Origin: Tubulanus polymorphus
Taxonomy: Eukaryota; Animalia; Nemertea
Assembly: GCF_964204645.1 (NCBI RefSeq)
Contig: NC_134030.1
Coordinates: 1,657,355 to 1,721,354 of the forward strand
DNA: 64,000 nucleotides
Reading direction: 5' to 3'
Position numbers and translations under genes: made by a program. Below, one piece after another: positions 1 to 64,000 of this stretch; the stretch's first letter is position 1, and every line of letters starts with the position of its first letter. The notes beneath the pieces are model-generated. The model saw nothing but the letters and a program-made list of their open reading frames with translations, was not told the origin of the DNA and searched no databases.

Positions 1-509
1 CATGCTTCGGCACAATTTTGAACGATTGTTGGAAACCGCCTTGTTCTTCTGCTGCAGATGTTGACTGTGTCGTACCCATAGTAAAGTAGCCATCTTAAAT
101 TCAAATAGTTTCGGACATTTGAGGTCCTCATCAACTCCGAGTCTTCATTCAACTGCAGTTACTGCCATTTGCCAGTGTCTGATGTAGAAGTTCTGACTTG
201 ACATTTTGATTTTCAGAATTAAAACCTTTTTTCTATTAAAGAAATTAGATATTGGTTAAAAAGAAATTAGATATTGGTTAAAAAACAAGTGAATAATTGT
301 TTGTAAGAAAAAAGAAAATCATGTTAGAAAAAAATATAGATGTAAAAAAATATAGATGTAAGAAAAAAAAAGTATATTGTAAATCGACGAGACGACAGAA
401 CCAGCATCAGCAACAACAACATCAGAGGAAGCAGTAACCAGTTATTTATCAGCTCCATAAATTACTGAAACGAAATCCACAACTTGGAAACCAACCACAC
501 TCAACTCTA

Positions 510-2170
510 GAATTGTTCATACAACTGTCAACATGGAGTTCATCTCACAAGCAAATTAGGTAATTATCTTATGAAATTGTATGAATTGCCAATTTAACAT
601 TTTTGCATTTCAAGTAGGTGTAATTGAATGTTTGTCAACCTTACTCTTATAAAACTGTGTTAACCGTTGAACAGGATTCTAAGACTGTGCAGAAAACCCG
701 TTATCGCTGCTTTGCAGCTATAATTATCTGATAAATTAGTATGGAATGCCAATTTTACATTTTTGCATTTAAGTTTAAGTGAGTTTAAAATCACGTTTCA
801 TTTGTTGTTTATTTTGTCTTTTCAGTTTTCAATTTGCCGAGATCAGTCGTCAAAAACTGTTACAACGGAAACTAAGATAACAAAGACTTGATTTGGCAAA
901 GATTGAAGAAATCCTGCGAAAAGATTATTCATGAATTGTTCATACAACTGTCAACACGGAGTTCATCTCACAAGCAAATTAGGTAATTATCTTATGATTT
1001 TGAAAGAAATGCTAATTTTTACTCGTTAATTTTTTTACAAATAAGTTGACTTTGAAATCTTTATTAATTTCTTGTTTATTTTGTTTTTTCAGTTTTCAAT
1101 TTGCCGAGATCAGTCATCAAAAACTGTTACAACGGAAACTAAGATAACAAAGACTTGATTTGGCAAAGATTGAAGAAATCCTGCGAAAAGCTTATTCAAG
1201 AATTGTTCATACAACTGTCAACATGGAGTTCATCTCACAAGCAAATTAGGTAGTTATCTTATGATTTTGTATGAAATGCTAATTTTTACTCGTTAATTTT
1301 TTACAAATAAGTTGACTTTGAAATCTTTATTAATTTCTTGTTTATTTTGTTTTTTCAGTTTTCAATTTGCCGAGATCAGTCATCAAAAACTGTTACAACG
1401 GAAACTAAGATAACAAAGACTTGATTTTGCAAAGATTGAAGAAATCCTGCGAAAAGCTTATTCATGAACTGTTCATACAACTGTCAACATGGAGTTCATC
1501 TCACAAGCAAATTAGGTAGTTATCTTATGATTTTGTATGAAATGCTAATTTTTACTCGTTAATTTTTTACAAATAAGTTGACTTTGAAATCTTTATTAAT
1601 TTCTTGTTTATTTTGTTTTTTCAGTCTTCAATTTGCCGAGATCAGTCATAAAAAAACTGTTACAACGGAAACTAAGATAACAAAGACTTGATTTGGCAAA
1701 GATTGAAGAAATCCTGCGAAGAGATTATTCAAGAATTGTTCATACAACTGTCAACATGGAGTTCATCTCACAAGCAAATTAGGTAGTTATCTTATGATTT
1801 TGTATGAAATGCTAATTTTACATTTTTGCATTTAAGTTTAAATGAGTTTAAAATCACGTTTCATTTGTTGTTTATTTTGTCTTTCCAGTTTTCAATTTGC
1901 CGAGATCAGTCGTCAGAAAACTGTTACAATGGAAACTAAGATAACAAAGACTTGATTTCGGCAAAGATTGAAGAAATCCTGAGAAGAGATTATTCATGAA
2001 TCATATAACTGTCAACATGGAGTTCATCTCACAAGCAAATTAGGTAATTATCTTATGATTTTGTATGAAATGCTAAATTTTACTCGTTATTTTTTTACTA
2101 ATAAGTTGACTTTGAAATCTTTATTTATTTCTTGTTTATTTTGTCTTTTCAGTTTTGAATTTGCCGAGAT
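510..2170 (+). repeat. ~266-bp tandem repeat; each unit is an intron plus a ~160-nt non-coding exon
   Basis: Polypyrimidine-TTCAG acceptors near 825, 1092, 1358, 1624, 1888 (divergent one at 2152) and ATTAG|GTAATT/GTAGTT donors; stops in all three frames of the exon. Confidence 0.8.
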
Positions 2171-2269
2171 TCACATGTAGCAGATATAATGGAATTAAGT
2201 ATTGAGAACCGCAACTTAACAATAAACCGGATCAACTTAATATAGTGCTGAGGACCAAAAATAAAGGAT

Positions 2270-3305
2270 AAACCCGACCAGTGTAATTCAGTGTCGAGAA
2301 CCGCAGTTAAACGATGAACCCGACCAGTGTAATTCAGTGTCGAGAACCGCAGTTAAACGATGAACCCGACCAGTGTAATTCAGTATTGAGAACCGCAGTT
2401 AAACGATGAACCCGACCAGTGTAATTAAGTGTCGAGAACCGCAGTTAAACGATGAACCCGACCAGTGTAATTCAGTGTCGAGAACCGCAGTTAAACGATG
2501 AACCGGACCAGTGTAATTCAGTGTCGAGAACCGCAGTTAAACGATGAACCCGACCAGTGTAATTCAGTGTCGAGAACCGCAGTTAAACGATGAACCCGAC
2601 CAGTGTAATTCAGTATTGAGAACCACAATTAAACGATGAACGGGACCAGTGTAATTCAGTGTCGAGAACCACAATTAAACGATGAACCGGACCAGTGTAA
2701 TTCAGTCTCCAGAGCTGCAGTTAAACAATGAACCGGACCAGTGTAATTCAGTGTCGAGAACTGCAGTTAAACGATGAACCCGACCAGTGTAATTCAGTAT
2801 TGAGAACCACAATTGAACGATGAACCGGACCAGTGTAATTCAGTGTCCAGAGCCGCAGTTAAACAATGAACCGGACCAGTGTAATTCAGTGTCGAGAACT
2901 GCAGTTAAACGATGAACCCGACCAGTGTAATTCAGTATTGAGAACCACAATTAAACGATGAACCGGACCAGTGTAATTCAGTGTCGAGAACCGCAATTAA
3001 ACGATGAACCGGACCAGTGTAATTCAGTGTCGAGAACCACAATTAAACGATGAACCGGACCAGTGTAATTCAGTGTCGAGAACCGCAATTAAACGATGAA
3101 CCGGACCAGTGTAATTAAGTGTCGAGAACCACAATTAAACGATAAACCGGACCAGTGTAATTCAGTGTCGAGAACCGCAATTAAACGATGAACCCGACCA
3201 GTGTAATTAAGTGTCGAGAACCACAATTAAACGATAAACCGGACCAGTGTAATTCAGTGTCGAGAACTGTAATTAAACGATGAACCGGATCAGTGTAATT
3301 CAGTT
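2270..3305. repeat. 46-bp minisatellite, ~22 copies
   Basis: Unit GTGTAATTCAGTGTCGAGAACCGCAGTTAAACGATGAACCCGACCA. Confidence 0.95.
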
Positions 3306-3504
3306 TCGCAATAACCGCAATAAAACGATAATCTGGAGTTGTAATAGTGTTGTGTATTTGCGTAGTGGATCAAGTGGAAGGATTTTAAGTGTATTTGGTG
3401 ACTTTAATTCGTTCGCATCCAACAGAATCAACAAAGACATTACAAAAAACGACAAAAAATGATTGAATGTAAATGCATTGAATTTAGGTTTGATGATCAA
3501 GATA

Positions 3505-4475
3505 ATCACTGATCAAGATTGACAGTTATAATCCATAATTGTTGAACTTGATCAGAGATTTTCAAGATCGATTTTAAGGTGATTCAGAAGTTTAAATCTG
3601 ATGTTTTAATCTCTGGGACTCAGATATTAAATCAATAGATTTTTACTGCTGAATGATCTTCATGTACAGATGAGCTACAATTGTTCCTAGTGTGTTCTGT
3701 TAAGACTGATTAAAGGGTGGAAAAACTTGACTCAAATTCAAATTGAGTCGAGTTTTTCCAAGATAATCTCTGATCAAGATCGGCAGTTACTGGTATAATC
3801 CACAATTGTTGAACTTGATTGGTGATTTTCAAGATCTGTTTTAAGGTGATTCACAAGTTTAAATCTGATGTTTTAATCTCTGGGTTCCAGATATTAGATC
3901 AATAGATTTTTACTGCTGAATGACCTTCGTGTTCAGATAAGCTACAATTGTTCCTAGTGTGTTCTGTTAAGAAAGGGTGGAAAAACTTGACCCAAATTCA
4001 AATTGAGTCGAGTTTTTCCAAGATAATCTCTGATCAAGATCGGCAGTTATAATCCATAATTGTTGAACTTGATTGGAGATTTTCGAGAACTGTTTTTAAG
4101 GTGATTCAGAAGTGTGAATCTGATGTTTTAATCTCTGGGTTTCAGAGATTAAATCAATAGGTTTTAACTTCTGAATCACTTCGGGTTTTGGTAAGTTAAA
4201 GTGTTTCCTATTGTAATCTGTTAAACTGATTAAAGGGTGGAAAAACTTGATTCAAATTAATAATCTGAATCAAGTTTTCCAATGATAATCCGCGATCAAG
4301 TTCGGCAGTTATAATTCATAACTGTTGAACTCAATTCACAATTAAATGAACTGTTTTAAGGTGATTCAGAAGTATAAATCTGATGTTTTAATCTCTGGGT
4401 TTCAGAGATTAAATCAATAGGCTTTACTTCTGAATCACTGTTAGGTTTTGATAAGTTGTAAGTTGTTCCTATTGT
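3505..4475. repeat. Degenerate ~260-bp tandem repeat, ~3.7 copies
   Basis: TGATCAAGAT..CAGTTA recurs near 3510, 3771, 4031, 4293. Confidence 0.8.
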
Positions 4476-5166
4476 TTAATGAATTGGTAGAAATTCTATT
4501 TTTAGGTGACAGGTCAAATAGATTAGAACAGTAATTTATGCAGAGGTTGAATTAATTTAATGTTTGATATACCAAAGAATGGTTTATTGTGAAGATTTAA
4601 TTAAAATCTTAAATAAAGAGTTGTTCAATTTCATAAATGTTTTGTTTTCGATGAAGTTTTTTCATTTTCTGGATTTGAGGAATTTGACTTTAAACACATC
4701 GGTGGATTCAGCACAGTTCTGTGGACACAGTTTTTGGACCGAGACACAGCTCAAGACCCAGTTACAAGTTCAACTGGACTCCATCCCAAAAAACCCTGGG
4801 CCCTTCAAACCTTTAAGTAAGATGCTCACTTACAGATTCATAAAATTGACCCTTATTATCTTGTCATCTGCAGCACCATCTCAGAGGCTTAAACCAAGAA
4901 TTTCTTGTAATGTTCAACAAATGTGAATTACATTAAGTAATTTTTGAGATCGACTTACACCAGTATTGAGTTTTTTCTAAATCACAGTCTACTTATTTTA
5001 TATTCATCCACGATTTCATAGCTCTTTAACTATTCAACCCTTTCCCTGATGGGCCCTGGCCCCAATTGCTGAACCCAGTTCTCCAAGTCTAACTTCTGGG
5101 TTTAATGGTTTATCAGAGAATTAATGGATTAATTGGAAATAATCTAACAATCAATAAAGTTGTTCT

Positions 5167-5232
5167 TTTTTGATACGGGCTAGACGTTGAGGGGCCCGCG
5201 CCCCGGGTTTTCTTTAAAGCTTTTGGCATTAT
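5167..5232 (-). pseudogene. Orphaned copy of MPK start exon (MPKALKKTRGAGPSTSSPYQK), donor site lost
   Basis: TTTTCTAG acceptor, ATG at 5229; homologous to 15121-15186; abuts the duplication breakpoint instead of GTAAGT. Confidence 0.8.
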
Positions 5233-5301
5233 CTAGAAAAACAAGTAAAAATCTTAAATCATTTGAAAATATATCAGTCAGTCTTATTCTGGTTCAGTGA
5301 A

Positions 5302-6192
5302 CTAATTCTCTATATGGTGCATGTAGGGGTCCGGGACACGACATCCACTAATTCTCTATATGGTGCATGTAGGGGTCCAGGGACACGACATCCACTAATT
5401 CTCTATATGGTGCATGTAGGGGTCCAGGGACACGACATCCACTAATTCTCTATATGGTGCATGTAGGGGTCCAGGGACACGACATCCACTAATTCTCTAT
5501 ATGGTGCATGTAGGGGTCCAGGGACACCACATCCACTAATTCTCTATATGGTGCATGTAGGGGTCCAGGGACACCACATCCACTAATTCTCTATATGGTG
5601 CATGTAGGGGTCCAGGGACACCACATCCACTAATTCTCTATATGGTGCATGTAGGGGTCCAGGGACACCACATCCACTAATTCTCTATATGGTGCATGTA
5701 GGGGTCCAGGGACACCACATCCACTAATTCTCTATATGGTGCCTGTAGGGGTCCAGGGACACCACATCCACTAATTCTCTATATGATGCATGTAGGGGTC
5801 CAGGAACACCACATCCACTAATTCTCTATATGGTGCATGTAGGGGTCCAGGGACACCACATCCACTAATTCTCTATATGGTGCATGTAGGGGTCCAGGGA
5901 CACCACATCCACTAATTCTCTATATGATGCATGTAGGGGTCCAGGGACACCACATCCACTAATTCTCTATATGGTGCATGTAGGGGTCCAGGGACACCAC
6001 ATCCACTAATTCTCTATATGGTGCATGTAGGGGTCCAGGGACACCACATCCACTAATTCTCTATATGGTGCATGTAGGGGTCCAGGGACACCACATCCAC
6101 TAATTCTCTATATGGTGCATGTAGGGGTCCAGGGACACCACATCCACTAATTCTCTATATGATGCATGTAGGGGTCCAGGGACACCACATCC
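5302..6192. repeat. 47-bp minisatellite array 1 (~19 copies)
   Basis: Unit CTAATTCTCTATATGGTGCATGTAGGGGTCCAGGGACACCACATCCA. Confidence 0.97.
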
Positions 6193-6985
6193 TCTATTCT
6201 GTTTGGGGCATGGAGATTGCCCAGATTGCCTCTGCTAACAACAGACACCCATTCAACATTTCTCTTTATAGTACTTTCTTCTTCCTCTTTTCTCTCATTT
6301 TACAAATTGATATTCAACTATGACCTTTTTCATTTTGATATGATGTTTGTCTTTACATCATGGTTGCTGGAGATTGTACAAGGAATGACACAAGAAATAA
6401 TATCCTTAGTTTTAAACTCACAGCTGTTTGCAATTCTTTCATTTAATCACAGGTTCAATTGAAACGATGCATTCCTATACATATACGCAATCATATCTTT
6501 TTTCGAGTCATCATTCTCAGGGAAATTTGATCTCCACTCAGGTACAGTCTACTGGCTTGCCAGTTATCCTTTAACTTTTTTACAAAATTATCTTTTCAAA
6601 ATGAATTACCATGAAAGCAGTAAATTTGAACTTGCCTTATCATAAGGGGTTTTTCTTTTACTCTTTGTTTTAGCTTTAGCTATCTTTGATTTGCTGGTGG
6701 TTTTAACATGCATGTCGAGGGAGCTCTATCAATCAAGGAACAGTCGGCTCACAAGCAGCCCCTGCCCAAAAGGTTTTGACATTATATTTTCAAAAGCTCT
6801 AGTTGTTCTGTAGAACCGAGAGCGGAGCTCTGACTTGTTCCCCTCACTGCTGAGGTCTACTTTCTCTGATTCGCTGATTGGCTTCTCTTTTGTACATTTA
6901 AATGATCAAAAACTAGAAACTGTCATGCGTTTATTCATTTGGGTATATGTTAAAATTCTTTTACAGTAATGGCATATTAGGCACA

Positions 6986-7318
6986 TCAAAACAAATCCGG
7001 AATTGTCCCCGAACGAAGTGGCTCCCTCCACTCTCCATCAGTATGCCGGGCCACCACCTCTACCTCTCGGGCAACTCGATCACTCGCCAGCTTTTTGGCG
7101 AGTGAACGATTGACCGCCCGAGATACGGATGGAGGAGCAGGAGGAGCAGGACCCGCACCTGCCCCAGCCCCACCACCATCCCTCTTCGGCCTCTTCCTAT
7201 TTATCCCCTCCCCTTCCTCCCGATTACCTTCGTCAGCCGCACCATCCGCCGGGACCACTCTTGCTCCTCCTCCCTGCAGAGCCACGACGACCGCAACTGG
7301 TACTTTTCGGTTTCTCAT
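6986..7318 (-). pseudogene. Paralogous copy of the MPK terminal exon
   Basis: Translation nearly identical to 30563-30898 (QGGGARVVPADGAADEGNREEGEGINRKRP...RSGTIPDL); upstream frame is interrupted by stops. Confidence 0.75.
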
Positions 7319-8233
7319 GGTTTCCCACCATCTTTCAAAAGAGAACTATCGATATATCATTAGCTACAAGGAAACTTTTCAGAAACTTTTTCAGGTCATT
7401 CTTTCTTGTATTATTAGCATTTGATTCTCTATATATCGTCAGAACATGGACTCAGAGTGTTTCTTTAATGGTTAAGAATGTCTCTTTAACCAACATCCCC
7501 CTAGCCTGCTTCCTACATATCCCTTCCCTTTCCTCCTGATTACCTTTGATCCCCACTGCCTAGCAGCTAACAGCTGCTGCTATTTTATCTGGTTTACATG
7601 TTTTGCAGATAGTGTCTGTTATGCTATAGTTGTTCTTTTAATCGTTTAACTTCTTCATCTGAAATTTCATTATTCTAATTTCAGTTTCACGCAGGAAATG
7701 GTTCATGAAAATCTGCATTGAGACTGGGACGAAATGTGCATTGAGACGGATGAAATCTGCATGAACAGAGATATACTTTAAGATCCCCATTTTATCCATC
7801 GGAGTGAATGTACATCCACTACTCACAGGTAGCAAACCTACAAACGCTTAACACTCATCCCTGGGCCCTGATTCAAAAATAAAAAAAAAAGATTAAATTA
7901 AGAATTAACATTTTTATGAATCAGTGATCAGTTTCATAAAATAATTCCTAAATTAATTTTAGGGGTTTATTATTTCAGATTGAAATGAATTCTTCATGTT
8001 TATGCAATTCTCATTATCTTTCATTGCAGCATTTATATATTCAATTTTAATCATACATGTGAAATATATAATGTATTTTCAGGGAAACGTAAACAAGAAA
8101 GGAAGGGAAGAAAGAGAAGGGAAGAAAGAGAAGGGAAGAAAGAGTTGGATGATTAATGCGCACTTATTCTCCATTCCGAATTCCTGTATTCGACTCTAGG
8201 TGATCATCATACGAACGAGATATAGAAAAAAAA

Positions 8234-8725
8234 CATTACTGAAGTCATCTCTATTTTTTAGTCTCAATTTGTATTTCTAATTCAATTTACTAAGTGTGTA
8301 AGTCATCATTTGGATAAGTCGTCACATTACTGAAGTCATCTCTATTTTTTAGTCTCAATTTGTATTTCTAATTCAATTTACTAAGTGTGTAAGACATCAT
8401 TTGGATAAGTCGTCACATTACTGAAGTCATCTCTATTTTTTAGTCTCAGTTTGTATTTCTAATTCAATTTACTAAGTGTGTAAGTCATCATTTGGATAAG
8501 TCGTCACATTACTGAAGTCATCTCTATTTTTTAGTCTCAGTTTGTATTTCTAATTCAATTTACTAAGTGTGTAAGTCATCATTTGGATAAGTCGTCACAT
8601 TACTGAAGTCATCTCTATTTTTTAGTCTCAATTTGTATTTCTAATTCAATTCACTAAGTGTGTAAGTCATCATTTGGATAAGTCGTCACATTATTGAAGT
8701 CATCTCTATTTTGAAGTCTCAATTA
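8234..8725. repeat. 91-bp tandem repeat, ~5.4 copies
   Basis: CATTACTGAAGTCATCTCTATT at 8234, 8325, 8416, 8507, 8598, 8689. Confidence 0.95.
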
Positions 8726-11134
8726 GTATTCAGTTTACTTCAGATAACGTAATTTGGTTTAATCACAAGTCGTCAACATTATAATCAATGTAACTACAGT
8801 GACTACATTATTGTCCTTTTATTGAGAAATTTATGTTAATTTTTGATTTCTGGGATAAATCAAAATTCAAATGTTATCATTTTTTGTATCAAAAATTGTA
8901 AAAAATTGAATAATTTGTGTGCTATTGAAACATTCAGTTATGGGGAGTTTTAAGCTCAGAAAACTTTGAGCCTGTTTATACAAGTGTTGTAACAAGTGTT
9001 GAACAATTCAAAGATCATGTTTTTTATACTTTGTCATGTTAGAAAAAATGTTTTCTAGTATATTGATGTTTCTAAAAAAACATATGATTCAACTTTAAAA
9101 GGCCAACAAGCCTTCTAATAAAACTAGTTTGTCATATATATATATATATTACTTGGTCATTGTCAAGTTTTTTTAAAAATATTTTGGTTTTCTCAGCTTT
9201 CTCTGGTGGAAATTTCTTCGTGGAATTCCTCTTCTATACAAGTTCCTCCTCAGACTGTTTTTATGCGAGAGTTTATAACAACCGGATCCTCAGAAAATGG
9301 TCGGAGTGCCAAGTCTTCGATTTAAGATCACCAGTCTTATCTGAGACCATAAGTTCACTAGCAAGTTTCACTAGCGATTCCAACAGCTATAGGATGGAAC
9401 AGTATTATTATATAGGTCACCACTGTGCAATTGAGCCCAGATCATCAGAAAAAGATAAAAGTGAAGATATGTGATGGGATTCATTGAAAATTTTGCATAT
9501 ATAATTAATTCATTGAACTACTTAATTTGTATGATTTATTTTTTGGGAATTTTCGAATTTGTCATCAATAACTAGTATATATTTCTTTTCAAGTTGTGAG
9601 CGATCTAGTTCTCTGTCGACCCATTGAAAATGAATCGACTCTGAACTGTAGAACTGGACCCAGGGAGCTGAATCTCGCGTGCCACAGCAAGATACAGAGC
9701 TCTTCAATGTCTTAACCGTCAGGTGCTGCCCCTAAACAAATCAATAGCGGTAAATCTGTGAACTAACTTATAGCTCGCTTGCCAGAGTAGAATCATAGCG
9801 AGCTGTCTAAAATCTTGAACCGTCTAGTGCTGCCCCTTAATCGATATGTAACGGAAAAGTGAATTTATTACTCGCATGCCACAGTAGTTGAGTAGTTGGA
9901 ACATCATGATAGACTCGTTTTTCTGTGCAGCTATAACGGGAACTATTTCAGATCTGATAATGAATATAAACTCAGTCACAGTTCGATAACAAACGCCGCT
10001 GGGTGAAATTGATGTAAACAAATAATCGTGTTGAAATTGAATTTAGTTTAAGATATATTTTCGTGGTAGTTTTTATTTTCAAGCTGTTTACGTTCACTTC
10101 AAATGATGAAACGATGAAACCATATTAAATACATCCCTGTGTTAGTGGGGATTTTGAGTTTTGGTCCTTTCCGTATCTTCTAGAAACATCAAGTAGAAAG
10201 GCATTAACTGAACCCTATGTCTTTAACTTCAGGAGTCTATATGGAGTTTTCGGATGCCTCTTTTCCTCACTTCTTGCATTCGTCACTATTAGAAATCCGG
10301 ACAAACTGAATTCAGTTCGACGAGGCCGAAGAACAGAAGACCAAAGAGTGATCTGCACTAGCCGCAGGGTTCGTGTTGGCCTGGACCGGTGGGAGGCAAT
10401 CAAACCCCGACACGTGAAGATGTATCCTCAAAAATGGATACCGGAACGCTTCTCTGGTTTACGATGATTAGTCTGCAGGAGTAACTCTTTGGCGGGGCGT
10501 GATCGCGTGAATAGCCCAAACTAAACCTTCAGAGTTCACTGTACTACAGCATACAACATCTGATAACTTGCATAATAAAGCGCGGCGTGCATGAAAAGAA
10601 TTGTATAAATGCGGGCAAGATTCCGTGCCCTGGCAATCGAACGCCGGAGTGGAGGTATTCCATACACTGGTAGGTGAGTCGGAGCATAGACTGGTTGCTT
10701 GTCCAATAGAGACCGGTAACCAGTCTAGCCACCTCACGATCAGTCTACATTGATTATTTTATCATTTTATACACAATTTTTATTATGTTAATAAGATAAA
10801 TCTGCCAAAGCTCAACAATTTGAATTAGTGAAAACCGATGTGCGAAGTCGTCAATTCAGTAGCCCGATAGAGCCCGGTAACCAGTCTAACTGACAATGTT
10901 CATTGCGCGGGAATGAACAGGCAACCAATCTACGATGAAAAATCATTTCTGAAAAATTATGAACGGAGATATTCATTTTACTTTGAATTTTGAATTATCT
11001 TATAAAACTGACAGCCATATTAACCAAAGTATTAATAGTAAATCTGATAAAATCTAATACAGGTTTTAGAATAGGTGAAAACTGATTTATGTGAAGCCGT
11101 CGGTTCAGAAGACTGATCCGTAGAATCGTTCGCC

Positions 11135-11302
11135 ACTTTCTTCCGGTCCACTTACTTCCGCGTTTGTGATTTGCATACAAGTAGTTTGAATGTTAAATGT
11201 ATTAAGCCGCGTGTTGATTGGTTGAGGTCAGTGCGGTTTACTGAACGATGACAAGCTGTCAGCTGATCGAATCATTCGTTTCACAGACATTACGAAGTAA
11301 GT
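11135..11302 (+). promoter_or_regulatory. Candidate promoter and 5' UTR exon of the MPK gene
   Basis: CpG-richer patch with two CTTCCG (ETS-like) motifs, octamer ATTTGCAT and reverse CCAAT (GATTGG), followed by strong donor GAA|GTAAGT at 11297. Confidence 0.4.
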
Positions 11303-11919
11303 ATATTTTACATCTATGATCAAAAATTGTAGTGTAAAAAAACTCAAAACTAAGGCCTCTATAAATGATCGATTGACTTTAAATGATTACTTTAGCACAG
11401 CTCTTGTAGACAATGATTAGGTGTCATAGTAGTTTAGCTCGAAAGTGCACATATAAGGTTAATTTTCATCCCTTATTTAGAGACCGAGGTATTGAGCGTC
11501 CATTTCAGCCCTTAAAACATCATCAACCTACCTCAAACTGACTGTTTTTAAATCCAGCAATAGTTACCTAACTATTGACTCATCATGGATTCGATTCAAA
11601 AACAATTTTTGATGATCATAGTGATTCGAAACGTTTGAATTTTTGAAAAACACGAATGCTAAATGACGGATCCGGACTTCGATTGCGGCCCAATGGCAGA
11701 GTTGATTTTCTTATTTGGAATTTGAAGATATAAATCACTGAAATCAATTGGTTTTCTCAACCAAAATTAAAATTAAGAAGAATTTAGGATGGAGATGTTT
11801 GATTTTCATTTTGTCTAAAATGCCGACTTAAAAATTAATTCAATTGAATCAAATTAATGAATTCATCATTTCACGATATTATAGATAATCAAAATGTGAA
11901 TATGAAATCACCTTTTCAA

Positions 11920-14140
11920 TCGCTGTTTTTGGGTAAGATCGCAGTTTTTAGGTAAGATCGCAGTTTTTAGGTTAGATCGCTGTTTTGAGGTTAGATCACC
12001 GTTTTTGGTTAGATTGCTGTTTCGTGTTAGATCACTTTTTGTGTTAGATCACAGTTTTTTTGTTAGGTCGCTGTTTTTGGGTTAGATCGCTGTTTTGTGT
12101 TAGATCGCTGTTTTAGGTTAGATCGCAGTTTTTAGGTTACATTGCAGTATTTTGGTTAGACCGCAGTTTTTTGTTAGATCGCAGTTTTTAAGTTAGATCG
12201 CTGTTTTGGGTTAGATCACAGTTTTTGTGTTAGATCGCTGTTTTAGGTTAGATCGCAGTTTTTAAGTTAGATCGCAGTTTTTGTGTTAGATCGCTGTTTT
12301 AGGTTAGATCGCAGTTTTTAAGTTAGATCGCTGTTTTGGGTTAGATCACAGTTTTTGTGTTAGATCGCTGTTTTTAGGTTAGATCGCAGTTTTTAGGTTA
12401 CATTGCAGTATTTAGGTTAGACCGCAGTTTTTTGTTAGATCGCAGTTTTTAAGTTAGATCGCTGTTTTGGGTTAGATCACAGTTTTTGTGTTAGATCGCT
12501 GTTTTAGGTTAGATCGCAGTTTATAAGTTAGATCGCAGTTTTTGTGTTAGATCGCTGTTTTAGGTTAGATCGCAGTTTTTAAGTTAGATCGCTGTTTTGG
12601 GTTAGATCACAGTTTTTGTGTTAGATCGCTGTTTTTAGGTTAGATCGCAGTTTTTAGGTTACATTGCAGTATTTGGGTTAGACCGCAGTTTTTTTGTTAG
12701 ATCGCAGTTTTTAAGTTAGATTGCTGTTTTGGGTTAGATCACAGCTTTTGTGTTAGATCACAGTTTTTGGGTTAGACCACAGTTTTTTTGTTAGATCGCA
12801 GTTTTTAAGTTAGATCGCTGTTTTGGGTTAGATCACAGTTTTTGTGTTAGATCGCTGTTTTTAGGTTAGATCGCAGTTTTTAGGTTACATTGCAGTATTT
12901 AGGTTAGACCGCAGTTTTTTTGTTAGATCGCAGTTTTTAAGTTAGATCGCTGTTTTGGGTTAGATCACAGTTTTTGTGTTAGATCGCTGTTTTGGGTTAG
13001 ATCACAGTTTTTGTGTTAGATAGCTTTTTTAGGTTAGATTGCTGTTTTTGGGTTAGATCGCTGTTTTAGGTTAGATCACAGTTTTTGGGTTAGATCGCTG
13101 TTTTGGGTTAGATCACAGTTTTTGTGTTAGATCGCTGTTTTTGTGTTAGATCGCTGTTTTGGGTTAGATCACAGTTTTTGGGTTAGATCGCTGTTTTTGG
13201 GTTAGATCGCTGTTTTGGGTTAGATCACAGTTTTTGGGTTAGATCGCTGTTTTTGGGTTAGATCGCTGTTTTGGGTTAGATCACAGTTTTTGGGTTAGAT
13301 CGCTGTTTTTGGGTTAAATTGCTGTTTTTGTGTTGGATCATTGTTTTTTGTGTTAGATCATTGTTTTTGGGTTAGATCGATGTTTTTGTGTTAGATCGCA
13401 TTTTTGTGTTAGATCACTGGTTTTTTGTTAGATTGCAGTTTTTAGGTTAGATCGCTGTTTTTGAGTTAGATCGCTGTTTTGTGTTAGATCGCCGTTTTGT
13501 GTTAGATCACTGTTTTGTGTTAGATCGCCGTTTTTAGGTTAGATTGCTGTTTTTAGGTTAGATCGCTGTTTTTAGGTTAGATCGCTGTTTTTAGGTTATA
13601 TCGCAGTTTTTGTGTTAGATCACTGTTATTGTGTTAGATAGCAGTTTTTAGGTTAGATCGCTGTTTTTGAGTTAAATCGCCTTTTTGGGTTAGATCACAG
13701 TTTATGTGTTAGATCACAGCTTTTAGGTTAGATTGCTGTTTTAAGGTTAGATCCCTTTTTTTTCTTAGATCGCAGTATTTAGGTTAGATCGCTTTTTTTG
13801 GATTAGATCGCTGTTTTTGGGTTAGATCGCAGTTATTGTGTTAGATCGCAGTTTTTTGTTAGATCGCTGTTTTTGGGTTAGACCGCAGTGTTTAGGTTAG
13901 ATTGCAGTTTTTGGGTTAGAACACTGTTTTTCTGTTAGATCGCAGTTTTTTGTTAGATCGCTGTTTTAGGTTGGATCGCTGTTTTAGGTTAGATCGCAGT
14001 TTTTTGTTAGGTCGCTGTTTTTGGGTTAGAAAGCTGTTTTTGTGTTAGATTGGTGTTTTTAGGTTAGATCGCTATTTTTGTGTAAGATCGCTGTTTTTGG
14101 GTTAGATCGCTGTTTTTGGGTTAGATCGCTGTCTTTGTGT
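11920..14140. repeat. ~19-20-bp satellite (GTTAGATCGCWGTTTTTRG), roughly 110 monomers, with ~261-bp higher-order period
   Basis: Variant monomer TTACATTGCAGTAT at 12137, 12398, 12659, 12885. Confidence 0.95.
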
Positions 14141-14189
14141 TTTTGTCAATCATCATATCAAGATTTGCAATCCCAGTTGCCTTCAAGTT

Positions 14190-15051
14190 TCATATAGAGA
14201 ATTAGTGGATGTGGTGTCCCTGGACCCCTACATGCATCATATAGAGAATTAGTGGATGTGGTGTCCCTGGACCCCTACATGCACCATATAGAGAATTAGT
14301 GGATGTGGTGTCCCTGGACCCCTACATGCACCATATAGAGAATTAGTGGATCTATTGTTCCTGGACCCCTACATGCACCATATAGAGAATTAGTGGATGT
14401 GGTGTCCCTGGACCCCTACATGCACCATATAGAGAATTAGTGGATCTGGTGTTCCTGGACCCCTACATGCACCATATAGAGAATTAGTGGATGTGGTGTC
14501 CCTGGACCCCTACATGCACCATATAGAGAATTAGTGGATGTGGTGTCCCTGGACCCCTACATGCACCATATAGAGAATTAGTGGATGTGGTGTCCCTGGA
14601 CCCTTACATGCACCATATAGAGAATTAGTGGATGTGGTGTCCCTGGACCCCTACATGCATCATATAGAGAATTAGTGGATGTGGTGTCCCTGGACCCTTA
14701 CATGCACCATATAGAGAATTAGTGGATGTGGTGTCCCTGGACCCCTACATGCATCATATAGAGAATTAGTGGATGTGGTGTCCCTGGACCCCTACATGCA
14801 CCATATAGAGAATTAGTGGATGTGGTGTCCCTGGACCCCTACATGCATCATATAGAGAATTAGTGGATGTGGTGTCCCTGGACCCTTACATGCACCATAT
14901 AGAGAATTAGTGGATGTGGTGTCCCTGGACCCCTACATGCATCATATAGAGAATTAGTGGATGTGGTGTCCCTGGACCCCTACATGCACCATATAGAGAA
15001 TTAGTGGATGTGGTGTCCCTGGACCCCTACATGCACCATATAAAGAATTAG
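14190..15051. repeat. 47-bp minisatellite array 2 (reverse orientation, ~18 copies)
   Basis: Reverse complement of the 5302-6192 unit. Confidence 0.97.
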
Positions 15052-15123
15052 TTCACTGAACCAGAATAAGACTGACTGATATATTTTCAAATGATTTAAT
15101 ATTTTTACTTGTTTTTCTAGATA

Positions 15124-18100
15124 ATGCCGAAGGCAAATAAAAAAACTCGGGGCGTGGGGCCCTCAACATCTAGCCCCTATAATAAAGTAAGTACAAATTT
15201 ACTGCTTCCATGCTTATTTATTCATCCCATACTTAGTATTTTGTACCCCTGGGTCCAGTTTCACAAAGAGGATTAACGCCTAAATCGATTTAAGATAAAC
15301 TGTATTAATGAAGGAATTAAATCGATTTAAGAGTTAAACCTGTTTGTGAAACTGGGCCCTGAATTGCATCTAGAATGAAAAAAAAGAAAAAAAAATATTG
15401 AAAATAACGTTGGTGAAATATTTCTCGATCTCTCTGGATTTCTGCTCAATGCATCGTTTAGTAAAATATCGATATTCTCTAAAAGTAAAGATATAAGTAT
15501 AAAAATATTGTATTGAATCGTGATTAGTTACTGTATGCGCTGCTAGTTGTTGCCCAACCCATAGCCTCATTTCTCTCCATTCTAAATTTGCATTGTTTAA
15601 CATTGTCTGGTCGCTATGGAAACTATTTATTTAAGTTTCTTTGTGGTATCCATGGCAACAGTAACGTTTAGGTAGTGGCACCAATTATGGGTCCCAACGT
15701 TCCCATGGCGATACATGAGAAAATTTATCCTATTTTTGACCTACATGACGTAAGATGGTAGTGAGTCGATGACGTCATTTTTGTCTCACCACTAATGAAA
15801 AAAAAAATTAAATGAAAAAAAAAGGAAGAAATCGTTAGAATTACGTTTATGAAATTTTTCTGGATCGGCTAAATGTATTGTTCCATTAAATATCGACATT
15901 CTCTAAAATTATAGGCATCAATATCAAAATGATGATACAGCAGACTCCGCTTAACTCTGTTCTATTTGGACCATTAATTAACCGAATACCAACTTTTTAA
16001 AATTTTAGGATTTTTACGTTAAGGATCAGAAAATGTGTATGCAATTTCAACCGGGTACCGAGTAGGGTGGCCGAGTCTACTGTAGTCTGCTGCCCCCTCG
16101 AATCCATTACCTTATTATCTCTCAATTTGCATTGTTTGACCTCGTCTGGTTGCTATGGAAACTATTTAGTTATATCAGGAACGGTTTTTTCGATGTAACC
16201 AGTGGCAACATTTAACAGGCGTGTCCGTCCTAGAGATAAACTGTCTGATTTCACAGCCACATCCGTCCTGGAGATAAACTGTTAGATAAACTCTGATTTC
16301 GCGTCCGTCCTATTTCTTGTCATTGTATGAATATGTTTTCTCTTTTATAGGGTACAGCGCAGCAACAACAACAACAACAACAACAACAGCAACAGCAACA
16401 ACAACAACAAAAATTTAATATTTCTATGTCGGGAATAGACGTAAGTTATCGTAAACGCCTGTTTGAAGTCATCATTCTTGAGCTTGAAACCGAAATTTAT
16501 ATTATAGAATATTAAACCCTGCTTCTGCTACTGACAGGTAATGTCCGTCATACATTACTGCATCGTCAAATCTATACCAGGGTGCACCCAGGCAGATCGT
16601 TCGCATCATCACATGCAAAGGGCTGATTATTTTGGAACCCAGTTTTTATCAGCTGGAACATTCTGCACATTCGACCATATTGATTGATAGCCCGTTATAG
16701 ACGAGTGGAGAAAAACTGAAAAACCAGTTCGGAAAAACTTCGATTGATTTCACTCACATTTACAGAAATTTGGTCCGACCCCAAAACCATTTACTTACAC
16801 TATACAAATCAGATCAGGTTTTTAACATTGTCTTTGATTGTATTTTCAGTTTTTGCCGACAACGCCGCCCAGTGGTGTTTCGACGCCGGTAAGTGATAAC
16901 TATTTTCTAATAAATCACGCTTATTTCAATTTGTAATTTGAAAATAGAGGGTAGTAGCTGTTATGTATAAATTATGCTAATTAGGAATAAATTCATATTC
17001 GATTAAGTCTCATTATCGTAGAAGTCATATATTAATGATGCTATCTCTAAAGTTGTCATTTAAATTAAGTGTTATATTTACTACTTCATTTGCTTCATGA
17101 CCCAAAAACCTCTACTATATAACTACTGGTTTTGTTCTAATCTTGGAGAATTTGCTGCAAAATTTACTTATCATTTGTTAAACAGTTTTTATTGAAAACC
17201 TGAATCAGTGATACATGCATTCATGAATATCCATCTAATATTTTGTTTTATTTTATCTTTACAGGATTTATCACCGATACAGCACGTGGACGTAAGAGAT
17301 TAAACATTGATCTTGAATTTTAAGTTCAAACTAATTTATTTTTTATCTCACTCGGGACTATAGTTATTGCGTTCACTTTGCGTCCAGTTGTCTCGGGTAG
17401 TTTTTGATTTATCGTGTTGATAATTGGGTATATACTCAAACTCAAAATATCGGCGCAATTGGAATTAAGATGGCGCACTTGTATGTCCATTTTTTTCCCC
17501 GGCAAAATTAGCACTTTAGCAGATTTTAAGGATCAATTCTGTTGTTATATTACATTGAAATCAGAGTTTAATATATATCGGTATAGAGCAGATTTTTGCT
17601 CTAGTTATAAATAAAGTTATAAATAATCTCATGACATGTTCTGTATATGTGTAGTGAGTTTCAATGTCTTTGGTTCCTTTTAAACCAGGGGGAGTTAAAT
17701 TTGAAAATGTCAGATCGTCGAGCATTTCAGACCGCTTCCAAAGTGGGTCCCTGCACCCCTAGTTATACCGTTAATATTTTAATAATATATTGATATACCA
17801 TACATTGATATCGGTCTTGTAATTGGATCAACAACCATGAGATCAAAACACAGCAAATATGAACCTGCTGTGAATCAATAGATTTGTGATAAATGTAATG
17901 AAATTGTTATTTTTCATATTGACTTTTTGAGTTAAGGGTCTGTTGTATAAGAGTATTTGGTCTCGCGTGTCAATGTATGATATCAATCTGTTGTATTTCC
18001 TCGTTCCAATGTTTAAAAGGTGTTCGTCACCTTATATTAATAAACTACTTTAACCGTTAGATGGCGCCATAAGTGTGATATTTGATTTATGGGATACCCG

Positions 18101-21100
18101 CAAAACCAGCTATTCCACCAGATGGCGCAACGAGTAGTAGGTCGTTCGTTGTCAAAATTAGTTCATTTTCGATGAACTTTGAACTGGTTTGAAGAAGAAA
18201 TACTTTCATTCTTCTACTCTGATATCGATTTAGTTTTCATTAATAATTGATTCATTTAAGAGAACAATTCATTCAGATTTAATTGAAATGTACAAGAAAA
18301 TCGAACGCAGACGACCAACTATTTACTAGCGACACCTGGGGAATCCTCGCCTGCCATAAGTGGAATCCTCGATTGCCACAGTAAGACTGCGGGTATCCCA
18401 TTGTTTGGCGTGTGAAGTAAAGTAAAGTTAGAAAACGGATGTTTAACTTTGTTGTGAAACGAAAGCGTTTTGGAGATTTTTAAACCAATCAAATCAATAT
18501 TTTGATATTACGCTTGAAACCCTTCCCACTCATATTCTACTTACTAAGTATATATTCTTGTTTCCGTGGAAATCATGGTGAGTGGCGCCATCTATACAGT
18601 GGAGTTAGCTTTAAAAATCGAGCATGCTTCGACAAGTGGCTCCATCTATTCCCTAATACTGAAGCGAGGTAACCAGCATGCAGCGCCCTTATATACAGGA
18701 AATGAACGCCTATCAAGTTTAACAATGCACGGTGTATTGACCACAGCGACCGGTGATAATTATATCAATGTTGATTAGCTATTGCCATAGACAGGTCCGT
18801 AGCGTTTGACTGGACCAGAACGGGGCCCCCTAACCAAAACAAATTTTGAAAACGTGCCCAGATAAATTGCCTCTGGGAGATTGATTTAACGAGGTTTTGA
18901 TTAAATGAACAAATTTTAATATTTGTAAGTTTAACATTTCTGTTTTTAATTTTTCTTTGTAAGGAACTGAATTTTCGAACCCCCCTTAACCACTTCAAGC
19001 TACGTTCCTGATATAGTGCTAGCTATACCTGAATACTTTTCTCTTATTGAAATTGTCTAAAAAACCAGCACCTTGAACTAATGAACGTCATAATGAAAAT
19101 GTTTAAAAATTCAACCGTTAATGAATTTGACTAATATATTTTTTTTATTTTCATTTCTAGCGTCAGTTTGCCTCACAGGCAAGGTCGCCGTCGCTTAATG
19201 TAAGTATCAGTGACGCCCTCAATCTCACATGCCTCACTTCCCTCCTAATGTAACCATTTTTATGAAATTCCTCAAGAAAATATATACTAGTAATCTTAGA
19301 ATACACGTTTTTGTACCCAGACCCCTTCATTCTACTGAACTACCGTGTAATAAGTGCCTGTTGTGTTCATTTTCTGTTGCATTGATTTATATATTATTTC
19401 TATTTACAGTTGTCAAACAACAGCAGCAGCAGCAGCAGCAGCGCACCCCTCCCGCCGGAGACGCCTCCCGACTTGCAAGCAAGAAGTAAGTTCAGTCTTC
19501 AAATACAATTTCAATGCATTCAATTTTGTGTATGGCGTTAAAACGGTTAAAGTTGTGACTAGTTTTCATAACTCCGTGACGTCATATTTCCATCGAGTAC
19601 CGGACCCTTTCCTATGTTTTTTGCCAATTTGGATTGAATGATCGCCAGCGGTTTTTCTATACGACCCGGCTCTGCTGTATTGCATTTAGCCATCCTTTTT
19701 CTTGGCGTTTTTTATAAGAAGGTGTTTGATTTTGTCTCTAAGGGATTTAGGAATTTAAGAGACACTTGTACTCTCTATACAGTGAGTTTGTTCTGTTTTT
19801 GTTCCCTCGTGAATTTTATTTTGTTTGAATCAAATCAAATCAGTGCATCTTTCTTGAATTGCGTGTATGTTATAATATTATGTAAGTTATAACGTTAAAA
19901 TTTCTGTTATATTTAAACCGAATATTTAATTGTTGTATTTTGAATGCGATAATGCCGCTCCCTGCTAAAGTCCAGCGTCGTCATCGTGAGGGATGCGGTC
20001 ATCTGTTCGGGCCCTGATTACGTTCTGTGTTCATCCTGTTGGGCTACATCGGGCGTTATATGAGTTCATCCTTCCTGGACTTGCGGATTGTGGTCGGAAG
20101 ATCTATGGGTTCGGGCCGATAAGTCCCGGAAACAGAAAGTACAGTTTCTGCCGATGTGCCCATTGATGTCTCTATTTCAGAACATCACAGCGGTCGCCGG
20201 CTGTACAAGCACGGTCGGCTTCCCAACTCCATTCTCTGAGGAGGATCGCTGGTTCTCTAGTAACGGTCAGTCACCAGTCAATCAACGGTTCAGCTGGTTC
20301 AGTTTCCCAGGTATCGGCGCGCGACAGTCGGGATACCTGCACAGGAACTCAGGTCCGGTCCGGGCTACTCCGAGCACCGGTCCGGTCCAGGCATCACCGG
20401 ATACTGAACATCCTGTCCGGTAGCTTCGAGAACTGGTCCGGTCCAGGCATCACAGGGTACTGAACATCTGGTCTGGTCAGCTTCGAGAACCGGTCCAGGC
20501 ATCACCGGATACTGAACATCTGGTCCGGTCAGCTTCGAGAACTGGTCCGGTCCAGGCATCACCGGGTAATAAACATCCGGTCCGGTCCGGGTGGCTTCGA
20601 GCACCGGTCCGGTCCAGGCATCACCGGGTACTGAACATCCAGTCTGGTCCGGTCCAGGCATCACCGGGTACTGAACATCCAGTCTGGTCCGGTCCAGGCA
20701 TCACCGGGTACTGAACATCCAGTCCGGTCCGGTCCAGGCATCACCGGATACTGAACATCCGGTCCGGTAGCTTCGACAACTGGTCCGGTCCAGGCATCAC
20801 CGGGTACTGAACATCCAGTCTGGTCCGGTCCAGGCATCAGTGGATACTGAACATCCTGTCCGGTCAGCTCCGTGCACCGGTCCGGTCCAGGCATCACTGG
20901 GTACTGAACATCCACTCTGGTCCGGTCCAGGCATCACCGGGTACTGAACAGGGTTCGTCGCGGTGCTTGAAAAACTTGAAATGGCTTGAATTTGAAAAAT
21001 ACTACTCAAGCGCTTGAAAACAGCTTGAAAATAGATCGAAAGCTTGAAATAATTATTTTTGACTTGAAATAAAAAGATATGGCTTGAAATGCTTGATTAT

Positions 21101-24100
21101 CACAAATTTTCTTCTTCGCAAATTTTTTTCGATGAAATCGCTGACAGAATATGTTCTTGAGTTGTTTCTACGCTTGCGTCATGTTTTAGGCATCAATAAA
21201 GAAATTAATTGAATTGTATATAATCGCTATGAGGCTCTTGTGGTGAAACTCTACGGTGTCTGGAGACATGAACATACGGGGAAATTTCAGTCATGCATGT
21301 TATCGAGCATTGATGTAAAATGGCATTGAAATCCCACACCAGGAGTGAGAGCCATGTTGAAGGCACCGCGACCTAGTCAAAGTCATTGAACATTACAAAT
21401 TTCGTATTAGGCCATCCAAAAATCAAGGTCTGTTTGCCGTCATCCGACCGACCCGACTTCAAAGGTACCCAGTGGAAACTTTTTTCTTGGATTCATTGAA
21501 ATAAATTGTATTTTTGATACAAATGGCCGACCCACTGCCGATGTATGAGCTATGTATGTTTGAAGTTAAGTGTGCATCATGTGAAAACATGCCTCGACTA
21601 TTTACTTGAAGTTTTCCAGGAAACTGGCAGTGTTCCAATAAGCTGCCATTCATTCTAAAGCTGGTAATGTTATAGCGTGCATATATTCAATCTACTGTTT
21701 CATTTTGAACGCAGATTTCGGATGTTGTTTCCGCTAAAAGTGGTGATGATAAATTTGTTGTTTTTTTTGCCCCAAAATTTTGCAAAAAAAAAATGATGCT
21801 ACCTTCCTACTGACTTATCCCAAAAATAGTAGGTGTAACGGCAAAACAGACAATTAATTTGGGATGGCCAAATATCCAAATCTTGATTGATATGAATATT
21901 TAAGCTAGGAAATGCTGAAAATCATTGTGATGAACAGGTTTCATCTCTAACAGAATCGTATCAACTCGGAGGTTCCACTGGAATCAAAATTTTACCTCTT
22001 TTTTAACATTTTTATACGAACCTGTTCAAAATAGGCAAATTGGCTGCGACTAACGAAAATTGCTTCCAACGTGCCATAAAAAATAGCTTGAAAATGGTAT
22101 AAATCTAGCTTGAAATGGCTTGAATTTCACCTGAGCTTGAGACAATGAACCCTGCTGAACATCCGGTCCGGTCAGCTTCCAGCACCGGTCCGGTCCAGGC
22201 ATCACCGGTTACTGAACATCCGGTCCGGGCAGCTTTGAGCACCGGTCCGGTCCAGGCATCACCGGTTACTGGTCCGGTCCGGGCAGCTTTGAGCACCGGT
22301 CCGGTCCAGGCATCACTGAGTACTGAACATCCAGTCCGGTCCGGTCAGCTCCGAGCACCGGTCCAGGCATCACCAGGTACTGAACATCTGGTCTGGTCCG
22401 GGCGGCCTGGCATCAATGTTTCGAATTTAAAACATAGTTATCATGGCTCTAGGTTTGGTAGAGGGCGCTCTTCTACCAGATGCAGGAGCGAGGTCACCTT
22501 CACGGAGATCGAGATCGAGGGATTATGATTGATTCTGTAGGAACCATCATCATTCATCAGTTCAGGTCGAGGGACCGTTTAGGAAGTTCACATCTTTCAC
22601 GTCGAGGGACCGTTTAGGAAGTTCACGTCTTTGACGTCGAGGGACCGTTTAGGAAGTTCACGTCTTTCACGTCGAGGGACCATTTAGGAAGTTCACGTCT
22701 TTCACGTCGAGGTACCGTTAAGGAAGTCGTCACAATAATCAGGATTTCCGCGATTTCGAAAGTCAGATTTTAAACTTGTTATTGTCATTGTAAGCTACCG
22801 CAGTTACAGGTAAGCCTATTCTTGATTGCCCGAGACAGGCGTGCAGATATTGTTCCCGACTTAAGTTTTTGGTTGATTTTCTTGTGACTTGTTTGTTTTA
22901 GGGGTGAGATGGATGAGCCTTATTGTTTTTTGACATATATAGGTCATCCAAGATGGCCGCCACAGCCATTACAATGTGTAAAATAGCCATGCTTGTGACA
23001 ACTCTACAATCTACAGTTTCAAACCAATTTGCCAATTACTTATTCTGTGGTTTCATAATGGTAGGAGAATGAGCCTTATTGTTTTTGACATATATAGGTC
23101 ATCCAAGATGGCCGCCACAGCCATTTCAATGTGTGAAATAGCCATTTTGAAGCTTGTGACAACTCTACAATCTACAGTTTCAAACCAATTTGCCAATTAC
23201 TTATTCTGTGGTTTCATAATGGTAAGAGGATGAGCCTTATTGTTTTTGACATATATAGGTCATCCAAGATGGCCGCCACAGCCATTACAATGTGTGAAAT
23301 AGCCATTTTGAAGCTTGTGACAACTCTACAATCTACAGTTTCAGACCAATTTACCAATTACTTATTCTGTGGTTTCATAATGGTAAGAGGATGAGCCTTA
23401 TTGTTTTTGACATATATAGGTCATCCAAGATGGCCGCCACAGCCATTTCAATGTGTGAAATAGCCATTTTGAAGCTTGTTACCGCTCTACGGACTTAAGT
23501 TTTAAGCTTAAGACTTAAGATGGCCACCACAGTTATATCAATGTGTTAAATCTTATCCGATTTGGAGCTTGTTACTGCTCTAAGATGTAGAGGTTTAGAG
23601 GTTTATAATTTCATTCATACTTGTACTGTGGTTTATTTATGGTGGTCAGAGGATGAGACCTATTACAATTTGCATTCTCTACTTGACTCACTGGTCAAGG
23701 GTTAATATCTAGTTTGATAAATGTGGAGCATGTCGGTGAATCATCCCCCCCCTCCCCCGGACTCTGATCTCAATGTCTGATGTCAATCGTCAGCAGTTTC
23801 AATGGAATGGGCTCGATTAGGTGTGGAACAAGTGGAATCCTCGATTGCCACAGTCGAACCTAGAGTATTAAGAGCTCAATTAGGTTCTTCTTTGCGTCTC
23901 TTCTCCGGTTGGAGTGCTCCAGTTTCCACCGAATGGAGGAAGATTCGAGATGTGCAGATTCAAGTCCACCATGCGGACTCCGGCTCCGGCTCCGGCTCCG
24001 GCAGCTCAAGGTTCAGCCCGAACTCACACAATGCCATCTCAAGCATCCGTACTTTCTCAAGCGGCTACTAATGCTGTTTGGAGAACAAGTGCACAGCTCC

Positions 24101-27100
24101 AACATTCTCGTGCCCCTTCTGGTCAGAATAATTCTAGTTCATATCGGGGAATGCTCCTAAAAGGAGCTCTTCCTCTCGGAGAAACTCAAAATGAATGCTC
24201 GGGGCCAGTGAGAGGTTGTCTATAACGAGCAGCCACCTACTGATCCGGCGTTCCCGGGTCGTATCACGGCGGCTACTGTCTTCAATTCTGAACACCTCCC
24301 GACATGCGCCCGAAAGCAGGTCACGAGACACTAATCTCGTCAGCTCTCAAAGATCTGGCCAAAAAGAGAGCAATAGAACCAGTACGCGACGAAGCCACAT
24401 CCGGCTGGTTTTCATGAATATTTATGCTCCTGAAGACCACAGGGCGTCGATGGACTGTCATTCCTCGAGCGGCACCTGGATATCCCGAGGCTTCCGATGA
24501 CTAAAACAGGGAGGTAATTCAAGGTCTCCGCCGAGGTTAATGGGCGGCTTCATTGGACCTGAAAGATGTCAGGTTCCTATTCACCCGAAATCTCATCAAT
24601 TTCACAGAATGAAGTGGAAACGCCGCCAGTTCCAGTTCAGGTCTCTTCCAGTCGGCCTCAGTACAGCCCACGCCCTGGGTATTTACCAGCTTGGGTCAAG
24701 TCCAGAAGGTACACTACACTCCAGGGCTGGGTTTCATAGATATGGAAGAAAAATAATTCCAGGGAACATTTTGAAATTTGTCAGTTATAACCATGGTTTC
24801 TCATTGTTAGTATGGTGGTTGAGGATTTATCCCTTTGGATAACTTTGATACTCAGTCTATGAAACCGGGTCCTGGAGTAATTGTCTGTTGGTTTACCTCG
24901 ACGACTGGTTACTAGTACCAAACTCGACTATAGAATGTCAGGAGGCGGTGACCGCTGTCGACCGCTGTCGTAGACTTAGTTCACCAGTTCCGCGTAAACT
25001 AAGTAAAATCTCACTTGATGCCGTCCCAACAGTTCACATCTCCGGATCAGCACGGTCTTTCCGTCCATGGCTCGAGTAGCCAAACTTCAAGAAGCGTAGT
25101 TACCACAAACGAGAGGACAGCTAGTTATCGGTGACGCCTTTGGCTAAATGCAATACCGCACTGCCAGGGATCGTATCTCTGGCTATCTACACATTCAGAG
25201 AATATTAACTAAAACCATAGGAAAGGGTCAAGCACTACTCCGAAAAAAAACTAATTTTATTTCCAAAAAATTATGATATTATATGGATTGCATGCTGTGT
25301 GGAAGAAGTTTTCAAAATTATTTAGGAGCTTATTATAATTTGAATACATGAATTGAGAGCAATTTGAAATGTGTTGATATCCGAAAGTTTTTTTATGACT
25401 TCACTCATTCACCTGATGAAGCTTCTATACATTAGTACCCAAAGCTTGTGTGTCAAATAAACTAGTTACACGTCCTATAAAGTACTACTTGTCTCGTTAT
25501 ATATTCTAAACCCCAGTTAACAATTCCAGTAAGTCAGGTTTAGGGAATAGATATTTAAACCTTGAGATGATACCGATGTGATACAATTCCAGTAAGTCAG
25601 GTTTAGGGAATAGATATTTAAACCTTGAGATGAAACCGATGTGATACAATTCCAGTAAGTCAGGTTTAGGGAATAGATATTTAAACCTTGAGATGATACC
25701 GATGTGATACAATTCCAGTAAGTCAGGTTTAGGGAATAGATATTTAAACCTTGAGATGAAACCGATGTGATACAATTCCAGTAAGTCAGGTTTAGGGAAT
25801 AGATATTTAAACCTTGAGATGAAATCGATGTGATACAATTCCAGTAAGTCAGGTTTAGGGAATAGATATTTAAACCTTGAGATGATACCGATGTGATACA
25901 ATTCCAGTAAGTCAAGTTTAGGGAATAGATATTTAAACCTTCAGATGAAACCGATGTGATACAATTCCAGTAAGTCAGGTTTAGGGAATAGATATTTAAA
26001 CCTTGAGATGAAACCGATGTGATACAATCCCAGTAAGTCAGGTTTAGGGAATAGATATTTAAACCTTGAGATGAAACCGATGTGATACAATTCCAGTAAG
26101 TCAGGTTTAGGGAATAGATATTTAAACCTTGAGATGATACCGATGTTATACAATTCCAGTAAGTCAGGTTTAGGGAATAGATATTTAAACCTTGAGATGA
26201 AACTGATGTGATACAATTCCAGTAAGTCAGGTTTAGGGAATAGATATTTAAACCTTCAGATGAAACCGATGTGATACAATTCCAGTAAGTCAGGTTTAGG
26301 GAATAGATATTTAAACCTTGAGATGAAACCGATGTGATACAATTCCAGTAAGTCAGGTTTAGGGAATAGATATTTAAACCTTCAGATGAAACCGATGTGA
26401 TACAATTCCAGTAAGTCAAGTTTAGGGAATAGATATTTAAACCTTGAGATGAAACCGATGTGATACAATTCCAGTAAGTCAGGTTTAGGGAATAGATATT
26501 TAAACCTTGAGATGAAACCGATGTGATACAATTCCAGTAAGTCAGGTTTAGGGAATAGATATTTAAACCTTGAGATGATACCGATGTTAAAAAATTCCAG
26601 TAAGTCAGGTTTAGGGAATAGATATTTAAACCTTGAGATGAAACCGATGTTATACAATTCCAGTAAGTCAGGTTTAGGGAATAGATATTTAAACCTTGAG
26701 ATGAAACCGATGTAATACAATTCCAGTAAGTCAGGTTTAGGGAATAGATATTTAAACCTTCAGATGAAACCGATGTGATACAATTCCAGTAAGTCAGGTT
26801 TAGGGAATAGATATTTAAACCTTCAGATGATACCGATGAATTTAGCAATTTTGAATGAATTAAACCAATATGAGATTTCGATCCTAAGAATATTGGAAGC
26901 TTGTGTTTAACGTTACTAAATATTAATATTATATAAAGCTAGAAGGACACGAGGGTATCCATTTTTTGCCCGATCGCGACGATTAAATTCGCCGGTGAAT
27001 TTATACGCCCGATACGAGCGGGTACCGATCTATCTATAAATCGGCCGTCACGGTGATTTTCGTCGCCCGCCGACATTAAACATGTTCGATATTTACGCCG

Positions 27101-30100
27101 GTGTTCGGGTCACTTGTTAATTCGCTCGTCTTGTCGGCAAGCTTAAAAAGATTTAGAAAAAACTAGAAATTCTCATTCCTGAATGAACTGGATTCATCTG
27201 GGTTCAGTTTCATGAGACACAGTTCAAACTGCTCTTGAATTTGAGTTTGTAATTAATGTATGTGATTATAATGAATTGTATTTTTGTTTTACAGCTTTGG
27301 CATTTCGGTTAAGACGTGCGTTCCGGCGGGAGGAGTTCGTCAGAATATTTCTACCGGAGTGTAAGTAGTTTAACTATTTTCATACAATATCATTTAGTGT
27401 GACGTGTGTTACTGATTCAGGCACGGATCCAGGAATTTTTCCAAGACGGGGTTCATAAAAATGCTGACTAAAATCTCTAATAATAGCCGGGGCCTATACG
27501 GCATATTTTTTGGCCAAACATAAGGCCTTTTTTTAATAGCATGGTTTGGTTGCTCCCAAAATTTGAAGAAACATAAAATAAAAAAGAATTAGAAAAAAAA
27601 TTTTTTATTCCTGTCTGTGAAACAAATTCAGTGAAAAACCGAGCAAAAAAGATTTTTCACCTCGGCCGAATGAGAATCCTGGATTGAACGATGAAACAAT
27701 TGAAAAACGCGAGGTTCTTTTTTGATCGCAGTGTGCAGAATTCAAACTTTCCAAGAATCATTTGTTCGGACATATGTATATTGCCCTATTGACAGTTCCC
27801 TCTTCCTTCTAAAAGTGATTTTATCTCACTGAGGGAATTTTTAAAAAATTTTCTCTGAAATGATATGGTAGCGTTTTTTTTTTGCTTTAAAAATTTTTTG
27901 GTAGCCGATCAGCGGGGTCACGACCCCTGAAACCCTCCCTGGATCCGCGCCTATGATATCTCCTCAAAATCTAATAAAAACTTTCAATGAATTAATGCTG
28001 TAATGACGATATGTAGCCATCTGTCTATTTGAATGCATTTGCAAAAAGACAAAAAGAAATAGTAGCAGAATTTTGGCTAAAAGTTTAGAATACCCAAATT
28101 CAACATTGCTTGCAGCAGACGGAATTTCCGCCATTTTGGTTAACAGGGGATTCCCCCCTCCGGTACTTCCCATGATCAATAGTGTCTATGACGCGTTGCG
28201 TACGGAATGCCATGGAATTCCCTCACATGATTTATGATAATAATGTTTACTTGCATTCTGATTGGTTAAAATCGCGTGTAGTTTGAACGTAGGCAATGTT
28301 TACATTTGTAACGTCACCGGCGAGTCGCTGACATTAACGTAGTCATTGAGTTAACATTATCTTGCACTGAATGGTGATATCAATCGCATTCATTTTATAA
28401 ATATTTTGAATATGAATTTGTTTTTATATATCAACTGCGAGTAACAGTGTTACGCTATTGAGTCTTAAGAGACAGCCTTTATGGACCTTATTGGTTGTTA
28501 TAACTCACAAGCTGACTGAGTTAGCATTCTGGATCCGTCAGATTAGTTACTTCTAGAAAATATGTTAGTCACATTTTCTGACTATATTCTGGAAAACAGT
28601 GGAAGCTTGTATCCACCCTAGATTAGAACCAATCAGAATAGAACCAATCAGAATACACTATTTTACAGAAAATGTATTTATGACAATTGCGTAAGGTTTT
28701 AGTAAAATAGTGTTTTTTCTCGAGTAGTTGCCGAAGAAGCATAAAAATTTGATTCAATTTCATTCAGATTTAAACAAACAAATCGAATTTCATTTCATTC
28801 AGCGCAAACTTCAAATCTAATTCAAATTTTGTTCAGTATGAATAAGTTGCGAATCATTGAGAGGAAAAAATAATTAATTGTGTTACTTAAAAAAATCACA
28901 ATTGTACTGTGTTTATCAAAACAGGAGACCACAGGACCTTTGGTCCTCTAGTATTCTTTTCCTAGTTATTCCAAAAACACTAAAACAGTCCAATCAATGA
29001 TCGCTGCCAGACCAACACGATTACATTGAAATCAAACTTAAGTAACATCAGGCGCCCCCTGTTGGAATAATATTCATAGCCGTAGCATCGAAACCATTCG
29101 ACTTGTTGTTTAATGTATTTCTCTCTATTTTTATTTTACAGTGATGAACATTTTAGAAGAATGTCCGTTTGGGGACTTGGTGGGGGAATTCAAAAGAAAC
29201 TTGGTTCCCGATAGGATACCACCACCGGTTAATCCTATGTCGCCCGCTGTTGCCCCTCCCCCACGTCCATTAAATTCGCCTCAGCAGCGGCCTGTCAGAC
29301 AGCCGCCCCCGGCCGCCACTCGTTCGTCAGACAGAGTCCGGGGACGGCTGTTTGAAGGAGATCTGACGGAGGTAAGAATCTTTATTTGTTTTCATATTTT
29401 ATTCAGGATATCAGTTGAAGTTCAGCAAATAAATTACCAGACCTGTAAACAGAAGAGTAGTCATAAATTTCCATTTGCGGGTAAAACCCCATAGTCGAAA
29501 ACCTTCGGTTATTGATCTATATCTGCTTAAGACCAATGGTTGTACACACGAGTGCGAAAACTTATCGCTCAAACTTTGATTGTATCCATGGTAACGCGTA
29601 CAGTATACTATGCGTGACTTACCGTTTCCTATCACTGGAATACAATACTGTTTTAGACCATGAGCGCCATCTGCGGCGGTCATAACGGACTGAGTGGTGA
29701 TTGGCTGAAATGCTCGTCTTCCGTGGTGACGATTATTCGGTGTTACACGTGCAGCAGACACGTCTCTGAATATCTAACATTTGATTGTTGTAACTCATCG
29801 GGAAAAATATGTTTATGAGTCGATTTTTTGTCGAAATTTTGTTCGGCAGAAAATTGGCTGCGTACGTCAAGAAGGCGGCTGATATTTGTATCGTGTGACC
29901 CCTCGTCCCGGTAATATGCCGACCCACGTACACCTGAGACCAGTTGCATAGTCAGAGCTTAGAATTAAGACCGTTCTAAGACCAACTTAGTTCTATAGCC
30001 AATCTAATAACTTAAGACCAGTCTTTAGATTTAAGACCACTTTTGGACTTAAGTCTTGACCATGGAATCGGCCCCAGATGCTTATTCCGCTGTATTGGAT

Positions 30101-30898
30101 GCTGACGTGCTCGTGTCTTCCAGCAATGTTGTTATTCACCAAAAATATCATGTTTTGTTTGAATAACACGATTCATCTGAGTCTGGGTTTAACGGATGAC
30201 ACGTTCACACAGAACTACGAAATCAATATCAGAAGTCCTTTTATATTGAAACGGTCCCAGAAGTCCCTGTTATAATGGGTACTTTTTCAAAAAAAGTAAC
30301 GAGAACTCCGATGGCTTTCCGTATCGGTAAAAACTAACTATTTCTATGAGCGTCACTCGTAGATTTACTGAAACGCCACCTTGTGACACGATATCCTAAC
30401 TACGTATAGGTGTTTTATTTGCTGAATCGCTGGTTTCTCATTCTCATTTTTTATACTTGTGTTTAATTTTATACTAAACAAATTTTTCACTTTTTCTCTT
30501 TACAGACACGACCACCGCCAAAAAAAACTAGAACAAAAAGGAAAAGAAAAGTTGCGGTCGTCGTGGCTCCGCAGGGAGGAGGAGCAAGAGTGGTCCCGGC
30601 GGATGGTGCGGCTGACGAAGGTAATCGGGAGGAAGGGGAGGGGATAAATAGGAAGCGGCCGAGGAGGGATGGTGGTGGGGCTGGGGATGGTGCGGGTCCT
30701 GCTCCTCCTGCTCCTCCATCCGTATCTCGGGCGGTCACTCGTTCACTCGCCAAAAAGCTGGCGAGTGAACGAGTGGCCCGAGAGGTAGAGGTGGTGGCCC
30801 GACATACGGATGGAATGTGGGAGGAGCGGCTTCGTTCGGGGACAATTCCGGATTTGTTAACTGATTTAAAAAATATTCTTTCAGTGAAGGGATATTAG
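15124..30898 (+). CDS. Spliced 9-exon gene for a 340-aa uncharacterised, probably disordered nuclear protein: join(15124..15186,16351..16440,16850..16888,17265..17291,19161..19199,19410..19485,27295..27360,29142..29371,30506..30898)
   Basis: Every exon has a polypyrimidine-AG acceptor and every internal donor is GTAAG; junction phases 0,0,0,0,0,1,1,0 match; 1023 nt with no internal stop: MPKANKKTRGVGPSTSSPYNK|GTAQ17KFNISMSGID|FLPTTPPSGVSTP|DLSPIQHVD|RQFASQARSPSLN|LSNNS7APLPPETPPDLQAR|TLAFRLRRAFRREEFVRIFLPE|LMNILEECPFGDLVGEFKRNLVPDRIPPP...EGDLTE|TRPPPKKTRTKRKRK...KNILSVKGY*. Confidence 0.82.
15249..15361. mobile_element. Small palindromic MITE (CTG-flanked)
   Basis: TIRs GGTCCAGTTTCACAAA / TTTGTGAAACTGGGCC; relatives at 24722-24874 and 29934-30077. 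Confidence 0.7.
15938..16082. mobile_element. TA-flanked MITE (Tc1/mariner-like ends)
   Basis: TA-CAGCAGACTC ... GAGTCTACTG-TA. Confidence 0.5.
18089..18402. mobile_element. MITE with 14-bp TIR
   Basis: ATGGGATACCCGCA ... TGCGGGTATCCCAT. Confidence 0.6.
20949..22154. mobile_element. Non-autonomous DNA transposon with CAGGGTTC TIRs and 5-bp TSD (hAT-like ends)
   Basis: CTGAA|CAGGGTTC...GAACCCTG|CTGAA; subterminal CTTGAA repeats at both ends. Confidence 0.85.
21410..21869. mobile_element. Nested MITE with GGCC termini (Zator-like)
   Basis: GGCCATCCAAAA..GTCTGTTTGCCGT / ACGGCAAAACAGAC..TTTGGGATGGCC. Confidence 0.6.
22566..22727. repeat. 35-bp tandem repeat, ~4.6 copies
   Basis: GTCGAGGGACCGTTTAGGAAGTTCACGTCTTTCAC at 22566, 22601, 22636, 22671, 22706. 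Confidence 0.9.
22910..23490. repeat. ~161-bp satellite, ~3.6 copies, possibly the core of a non-autonomous Helentron-type element
   Basis: GAGCCTTATTG at 22915, 23071, 23232, 23393; contains CCAAGATGGCCGCC; downstream hairpin CTTGAC-TCACTG-GTCAAG near 23682. Confidence 0.8.
24330..25000 (+). pseudogene. DIRS1-type reverse transcriptase remnant
   Basis: WAASLDLKD, VPIHPKSHQF..MKWKRRQFQFRSLPVGLSTA and LLVYLDDWLLV found in shifting frames; interrupted by a MITE at 24722-24874. Confidence 0.85.
25520..26838. repeat. 63-bp minisatellite, ~21 copies
   Basis: Unit ACAATTCCAGTAAGTCAGGTTTAGGGAATAGATATTTAAACCTTGAGATGAAACCGATGTGAT. Confidence 0.97.
27419..27952. mobile_element. MITE with ~15-bp TIR
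   Basis: AGGCACGGATCCAGG ... CCTGGATCCGCGCCT. Confidence 0.65.
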
Positions 30899-30951
30899 GT
30901 GCCTTGAACGCATGAGTCGTTCATGCGCGCCTAATATGCCTTCACTGAAAA
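30878..30951 (+). other. ~74-nt stem-loop enclosing the MPK stop codon
   Basis: TTTTCAGTGAAGG/CCTTCACTGAAAA, ATATTAGG/CCTAATAT, CGCATGA/TCATGCG. Confidence 0.7.
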
Positions 30952-31499
30952 AAAATCAACTATAACATGTACCACATATTTTTTGATTTAATATTAGTCC
31001 AATTCCACAATTATTTCGGCTTTCAATAGTGTCTTCAATTCTTTAAAGCCCAAAGCACCTTTTTGACTCAACATCCAGTATGAAGGTGGCCGGGAATCGG
31101 GCCTGTTTTCTTCCATTTTTGTATCCCGCCCAGCATACTGGTTGTTGACTCGAAAAGGTGCTCGCTCTGGGAGCTTATCAAAGGCAGGTGATGGGAAAGG
31201 TGCCATCACACACTCTCCTTTGATAAGTTTCCTAGAGTGTCACGGGCTTTAACGGGTTGAATTCACTATAATACCAATTTTCCAAAATCAATTTAATTTC
31301 TTTCAGGCCATTCTTTTTCCATGTTTTTCTGGTACATGTTATGGTTGATTTCCATTTTCGAAAATCCGGAATTGAAGCCGTTCGAAGTCGGGGGGATGGT
31401 GGTGGGGTTGGGTTAGTTTAGGGTTCCTCTCTGATTACCTTCTTTAGCTCATCATCCGTGCAGGTGGCGCTTGCTCTTCTAGCCGGTGTTCCCTGGGGT

Positions 31500-32125
31500 A
31501 AACATTTTAAATTTAAAAAATCAAAAATAAAAAAAAATTATAAAATCTTTAAAAATCTCATCTCATTTCATCCAATTTATTTATTTGCGGGTGCGATGCC
31601 TATCGCACCCATTCATGTCATCCATCAAATAAAAATTAAAACTAAAAACGAAAAAAAATATAAAAATTTAAAAAATCTCATCTCATTTCATCCAATTTAT
31701 TTGCGGGTGCGATTCCTATCGCACCCATTCATGTCATTCATCCAAAAAAAATAAAAAACTAAAAACGAAAAAAAAATATAAAAATTAAAAAAATCTCATC
31801 TCATTTCATCCAATTTATTTATTTGCGGGTGCGATTCCTATCGCACCCATTCATGTCATTCATCCAAAAAAAAATAAAAAACTAAAAACGAAAAAAAAAT
31901 ATTAAAATTAAAAAATCTCATCTCATTTCATCCAATTTATTTATTTGCGGGTGCGATCCCTATCGCACCCATTCATGTCATTCATCAAAAAAAAATTAAA
32001 ACTAAAAACGAAAAAAAATATAAAAATTTAAAAAATCTCATCTCATTTCATCCAATTTATTTATTTGCGGGTGCGATTCCTATCGCACCCATTCATGTCA
32101 TTCATCCAAAAAAAATTTAAAAACT
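31500..32125. repeat. ~120-bp tandem repeat (5 copies), each with a 9-bp GC hairpin between A-rich tracts
   Basis: GGGTGCGAT-N4-ATCGCACCC in each unit. Confidence 0.9.
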
Positions 32126-32374
32126 AGAAATTAAAGTTCTAAGTTTGTTGTTAGATTCTATTGAAAGAACGTTGTAAAGTTCTTAATTTGTCGTAAAAAA
32201 CGTTTGAAAAAAAGAACTTCTTAAAGTTCTCAATCTGCCGTAAAATGCAATTGAAAAGATTATAACTCACATGAAAATTAAAAAGATAAAATAATTGATA
32301 AATAATCATTAATAAAAATTGAACTTTGGTCTCGCAATGTTTCCCCGTTATGCATTTTTTACTCGTCGTCAAAC

Positions 32375-32980
32375 ATCGGCAGCTCATCGTCGATACTCGC
32401 AGCTCGATACACACCAGCAGCTCGTCGTCGATACACACCAGCAGCTCGATACACACCAGCAGCTTGTCGTCGATACTCACCAGCATCTCGATTCACACCA
32501 GCAGTTCGTCGTTGATACACACCAGCAGTTCGTCGTCGATACACACCAGCAGTTCGTCATCGATACACACCAGCAGTTCGTCGTCGATACACACCAGCAG
32601 CTCGATACACACCAGCAGTTCGTCATCTATACACACCAGCAGTTTGTCGTCGATACACACCAGCAGTTCGTCGTCGATACACACCAGCAGTTCGTCGTCG
32701 ATACACACCAGCAGTTCGTCGTCGATACACACCAGCAGCTCGATACTCAGCAGCAGTTTGATACACACCAGCAGCTCGTCGATACACACCAGCAGTTCGT
32801 CGTCGATACACACCAGAAGCTCGATACACACCAGCAGCTCGTCGTCGATACACACCAGCCGCTCGATACTCACAGCTCGATACACACCAGCAGCTCGTCG
32901 ATACACACCAGCAGCTCGATACTCACCAGCAGCTCGATACACACCAGCAGCTCGTCGTCGATACACACCAGCAGCTTGAT
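32375..32980. repeat. 18/21/24-bp repeat GATACACACCAGCAGYTC(GTC)n
   Basis: Direct inspection; produces ORFs in many frames on both strands. Confidence 0.9.
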
Positions 32981-33954
32981 ACCAAAACAGCTTTTAGCTG
33001 GTGAAAACCTACCCCCCATCGGGGTTAAACATGATCAAGCTATTATTCTAGGAATATAACTGTTGCAAGGGAAGTTAAGATTCATTATATCCTAAACTTG
33101 ATACAAAGAGATTATTGCTAATTATGAATTTCAAGGGTTTAAAAACTGATTTAAAAATCTTGAAAGACGCTCGGTCTCACTAGAGATTTTCATCTTAAAG
33201 ATTTATTGTCCTCTTACTATTGTTTAGGTGATCTATAATTTGGTAAATGCTGCTGTTGGAAAGATGCCAGAAGAAAGTTGATTCGTGCACATCTTCACTT
33301 CACGTATTTATTGCACAAGGCGCCGACTTGCACCTGCACTACACCATTCACACTTCACCACTTCTGCATCTTTATCAATTAATTCTGGCATCTATTTGAA
33401 AATTACTTTAAACATCAGATCTCAAACTGAAACATTGAGGTATTGAATTTCAAACTGAAATATCGAGCTATCGAATCTCGATCTCAAATGTTTACTGGAA
33501 GCCATATTTGATGTTGTATTATTCATCATAAATTGTTTAGTGTTTTCTGGCATATGCGGGCCATTTAAGATGGTCAGATAAATTCCCCGGTGGAAAATAT
33601 ATCTCGTGGAAGAGTCATGGAAATGAAAAATATCTTATGTAGATGTGAAGTTAGGAACCTTGCAACAGTTATTCCACCTGAGGATAATTTGATATAAGAT
33701 GAATCAGTTATTGGATCATTTAACTGAAGCCAAATATAGTGAAAAATCTTAGTAAAAATTTGTCTCAAACTACAATTGAAAGGACTTATCACAGTTCTAA
33801 TTCGACTCTAGGTGCGTTCAGAAGAACTTCTTAACAGTGAAAAAACTTGACTAAAAATCAGGAATCGACCCTGTTCATTGATAAGATTTGATCTTTATTT
33901 GAAGATTAAGAATCAAACTCGCTAATTCACAATTTTTGGTAGTAAATACTGTTG

Positions 33955-34160
33955 ATCCATCATATTCGCAGCCCCCCGTGGGCTTACCAATCCATCATAC
34001 GTGCAGCCACTTTGCGCTTACCAGTCTATCATACTCGCAGCCCCAGTGGGCTTTTCGATCCATCATACGTGCAGCCCCCGTGGGCTTACCAGTCCATCAT
34101 ACTCGCAGCCCCAGTGGGCTTATCAATCCATCATACGCGCAGCCCCCTTGGGCTTATCAA
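33955..34160. repeat. Short (~35-40-bp) degenerate tandem repeat, ~5-6 copies
   Basis: ATCCATCATACTCGCAGCCCCCGTGGGCTTA units. Confidence 0.8.
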
Positions 34161-34347
34161 TGAGAAACATTCAGACATAGTAACCGTTTTACTCGTGCTT
34201 TTCAACGACACCGTCTTATCACTCTGTAGAACGGCGATCGCAGCGTGAAATTTGTAATCGTATTTCTCCGCTGAATTTGAATATTTGATACGCGACGCGC
34301 GTGATTGAAGCTTTGTTTATGTTCGTGCTTGCCGCGATGAATTGTCA

Positions 34348-34740
34348 TTAATATATCCTCCGTACAGGAGGACCATGAAAAGGTTTGAAGGGATCCCTAG
34401 TTAGCGCTTGTCCAGGTTTGGCTCTGGACCCGCTTGTTCGACTAGGCATCTTGTTGGAAATTTTGTCGACTGAAACTTCCGTAACTTTCGTTTTAGACCT
34501 CGCTGCTCGAAGAGCCGTTGCTGCGTCGGTTACTGTCATGCTTCGGCACAATTTTGAACGATTGTTGGAAACCGCCTTGTTCTTCTGCTGCAGATGTTGA
34601 CTGTGTCGTACCCACAGTAAAGTAGCCATCTTAAATTCAAATAGTTTCGGACATTTGAGGTCCTCATCAACTCCGAGTCTTCATTCAACTGCAGTTACTG
34701 CCATTTGCCAGTGTCTGATGTAGAAGTTCTGACTTGACAT
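34348..34740 (-). pseudogene. 130-codon basic ORF with one in-frame TGA
   Basis: MSSQNFYIRHWQMAVTAVE*RLGVDEDLKCPKLFEFK continues in frame into track ORF MATLLWVR...; same TGA in the copy at 1-203. Confidence 0.3.
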
Positions 34741-37700
34741 TTTGATTTTCAGAATTAAAACCTTTTTTCTATTAAAGAAATTAGATATTGGTTAAAAAAC
34801 AAGTGAATAATTGTTTGTAAGAAAAAAGAAAATCATGTTAGAAAAAAATATAGATGTAAAAAAATATAGATGTAAGAAAAAAAAAGTATATTGTAAATCG
34901 ACGAGACGACAGAACCAGCATCAGCAACAACAACATCAGAGGAAGCAGTAACCAGTTATTTATCAGCTCCATAAATTACTGAAACGAAATCCACAACTCG
35001 GATACCAACCACACTCAACTCTAGAATTGTTCATACAACTGTCAACATGGAGTTCATCTCACAAGCAAATTAGGTAATTATCTTATGAAATTGTATGAAT
35101 TGCCAATTTAACATTTTTGCATTTCAAGTAGGTGTAATTGAATGTTTGTCAACCTTACTCTTATAAAACTGTGTTAACCGTTGAACAGGATTCTAAGACT
35201 GTGCAGAAAACCCGTTATCGCTGCTTTGCAGCTATAATTATCTGATAAATTAGTATGGAATGCCAATTTTACATTTTTGCATTTAAGTTTAAGTGAGTTT
35301 AAAATCACGTTTCATTTGTTGTTTATTTTGTCTTTTCAGTTTTCAATTTGCCGAGATCAGTCGTCAAAAACTGTTACAACGGAAACTAAGATAACAAAGA
35401 CTTGATTTGGCAAAGATTGAAGAAATCCTGCGAAAAGATTATTCATGAATTGTTCATACAACTGTCAACACGGAGTTCATCTCACAAGCAAATTAGGTAA
35501 TTATCTTATGATTTTGAAAGAAATGCTAATTTTTACTCGTTAATTTTTTTACAAATAAGTTGACTTTGAAATCTTTATTAATTTCTTGTTTATTTTGTTT
35601 TTTCAGTTTTCAATTTGCCGAGATCAGTCATCAAAAACTGTTACAACGGAAACTAAGATAACAAAGACTTGATTTGGCAAAGATTGAAGAAATCCTGAGA
35701 AGAGATTATTCAAGAATTGTTCATACAACTGTCAACATGGAGTTCATCTCACAAGCAAATTAGGTAATTATCTTATGATTTTGTATGAAATGCTAAATTT
35801 TACTCGTTATTTTTTTACTAATAAGTTGACTTTGAAATCTTTATTTATTTCTTGTTTATTTTGTCTTTTCAGTTTTGAATTTGCCGAGATTCACATGTAG
35901 CAGATATAATGGAATTAAGTATTGAGAACCGCAACTTAACAATAAACCGGATCAACTTAATATAGTGCTGAGGACCAAAAATAAAGGATAAACCCGACCA
36001 GTGTAATTCAGTGTCGAGAACCGCAGTTAAACGATGAACCCGACCAGTGTAATTCAGTGTCGAGAACCGCAGTTAAACGATGAACCCGACCAGTGTAATT
36101 CAGTATTGAGAACCACAATTAAACGATGAACCCGACCAGTGTGATTCAGTGTCGAGAACCACAATTAAACGATGAACCGGACCAGTGTAATTCAGTGTTC
36201 AGAGCCGCAGTTAAACAATGAACCGGACCAGTGTAATTCAGTGTCGAGAACCGCAATTAAACGATGAACCGGACCAGTGTAATTCAGTGTCGAGAACCAC
36301 AATTAAATGATGAACCGGACCAGTGTAATTAAGTGTCGAGAACCACAATTAAACGATGAACCGGACCAGTGTAATTAAGTGTCGAGAACCACAATTAAAC
36401 GATAAACCGGACCAGTGTAATTCAGTGTCGAGAACCGCAATTAAACGATAAACCGGACCAGTGTAATTCAGTGTCGAGAACCGTAATTAAACGATGAACC
36501 GGACCAGTGTAATTCAGTTTCGCAATAACCGCAATAAAACGATAATCTGGAGTTGTAATAGTGTTGTGTATTTGCGTAGTGGATCAAGTGGAAGGATTTT
36601 AAGTGTATTTGGTGACTTTAATTCGTTCGCATCCAACAGAATCAACAAAGACATTACAAAAAACGACAAAAAATGATTGAATGTAAATGCATTGAATTTA
36701 GGTTTGATGATCAAGATAATCACTGATCAAGATTGACAGTTATAATCAATAATTGTTGAACTTGATCAGAGATTTTCAAGATCGATTTTAAGGTGATTCA
36801 GAAGTTTAAATCTGATGTTTTAATCTCTGGGACTCAGATATTAAATCAATAGATTTTTACTGCTGAATGATCTTCATGTACAGATGAGCTACAATTGTTC
36901 CTAGTGTGTTCTGTTAAGACTGATTGAAGGGTGGAAAAACTTGACTCAAATTCAAATTGAGTCGAGTTTTTCCATGATAATCTCTGATCAAGATCGGCAG
37001 TTACTGGTATAATCCACAATTGTTGAACTTGATTGGTGATTTTCAAGATCTGTTTTAAGGTGATTCACAAGTTTAAATCTAATGTTTTAATCTCTGGGTT
37101 CCAGATATTAAATCAATAGATTTTTACTGCTGAATGACCTTCGTGTACAGATAAGCTACAATTGTTCCTAGTGTGTTCTGTTAAGAAAGGGTGGAAAAAC
37201 TTGACCCAAATTCAAATTGAGTCGAGTTTTTCCAAGATGATCTCTGATCAAGATCGGCAGTTATAATCCATAATTGTTGAACTTGATTGGAGATTTTCGA
37301 GAACTGTTTTTAAGGTGATTCAGAAGTGTGAATCTGATGTTTTAATCTCTGGGTTTCAGAGATTAAATCAATAGGTTTTAACTTCTGAATCACTTCGGGT
37401 TTTGGTAAGTTAAAGTGTTTCCTATTGTAATCTGTTAAACTGATTAAAGGGTGGAAAAACTTGATTCAAATTAATAATCTGAATCAAGTTTTCCAATGAT
37501 AATCCGCGATCAAGTTCGGCAGTTATAATTCATAACTGTTGAACTCAATTCACAATTAAATGAACTGTTTTAAGGTGATTCAGAAGTATAAATCTGATGT
37601 TTTAATCTCTGGGTTTCAGAGATTAAATCAATAGGCTTTACTTCTGAATCACTGTTAGGTTTTGATAAGTTGTAAGTTGTTCCTATTGTTTAATGAATTG

Positions 37701-38379
37701 GTAGAAATTCTATTTTTAGGTGACAGGTCAAATAGATTAGAACAGTAATTTATGCAGAGGTTGAATTAATTTAATGTTTGATATACCAAAGAATGGTTTA
37801 TTGTGAAGATTTAATTAAAATCTTAAATAAAGAGTTGTTCAATTTCATAAATGTTTTGTTTTCGATGAAGTTTTTTCATTTTCTGGATTTGAGGAATTTG
37901 ACTTTAAACACATCGGTGGATTCAGCACAGTTCTGTGGACACAGTTTTGGGACCGAGACACAGCTCAAGACCCAGTTACAAGTTCAACTGGACTCCATCC
38001 CAAAAAACCCTGGGCCCTTCAAACCTTTAAGTAAGATGCTCACTTACAGATTCATAAAATTGACCCTTATTATCTTGTCATCTGCAGCACCATCTCAGAG
38101 GCTTAAACCAAGAATTTCTTGTAATGTTCAACAAATGTGAATTACATTAAGTAATTTTTGAGATCGACTTATTACCACCAGTATTGAGTTTTTTCTAAAT
38201 CACAGTCTACTTATTTTATATTCATCCACGATTTCATAGCTCTTTAACTATTCAACCCTTTCCCTGATGGGCCCTGGCCCCAATTGCTGAACCCAGTTCT
38301 CCAAGTCTAACGTCTGGGTTTAATGGTTTATCAGAGAATTAATGGATTAATTGGAAATAATCTAACAATCAATAAAGTT
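34537..38379. repeat. Segmental duplication copy B (2 exon units and ~11 46-bp units, versus 5 and ~22 in copy A)
   Basis: Direct comparison with 1-5161. Confidence 0.95.
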
Positions 38380-38539
38380 TAAAATTAATTATTTGACATA
38401 TCGTAATTGATTTTGTTCGCCACAACGCCTTTCTCATCAGGATTATAGCATTTTACTTTCTATGGGTTTTTAAAGGTAAGTTTTCAAAGGAAAGACAGAA
38501 TGTCCGAATATACGTCCGGATCCGCCTTTATATGCCTCA

Positions 38540-38615
38540 TTCCGATTCTGCTCATTTGCATATATTTTCAGCAAGTGGAAATTCCCCGAATTCCAAGATG
38601 GCGGCGACCATGATA
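38540..38615 (+). promoter_or_regulatory. Candidate promoter (octamer plus YY1-type motif)
   Basis: ATTTGCAT near 38554; CCAAGATGGCGGC near 38593. Confidence 0.3.
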
Positions 38616-39654
38616 TATTAAATAACAACTATTTTGGGCCAAATCAACGCTTTCTCAAGCTCAATATGAGATTTCCCGAGCGCAAATGTAACTTAAAAAG
38701 AAAATTATCCTGTTGGTTAGTTATATTTTTGATAATTGAATTTATTTGCAAAGTTAAAGTGAAGTTCCAATGACAGATAGAAACGTTGAAAGACTGGGGT
38801 AGATTGAAACATGCCCTAGCCACTGGCCACTATGAACAGTCCTAAACGTTTTGATCCAACTGCACCAGTTGAGGTCACTAACTGTGTGGCCCTTATTTAA
38901 CAATAGTGTGTCATATAAACACAAGGGCCCCCAAACTGCAGTTGCTCTGTTGGTTTTAAATCTGTATATAGTCATAGTCATTTTTGATCTTATCATCTGT
39001 TCTCCACCTTTTTGAGTGTGAGAGTTTTATGAACTGTTGTGAAGATTGAGGAAGTCGATAGAAAGAGATGAAAATTGTTAAAGTTGTTATCATGAAAATG
39101 ACTGAGCTTACTATGTACAGTATATACGACCCAGAGGGACATGGCTTATTATGAGAAACATTGAGGTTTTCATGAAAGTTCATGAATTTTGCATGAAAGT
39201 ACAATGTTGGAAAATATATCCCCTATGTCACACTCCCTGATTCTTTTTCATTGCCCTCATTTCTCTGAAAGGCCCTTCAACTGAATCAGTCTCCAGTCGA
39301 AAAGGTTCCTCTTATAAGTTCAATTGTCTATAACTGATGATGTGATGTGAAGAGTCTACAATTGAACAAATACCGCATTGAAATCAAATCTTCTCTATTT
39401 CAGGCATTACTTCTGGCATAAAACACTATTCAAGCAATGTAGGAGCATTTATAGGCGCAGCAGGAAGGAGGAGTTCAGGAGCAGCATCATATAGGAGTTG
39501 CACAGGAGCAGCATCATAGGAGTAGTGCAGGAGCAGTGAGAGCTTCATAGGAGCAGCAAGACCAGCATCATAGATAGGAACAGTAGCTGAAGAAATGAAA
39601 CAAGATAAGTAGCATTTGAAATATAGAAAATAGAAAAGCTGTAGAATGTTTTCT

Positions 39655-42600
39655 ATTGTAAAAATATTTTCAAATTCAGTCTGATTTGTGCCAGATTGTA
39701 ACTGTAGAAGTTTCACTCATTGTTTCAGTCTAATTGAGATGTGGCTGGTGTACATGTAACATTGACTGTGTAACACTGCAGTCATTTCTTCAATTATTCC
39801 TCCTCAGTTGGAAGAATGTTTGTTCCCTCATCTTCATTAGCGATAAGAATCAATCCCATCCGTCTACCAACAACATCGTCAAATTTCCACTTATCTAATC
39901 CTAGAGGGAATGAGTAGTATGAGGTTTGGGTATGGAGTGGGGCAGGGTATGGTGTAGTTGACAGTTAGGGTAGGATAGGGTAATGTGATGAGGTAAGGTC
40001 GGTCGGATGATGCAGGGTTATTTGATGTGGTTGGATTGGATGATGAGTTTGATATGGAACTGGTCGAGGTGGGTGTATGTGGTAGTGTACGGTGTGTATG
40101 TTCGGAGGGTGTATGATAACTGATTGAAAGGTTGCTGTTAGAGGTCAGTGCAGTAGTGATGCTGGTATAGTTTGTGTAAGGTAGGCGTCGGTGTACCGGG
40201 TTAAGTATAGGGTAAGGCATGGTCAGAGTAATGTTACCGTAGAGGAAAAGTTATGTGGGGAAGGGTGTTTTTGTTTTCAGCCCACTTGAGACTTAAGTCT
40301 CAGCGGGCCGTTGCATTTTCTTTTCATCCGTTGTCGTATCCGCAGACGGAATACAGTTATTTTTGGAGGTTTTTAAGTTTTCCAACGCCACTGCACATGT
40401 TCTCCAGGGGGTGTTGAGTGTAGAATTTTCAGATTGTCAGGAATTTCACCAAGTGTGCATTGGTGTCCCTGGACTCCCCAATTTTGAAATTAGGGTGAAT
40501 TCTGTAGAATTCTAATGATTGGTTAAATGGGCATCACTCTTTATTGGAATTCTGTGCTTAAAATATTGAATACGAAAGTAAGAACAGACGTCGAAGCTGT
40601 CACTGTGGACAGTGAATCTATTTCTGATTTGTCTGGATGTGACGGCGCAGGTGGTGGCCATAACTTCGAGGTCACCTCTTAATCATTACATGTCCTTAGA
40701 TGGATAGGACACAAGGGTAAATGAAAACATTCTTTAGGTTACTGCCAGGTTTTAGGGTATCGTACCAAGCCTTACCTTCCCGACCTTCTTCCCGCGCTAG
40801 CTATTCCAAAATCTCTATATGAGATACATCGAGAACGATGCTATTGAAGATTGAATTCATCGATTCATTTTGGAATTGAAACTTGTTTCATGGAACAAAT
40901 GGTGCTGCAAATAAACAATATCATCAAACAATGATTCTGATTGACTATAGTGAACTGCTGCCCTACTACTGGCTTTAAAAGCAATTATTGAGATAGATTC
41001 CAGTCCAGTTCAATTACTATATTTCCCATATAGACACTTACTGCCGGTTGGTACTGGTACATAGCCAGGAGAGACAGCCATAAGAAAAAGAAAGAATATG
41101 AAGAACATGAAGAGTGGGGGGTTTAGTCCACTGTCTGCCTAGCGGGTAGGCAGTGGTCTATTCCTACCTCGACTCAAAAAAAGAAAAAAGATATGAAGAG
41201 TGGGGTCCGAGAGCAATTCGAAGGTTAAGTCCCCTGTCCGCCTAGCGGGTAGGTAGTGGTCTATACCTACCTCGACTCAAAAAAAAAAAGGTGAGCTTAA
41301 AGCCACCAAGCACAAAAGTGGGGTCCGAAGGGTAGTCCTCTGCTGGCTTAGAGGGCAGGCATTGGTCTATTCTTACCTCACGTGCTTAAAAATCTTCACA
41401 AAAATGGCTATTAAGAGAGAGAGTGAGAGAGAGGAGGTGCTAAGTTTCCTGTACTTGACTGGGTGTAAAGTGATCAATAATGGAAATCATTTACGGTAAA
41501 CCTTGAGTTTACTAACAATGTATTTTGGGTTCAGAGTCTATTTCTCAACAGTTTGCTGTTAACAAGCTGGTAGTAGGGTAAAAACTACCGGTATTCAGAG
41601 ATTTGTGAATCAGAAGTTTTGCCGTCATTTGCTTCATGAATCATTCACTTTTTAAAATGAATGATGTGACACACATGTAAAATACTGTTACTGATTTGTC
41701 ATTGTTTTGATGGTGTCTTAATGTTCAATATCTTGCAGGTATCATCTCCTTGCATTTCACATAGAATTGAGGAGTAGTTTGAGTGGATGGGAGGCATGGA
41801 GAGATTTGGCTCAAGATATCTCACTCGTTCGTTTAGGTTTAGTTTGAGATCATCTAATCAGCTTAAGTGTATACATCCTCGACTACTTTTCAACTAGTAG
41901 TTCATCGTAGGTTTTAGACGTCACATCCATAGCTCCTTCCTATACTCGTGAATTTACAATTCATTCCTATCCGATGATGCCATTTATGATGGAATGTGTT
42001 AAAGTAGATGTCTATGTGTTTTCATCTTTTGGTAAATCGTGAAAAAATCTGGCTAATTTGAATCGAAAGCCATTGATTATTATCTTGCGCGGTAATGATG
42101 GAAAAATTCAAAATTCGAATAGCTGTGTGGAATAAGAGAATGTCTTGAAAGGATTTGAGACATTGAGATGTGTAAAGGGAGACTGATTACACCTGTACTG
42201 TCCTAGCCCCTCCCCAGGCAGTCACCACCTCGCCCCAACCAATTCTACCAAATCACCCTCACCTCAACAACATCAAAATCCCTTTCACTTTTCCTCTACC
42301 ATTATTTTTACCATGCCGGCTACCTTATCCCTAACCCTGCAAACCACACTCTACTCTACACAAACCATATTAACATCACAACTGTACCGTCCTCCAGCAC
42401 CAACCTTTCTTCATTGTCAGACACCTCTCTAACTATACATCGTACACTACCACATACACCCACCTCGACCGGTTCTATAACAAGCTGATCATCTAATCCA
42501 GCCATATCAAACAACCCTGCATCATCCAACCTGACCTTACCTTACCACAATACCCTATCCTCCCCTAACATGTCAATCACACCATGCCCTGCCCCATTCC

Positions 42601-42880
42601 ATACCCAAGCGCCATAACACTCATTCCCTCTATGATTGAATAAGATAGAAATGTTACAATGTTGTAGTTAGACGGATGGGATTGATTTTCTTTGCTAATG
42701 AAGATGAGAGAACAAACATTCTTCTAACTGAGGAGGAATAAGTGAACAAACTACAGCGGTGTTACACATTCAATGTTACATGTACATCAGTCACATCTCA
42801 ATTAGACTGAAACAATGAGTGAAACTTCTACAGTTACAATCTGACACAAATCAGACTGTGTCAGAAAACATTTTTTCATT
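39655..42880. repeat. Diverged ~610-bp inverted repeat pair (39655-40270 / 42272-42880)
   Basis: AGATTGTAACTGTAGAAGTTTCACTCATTGTTTCAGTCTAATTGAGATGTG matches the reverse complement near 42790-42842; G-rich versus C-rich arms. Confidence 0.85.
41114..41390. repeat. Three ~100-bp structured units, each ending in an A-tract
   Basis: CTGCCTA-GCGGG-TAGGCAG hairpin, then TGGTCTATTCCTACCTCGACTC(A)n. Confidence 0.7.
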
Positions 42881-42987
42881 TAGCCCCACGTGCTGAGTGG
42901 ATGATAGACATCATGAGACTCATCAAATTTTTAGAAATTAGTTTAATTGAAAAATTAATTTAAGCAATGTCTGTTTTTGCATTTCAG

Positions 42988-45400
42988 AGGTTGATGTTAC
43001 CTGAACATGCAGTTCTGAGCTGACTCCAGATCAGGTGAGCATATTTGCAGTGAAATTGGATAAAATCATGACATTTTCCAAGAGCTCTTATTAGTGGAAT
43101 TTTATCTCTATAGCCCTTGATCCAAGTGCTGCCCAGTGAGACACTGTCTGGTGAACTCAACATCCAAGTGCTACAGAATCTACCCCCAGTGAGACACTGT
43201 CTGGTGAACTCAACATCCAAGTGCTGCAGAATCTACCTCCAGTGAGACACTGTCTGGTGAACTCAACATCCAAGTGCTACAGAATCTACCCCCAGTGAGA
43301 CACTGTCTGGTGAACTCAACATCCAAGTGCTGCAGAATCTACCCCCAGTGAGACACTGTCTGGTGAACTCAACATCCAAGTGCTGCAGAATCTACCCCCA
43401 GTGAGACACTGTCTGGTGAACTCAACATCCAAGTGCTACAGAATCGACCCCCAGTGAGACACTGTGTGGTGAACTCAACATCCAAGTGCTACAGAATCTA
43501 CCCCCAGTGAGACACTGTGTGGTGAACTCAACATCCAAGTGCTACAGAATCTACCCCCAGTGAGACACTGTCTGGTGAACTCAACATCCAAGTGCTGCAG
43601 AATCTACCTCCAGTGACACACTGTCTGGTGAACTCAACATCCAAGGAGATGATCTGTTAATTACACTCATGGTTGTGCTGGCTACTGATATGGGAGGTAT
43701 GTATCGTATCTGGAGCCAATTTCACTTTGATTCCAACAACTAATTTCTTATGATTCTCCATTTCATTTTCCATTAGAAGGAACTGTGTTATTATGATTTG
43801 TCTGAGTGTCCGTTAATGTTAGTTGAACTGTAACTCAGAGAAGTGAACCGTGGATGTGACAACTCCACACAGATGTCATGTATGTATCTGGACAATTTTC
43901 ATTATCAATGTCTTTCTGTTTTAGTTTTCCGCAGAAGAATCTGATAAATATAATGTTATGGACTTTGTGTTTTTCTTTTGAGTGTCTATCATCATTAGCT
44001 TATTTCATCATTAACAATTTTATTAATTTTTTCCTTCAGTTTAAAGAATCTGTGTAAGGAGATGATCTGTTAATTACACTCATGGTTGTGCTAGCTACTG
44101 ATGAGTGGTATGTATCGTATATGGAGCCAATTTCTATTTGATTTCAACAACGAATTTCTTATGATTTTATTCAGTTTGTTTTCCTTCAGAAGAAACTTTG
44201 TTATTATCAATTGACTGAGCCTCCATCATTATTAGTTAAACTGTAACTGAGAGACATGAACCACGAATATCCTAACTCTTTAGTCAATGTGTATGTATCA
44301 GGACAACTTTCTGATTATCGATATCTTACCGTATGATTTTCCTGCAGAAGAATCTGATGAATATAATGTTATGGACTGAATGTGTTTTTCATTTTAGTGT
44401 CCATCATCATTAGTTTAACTATAACTGAAGAGACCTGAACCAGGGATGTTATAATTCCAATGTTGATATGTATGTATCACGACAACTTTCGTTATCAATG
44501 ATTTTCATTTTTCGAAATCTATGAAATACGGTAGATGCGTGATTGAATCTATATTGTTCTCATTTCAGAGTCTGCTACATACATGTGATACGTGCACAGA
44601 GAGACAAATTCTATTAATTTTAAACACTTATCCCTTAGTTATCAATGATTTTCCATATTGTTTTAATCTGTTAGGAGAACTGAACTCTGGTCCTGAACAT
44701 GTTTCAACTCTTCTATCAATAAGTGGTTTGTATGGAAACAGAATTTCCTGCAATAGAATCTGATGAATAGATGTCATGATATTATGTTATTCTCATTTCA
44801 GTGTCCATCATTATAAGTTGAACTGTACAGAAACCAATAGCTGAATTGAACTGATCTCCGCAGTCAATGGTTGGAGATGGCTACAGATACGAGTGGTATG
44901 TGTGTATGGACACAAATTCATTTTCAACAACTGATTTTGTATTTTATATTCTGTAGAGGAATCTTTGAGAGATAGATGTTATAGAATCTGTTATTTTCAG
45001 TGTTGATCAATGTTAGTTGAACTGTAATGAGTAGAACCAGTAGTTACTCCACAGTCAATGGTTTAGTCAGTTACAGACATACATACAAATAGTCAGCAAT
45101 AATTCCCTCAAGTGCTGTTCTGTTAAGACAATTTGTTGTAAGTAAACCCACAATGTACGTGATGTGGTTTGTGTGTATGGAGACAATTTCATTATTTTCA
45201 TTAATTATTTGTTAGGCAATGACAAATTGTCCATGGGATGACCGATTACCAGTAGATGACCAGGGAACAGTCTACATGTATGTATCGAGACAATTTTCTG
45301 TTGTTTTGAGGAATCTATAAGAGATAAATGTTATAGAATCTGTTATTCTTATTTCAGTGTCCGTCATCATGAGTTGAAACAAATATCTGATTTGAAGTGA
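42988..45400 (+). ncRNA. Possible spliced lncRNA built from degenerate tandem exon units
   Basis: Recurrent TTTTCC..AG|AAGAATCTG acceptors and GTATGT donors every ~150-200 bp; no sustained ORF. Confidence 0.35.
43134..43644. repeat. 53-bp minisatellite, ~9.6 copies
   Basis: Unit starts CAGTGAGACACTGTCTGGTGAACTCAACATCCAAGTGCT; period 43134 to 43187. Confidence 0.95.
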
Positions 45401-47373
45401 ACTCTGCAGTCATTCAACCCTTACACATATATAAGTTACGTATTAGTGATATTTACCACTGACAGACAATTAAAACAACTTGTATAATAATGATTCACTG
45501 TTTGTGAATGAACTTGTGAACAGTCGCTACTCCTTAATGCTATCAGTTACAGCCACCTTTTGATAGAATCTCTGTCTAAACCTCTTGCATGATCATCTAT
45601 ATCTCAATTATAATATAATAAATACTAATCCTTCATTTTAACTCTCTTCTATTCTAATACATTGTATGAGTCAAAAGATGGTTGTCATTGATAGAATTAG
45701 GGACGCTATACAGCTGGCTAATTGTCATAATCTAAACCCTTTTTGTGTTCACTGCATACTCTGTGACCCTCCACTTCAATGCATTTTAATTGATTCAATT
45801 TCACCAACTTTTTATATTTTTTTTTCATGTCAGCGTCAATCATTTTTACCTGCCGCAGGTAGAAATGAATCCACTGCTTGAGTGGCTATAAAAGTCGTTG
45901 GTGAAGACAAGTACACTCAATTGGAGACAATAATTTCTTTTAGATCTGACAGTGGTAGGAATTGTAACATTTTAATATATAAGGGGCACATCTAGAAAAT
46001 TGGAAGACACGTTTTAATTGATATCTGTTATTTTACGTGTTTCAGCTTCAAAATTATCCGAGTTCTACCAAATGAGATTATTCACCCATGAAGACTCGAC
46101 TGATTCATACCCTCATAAGGTAGTTGTACTTTCATTTTTATTAAACATTTCAATAATTAAAATTGGCGATATTAAGAAGAAAAAAGAAATTCATAAATTG
46201 CATTATTTAAAGTACTTAAAACCTATTCATAAATAACAATGCGGTACCGCTGCATAACAGATGGCACCACTATACGGTCGTTGCTACTACTAGACTGGTT
46301 ACCTGTATAATAAGTACAATACAATGAATTTTATTCGCACGGTGACGTATGTATTGGCATTGAAGCGCTCACTTATAATTCTATTGTTTTGAATGTGGAT
46401 ACTATGTAGACCCAGAAAACAACGAAGGCTACATTACGATTGCACCTTACACACAGGGCCACCTTCGGTTATCGGAGTCAGTCGACTTATAATAGTCCCG
46501 AGTAACTCATGTCAAATGTCGGAACTATATTCCGGAAATAGTTCGAAAATCAAGCGCATTCGGTTATTAGTTCCAACCACTGGTCGACTAGCTACCTATT
46601 ACCGAATTTGGCCCAGCCTGTCTAACTCTGGATTCGCAACTGGCAACCGAGTTAAGTGCTTCTCGCTAGCCAGGTTGCCGCTAAGCGGCCACCAGTCTAT
46701 AATATTAACCCAATCACACGTCTGTCACTCACTGATTCGCTACGCATCTGATTGGCTAGATATATAGACTGGTGGCCGCTTGACCATTGAGGCAAGCGAG
46801 GATGGTTGCGTGACTTATCGAAATGTTCGCTTGCCACAGGAATACCGTCCAATGTAATAAGTGTTTATGTATTATTAATTGTAGGAATGCCTGGTGATGT
46901 AGATCAAGTTCACAGAAACTGAAAACAGAAAGAAACCTTGCGGAATCTATTGTGTATAAATAAATATATTTATTATCGTGTTGTGTTGTTTATTCTGAGT
47001 GCGATCTGTGGTGATTCAACCACTTGGTCCTCTCAAGTTTTTTCCCCATCCAAATTTTTGAATCCGTTTGCGCCGTTTTGACTGAAGTGATCTTTAAATT
47101 TGTATTAGTTCTAAGACTTAGACAGGTCTTAAATTCTTTCAGTTGCGGCCACCTCTCGACAAAAATCTATTGTACTAATCCTTAATAACTTTTAATAACT
47201 TCTAATCGCATGCATCGAAAGGTGGCTGTCATAGATGGAATTAGAGATATGATCGATGTCTAAGATGAATACAATTGCGTTTAATTTGAAACTGCTAAAC
47301 AGTTGCAGTAAGAGTTAAATAACGATCATCACTGTATCTATGCTTGTGATGATTGTTCCACTCTCAGTAATTA

Positions 47374-47561
47374 CAGAGCTGCCAACTGTTACTGATTTCC
47401 AGTATTAGTTAGTATTTTATAACGAGAAATACTGATCTGATTTGTGAAGGTCTTGCCGTTGATCACTGATTAATTGAACATTCCTTTCATATTTTAATGA
47501 AACCTTACTGAAAAAAATTCAATTTGCTACTGATAGGACTTTTCAAAGGTTGGCAGCCCTG
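47374..47561. mobile_element. hAT-like MITE
   Basis: CAGAGCTGCCAAC ... GTTGGCAGCCCTG. Confidence 0.65.
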
Positions 47562-50500
47562 TAGTTATCTTGGTCTCGCAACTTTACCACCTCAGTACCG
47601 GCGACGCATCACTCGTAATCCTCGCCTTCCATGCCGCGCATTTAGCTATCCTCGCTTGCCGGGGTTTAATTGGTTCTGCCCAATCAGATGCGTTGTTTTT
47701 CTACCAATAAGGGGCGCCAATTTAAACCCCGGCAAGCGAGGATTAATTTGTCAGCGTTGCCACCGTTAGCTCCAGTACTGTGCCATTGTCAGTTAGACTG
47801 GGTCTGAAATGGTGGTGGCAAGCTGCAGGTCTGGACTGCGCGACCAACATTTTCCGTTTCTACATCCGAAATCTACACGTTTTCTTGGCACGTGGTAATA
47901 AGAGTGTGGTTGGTTTTTGTTCGAACGCGCCTCTGGTAGTAGACTGGTTGCCAGTTTAAAATAGACTGGTTGCCGGTCTCTTCCTGTAGACCGTTTACCG
48001 GTCTCTATCTTTCATTAGAGACCGGTTGTGCCCATCCTCCATTTTACATTTTCGATGCATGTCAAATAAGGTCAAACATGTAAAGTAGCAAGTTACTTCC
48101 TGGTTAAGATGGCGTCTCTTCGAATCTGCTTGGCTTCGAGCGATATTAAAATTGTCCTTTATAATGGACGGAAAGACATTAATTGCTGTAAGTATCAGAT
48201 AAATCCGCTGATAATTTACCTGGTATTCGAAATACCGACTAACAAGGATCGAAATCTAATGCGAGGTGAGCTCTGCCGCGACCGTCACTGAATACAGAAC
48301 ATTCTGAAGGAACAGAGGACATCCTTCCTATAACTACCGTTCGTGGGATGTATTTAGTGAATTGATGTTTTAATACAGTGTTGTAAAATGACTATATTTA
48401 GTTTCTGAATAAAGTTTACAATTGCTGAACTCCTTAGTGCTTTGTTAGATCAGATATTTGGATCCACCTCAGCCAACTGATTTCCTGATACAGACAGAAA
48501 GTTGGGACAGTCAAATTAAGAGATTTGGTCAAGACAAATTACTCAGATCACACTGGAAATTCGCAATATCCTCTCTCCTCATGGACCACACATTGTCAAT
48601 GTTGACTTTGCTAGAAATCGATTATAAAATTCATCACGACCAATTCTTTTTCACTGAATTTAATATTTATTGTTCACTTCTGGTACAAAATCTTGTTCAG
48701 CCCCTGACAAGAGAATAAACAATGACACTACGTATTTCATGACATAGAACAGTAGTTTTTTTTTCATCGACAAATTGGGACGATCCTGATGATATCCCTG
48801 ATTTGAATGATAGTGTCTTTAGAATCATAAAGACCATGTCTCGACCAGACAGATAATCCAATCACAATTCAAATTGAAGGCTCGCTAGTGCAGTTATTCA
48901 CAGAATCCAGCTCTTTAAACCTCATCAGTTTATCAGAATCGAGGAGTTTCACCACCTGTTATTTGGAATCTCATTTCATGACAGCTAGTGCTGATTCTTT
49001 ATTCTCTTTGATTACTGCATGATGTTATCATTCTGAAATTAAAATACATATCACACTTATAATTAAACCTGGATTGACTTTACAAATTAATGGTTCAGAA
49101 TCCATTTTTCTAACTTACCTTGATGTATTGCAATCTATTCATTTTATGTTGAGCTAATTTGATACGCATAACTTCAATTTCTTAAAACATCCTACGAGTT
49201 GTGACTCACAAAATCATCACTAAAACGCCACAATAATCTACAATAGATAATCAATATAGTTTTTGTGAAATAGCACTCATATTCAATGTTCACATCTTAC
49301 GAAGTAAGTAAGTAGGTGAAGTTACCTCGTTGGTGTGATTATTTTCACTGGATCAACTGCTGATGTCCAATGTCGCATAAAGAACAATCAATCAATCGCC
49401 TCGAGTGAACAAATAAGTTGCCTCTGCTGCATGGTTCAGTATGTTAGTAGTGGTAGTAGTATTGTATGTATTGTTACCGATATTTTCGGTACCACACGCT
49501 AAACAAGTGCCTGCAGAAGCGTTACCCGGCAGTTTTAATGAAATTTCGTTCTTCATTGATATAAACAAGAAAATTAATTTTGATAAACTATTTGACGCCT
49601 GCGAAAAAATGTAGAATTTCTAGGATAAGCTAATGTGGATTTGCAAACTTGAAATCGAAGTTTTAAGAAATTTGAGGAATTATAACATTTGGCGATTGGG
49701 TAGATGATACTTCGACTGTAGGTATAGTGGTTTAATTTTTTTATCAATATTTTTATCAATTATTTTGTCAATAATTGATAACTTGCGACCGACTTCATTC
49801 ATTCATATTTGCCTCTAAGCTGGTCTGCAACTTCATTGCCTCCATAGTTGAAGAAAGAGCTCTTCTGATGTCTGCTTCATCATGACTTCGAGCATATCGT
49901 GTGGCTTAGAAGGCTGGCCCGGTCCCCGGGCCCGGGTTTGGCTGTCACTCGATATACTAAAAATTTAGTCTTGAGTCTGGGTTGAAGTAGACATTGTCAT
50001 TTAGAATAATTTGTTTATGTTATTCTCTATGAATTACTCGTGTGTCTTGTATGTTGTATTTTCTTACTTTAAAATGTGTAACTTTATTGAATTTGGGAAT
50101 TTAAATCCCGGAATTTCAATGTAATAACGATCATAAAGAATTGAATTGAATTGTCACCTAATACACTTGCCATCAGAGCACGCGGAGCCGTATGTAACAG
50201 CTAGGCTATTATAAATTGCTAATCTCATGAAACCTGCATATCCCCCTAATATCGAACATATTTTCTAAAAAATTTGAATATTGAAATTATATGTTTACAC
50301 ATTTGAATATTGACCGCTTGTAGCCGCTGATGAAATTCACACCGGCCCTACACAGATCGTAGATAGCTTCGTCATTCCACCAACATCCCCATGTCAGGGT
50401 CTGACTTTAATATCAGACTTCCGCATCGTGTATACATCCGCCATTTACTTATCATTTCTATTTATGCCTGCCGCTTCTGATATAATCATACATCCTTAAC

Positions 50501-50703
50501 TATTACAATACGTCTCCTAATGATATTCAATGCAATATAACATTCCGACGTTCAAATAGAGGTCATTACATAATCACAGGAAGCCTTTCTACATGTTTGT
50601 CAATAATCACGATAGGTAGAACACAATATCCGTGTTGACGCGATGAGGAGAGAATCCCACAATGATAATAAAAAGTCCGAAAATGAAACTTCGAGATAGT
50701 AGT

Positions 50704-50749
50704 TTATTCAACGTTTCGACTATATCCTAATAGTCATCTTCAGGAATAA
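50704..50749 (-). ncRNA. Minimal type I hammerhead ribozyme (inverted pLTR)
   Basis: Exact reverse complement of 52043-52088. Confidence 0.85.
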
Positions 50750-52042
50750 TGAGATACTACAGAAATATGAGATATATATACAATCCAGGGACAAAGAGAC
50801 TAATTCAAGTAATCAGAGATGATACAAACTAAAGGAAAATTAACGTAGAAACAGTTACACGCTAAAATAGATTAAAGGGAAGCAAACTAAGGGGTGATTA
50901 TAAACAACAATAGTGAGTATAAATATAAATGAAACTTAAAGTCAGTAGTAAAAAGAAATACAAACTAAGGGGCACTTAAATTAAAACAAAGGTGAATACA
51001 AGTTAAGTCAGAGACGAAATTGATGAGAGAACAAATAACAAATAATCAAAGGGGAAATCAAGTGTTGAGTTTAACCAGTTTACAGAGGAATTTTGATATA
51101 AGTTTATTATGGGGTGAAAAACCATTGTTAAGGTTTACAACGTTGTTCGAATTTTCAATAATTAATGCAGATTCCAAAATATGTCTTCTAGTTTTATCGC
51201 TGCAAGGGTATACTAATTCAGCATTAACAAAATCAAAATTGTGTGAAGTCTGAAAAACATGACTAGCAACTCCGCTTTCAGGTTTAAAGTTTTTTACATC
51301 TAATTTATGCTCTTTTATGCGTTGATTAAGATTCCGACCTGTTTCTCCTATATATACTTTGTCGCAAACTTTACAAGGTATTTTATAAACTAAACTGTGG
51401 AATTTATAAAATACCTTGTAAAGTTTGCGACAAAGTATATATAGGAGAAACAGGTCGGAATCTTAATCAACGCATAAAAGAGCATAAATTAGATGTAAAA
51501 AACTTTAAACCTGAAAGCGGAGTTGCTAGTCATGTTTTTCAGACTTCACACAATTTTGATTTTGTTAATGCTGAATTAGTATACCCTTGCAGCGATAAAA
51601 CTAGAAGACATATTTTGGAATCTGCATTAATTATTGAAAATTCGAACAACGTTGTAAACCTTAACAATGGTTTTTCACCCCATAATAAACTTATATCAAA
51701 ATTCCTCTGTAAACTGGTTAAACTCAACACTTGATTTCCCCTTTGATTATTTGTTATTTGTTCTCTCATCAATTTCGTCTCTGACTTAACTTGTATTCAC
51801 CTTTGTTTTAATTTAAGTGCCCCTTAGTTTGTATTTCTTTTTACTACTGACTTTAAGTTTCATTTATATTTATACTCACTATTGTTGTTTATAATCACCC
51901 CTTAGTTTGCTTCCCTTTAATCTATTTTAGCGTGTAACTGTTTCTACGTTAATTTTCCTTTAGTTTGTATCATCTCTGATTACTTGAATTAGTCTCTTTG
52001 TCCCTGGATTGTATATATATCTCATATTTCTGTAGTATCTCA

Positions 52043-52088
52043 TTATTCCTGAAGATGACTATTAGGATATAGTCGAAACGTTGAATAA
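52043..52088 (+). ncRNA. Minimal type I hammerhead ribozyme (5' pLTR)
   Basis: Stem I TTATTC/GAATAA; core CTGAAGA; extra T; stem II GACTAT/ATAGTC; GAAA; loopless palindromic stem III ACGT; predicted cleavage after GUU (52082). Confidence 0.87.
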
Positions 52089-52187
52089 ACTACTATCTCG
52101 AAGTTTCATTTTCGGACTTTTTATTATCATTGTGGGATTCTCTCCTCATCGCGTCAACACGGATATTGTGTTCTACCTATCGTGATC

Positions 52188-54590
52188 ATGCTACCCACGG
52201 ATCGAAATATCGTATTAAAATTCTTCTTCTTTACGTTCCCGTACCTCGTCGCTAGCTTCCGAAATTATGAGAAATGCTATATCAAATCCAGGACTGCTAA
52301 AAGTAAAGTCAAGTTCCTTCAGGAGTGTTATGCCGAAAAAGTGGTTCCGCGATCACTTTCTTGGATTTGGAAATACGACTCCAGCTCTGCGTTTCCACCC
52401 GAAGCTAACTAGCAACTCAAATTCGCTATAGATCGTGCTAAGGAAGACTGTAACTATCAGTTCTACAAATTCCGTCAATCTCAAAATTATTTGAAGTCAC
52501 ACGTACCGGACCTATTCCTCTGGAAATCGCTCTCCACTATTGTTCAAGGCTCTGGAAAATATCATCAGCACAGAAAGTCCGTGGATCTTACCAACCAACT
52601 GAATAAACTCATTGATTCCAGCCCTTGGACTAGATTTAGCAACACCGAAAACATAGTAAATTTGTCTTCAACCACGTTATCTTCTACTCAGTGTCAACTT
52701 CTCGGCTACGGTTTGAATTTTTCTCTTCCTCATCAAGATAAACATGTTTTAGACTTTGTCACCCAATTGGAATATCGCAAATCATCTCCGAACAGTTTGG
52801 ACTATAACTTTATATTCATGAATCTACAGGCTATATGCGATCAACTCAACAGGAACCTTTTTGAATATCTACCTCGTCGATTTCGGCTCGCCCTCCAAGA
52901 ACTACGGAAGTTAAAGACTATTAAAATATCTAAGGCTGATAAAGGTGGCAAGATTGTGATTTTAGATCTGGATAATTATAATGTTAAAATGCAATCTCTC
53001 TTGGATAATCCTGGTGTTTATAAGAAACTTAAATCGAATCCTCTTCCTCGTATGCAAGCTAATTTCAACAGAAGTCTTTCGGATATTATTAAACGTTTCC
53101 CCTCCGCTAAAGAAACTCTGAATAAGTTCCATTCACGTCTTCCCTCTTTACCATATATCTATGGATTGCCTAAAATTCATAAAGATAATGTTCCACTGCG
53201 CCCTATAGTCTCCAATTGTAATTCTCCTACATACCGGTTATCTAAATTTCTCGCGAAACAGTTATCTCCGGTGCTCGGTTCGTTCTCTCCGTCGCACCTT
53301 CGCCATAATCAACACTTACTTGAACGTATTAAGAATATTATCCCTGGCAACGACAAATTTATATCATTTGATGTTACTTCCCTTTTTACCAATGTTCCTC
53401 TTGGACCTACTCTTGATTTCTTAAAACGCAGATTACCATCACTTAACATTAACTTCGGCATTCCTACGGATTGTATCATCGACCTTATCTCTATTTGTAC
53501 GACGGACTCCTTTTTTGAATTCAACAATTGTTTTTACGAACAGACATTCGGTATCGCTATGGGAAATCCTCTAAGTCCTATTCTAGCTAATTTATTCCTA
53601 GAACATGTTGAATCTGAAATATTGCCTCTTTACACTGATATTCACCCTAAAATCTGGCTCAGATATGTTGACGATGTTCTGGCTTTGGTTCCCTTTGACT
53701 TCAATGTTGATAACTTTCTTATATATTTAAACTCCCTTTACCCGTCTCTGGCTTTTACGTATGAATGGGAATCTAATAGTAAAATACCTTTTCTGGATGT
53801 TTTGATTTTTAACTGTGGATCCTTTTTGAAATTCGCGGTTTATAGGAAACCTACCAACGCTGAATCCTACCTCCATTACTTCTCTTTTACTTCTCCGGAT
53901 ATTAAACTCGGTTTAGCTCAAGGATTATTTCTTCGCGCTTTGAGAATTTGCGACCCCTCATTTCTACCCGATGAAATTCACCATATTAACCAATCTCTCA
54001 AAAAACTTGCCTACCCCGATTTCCTATTGAAAAAAGCTCTACTTAAAGCTCGTACTACGCATTTTAGAAATAACAACCTTAGAACTCCTACTTTGGCTAC
54101 CGATAAACAGCCTATCATTGTACCGTATGTACCTTTCCTCGAGAATTCTAAAGTTTCTCTTCGGTCACTAAATAAACAACTCATCTTTAAATACAATAAT
54201 AAACTCAGTAACATATTGATTAACAACAAACCGAAAACCATATCCCTAAACTGTGGAATTTATAAAATACCTTGTAAAGTTTGCGACAAAGTATATATAG
54301 GAGAAACAGGTCGGAATCTTAATCAACGCATAAAAGAGCATAAATTAGATGTAAAAAACTTTAAACCTGAAAGCGGAGTTGCTAGTCATGTTTTTCAGAC
54401 TTCACACAATTTTGATTTTGTTAATGCTGAATTAGTATACCCTTGCAGCGATAAAACTAGAAGACATATTTTGGAATCTGCATTAATTATTGAAAATTCG
54501 AACAACGTTGTAAACCTTAACAATGGTTTTTCACCCCATAATAAACTTATATCAAAATTCCTCTGTAAACTGGTTAAACTCAACACTTGA
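52188..54590 (+). CDS. Penelope-type RT + GIY-YIG endonuclease (800 codons; single in-frame TAG at 52410-52412)
   Basis: KADKG, YGLPKIHK..PLRPIVS, SFDVTSLFTNVP, QTFGIAMGNPLSP, RYVDD, FLDV, GIYKIPCKVCDKVYIGETGR..RIKEH; track ORFs 52182 and 52491 share a frame. Confidence 0.95.
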
Positions 54591-54898
54591 TTTCCCCTTT
54601 GATTATTTGTTATTTGTTCTCTCATCAATTTCGTCTCTGACTTAACTTGTATTCACCTTTGTTTTAATTTAAGTGCCCCTTAGTTTGTATTTCTTTTTAC
54701 TACTGACTTTAAGTTTCATTTATATTTATACTCACTATTGTTGTTTATAATCACCCCTTAGTTTGCTTCCCTTTAATCTATTTTAGCGTGTAACTGTTTC
54801 TACGTTAATTTTCCTTTAGTTTGTATCATCTCTGATTACTTGAATTAGTCTCTTTGTCCCTGGATTGTATATATATCTCATATTTCTGTAGTATCTCA

Positions 54899-54944
54899 TT
54901 ATTCCTGAAGATGACTATTAGGATATAGTCGAAACGTTGAATAA
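54899..54944 (+). ncRNA. Minimal type I hammerhead ribozyme (3' pLTR)
   Basis: Identical to 52043-52088. Confidence 0.87.
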
Positions 54945-57589
54945 ACTACTATCTCGAAGTTTCATTTTCGGACTTTTTATTATCATTGTGGGATTCTCTC
55001 CTCATTGTCAATAATATTTTGCCAAATAGCTTGTATGTGTACACATAGACCTGTGACGTTTTGCACATCGATTTACAGTTGTCGTTTGTAAAATGACGCT
55101 GAATGGTTAACATTGTTCAGGTTTCATAATAGTAACGTTTTATAAGGCGTCAAAATGACTTTAAAGAGGTCCATGCGGGAACGTAAATCGCGACTCTGTG
55201 TAGGCGGCCATGTTACATAGTTCACGTGATGAAATACTGAAATCTGATTGGATCCGTAGATTCCGCGGAAAATGGCGGACGGGCAAAACCTGTCCCATAT
55301 TGAATGGCACAGGCAACCAGTCTAGTTTTCTAAACGATGTATTTATTACTCGCGTACCACAATATTTATTACTCGCGTACCACAGTCGGACAATCGACCT
55401 ATGTACGATCTCCACCGTCGCGTGCTGCCTTTACATAAACAATAAGCGGTAAATCTGTGAACTAATTTCTAACCTCACTTGCCACAGTAAGACACCGATC
55501 GGCAGCCGACGAAGTTAATCCCAGTCCAGTGACTAAATCGCAAATTTAGCACCAGAGGCTGAAAGTTGTTGGGAATGCGTGGCTGTAAATCATAAATAAA
55601 ATATATATTAAACTAAAAGTATGTGTTTATGTTGATGGTTGAGTTTTTGTCAAGGTGTGGAATGCGCGTTTGTGCCGATCATACAGCAACTTATGATTGT
55701 TTGTACATCACAGCCAGAACCCAGGTCCACTCATTAGGATCCAGTTCCACAGATCAGGATCCAGCTCCTAGGATCCAGTTCCACAGATCAGGATCCAGCT
55801 CACAGAATCCAGTTGCATATAGTTTGATCCAAGGTTAGACTTATAGTAATATGTTCATTTCCACAGTGTTAGTCTTGACTTTAATTTTGAGCATACAAAA
55901 ACATCTCGATTCAACGGACGGCTAATTACGATTCAAGAGAGGCTTCTAGGTATAATGTGAACAAATGTTTTAAATGAAGTTAAATGATTTAATGTAGATA
56001 GTTTAAAGTCGATGAGCCTCTGATTTTAATCTATACATGTTCACGGATTTGTCCCATTATAACCTATTTCTTATAATCACAGGTCAGCGGTCGCCATTGT
56101 GTCCGGATTCAGGTTGAATTTTGATCGACTTTTTTCACAATGGAATCGGTGCGCATTCCTTTACCGGATATCGATCGTATGGTATTGTTATAGATAATCG
56201 CTTGGATGGACCGCAACTCTTCCGATCCATTTTACCTGACCAGCACCTTCCTTTCGACCACTGGACACCAGACAGCTAGCACCTCCTGTGAAAATTCTCC
56301 CGGAACCCGAACGTGTTTGGTAAGTGTTAACATTTGACATAACCATTAGAAATTTATTCGTAAGAAACTTTATGAACTTGTTTCATTTCCGCTTATGTTT
56401 TCCGCACCCAGTTGAACAGTTTAAGAATGATTTTGACTCTTTAAAAGTTAAATTTTTTGACGATGAAATTAATTACTCTTACTAAACAATTCATTTCAAA
56501 TGTGGCTGACTCTTGACTGGTTAAACTCAATTAGATTGACTTTAAGCCCGGGTTAATATTGATACTGCTCTATTAAACCAGCCCCTGTTCTCAATTTTTT
56601 AAGTTTTATTGCCATTGTCAATGAGGACAACAATTTGTACTTAACCGTTTTTAGCTTAATGTTCTCACAAACTCGCTAGGCCATGGTGGCAAATTCTAAT
56701 TTCATTGAAGTTTGTACTGTTTAATACATGTCATCAAAATTTTAATTTCAAAATCAAAATAATTTGAAGTGTTCAATGTGTTGTCCTCTTTTGTAGGATA
56801 GCGAAAACACACTGTTGGAAATAACTGAAGTCTGAACAAATCGTTGAGAAGCGCAATTCTTTTTGGTGAGTAAGTATATATCGCTTTCTTTCATCATTTT
56901 CATTCTTTTACAACTCCCAGTCTTAAATGTATCAATCAGTTTCCCTCAGGCCAGGTACCCATCTTGGGTGGAGCAGGGAGGTCACCTCCCTGAGTGTCGT
57001 GCGGAATTCGAACACGTGAGTTGCTTCCCAGATTCGAACGCGACAACCACGGCTCGCCCGCTGTTAAATCTTTCGTAATTTTTTAGGAGTCCTAAAACCG
57101 TTTTTAGTTTGAAAAAAATTGTATTCAAAACTTCTGAAAAAAACTATTTACTTATTGAGATAATACGCAAATTCATTTCTGAAATCCCTTTTGTCGAACC
57201 GGGTGATTTATCTCATCGCTATATCTGCGGCGAAAAAACCGATATGCGCGAGCAGTTCTGAACGGCGGGGAATCCCCGTAACGTTCTCCGCAGCAAAGCC
57301 ACGTGACACGACTAACTTGTACGTGCGTGCTCCGTATTAGTGAAGACACTGCTACTCACGAGATGCTGGTTCAGAGATCGCCGCCAGTACTCTTAGACTA
57401 GTTGAGGTCGCACTCTAGAGCAGCGAGATTTATAAAATAGATACCGCGCTCTTTGAATTGATGTCAGTATTCTTTAGATCTCTCAAACCGGCTGAGTAAC
57501 TTTTGAATTCTATGTTTTCTCTAGCATTTGCTGGTGAGTCATCGATCCACATCGGGGACCGCACCTAGGAGCAGCAAGTAGGAGCATCC

Positions 57590-57810
57590 ACTGGGACCAC
57601 ACCTAGGAGCAGCCACAGGGACCACACCTAGGAGCAGCCACAGGGACCACATCTAGGAGCAGCCACAGGGACCACACCTAGGAGCAGCCACAGGGACCAC
57701 ACCTAGGAGCAGCCACAGGGACCACACCTAGGAGCAGCCACAGGGACCACACCTAGGAGCAGCCACACCTAGGAGCAGCCACAGGGACCACACCTAGGAG
57801 CAGCCACAGG
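57590..57810. repeat. 25-bp tandem repeat, ~8 copies
   Basis: GGACCACACCTAGGAGCAGCCACAG units. Confidence 0.9.
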
Positions 57811-59499
57811 AGGGACTGACCTGAATTGGGAATCACTGAATGGAAAAGATAAGTAGAGATATATTTATTATTAAACTACAATATTTTTGGAGTACAGGTC
57901 TTGAGATGTTTTCAAACTTCCCATCATCTCTTCAGGTGTTTCTGTTGTAGTATGTGGTTATTTTTCTGTTCAAGTGTCGCCCCCATATTTTTCTGATTGC
58001 TAGCAAAAAACAGGGTTAAATTGCTGTATCAAGCATATTACGATGTTAGATTAATTTGTTCTTGTTGTTCAGGCGTTTCTGCAGTTTTTGAATGTTTTAA
58101 TGTAAAGTCCATCACCGATTTACACACCACATTCAGGTATTCTCTATCGTGATAAATTGTGAATCAAAAACTTACATATTTAGACTTAATTAGAAATTCA
58201 TTGGTTCAAAAGGTTTTCATTTATAAAAAAATGTTAAAATTGATTGAAAATAATTACATTGTTGTAATGGGAGTGATTTTTCGACCCTAATTAACATCGA
58301 AAAAGTTAAACAGAAAATTTAGAAAAAAATAATGAAATAAATAATAAAATAGATAAGTAAATCTAGTCCTGCTTTCACAAAAAAGTTTTGTTCAGACTTT
58401 TTGGGAAACTGGATATATATATATAACTTATATTTATTTTAATCATAAGGTATAATATAGCAATTGACTTGAAATGAATATCATACTAGTATTTATAAAC
58501 ATACAAATCTTCATTAACAAACTAGGGCAAAACATCCCAAAAACGTTAGTTAAAGATATATCATAATTCATTTACTCATTTCAAAATGAGATTTACCATA
58601 TTTACATATATCATATCATATATCGTTATCTCAATTTTTATGGTTATTCAACTACCTCAATTCTGGGATTTATTAAATAGCAACAATTGTGCAAAATCTT
58701 AGTATTTTCACTGGTGTCACTTTCTTCTTTTTGCCGCTGCTTTTATTTAAAGAAAACACGTTGGCCTTCGTCAATTTGATAATAATAATTGTCTTATTTG
58801 GAAAGAAATTCTTGGATTCAGAAAATATAGCACTTGTATCTGAATTCTTGGAAATATTCATTGAATCATCAATCGAAGTGACAAAAATTAGACAAAAAAT
58901 ACTTTTAGTGGATAAATGGTGGTTGTAAGCGGGATTGTTAGACGGAGAGGGGAGATAGAGGAACCACTCGTCTTTTCTTCTGATGCTGTCCTGTCTTGCA
59001 TTCTGTGACGCAGATTGTAGTTGGATAAACACAGCTGATATCTCATTATCATCGTAATTGAAATGTATGTTGTACCTCTGAATCTGCATTCTTTTTTGGC
59101 GGCCGAGGTCCACTTGTTCCCTCACTACAACTGCTGTCCGATCCTTTTCTCTTTCTCGAGGTTTTGGAATTAATATTAAAAGTTCCGTCCATCAGCTCTT
59201 AGCCGTTGAGAAGTACTGCGTGAAAATGAGCAAAACTAGTAATCATAGCTTGACCTGGTTTCTCAATGATGATGTCACTGGGAAAGCCTTTTGGAATAGT
59301 TGAAAGGCTTGATGTTAATACTTGATCTGGATGGGTCAATAACAAATAAGGATTTGTGTTTTTCTAACCCATTTACGTAAGATATCAACAGACAGGGTTC
59401 ATTCAGAGGTCAATCCTAAATGTCCCTCCCTTGAGAAGAATGACATTTCAGGTCATCAAAAGATTAAAATTCATTTAAAATCTGAATCTTTGGCTTTTC

Positions 59500-60346
59500 T
59501 ATAAACAGATTGCAGATTGCATTGGCTTGAAACCTGCTTTTGGCATCTAGAAAAATAAGTAAAAATCATTTGAAAATACATTTTATAATGAGTCCGTCAA
59601 ACAGTTCAATACTTTCTTACACTTTTTCTTAACAAAGTATGAATAAATTAGCATGAAAACAGTAAATTTGTAATTGCAGCAGCTTAGCCGCTTGAAGTCG
59701 AAGGGTCTGCCCCCCCCCCCGTGTTTTTCTCTGAGCTTTCGGCATCTAGTAAGATAACTATGATATAATGATATTAATAGAAAAATTTAAAGTAAAAGTA
59801 TTGAATAAATTGAAGATACATCATATAATCGAGGCAGTCAAACAGTTCAGTACTTTCTTACAACTATTCTTAATCATGAATAAATTAGCATGGAAACAGT
59901 AAATGTGTACTTACAGTAGCATACGGGCTGGAACTTGAGGGGCCCGCGCCCCAGGTTTTTCTAATTGCTTTAGGCATTGTTGTAATGCATGGTATGAATA
60001 ATTAGCATGGAAGCAGTACATTTGTAATTGCAGCAGCTTATGGGCTGGAGGTCGGGCTGGAAGTTGAAGCTTCTGCGCCCCCTGTTTTTCTCTGAGGTTT
60101 CGGCATCTAGTAAAATAACTATGATATAATGATATTAATAGAAAAATTTAAAGTAAAAGTATTAAATAAATTGAAGATACATCATATAATCGAGGCAGTC
60201 AAACAGTTCAGTACTTTCTTACAACTATTCTTAAGCATGGTATGAATAAATAAGCATGGAAGCAGTAAATTTGTACTTACTTTATTATACGGGCTCGATG
60301 TTGAGGGGCCCGCGCCCCGTGTTTTTTTGGTTGCTTTTGGCATCTT
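59500..60346 (-). other. Tandem cluster of five MPK start-exon variants (ATGs at 60343, 60106, 59977, 59745, 59546)
   Basis: MPKATKKTRGAGPSTSSPYNK|gtaagt (intact), MPKPQRKTGGAEASTSSPTSSP*, MPKAIRKTWGAGPSSSSPYAT|gtaagt, MPKAQRKTRGG.., MPKAGFK..; shared flanking intron sequence. Confidence 0.8.
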
Positions 60347-60415
60347 CTAGAAAAACAAGTAAAAATATTAAATCATTTGAAAATATATCAGTCAGTCTTA
60401 TTCTGGTTCAGTGAA

Positions 60416-61372
60416 CTAATTCTTTATATGGTGCATGTAGGGGTCCAGGGACACCACATCCACTAATTCTCTATATGGTGCATGTAGGGGTCCAGGGACA
60501 CCACATCCACTAATTCTCTATATGGTGCATGTAGGGGTCCAGGGACACCACATCCACTAATTCTCTATACGATGCATGTAGGGGTCCAGGGACACCACAT
60601 CCACTAATTCTCTATATGGTGCATGTAGGGGTCCAGGGACACCACATCCACTAATTCTCTATATGGTGCATGTAGGGGTCCAGGGACACCACATCCACTA
60701 ATTCTCTATATGGTGCATGTAGGGGTCCAGGGACACCACATCCACTAATTCTCTATATGGTGCATGTAGGGGTCCAGGAACACCACATCCACTAATTCTC
60801 TATATGGTGCATGTAGGGGTCCAGGGACACCACATCCACTAATTCTCTATATGGTGCATGTAGGGGTCCAGGGACACCACATCCACTAATTCTCTATATG
60901 ATGCATGTAGGGGTCCAGGGACACCACATCCACTAATTCTCTATATGGTGCATGTAGGGGTCCAGGGACACCACATCCACTAATTCTCTATATGATGCAT
61001 GTAGGGGTCCAGGGACACCACATCCACTAATTCTCTATACGATGCATGTAGGGGTCCCGGGACACCACATCCACTAATTCTCTATATGGTGCATGTAGGG
61101 GTCCAGGGACACCACATCCACTAATTCTCTATATGGTGCATGTAGGGGTCCAGGGACACCACATCCACTAATTCTCTATATGGTGCATGTAGGGGTCCAG
61201 GGACACCACATCCACTAATTCTCTATATGGTGCATGTAGGGGTCCAGGGACACCACATCCACTAATTCTCTATATGGTGCATGTAGGGGTCCAGGGACAC
61301 CACATCCACTAATTCTCTATATGGTGCATGTAGGGGTCCACTCTATATGGTGCATGTAGGGGTCCAGGGACA
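60416..61372. repeat. 47-bp minisatellite array 3 (~20 copies)
   Basis: Same unit and same ~70-bp linker to an MPK exon as arrays 1 and 2. Confidence 0.97.
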
Positions 61373-61554
61373 CGTATTGTTAAAAAGAGGCAGTTTAACG
61401 TCGTACCACAGGACAAACAGATAAAAATCACTGATAAAATGTATGGATAAAACGTATTGTTAAAAAGAGGCAGTTTAACGTCGTACCACAGGACAAACAG
61501 AGTGCAATAATCAATGATTTTAATCCAAATAAGATCTTTTTAGTTGTGACTGTT

Positions 61555-62764
61555 TGAATTGAGAGGCGGCGATCTCGCTAGTGAGCCAAAATACAGACAC
61601 TTGAAATGAAAATAATAAAAATAGTCAATTTCATTCGACATTTTTATTATGACGTTCATTAATTAAAAAATTAGCATGAAAGCAAAGAATTTATAATTAC
61701 AGGAGCATATGGGCTTGATGTTGAGGGACGCCCTTGTCCGCTGGGTGCCTTTTTCGTGGCTTATGATATCTAAAAAAATTAGTAATAATATTAAATAAAT
61801 TGAAAATATATCATATATCGAGCCAGTCAAACAGTTCAGTACTTTCTAACAACTATTCTTAATCATGAATAAATTAGCATGGAAACAGTAAATTTGTACT
61901 AACAGTAGGATACGGGCTTGATGTTGAGGGCCCGCACCCCACGTTTTTTTCACTGCTTTCGGCATTATCTAGAAAAATAAGTAAAACTATAAAATCATTC
62001 GAAAATACATAATATATCAGATTGTGGTTATCATGGTAATCATGGTATGAATAAATTAGCATGGACGCAGTAAATTTGTTCTAGCATCATTTGTACTGGA
62101 CGTGAGGGTGCCCTCGCCCGCTGGGCGTTTTTGCAGCTTTAGGCATATAGAAAAAGTAAAAATATTTAATCATTTGAAAATATATCTAGCCTCTCATACA
62201 GTTAAGTACTTTTACTTGCCTTATTCTTAAGCATGATATAAATGAATTATGCTGGACGTGAGACAGAAACGGAAAGAAAACAGGCCGGCCCAATTCCTGG
62301 CCACCTTCATACCGAATGTTGAGTCAAAAAGGTGCTTTGGGCTTTAAAGAATTGAAGACACTATTGTAAGCCGAAATAATTGTGGAATTGGACTAAAATT
62401 AAATCAAAAAATATGTGGTACATGTTATAGTTGATTTTTTTTCAGTGAAGGCATATTAGGCGCACATGAACGACTCATGCGTTCAAGGCATATCCCTTCA
62501 CTTATGAATATTTTTAAGATCAGTTAATAAATCCGGAATTGTCCCCGAACGAAGCCGCTCCTCCAATAGGAATCTCCCAGAGGCAATTTAATTGATGGGC
62601 ACATTTTCAAAATTTGTTTTGGTTAGCGGGCCCCCGACACAGAGTTATGTAAACTGGTCACAACTTTTAACTACATACAAAAAAATTGAATGCATTGAAA
62701 TTGTATTTGGAGACTGAACTTACTTGGTGCTTGAAAGTCGGGAGGCGTCTCTGGAGGGGTGCTA

Positions 62765-62795
<31 letters not shown>

Positions 62796-64000
62796 TGTTG
62801 TTGTTATTTGACAGATTAGAAACAGGCGTCTCCGGAGGAGTGCGCTGCTGCTGCTGCTGTTGTGATTCACCGACTGTAAATGGAAATAATATAAAAATAA
62901 ATGCAACAGAAAATGAACACAACAGGCACTTATTACACGGTAGTTCAGTAGAATGAAGGGGTCTGGGTACAAAAACGTGTATTTTAAGATTATCAGTATA
63001 TATTTCCGTGAGGAATTTCATAAAAACCGGCACGTACGAGGGAAGTGAGGCATGTGAGATTGAGGGCGTCACTGATACTTACATTTAGCAGCGGTGACCT
63101 AGCCTGCGAGGCAAACTGACGCTAGAAATGAAAATAAAAAAATACATTAGTCAAATTCATTAACGTTGCTAAGTTCAAGTTGCTGGTTTTTTAAACAATT
63201 TTAATAAGAAAAAAATATTCAGGTATAGCTAGCACTATATCAGGAACGTAGCTTGAGGCGGTTCGGGGGGGTTCGAAAATTCAGTTCCTCGCAAAGAAAA
63301 ATTAAAAACAGAAATGTTAAACTTACAAATATTGAAATTTGTTCATTTAATCAAAACCTTCGTTATATCAATAGAAATCTCCCAGAGGCAATTTAATTGA
63401 TGGGCACATTTTCAAAATTTGTTTTGGTTAGCGGCCCCCGACACAGAGTTATGAAAACTGGTCACAACTTTAACCGTTTTAGCTCCATACAAAAAATTAA
63501 ATGCGTTGAAATTGTATTTGAAGACTGAACTTACTTCGCGCTTGGAAGTCGGGAGGCGTCTCTGGCGGGAGGGGTGCGCTGCTGCTGCTGCTGTTGTTGT
63601 TATCCGAATTCAGAGGTGGCGATCGGCCTGGCGACCCAAAGTAGAGACGCTAGAAATTAAAAAATAATATAAATATATTAGTCAATTTCATTAAAGTTTA
63701 AATTTTCAACATTTTTATTGTAACGTTCATTAGTTAATAAATTAGCATGAAGCGATGAATTTGTACTCACAGGTGCATATGGACTTGATGTAGAGGGACC
63801 CCCTTGTCCGCTGGGTGCCTTTTTGGTGGCTTTTGACATCTAAAAACATTAGTTATAATATTAAATAATATGAAAATATATAATATATCGAGCCAGTGAT
63901 ACAGTTGAGTACTTTCTTACAACTATTCTTAATCATGAATAAATTGAAAATATATCATATATCGAGCCAGTCAAACAGTTCAGTACTTTCTAACAACTAT
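61555..64000 (-). pseudogene. Rearranged MPK paralog fragments: start exons (63771-63839, ~62146, ~61965, ~61769), fused exon 5+6 (63535-63649), exon 5 (63083-63121), duplicated/frameshifted exon 6 (62724-62874), exon 9 tail and 3' UTR (~62290-62565)
   Basis: MSKATKKAPSGQGGPSTSSPYAP|gtgagt; RLYFGSPGRSPPLNSDNNNSSSSSAPLPPETPPDFQAR|gtaagt; RQFASQARSPLLN|gtaagt; inverted match to 18830-19580 and 30820-31100. Confidence 0.8.

Follow-up and report, generated by a model that had tools for sequence, protein, structure and literature searches.

Does the row of short open segments that lies between satellites and transposon relics in this part of the Tubulanus polymorphus genome form a gene, and what would its protein and its RNA do? 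In the window, the 64,000 nucleotides of contig NC_134030.1 analysed here, a sequence-only reading had proposed nine exons joining into a 1023-nt frame, and both the recomputed segments and a blind splice-site scan bore this out. The coding segments, all on the forward strand, measure 63, 90, 39, 27, 39, 76, 66, 230, and 393 nt in order and give 340 amino acids with a single stop at the terminus. The donor is GTAAG in all eight introns, and every acceptor is a T-rich tract followed by AG. Scanning blindly for acceptors and donors returned the same exons with almost no extras on the plus strand, whereas on the minus strand every candidate was closed in all three frames. The agreement of all eight junction phases had been called unlikely by chance; the phases do agree, but this is modest evidence on its own because the small exons have two to three open frames each (product of the open-frame fractions ~0.005–0.03, varying with the exons counted). 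The strong evidence for the gene model is comparative, as judged from the paralogues described below.

The segment with the start codon had been taken as the first exon. It is preceded by a non-coding exon at 11228–11296 (+, 5′ end approximate), predicted from the DNA, which is matched in the C8 paralogue and occurs about once on the same strand upstream of each gene copy. A CCAAT-type box (11217–11221) lies before this exon and a GTAAGT donor at 11297 closes it; a short upstream ATG is found at 11248, and a TGA at 11264 stops the frame of coding exon 1, so that the ATG at 15124 is taken as the start. Coding exon 1 (15121–15186, phase 0) encodes a basic N-terminus beginning with MPKA. It is followed by four internal exons of 27–90 nt in symmetric phase 0-0, namely exon 2 (16351–16440, poly-Q), exon 3 (16850–16888, 39 nt here and 39, 45, 48, or 51 nt among paralogues), exon 4 (17265–17291, 27 nt), and exon 5 (19161–19199, 39 nt). 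Exon 6 (19410–19485, phase 0-1) encodes poly-S and proline, and exon 7 (27295–27360, phase 1-1) the first half of a hydrophobic core; the latter is 66 nt long in all paralogues seen, including those of the sister subfamily B. Exon 8 (29142–29371, phase 1-0) contributes the core helix, a Pro-rich linker, and the motif R-x-S-x-R-x-x-G-R-x-x-x-G-D/E-x-x-E, which is common to subfamilies A, B, and C. The last exon (exon 9, 30506–31545, 3′ end predicted) encodes NLS-like stretches and a C-terminal domain of ~60 aa up to the stop at 30896–30898, and continues as 3′ UTR with its first AATAAA at 31526. The gene had been described as built of microexons; short exons exist, but only exons 3–5 are 39 nt or shorter, and two long exons hold 623 of the 1023 coding nucleotides.

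Near-identical (A-type) copies of this gene number ~30–34 and subfamily B has nine, so that the family totals ~40 copies, spread over five chromosomes and all within 3 Mb of a chromosome end. Exon order and phases are kept in a diverged paralogue, in which lengths differ by multiples of three, and the ~10 non-repeat length changes among paralogues are likewise all multiples of three. Differences in exon 7 are mostly synonymous, and dN/dS, to which the sequence-only reading had pointed, is 0.23 for the diverged paralogue over exons 7–9 (bootstrap 0.15–0.33), with purifying selection on the core and the C-terminal domain. Synonymous and nonsynonymous counts from sets of 20 copies were set aside as biased, since the copies had been chosen by protein score. 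Exon structure and copy number are read directly from the DNA, as are the precise intron-less copies described below. Comparison of these sequences identifies the locus as a genuine lineage-specific protein-coding gene under selection, with at least 10 predicted exons.

Homology between copies runs on for at least 10 kb on each side, and the gene is common to many duplicons that are >90% identical, in tandem and between chromosomes. As read from the copies, it is the core of a ~33–45-kb segmental duplicon amplified near chromosome ends. The primate core duplicons (NPIP, GOLGA8, TBC1D3, LRRC37; PMC7419210, PMC6436712) are alike in that near-identical duplicons, repeated in tandem and between chromosomes, share a core gene, which in the primates is transcribed, and are accompanied by inversions and partial copies. 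The present family differs in belonging to an invertebrate, in that its parent gene was not found, and in its purifying selection; an amino-acid excess is reported for NPIP. The family may represent an invertebrate counterpart of the core-duplicon genes.

Subfamily B has 18 consecutive phase 0-0 exons versus four in the A-type gene, and tandem exon–intron duplication is seen directly in it. As such duplication explains symmetric exons equally well, the proposal of combinatorial splicing is unsupported; the phase-0 mini-exons would rather form a length-variable linker growing by exon–intron duplication. A generator of diversity like the schistosome MEGs, in which skipping of symmetric mini-exons gives many protein variants, would account for these runs of 4 (A) to 18 (B) exons, and MEGs share with this family the short symmetric exons between long introns, the multiple copies, and the restriction to one lineage (10.1101/2023.06.21.545858). 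MEGs, however, consist mostly of 10–20 very short exons, mostly of 15 nt, and have a signal peptide (10.1101/2023.06.21.545858), while here the exons measure 27–90 nt, half of the coding sequence lies in two long exons, and exons of ≤70 nt hold only 196 of 1023 coding nucleotides; the A-type gene falls short of the MEG exon pattern, to which B with its 18 comes nearer. In addition, every donor is strong, the mini-exons encode a low-complexity linker, and the composition of the N-terminus indicates no signal peptide, which makes a MEG-like generator quite improbable.

Copies of subfamily B, 97–100% identical, are scattered over three chromosomes and occur in either orientation. The exon with which their coding sequence begins is similar to one half of a KH domain in the vigilin-like gene of this genome, which suggests exon capture. 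Both observations would suit a gene carried as cargo, or as an accessory, by a large mobile element, for example a giant element that is Helitron-like and non-autonomous or of another type. Such an origin is nevertheless very improbable, as neither the 64-kb window nor 38 kb around a B copy contains a transposase or Rep ORF, and no element ends were found where the homology extends on either side. A link to Helitrons in particular was rejected, since 0 of 58 Helitron Rep hits fell inside the gene clusters and Helitron termini were not found.

Precisely intron-less genomic copies exist for junctions 1, 2, and 5. One copy is joined precisely at junctions 1 and 2 around exon 2, and in another, at 63535–63649, exon 5 is fused precisely to exon 6. 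The microhomology at these junctions is 0–1 nt, and in sequence the intron-less copies resemble the present copy more closely than they do the C8 paralogue, which has its introns. We infer germ-line expression, because partly spliced RNA would have been reverse-transcribed back into heritable DNA. In this one young family, exon–intron duplication, the RNA-mediated loss of introns at exact junctions, and possibly the capture of an exon (the vigilin KH half-domain in B) are at work.

An inverted, scrambled library at 59545–64000 (−), which continues beyond the window edge, contains exon 1 many times over, exons 5 and 6, in part fused exactly to each other, and the 3′ end of exon 9. Inverted, broken fragments of exons 9 and 1 were also found by sequence match at 5149–7546 (−); among them, positions 6986–7318, formerly regarded as a paralogue, are an inverted, broken exon-9 fragment with stops and not a gene. 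Inverted exon-rich fragments adjoin both A and B copies. Together with the recent massive amplification, the retro-copied pieces, and the orphan basic protein, they could point to a germ-line selfish gene, a driver or poison, along with its suppressors; the amplified gene would be the driver, while the inverted scrambled copies and the hairpins would make silencing RNAs. There is a precedent in the Dox family of Drosophila simulans with its Nmy/Tmy hairpin RNAs (PMC10317233), which is likewise young and amplified, encodes basic proteins, and has chimeric relatives in inverted orientation from which dsRNA can arise. We consider a selfish gene improbable, however, as selection is purifying and not positive, the family occupies five chromosomes and shows nothing to suggest sex linkage, and unstable duplicons also produce inverted fragments mechanically. 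Unlike the Dox family, this one shows no HMG or protamine domain, and its hairpins lie inside the gene itself. The sequence-only reading had overlooked the amplification, the upstream non-coding exon, the libraries of inverted fragments, and the cluster of conserved hairpins treated below.

The protein is probably mostly disordered, basic, and nuclear. Residues 1–111 are basic and polar (hydrophobic fraction 0.22), and the basic NLS-like stretches and the absence of a signal peptide make a nuclear location plausible. For its role, chromatin association is the likeliest guess; function would reside in three parts, the helical core encoded by exons 7 and 8, the R-x-S-x-R..GR motif, and the domain at the C-terminus. 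Many S/T-P sites had been noted, and eight were counted, but none is a full S/T-P-x-K/R CDK site, so that phospho-regulation is unsupported. Protein searches and folds were run exon by exon, and the 45-aa core, which is split by intron 7, was therefore entered as separate exons and not whole; the joined sequence was used solely for frame, dN/dS, and alignment checks. No copy with exons 7 and 8 fused occurs among the genomic matches. With these queries nothing exceeded the Pfam cut-off, and homologue searches, the ESM Atlas, PDB sequences, and viral and metagenome contigs gave no match, the word-index searches reaching only proteins of 0.55–1.75 times the exon length. Protein database, structure, and contig searches thus yielded no homologue outside the T. 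polymorphus genome, in keeping with the earlier view of a lineage-specific protein of no recognisable family. The sole match of the C-terminal profile among 1.84 billion representatives, a fibronectin-III-like repeat protein, was rejected, its score being the sum of 13 short stretches. The exon-wise AlphaFold models are of low confidence (pTM 0.35 and 0.17), and the best fold matches, NLRP helical domains and MLLE (Z up to 7.2), were discarded as background level for helical bundles. An RLRSG stretch, which we take to resemble the LANA/IL-33 nucleosome motif, was dropped as it is absent in subfamily B.

The last exon is predicted to fold into four microRNA-sized hairpins on the plus strand. 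HP1 (30716–30794, ~34 pairs, z −10.3) is overprinted on the coding sequence, and its stability is not explained by the protein, because z is −6.9 against synonymous recodings. HP2 (30879–30950, ~31 pairs, z −9.7), which recurs in the library at 59545–64000, has a 5′ arm that includes the stop codon, while HP3 (31054–31162, long, z −5.4) and HP4 (31158–31243, ~34 pairs, z −5.1) lie in the 3′ UTR. The loops of HP1 (6 nt, 4 nt in B) and HP2 are small, and this 530-nt stretch holds three of the five most stable 80-nt windows of the 64 kb. In subfamily B the region is 44% identical and the hairpin positions are the same. HP1 is there in register with three double changes, a result equalled by 342 of 100,000 synonymous recodings, and its structure is thus kept under sequence change; the stop codon again falls within the 5′ arm of a hairpin, which is long and unrelated in sequence to HP2. 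Within subfamily A double changes are few, with one in HP1 and one in HP3, the latter from A-U to G-C in the C8 copies, and HP4 has one variable position among diverged C8 copies. HP3 and HP4 are retained as a block, and decayed subfamily-C copies are without HP1 and HP2. A dispersed MITE was rejected as the source, given the family-specific occurrence. Comparison of the subfamilies shows selection on these predicted RNA hairpins. Two hairpins have kept their positions although the RNA has changed in sequence and over half of the encoded residues have been replaced, a clear-cut example from nature of an RNA structure and a protein evolving together on shared bases. To our knowledge, exonic hairpins overlapping coding sequence are rare and come mostly from single-copy vertebrate genes.

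Microprocessor substrates are unbranched stems of ~35 bp with single-stranded flanks. The stems of HP1, HP2, and HP4 (34, 31, and 34 pairs) have the size of pri-miRNA stems, and HP3 is longer. The reading we prefer, with a probability of about 0.5, is an amplified gene for a mostly disordered, probably nuclear protein, whose mRNA would also be a Microprocessor-type substrate. The four stems of ~31–35 pairs would be recognised by Drosha/Pasha and the mRNA either translated or cropped, with cropping limiting the protein output from the 30+ copies and/or releasing small RNAs; a single transcript may thus yield protein and small RNAs. DGCR8 mRNA hairpins are cut by Drosha (PMC5928563), and pre-miRNAs are known within coding sequences and spanning the CDS/3′ UTR boundary (PMC12465437). 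DGCR8/Pasha mRNA and the exonic microRNA hosts are alike in being coding mRNAs in which hairpins of pre-miRNA size are conserved within the CDS, across its boundary with the 3′ UTR, and in the 3′ UTR itself. They differ from the present ~40-copy gene in that here one exon has four hairpins and is followed by a downstream array, position is kept while sequence has turned over, sequence homology is lacking, and the system is known from DNA alone.

That array, a 260-bp tandem repeat with three hairpins per unit, lies downstream of A-type copies (36709–37657, +; 3494–4445 for the previous copy). Its double changes do not exceed those of shuffles, and it shows only a G-U excess (23 vs. 10 pair types, p 0.018, pairs not independent). 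The hairpins could instead be sites for dsRNA-binding proteins of the Staufen/ADAR type, controlling the localisation, editing, or stability of the mRNA or the termination of its translation. The nearly perfect pairing of the stems, their small loops, the position of the stop codon within one arm of a stem in A and B alike, and the lack of any match between a hairpin and an Rfam family, miRNA families included, at gathering score would agree with this. Four to ~15 separate stems of 70–110 nt in series rather resemble a polycistron, however, and some lie past the first poly(A) signal, so that we hold such protein sites to be rather unlikely. An extension of the Microprocessor reading, a long shot, would be a self-limiting dual-output germ-line cassette, in which an orphan chromatin protein is encoded by an mRNA that is a microRNA-type polycistron, one of its hairpins being embedded in the coding sequence and another spanning the stop codon; the gene would have been amplified to ~40 copies along with inverted, partly retro-copied fragments that silence it, as a conflict system unrelated to described drivers.

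Reads aligned to 15060–19700 contained no spliced joint; runs X1 and X2 behave as DNA, X6 was empty, and none is recorded as RNA. Run X4, also not recorded as RNA, contains 53% of the last-exon words and little of the 5′ region. Regarding the transposons reported in the introns, the degenerate relic of a reverse transcriptase, whose motifs are of DIRS type, is present at ~24550–24930 in intron 6 (19486–27294, +), but at motif level only, with no Pfam match. The satellites described inside introns were found again: 35-, 52/57-, 63-, and 161-bp repeats accompany the relic in intron 6, and 19-bp (GGGTTAG-containing) and 47-bp repeats occupy 11919–15052 within the first intron.

The nine coding segments proposed by the sequence-only reading on contig C6 (C6:1,657,355-1,721,354, within a 268-Mb animal assembly) have the positions and lengths claimed for them. 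Their donors are GTAAG, their acceptors T-rich AG, and the joined product is 340 aa with a single stop. A blind scan for splice signals recovered these nine exons and hardly any further candidates. Agreement of phase across the junctions, which had been considered unlikely by chance, is present, but taken alone it is moderate evidence only, because two or three reading frames stay open in the small exons. We regard it as virtually certain that the gene is real. Exon 1, the first coding exon (ATG at 15124), carries its own acceptor, and each gene copy is preceded on the same strand by a conserved block (about 11228-11296 here) that includes a CCAAT-type box and a GTAAGT donor. This block is apparently a non-coding exon, as it contains an in-frame TGA and differs by 2 nt in length in C8. 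The first intron contains a 19-bp satellite (11919-14141) with the telomere-like GGGTTAG and a strong strand skew. A 267-bp satellite (800-2170 and 35314-35890) has units with an acceptor-like and a donor-like site, their three frames closed when judged by eye; the repeated unit could serve some downstream transcript as a non-coding exon.

On C8 (16.313-16.327 Mb), a diverged copy shares exon order and phases with the window gene; its exons measure 69, 45, 51, 30, 45, an extra 45, 61, 66, and 233 nt, followed by the last exon, and encode 343 aa free of stops. Exons 1-6 were intact in four further copies checked, where length differences were again multiples of three. The dN/dS among paralogues, a check suggested earlier, was 0.23 over exons 7-9 (bootstrap 0.15-0.33), with 0.10-0.12 in the core (the predicted helical part of exons 7 and 8) and 0.06-0.12 in the C-terminal domain. 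The gene is under selection. Silent-site divergence from C8 exceeded a dS of 1 in exon 7 and the start of exon 8 and was 0.06-0.13 in the C-terminal part of exon 9; a core so much more diverged points to patchy gene conversion and hairpin constraint.

Searches with single exons as queries found no homologue outside the source genome, in line with the earlier view that the protein belongs to no recognised family. Amino-acid composition suggests disorder at residues 1-111 and 156-280, the hydrophobic parts being 112-155 and 281-340; structure models gave low-confidence helices. The S/T-P sites described before exist (8), but none is a full CDK site. A nuclear, chromatin-binding protein is suggested by its basic stretches, by the R-x-S-x-R-L-like motifs that several paralogues carry, and by the absence of a signal peptide.

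The gene belongs to subfamily A, of which 34 full-length, stop-free last exons were counted in the assembly (on C3, C6, and C8; some copy-number error is possible). Copies mostly form tandem units of about 33-45 kb, the window's self-match running from position 1 to 34537. The spacer between copies contains a basic 93-aa ORF (34348-34629, minus strand) without a Pfam match. Sister subfamily B comprises 9 copies on C8, C9, and C11, 44-48% identical to A within aligned domains. The B gene has 18 consecutive phase-0 exons, several of them clear duplicates of one exon-intron unit, and then exons of 52, 66, and 236 nt whose phases match A exons 6-8. A generator of isoforms like the schistosome micro-exon genes (MEGs) is improbable, as the window gene lacks two MEG features (10.1101/2023.06.21.545858). 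The first coding exon of B (L045:4587-4706, minus strand) resembles the second half of a KH domain in the genome's vigilin-like gene on C7 (L047:1388-1588, minus strand; 41% over 32 aa, 0/5000 shuffles, genome-wide E 0.06), a hint of exon capture; the exon is absent from A. The third set, C, is frameshifted and forms an array on C12 (L096/L097, 3.29-3.35 Mb) of about 10 relics that retain MPKA exons and the exon-8 motif; an intact C gene was not located. Across A, B, and C, the element kept best is the motif that closes exon 8.

No intact A or B copy lies farther than 3 Mb from a contig end, and inverted and scrambled exon fragments flank A and B copies. No transposase or Helitron Rep linked to the gene copies was found, and it is unlikely that the gene travels as mobile-element cargo. 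The window does contain a young Penelope-like retroelement (50603-55005) with an intact 699-aa RT and GIY-YIG ORF (52491-54590). The element's terminal copies, both direct and inverted, are 100% identical, and its end also occurs as a short fold-back within a B-copy intron (L041:3627-3853). Upstream of the inverted fragments, a 41-nt segment with strong splice signals (7827-7867 and L042:7192-7232, both minus strand) may belong, as an exon, to a divergent transcript that crosses the fragment library. A 600-nt inverted repeat (39657-40251 and 42287-42878) shows 83% identity.

The last exon (exon 9) contains four predicted RNA hairpins, overlooked in the sequence-only reading: HP1 (30716-30794, inside the coding sequence, z -10.3), HP2 (30879-30950, stop codon within its 5' arm, z -9.7), HP3 (31054-31162, z -5.4), and HP4 (31158-31243, z -5.1), all upstream of the first AATAAA (31526). 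Of the five most stable 80-nt windows in the 64 kb, three fall in this region. Against synonymous recodings HP1 reached a z of -6.9 and is therefore not a by-product of the protein sequence. Among the 28 intact copies compared, 22 had an unchanged HP1 (20 of the copies having been chosen for protein identity), and in two C8 copies a pair-breaking amino-acid change is accompanied by a pair-restoring synonymous one. B has hairpins at the HP1 and HP2 positions, differing in sequence from those of A; when the protein alignment sets the register, the HP1 stems of A and B have 9 consecutive pairs in common, among them three double changes, and 342 of 100,000 synonymously recoded B sequences did as well. 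HP2-HP4 are confined to this gene family. Diverged C8 copies retain HP3 and HP4 together as one block, 2-6 kb beyond the stop, HP4 with one variable base. HP1 and HP2 are missing from the broken C copies. HP1 and HP2 are probably selected RNA structures. That the hairpins serve as binding sites for dsRNA-binding proteins is possible, if unlikely.

Exons 1+2+3, 1+2, and 5+6 were found fused in genomic copies exactly at the predicted junctions. As the missing introns show 0-1 nt of microhomology and are kept in the more distant C8 copy, their loss would most simply be explained by reverse-transcribed, partly spliced RNA, implying germ-line transcription. No run recorded as RNA contained gene sequence, and four sequencing runs, two of them behaving as DNA, gave no spliced joints over exons 1-6. 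In X4, a 2014 run with 19 Mb of contigs, 53% of the last-exon words occurred and, for the 5' region, little beyond repeats. A transcriptome biased towards 3' ends would be consistent with this pattern, which is not proof of one.

Most likely, with a probability of about 0.5, this is an orphan gene for a nuclear protein that was amplified through segmental duplication in subterminal regions and is expressed in germ-line cells. Its mRNA would double as a Microprocessor-type substrate; cropping would cap the protein dose and/or free small RNAs. The alternatives partly overlap with this reading. The proposed mode would resemble that of DGCR8 mRNA (PMC5928563) and exonic microRNA hosts (PMC12465437).

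Six kb downstream, a 260-bp 'satellite' (36709-37657) is a tandem array with three hairpins per unit, located on the same strand behind copies on C3, C6, and C8. G-U pair types outnumber A-C pair types (23 vs 10), but double changes are not in excess, and the case is therefore weaker than for HP1-HP4. Rfam had no match for this array or for HP1-HP4. A driver with its suppressor, by analogy with Drosophila Dox and the hairpin RNA of Nmy (PMC10317233), would be a rather unlikely explanation. One copy of the array, on C10 (L092, 8.4735-8.4745 Mb), has no gene-exon match nearby.
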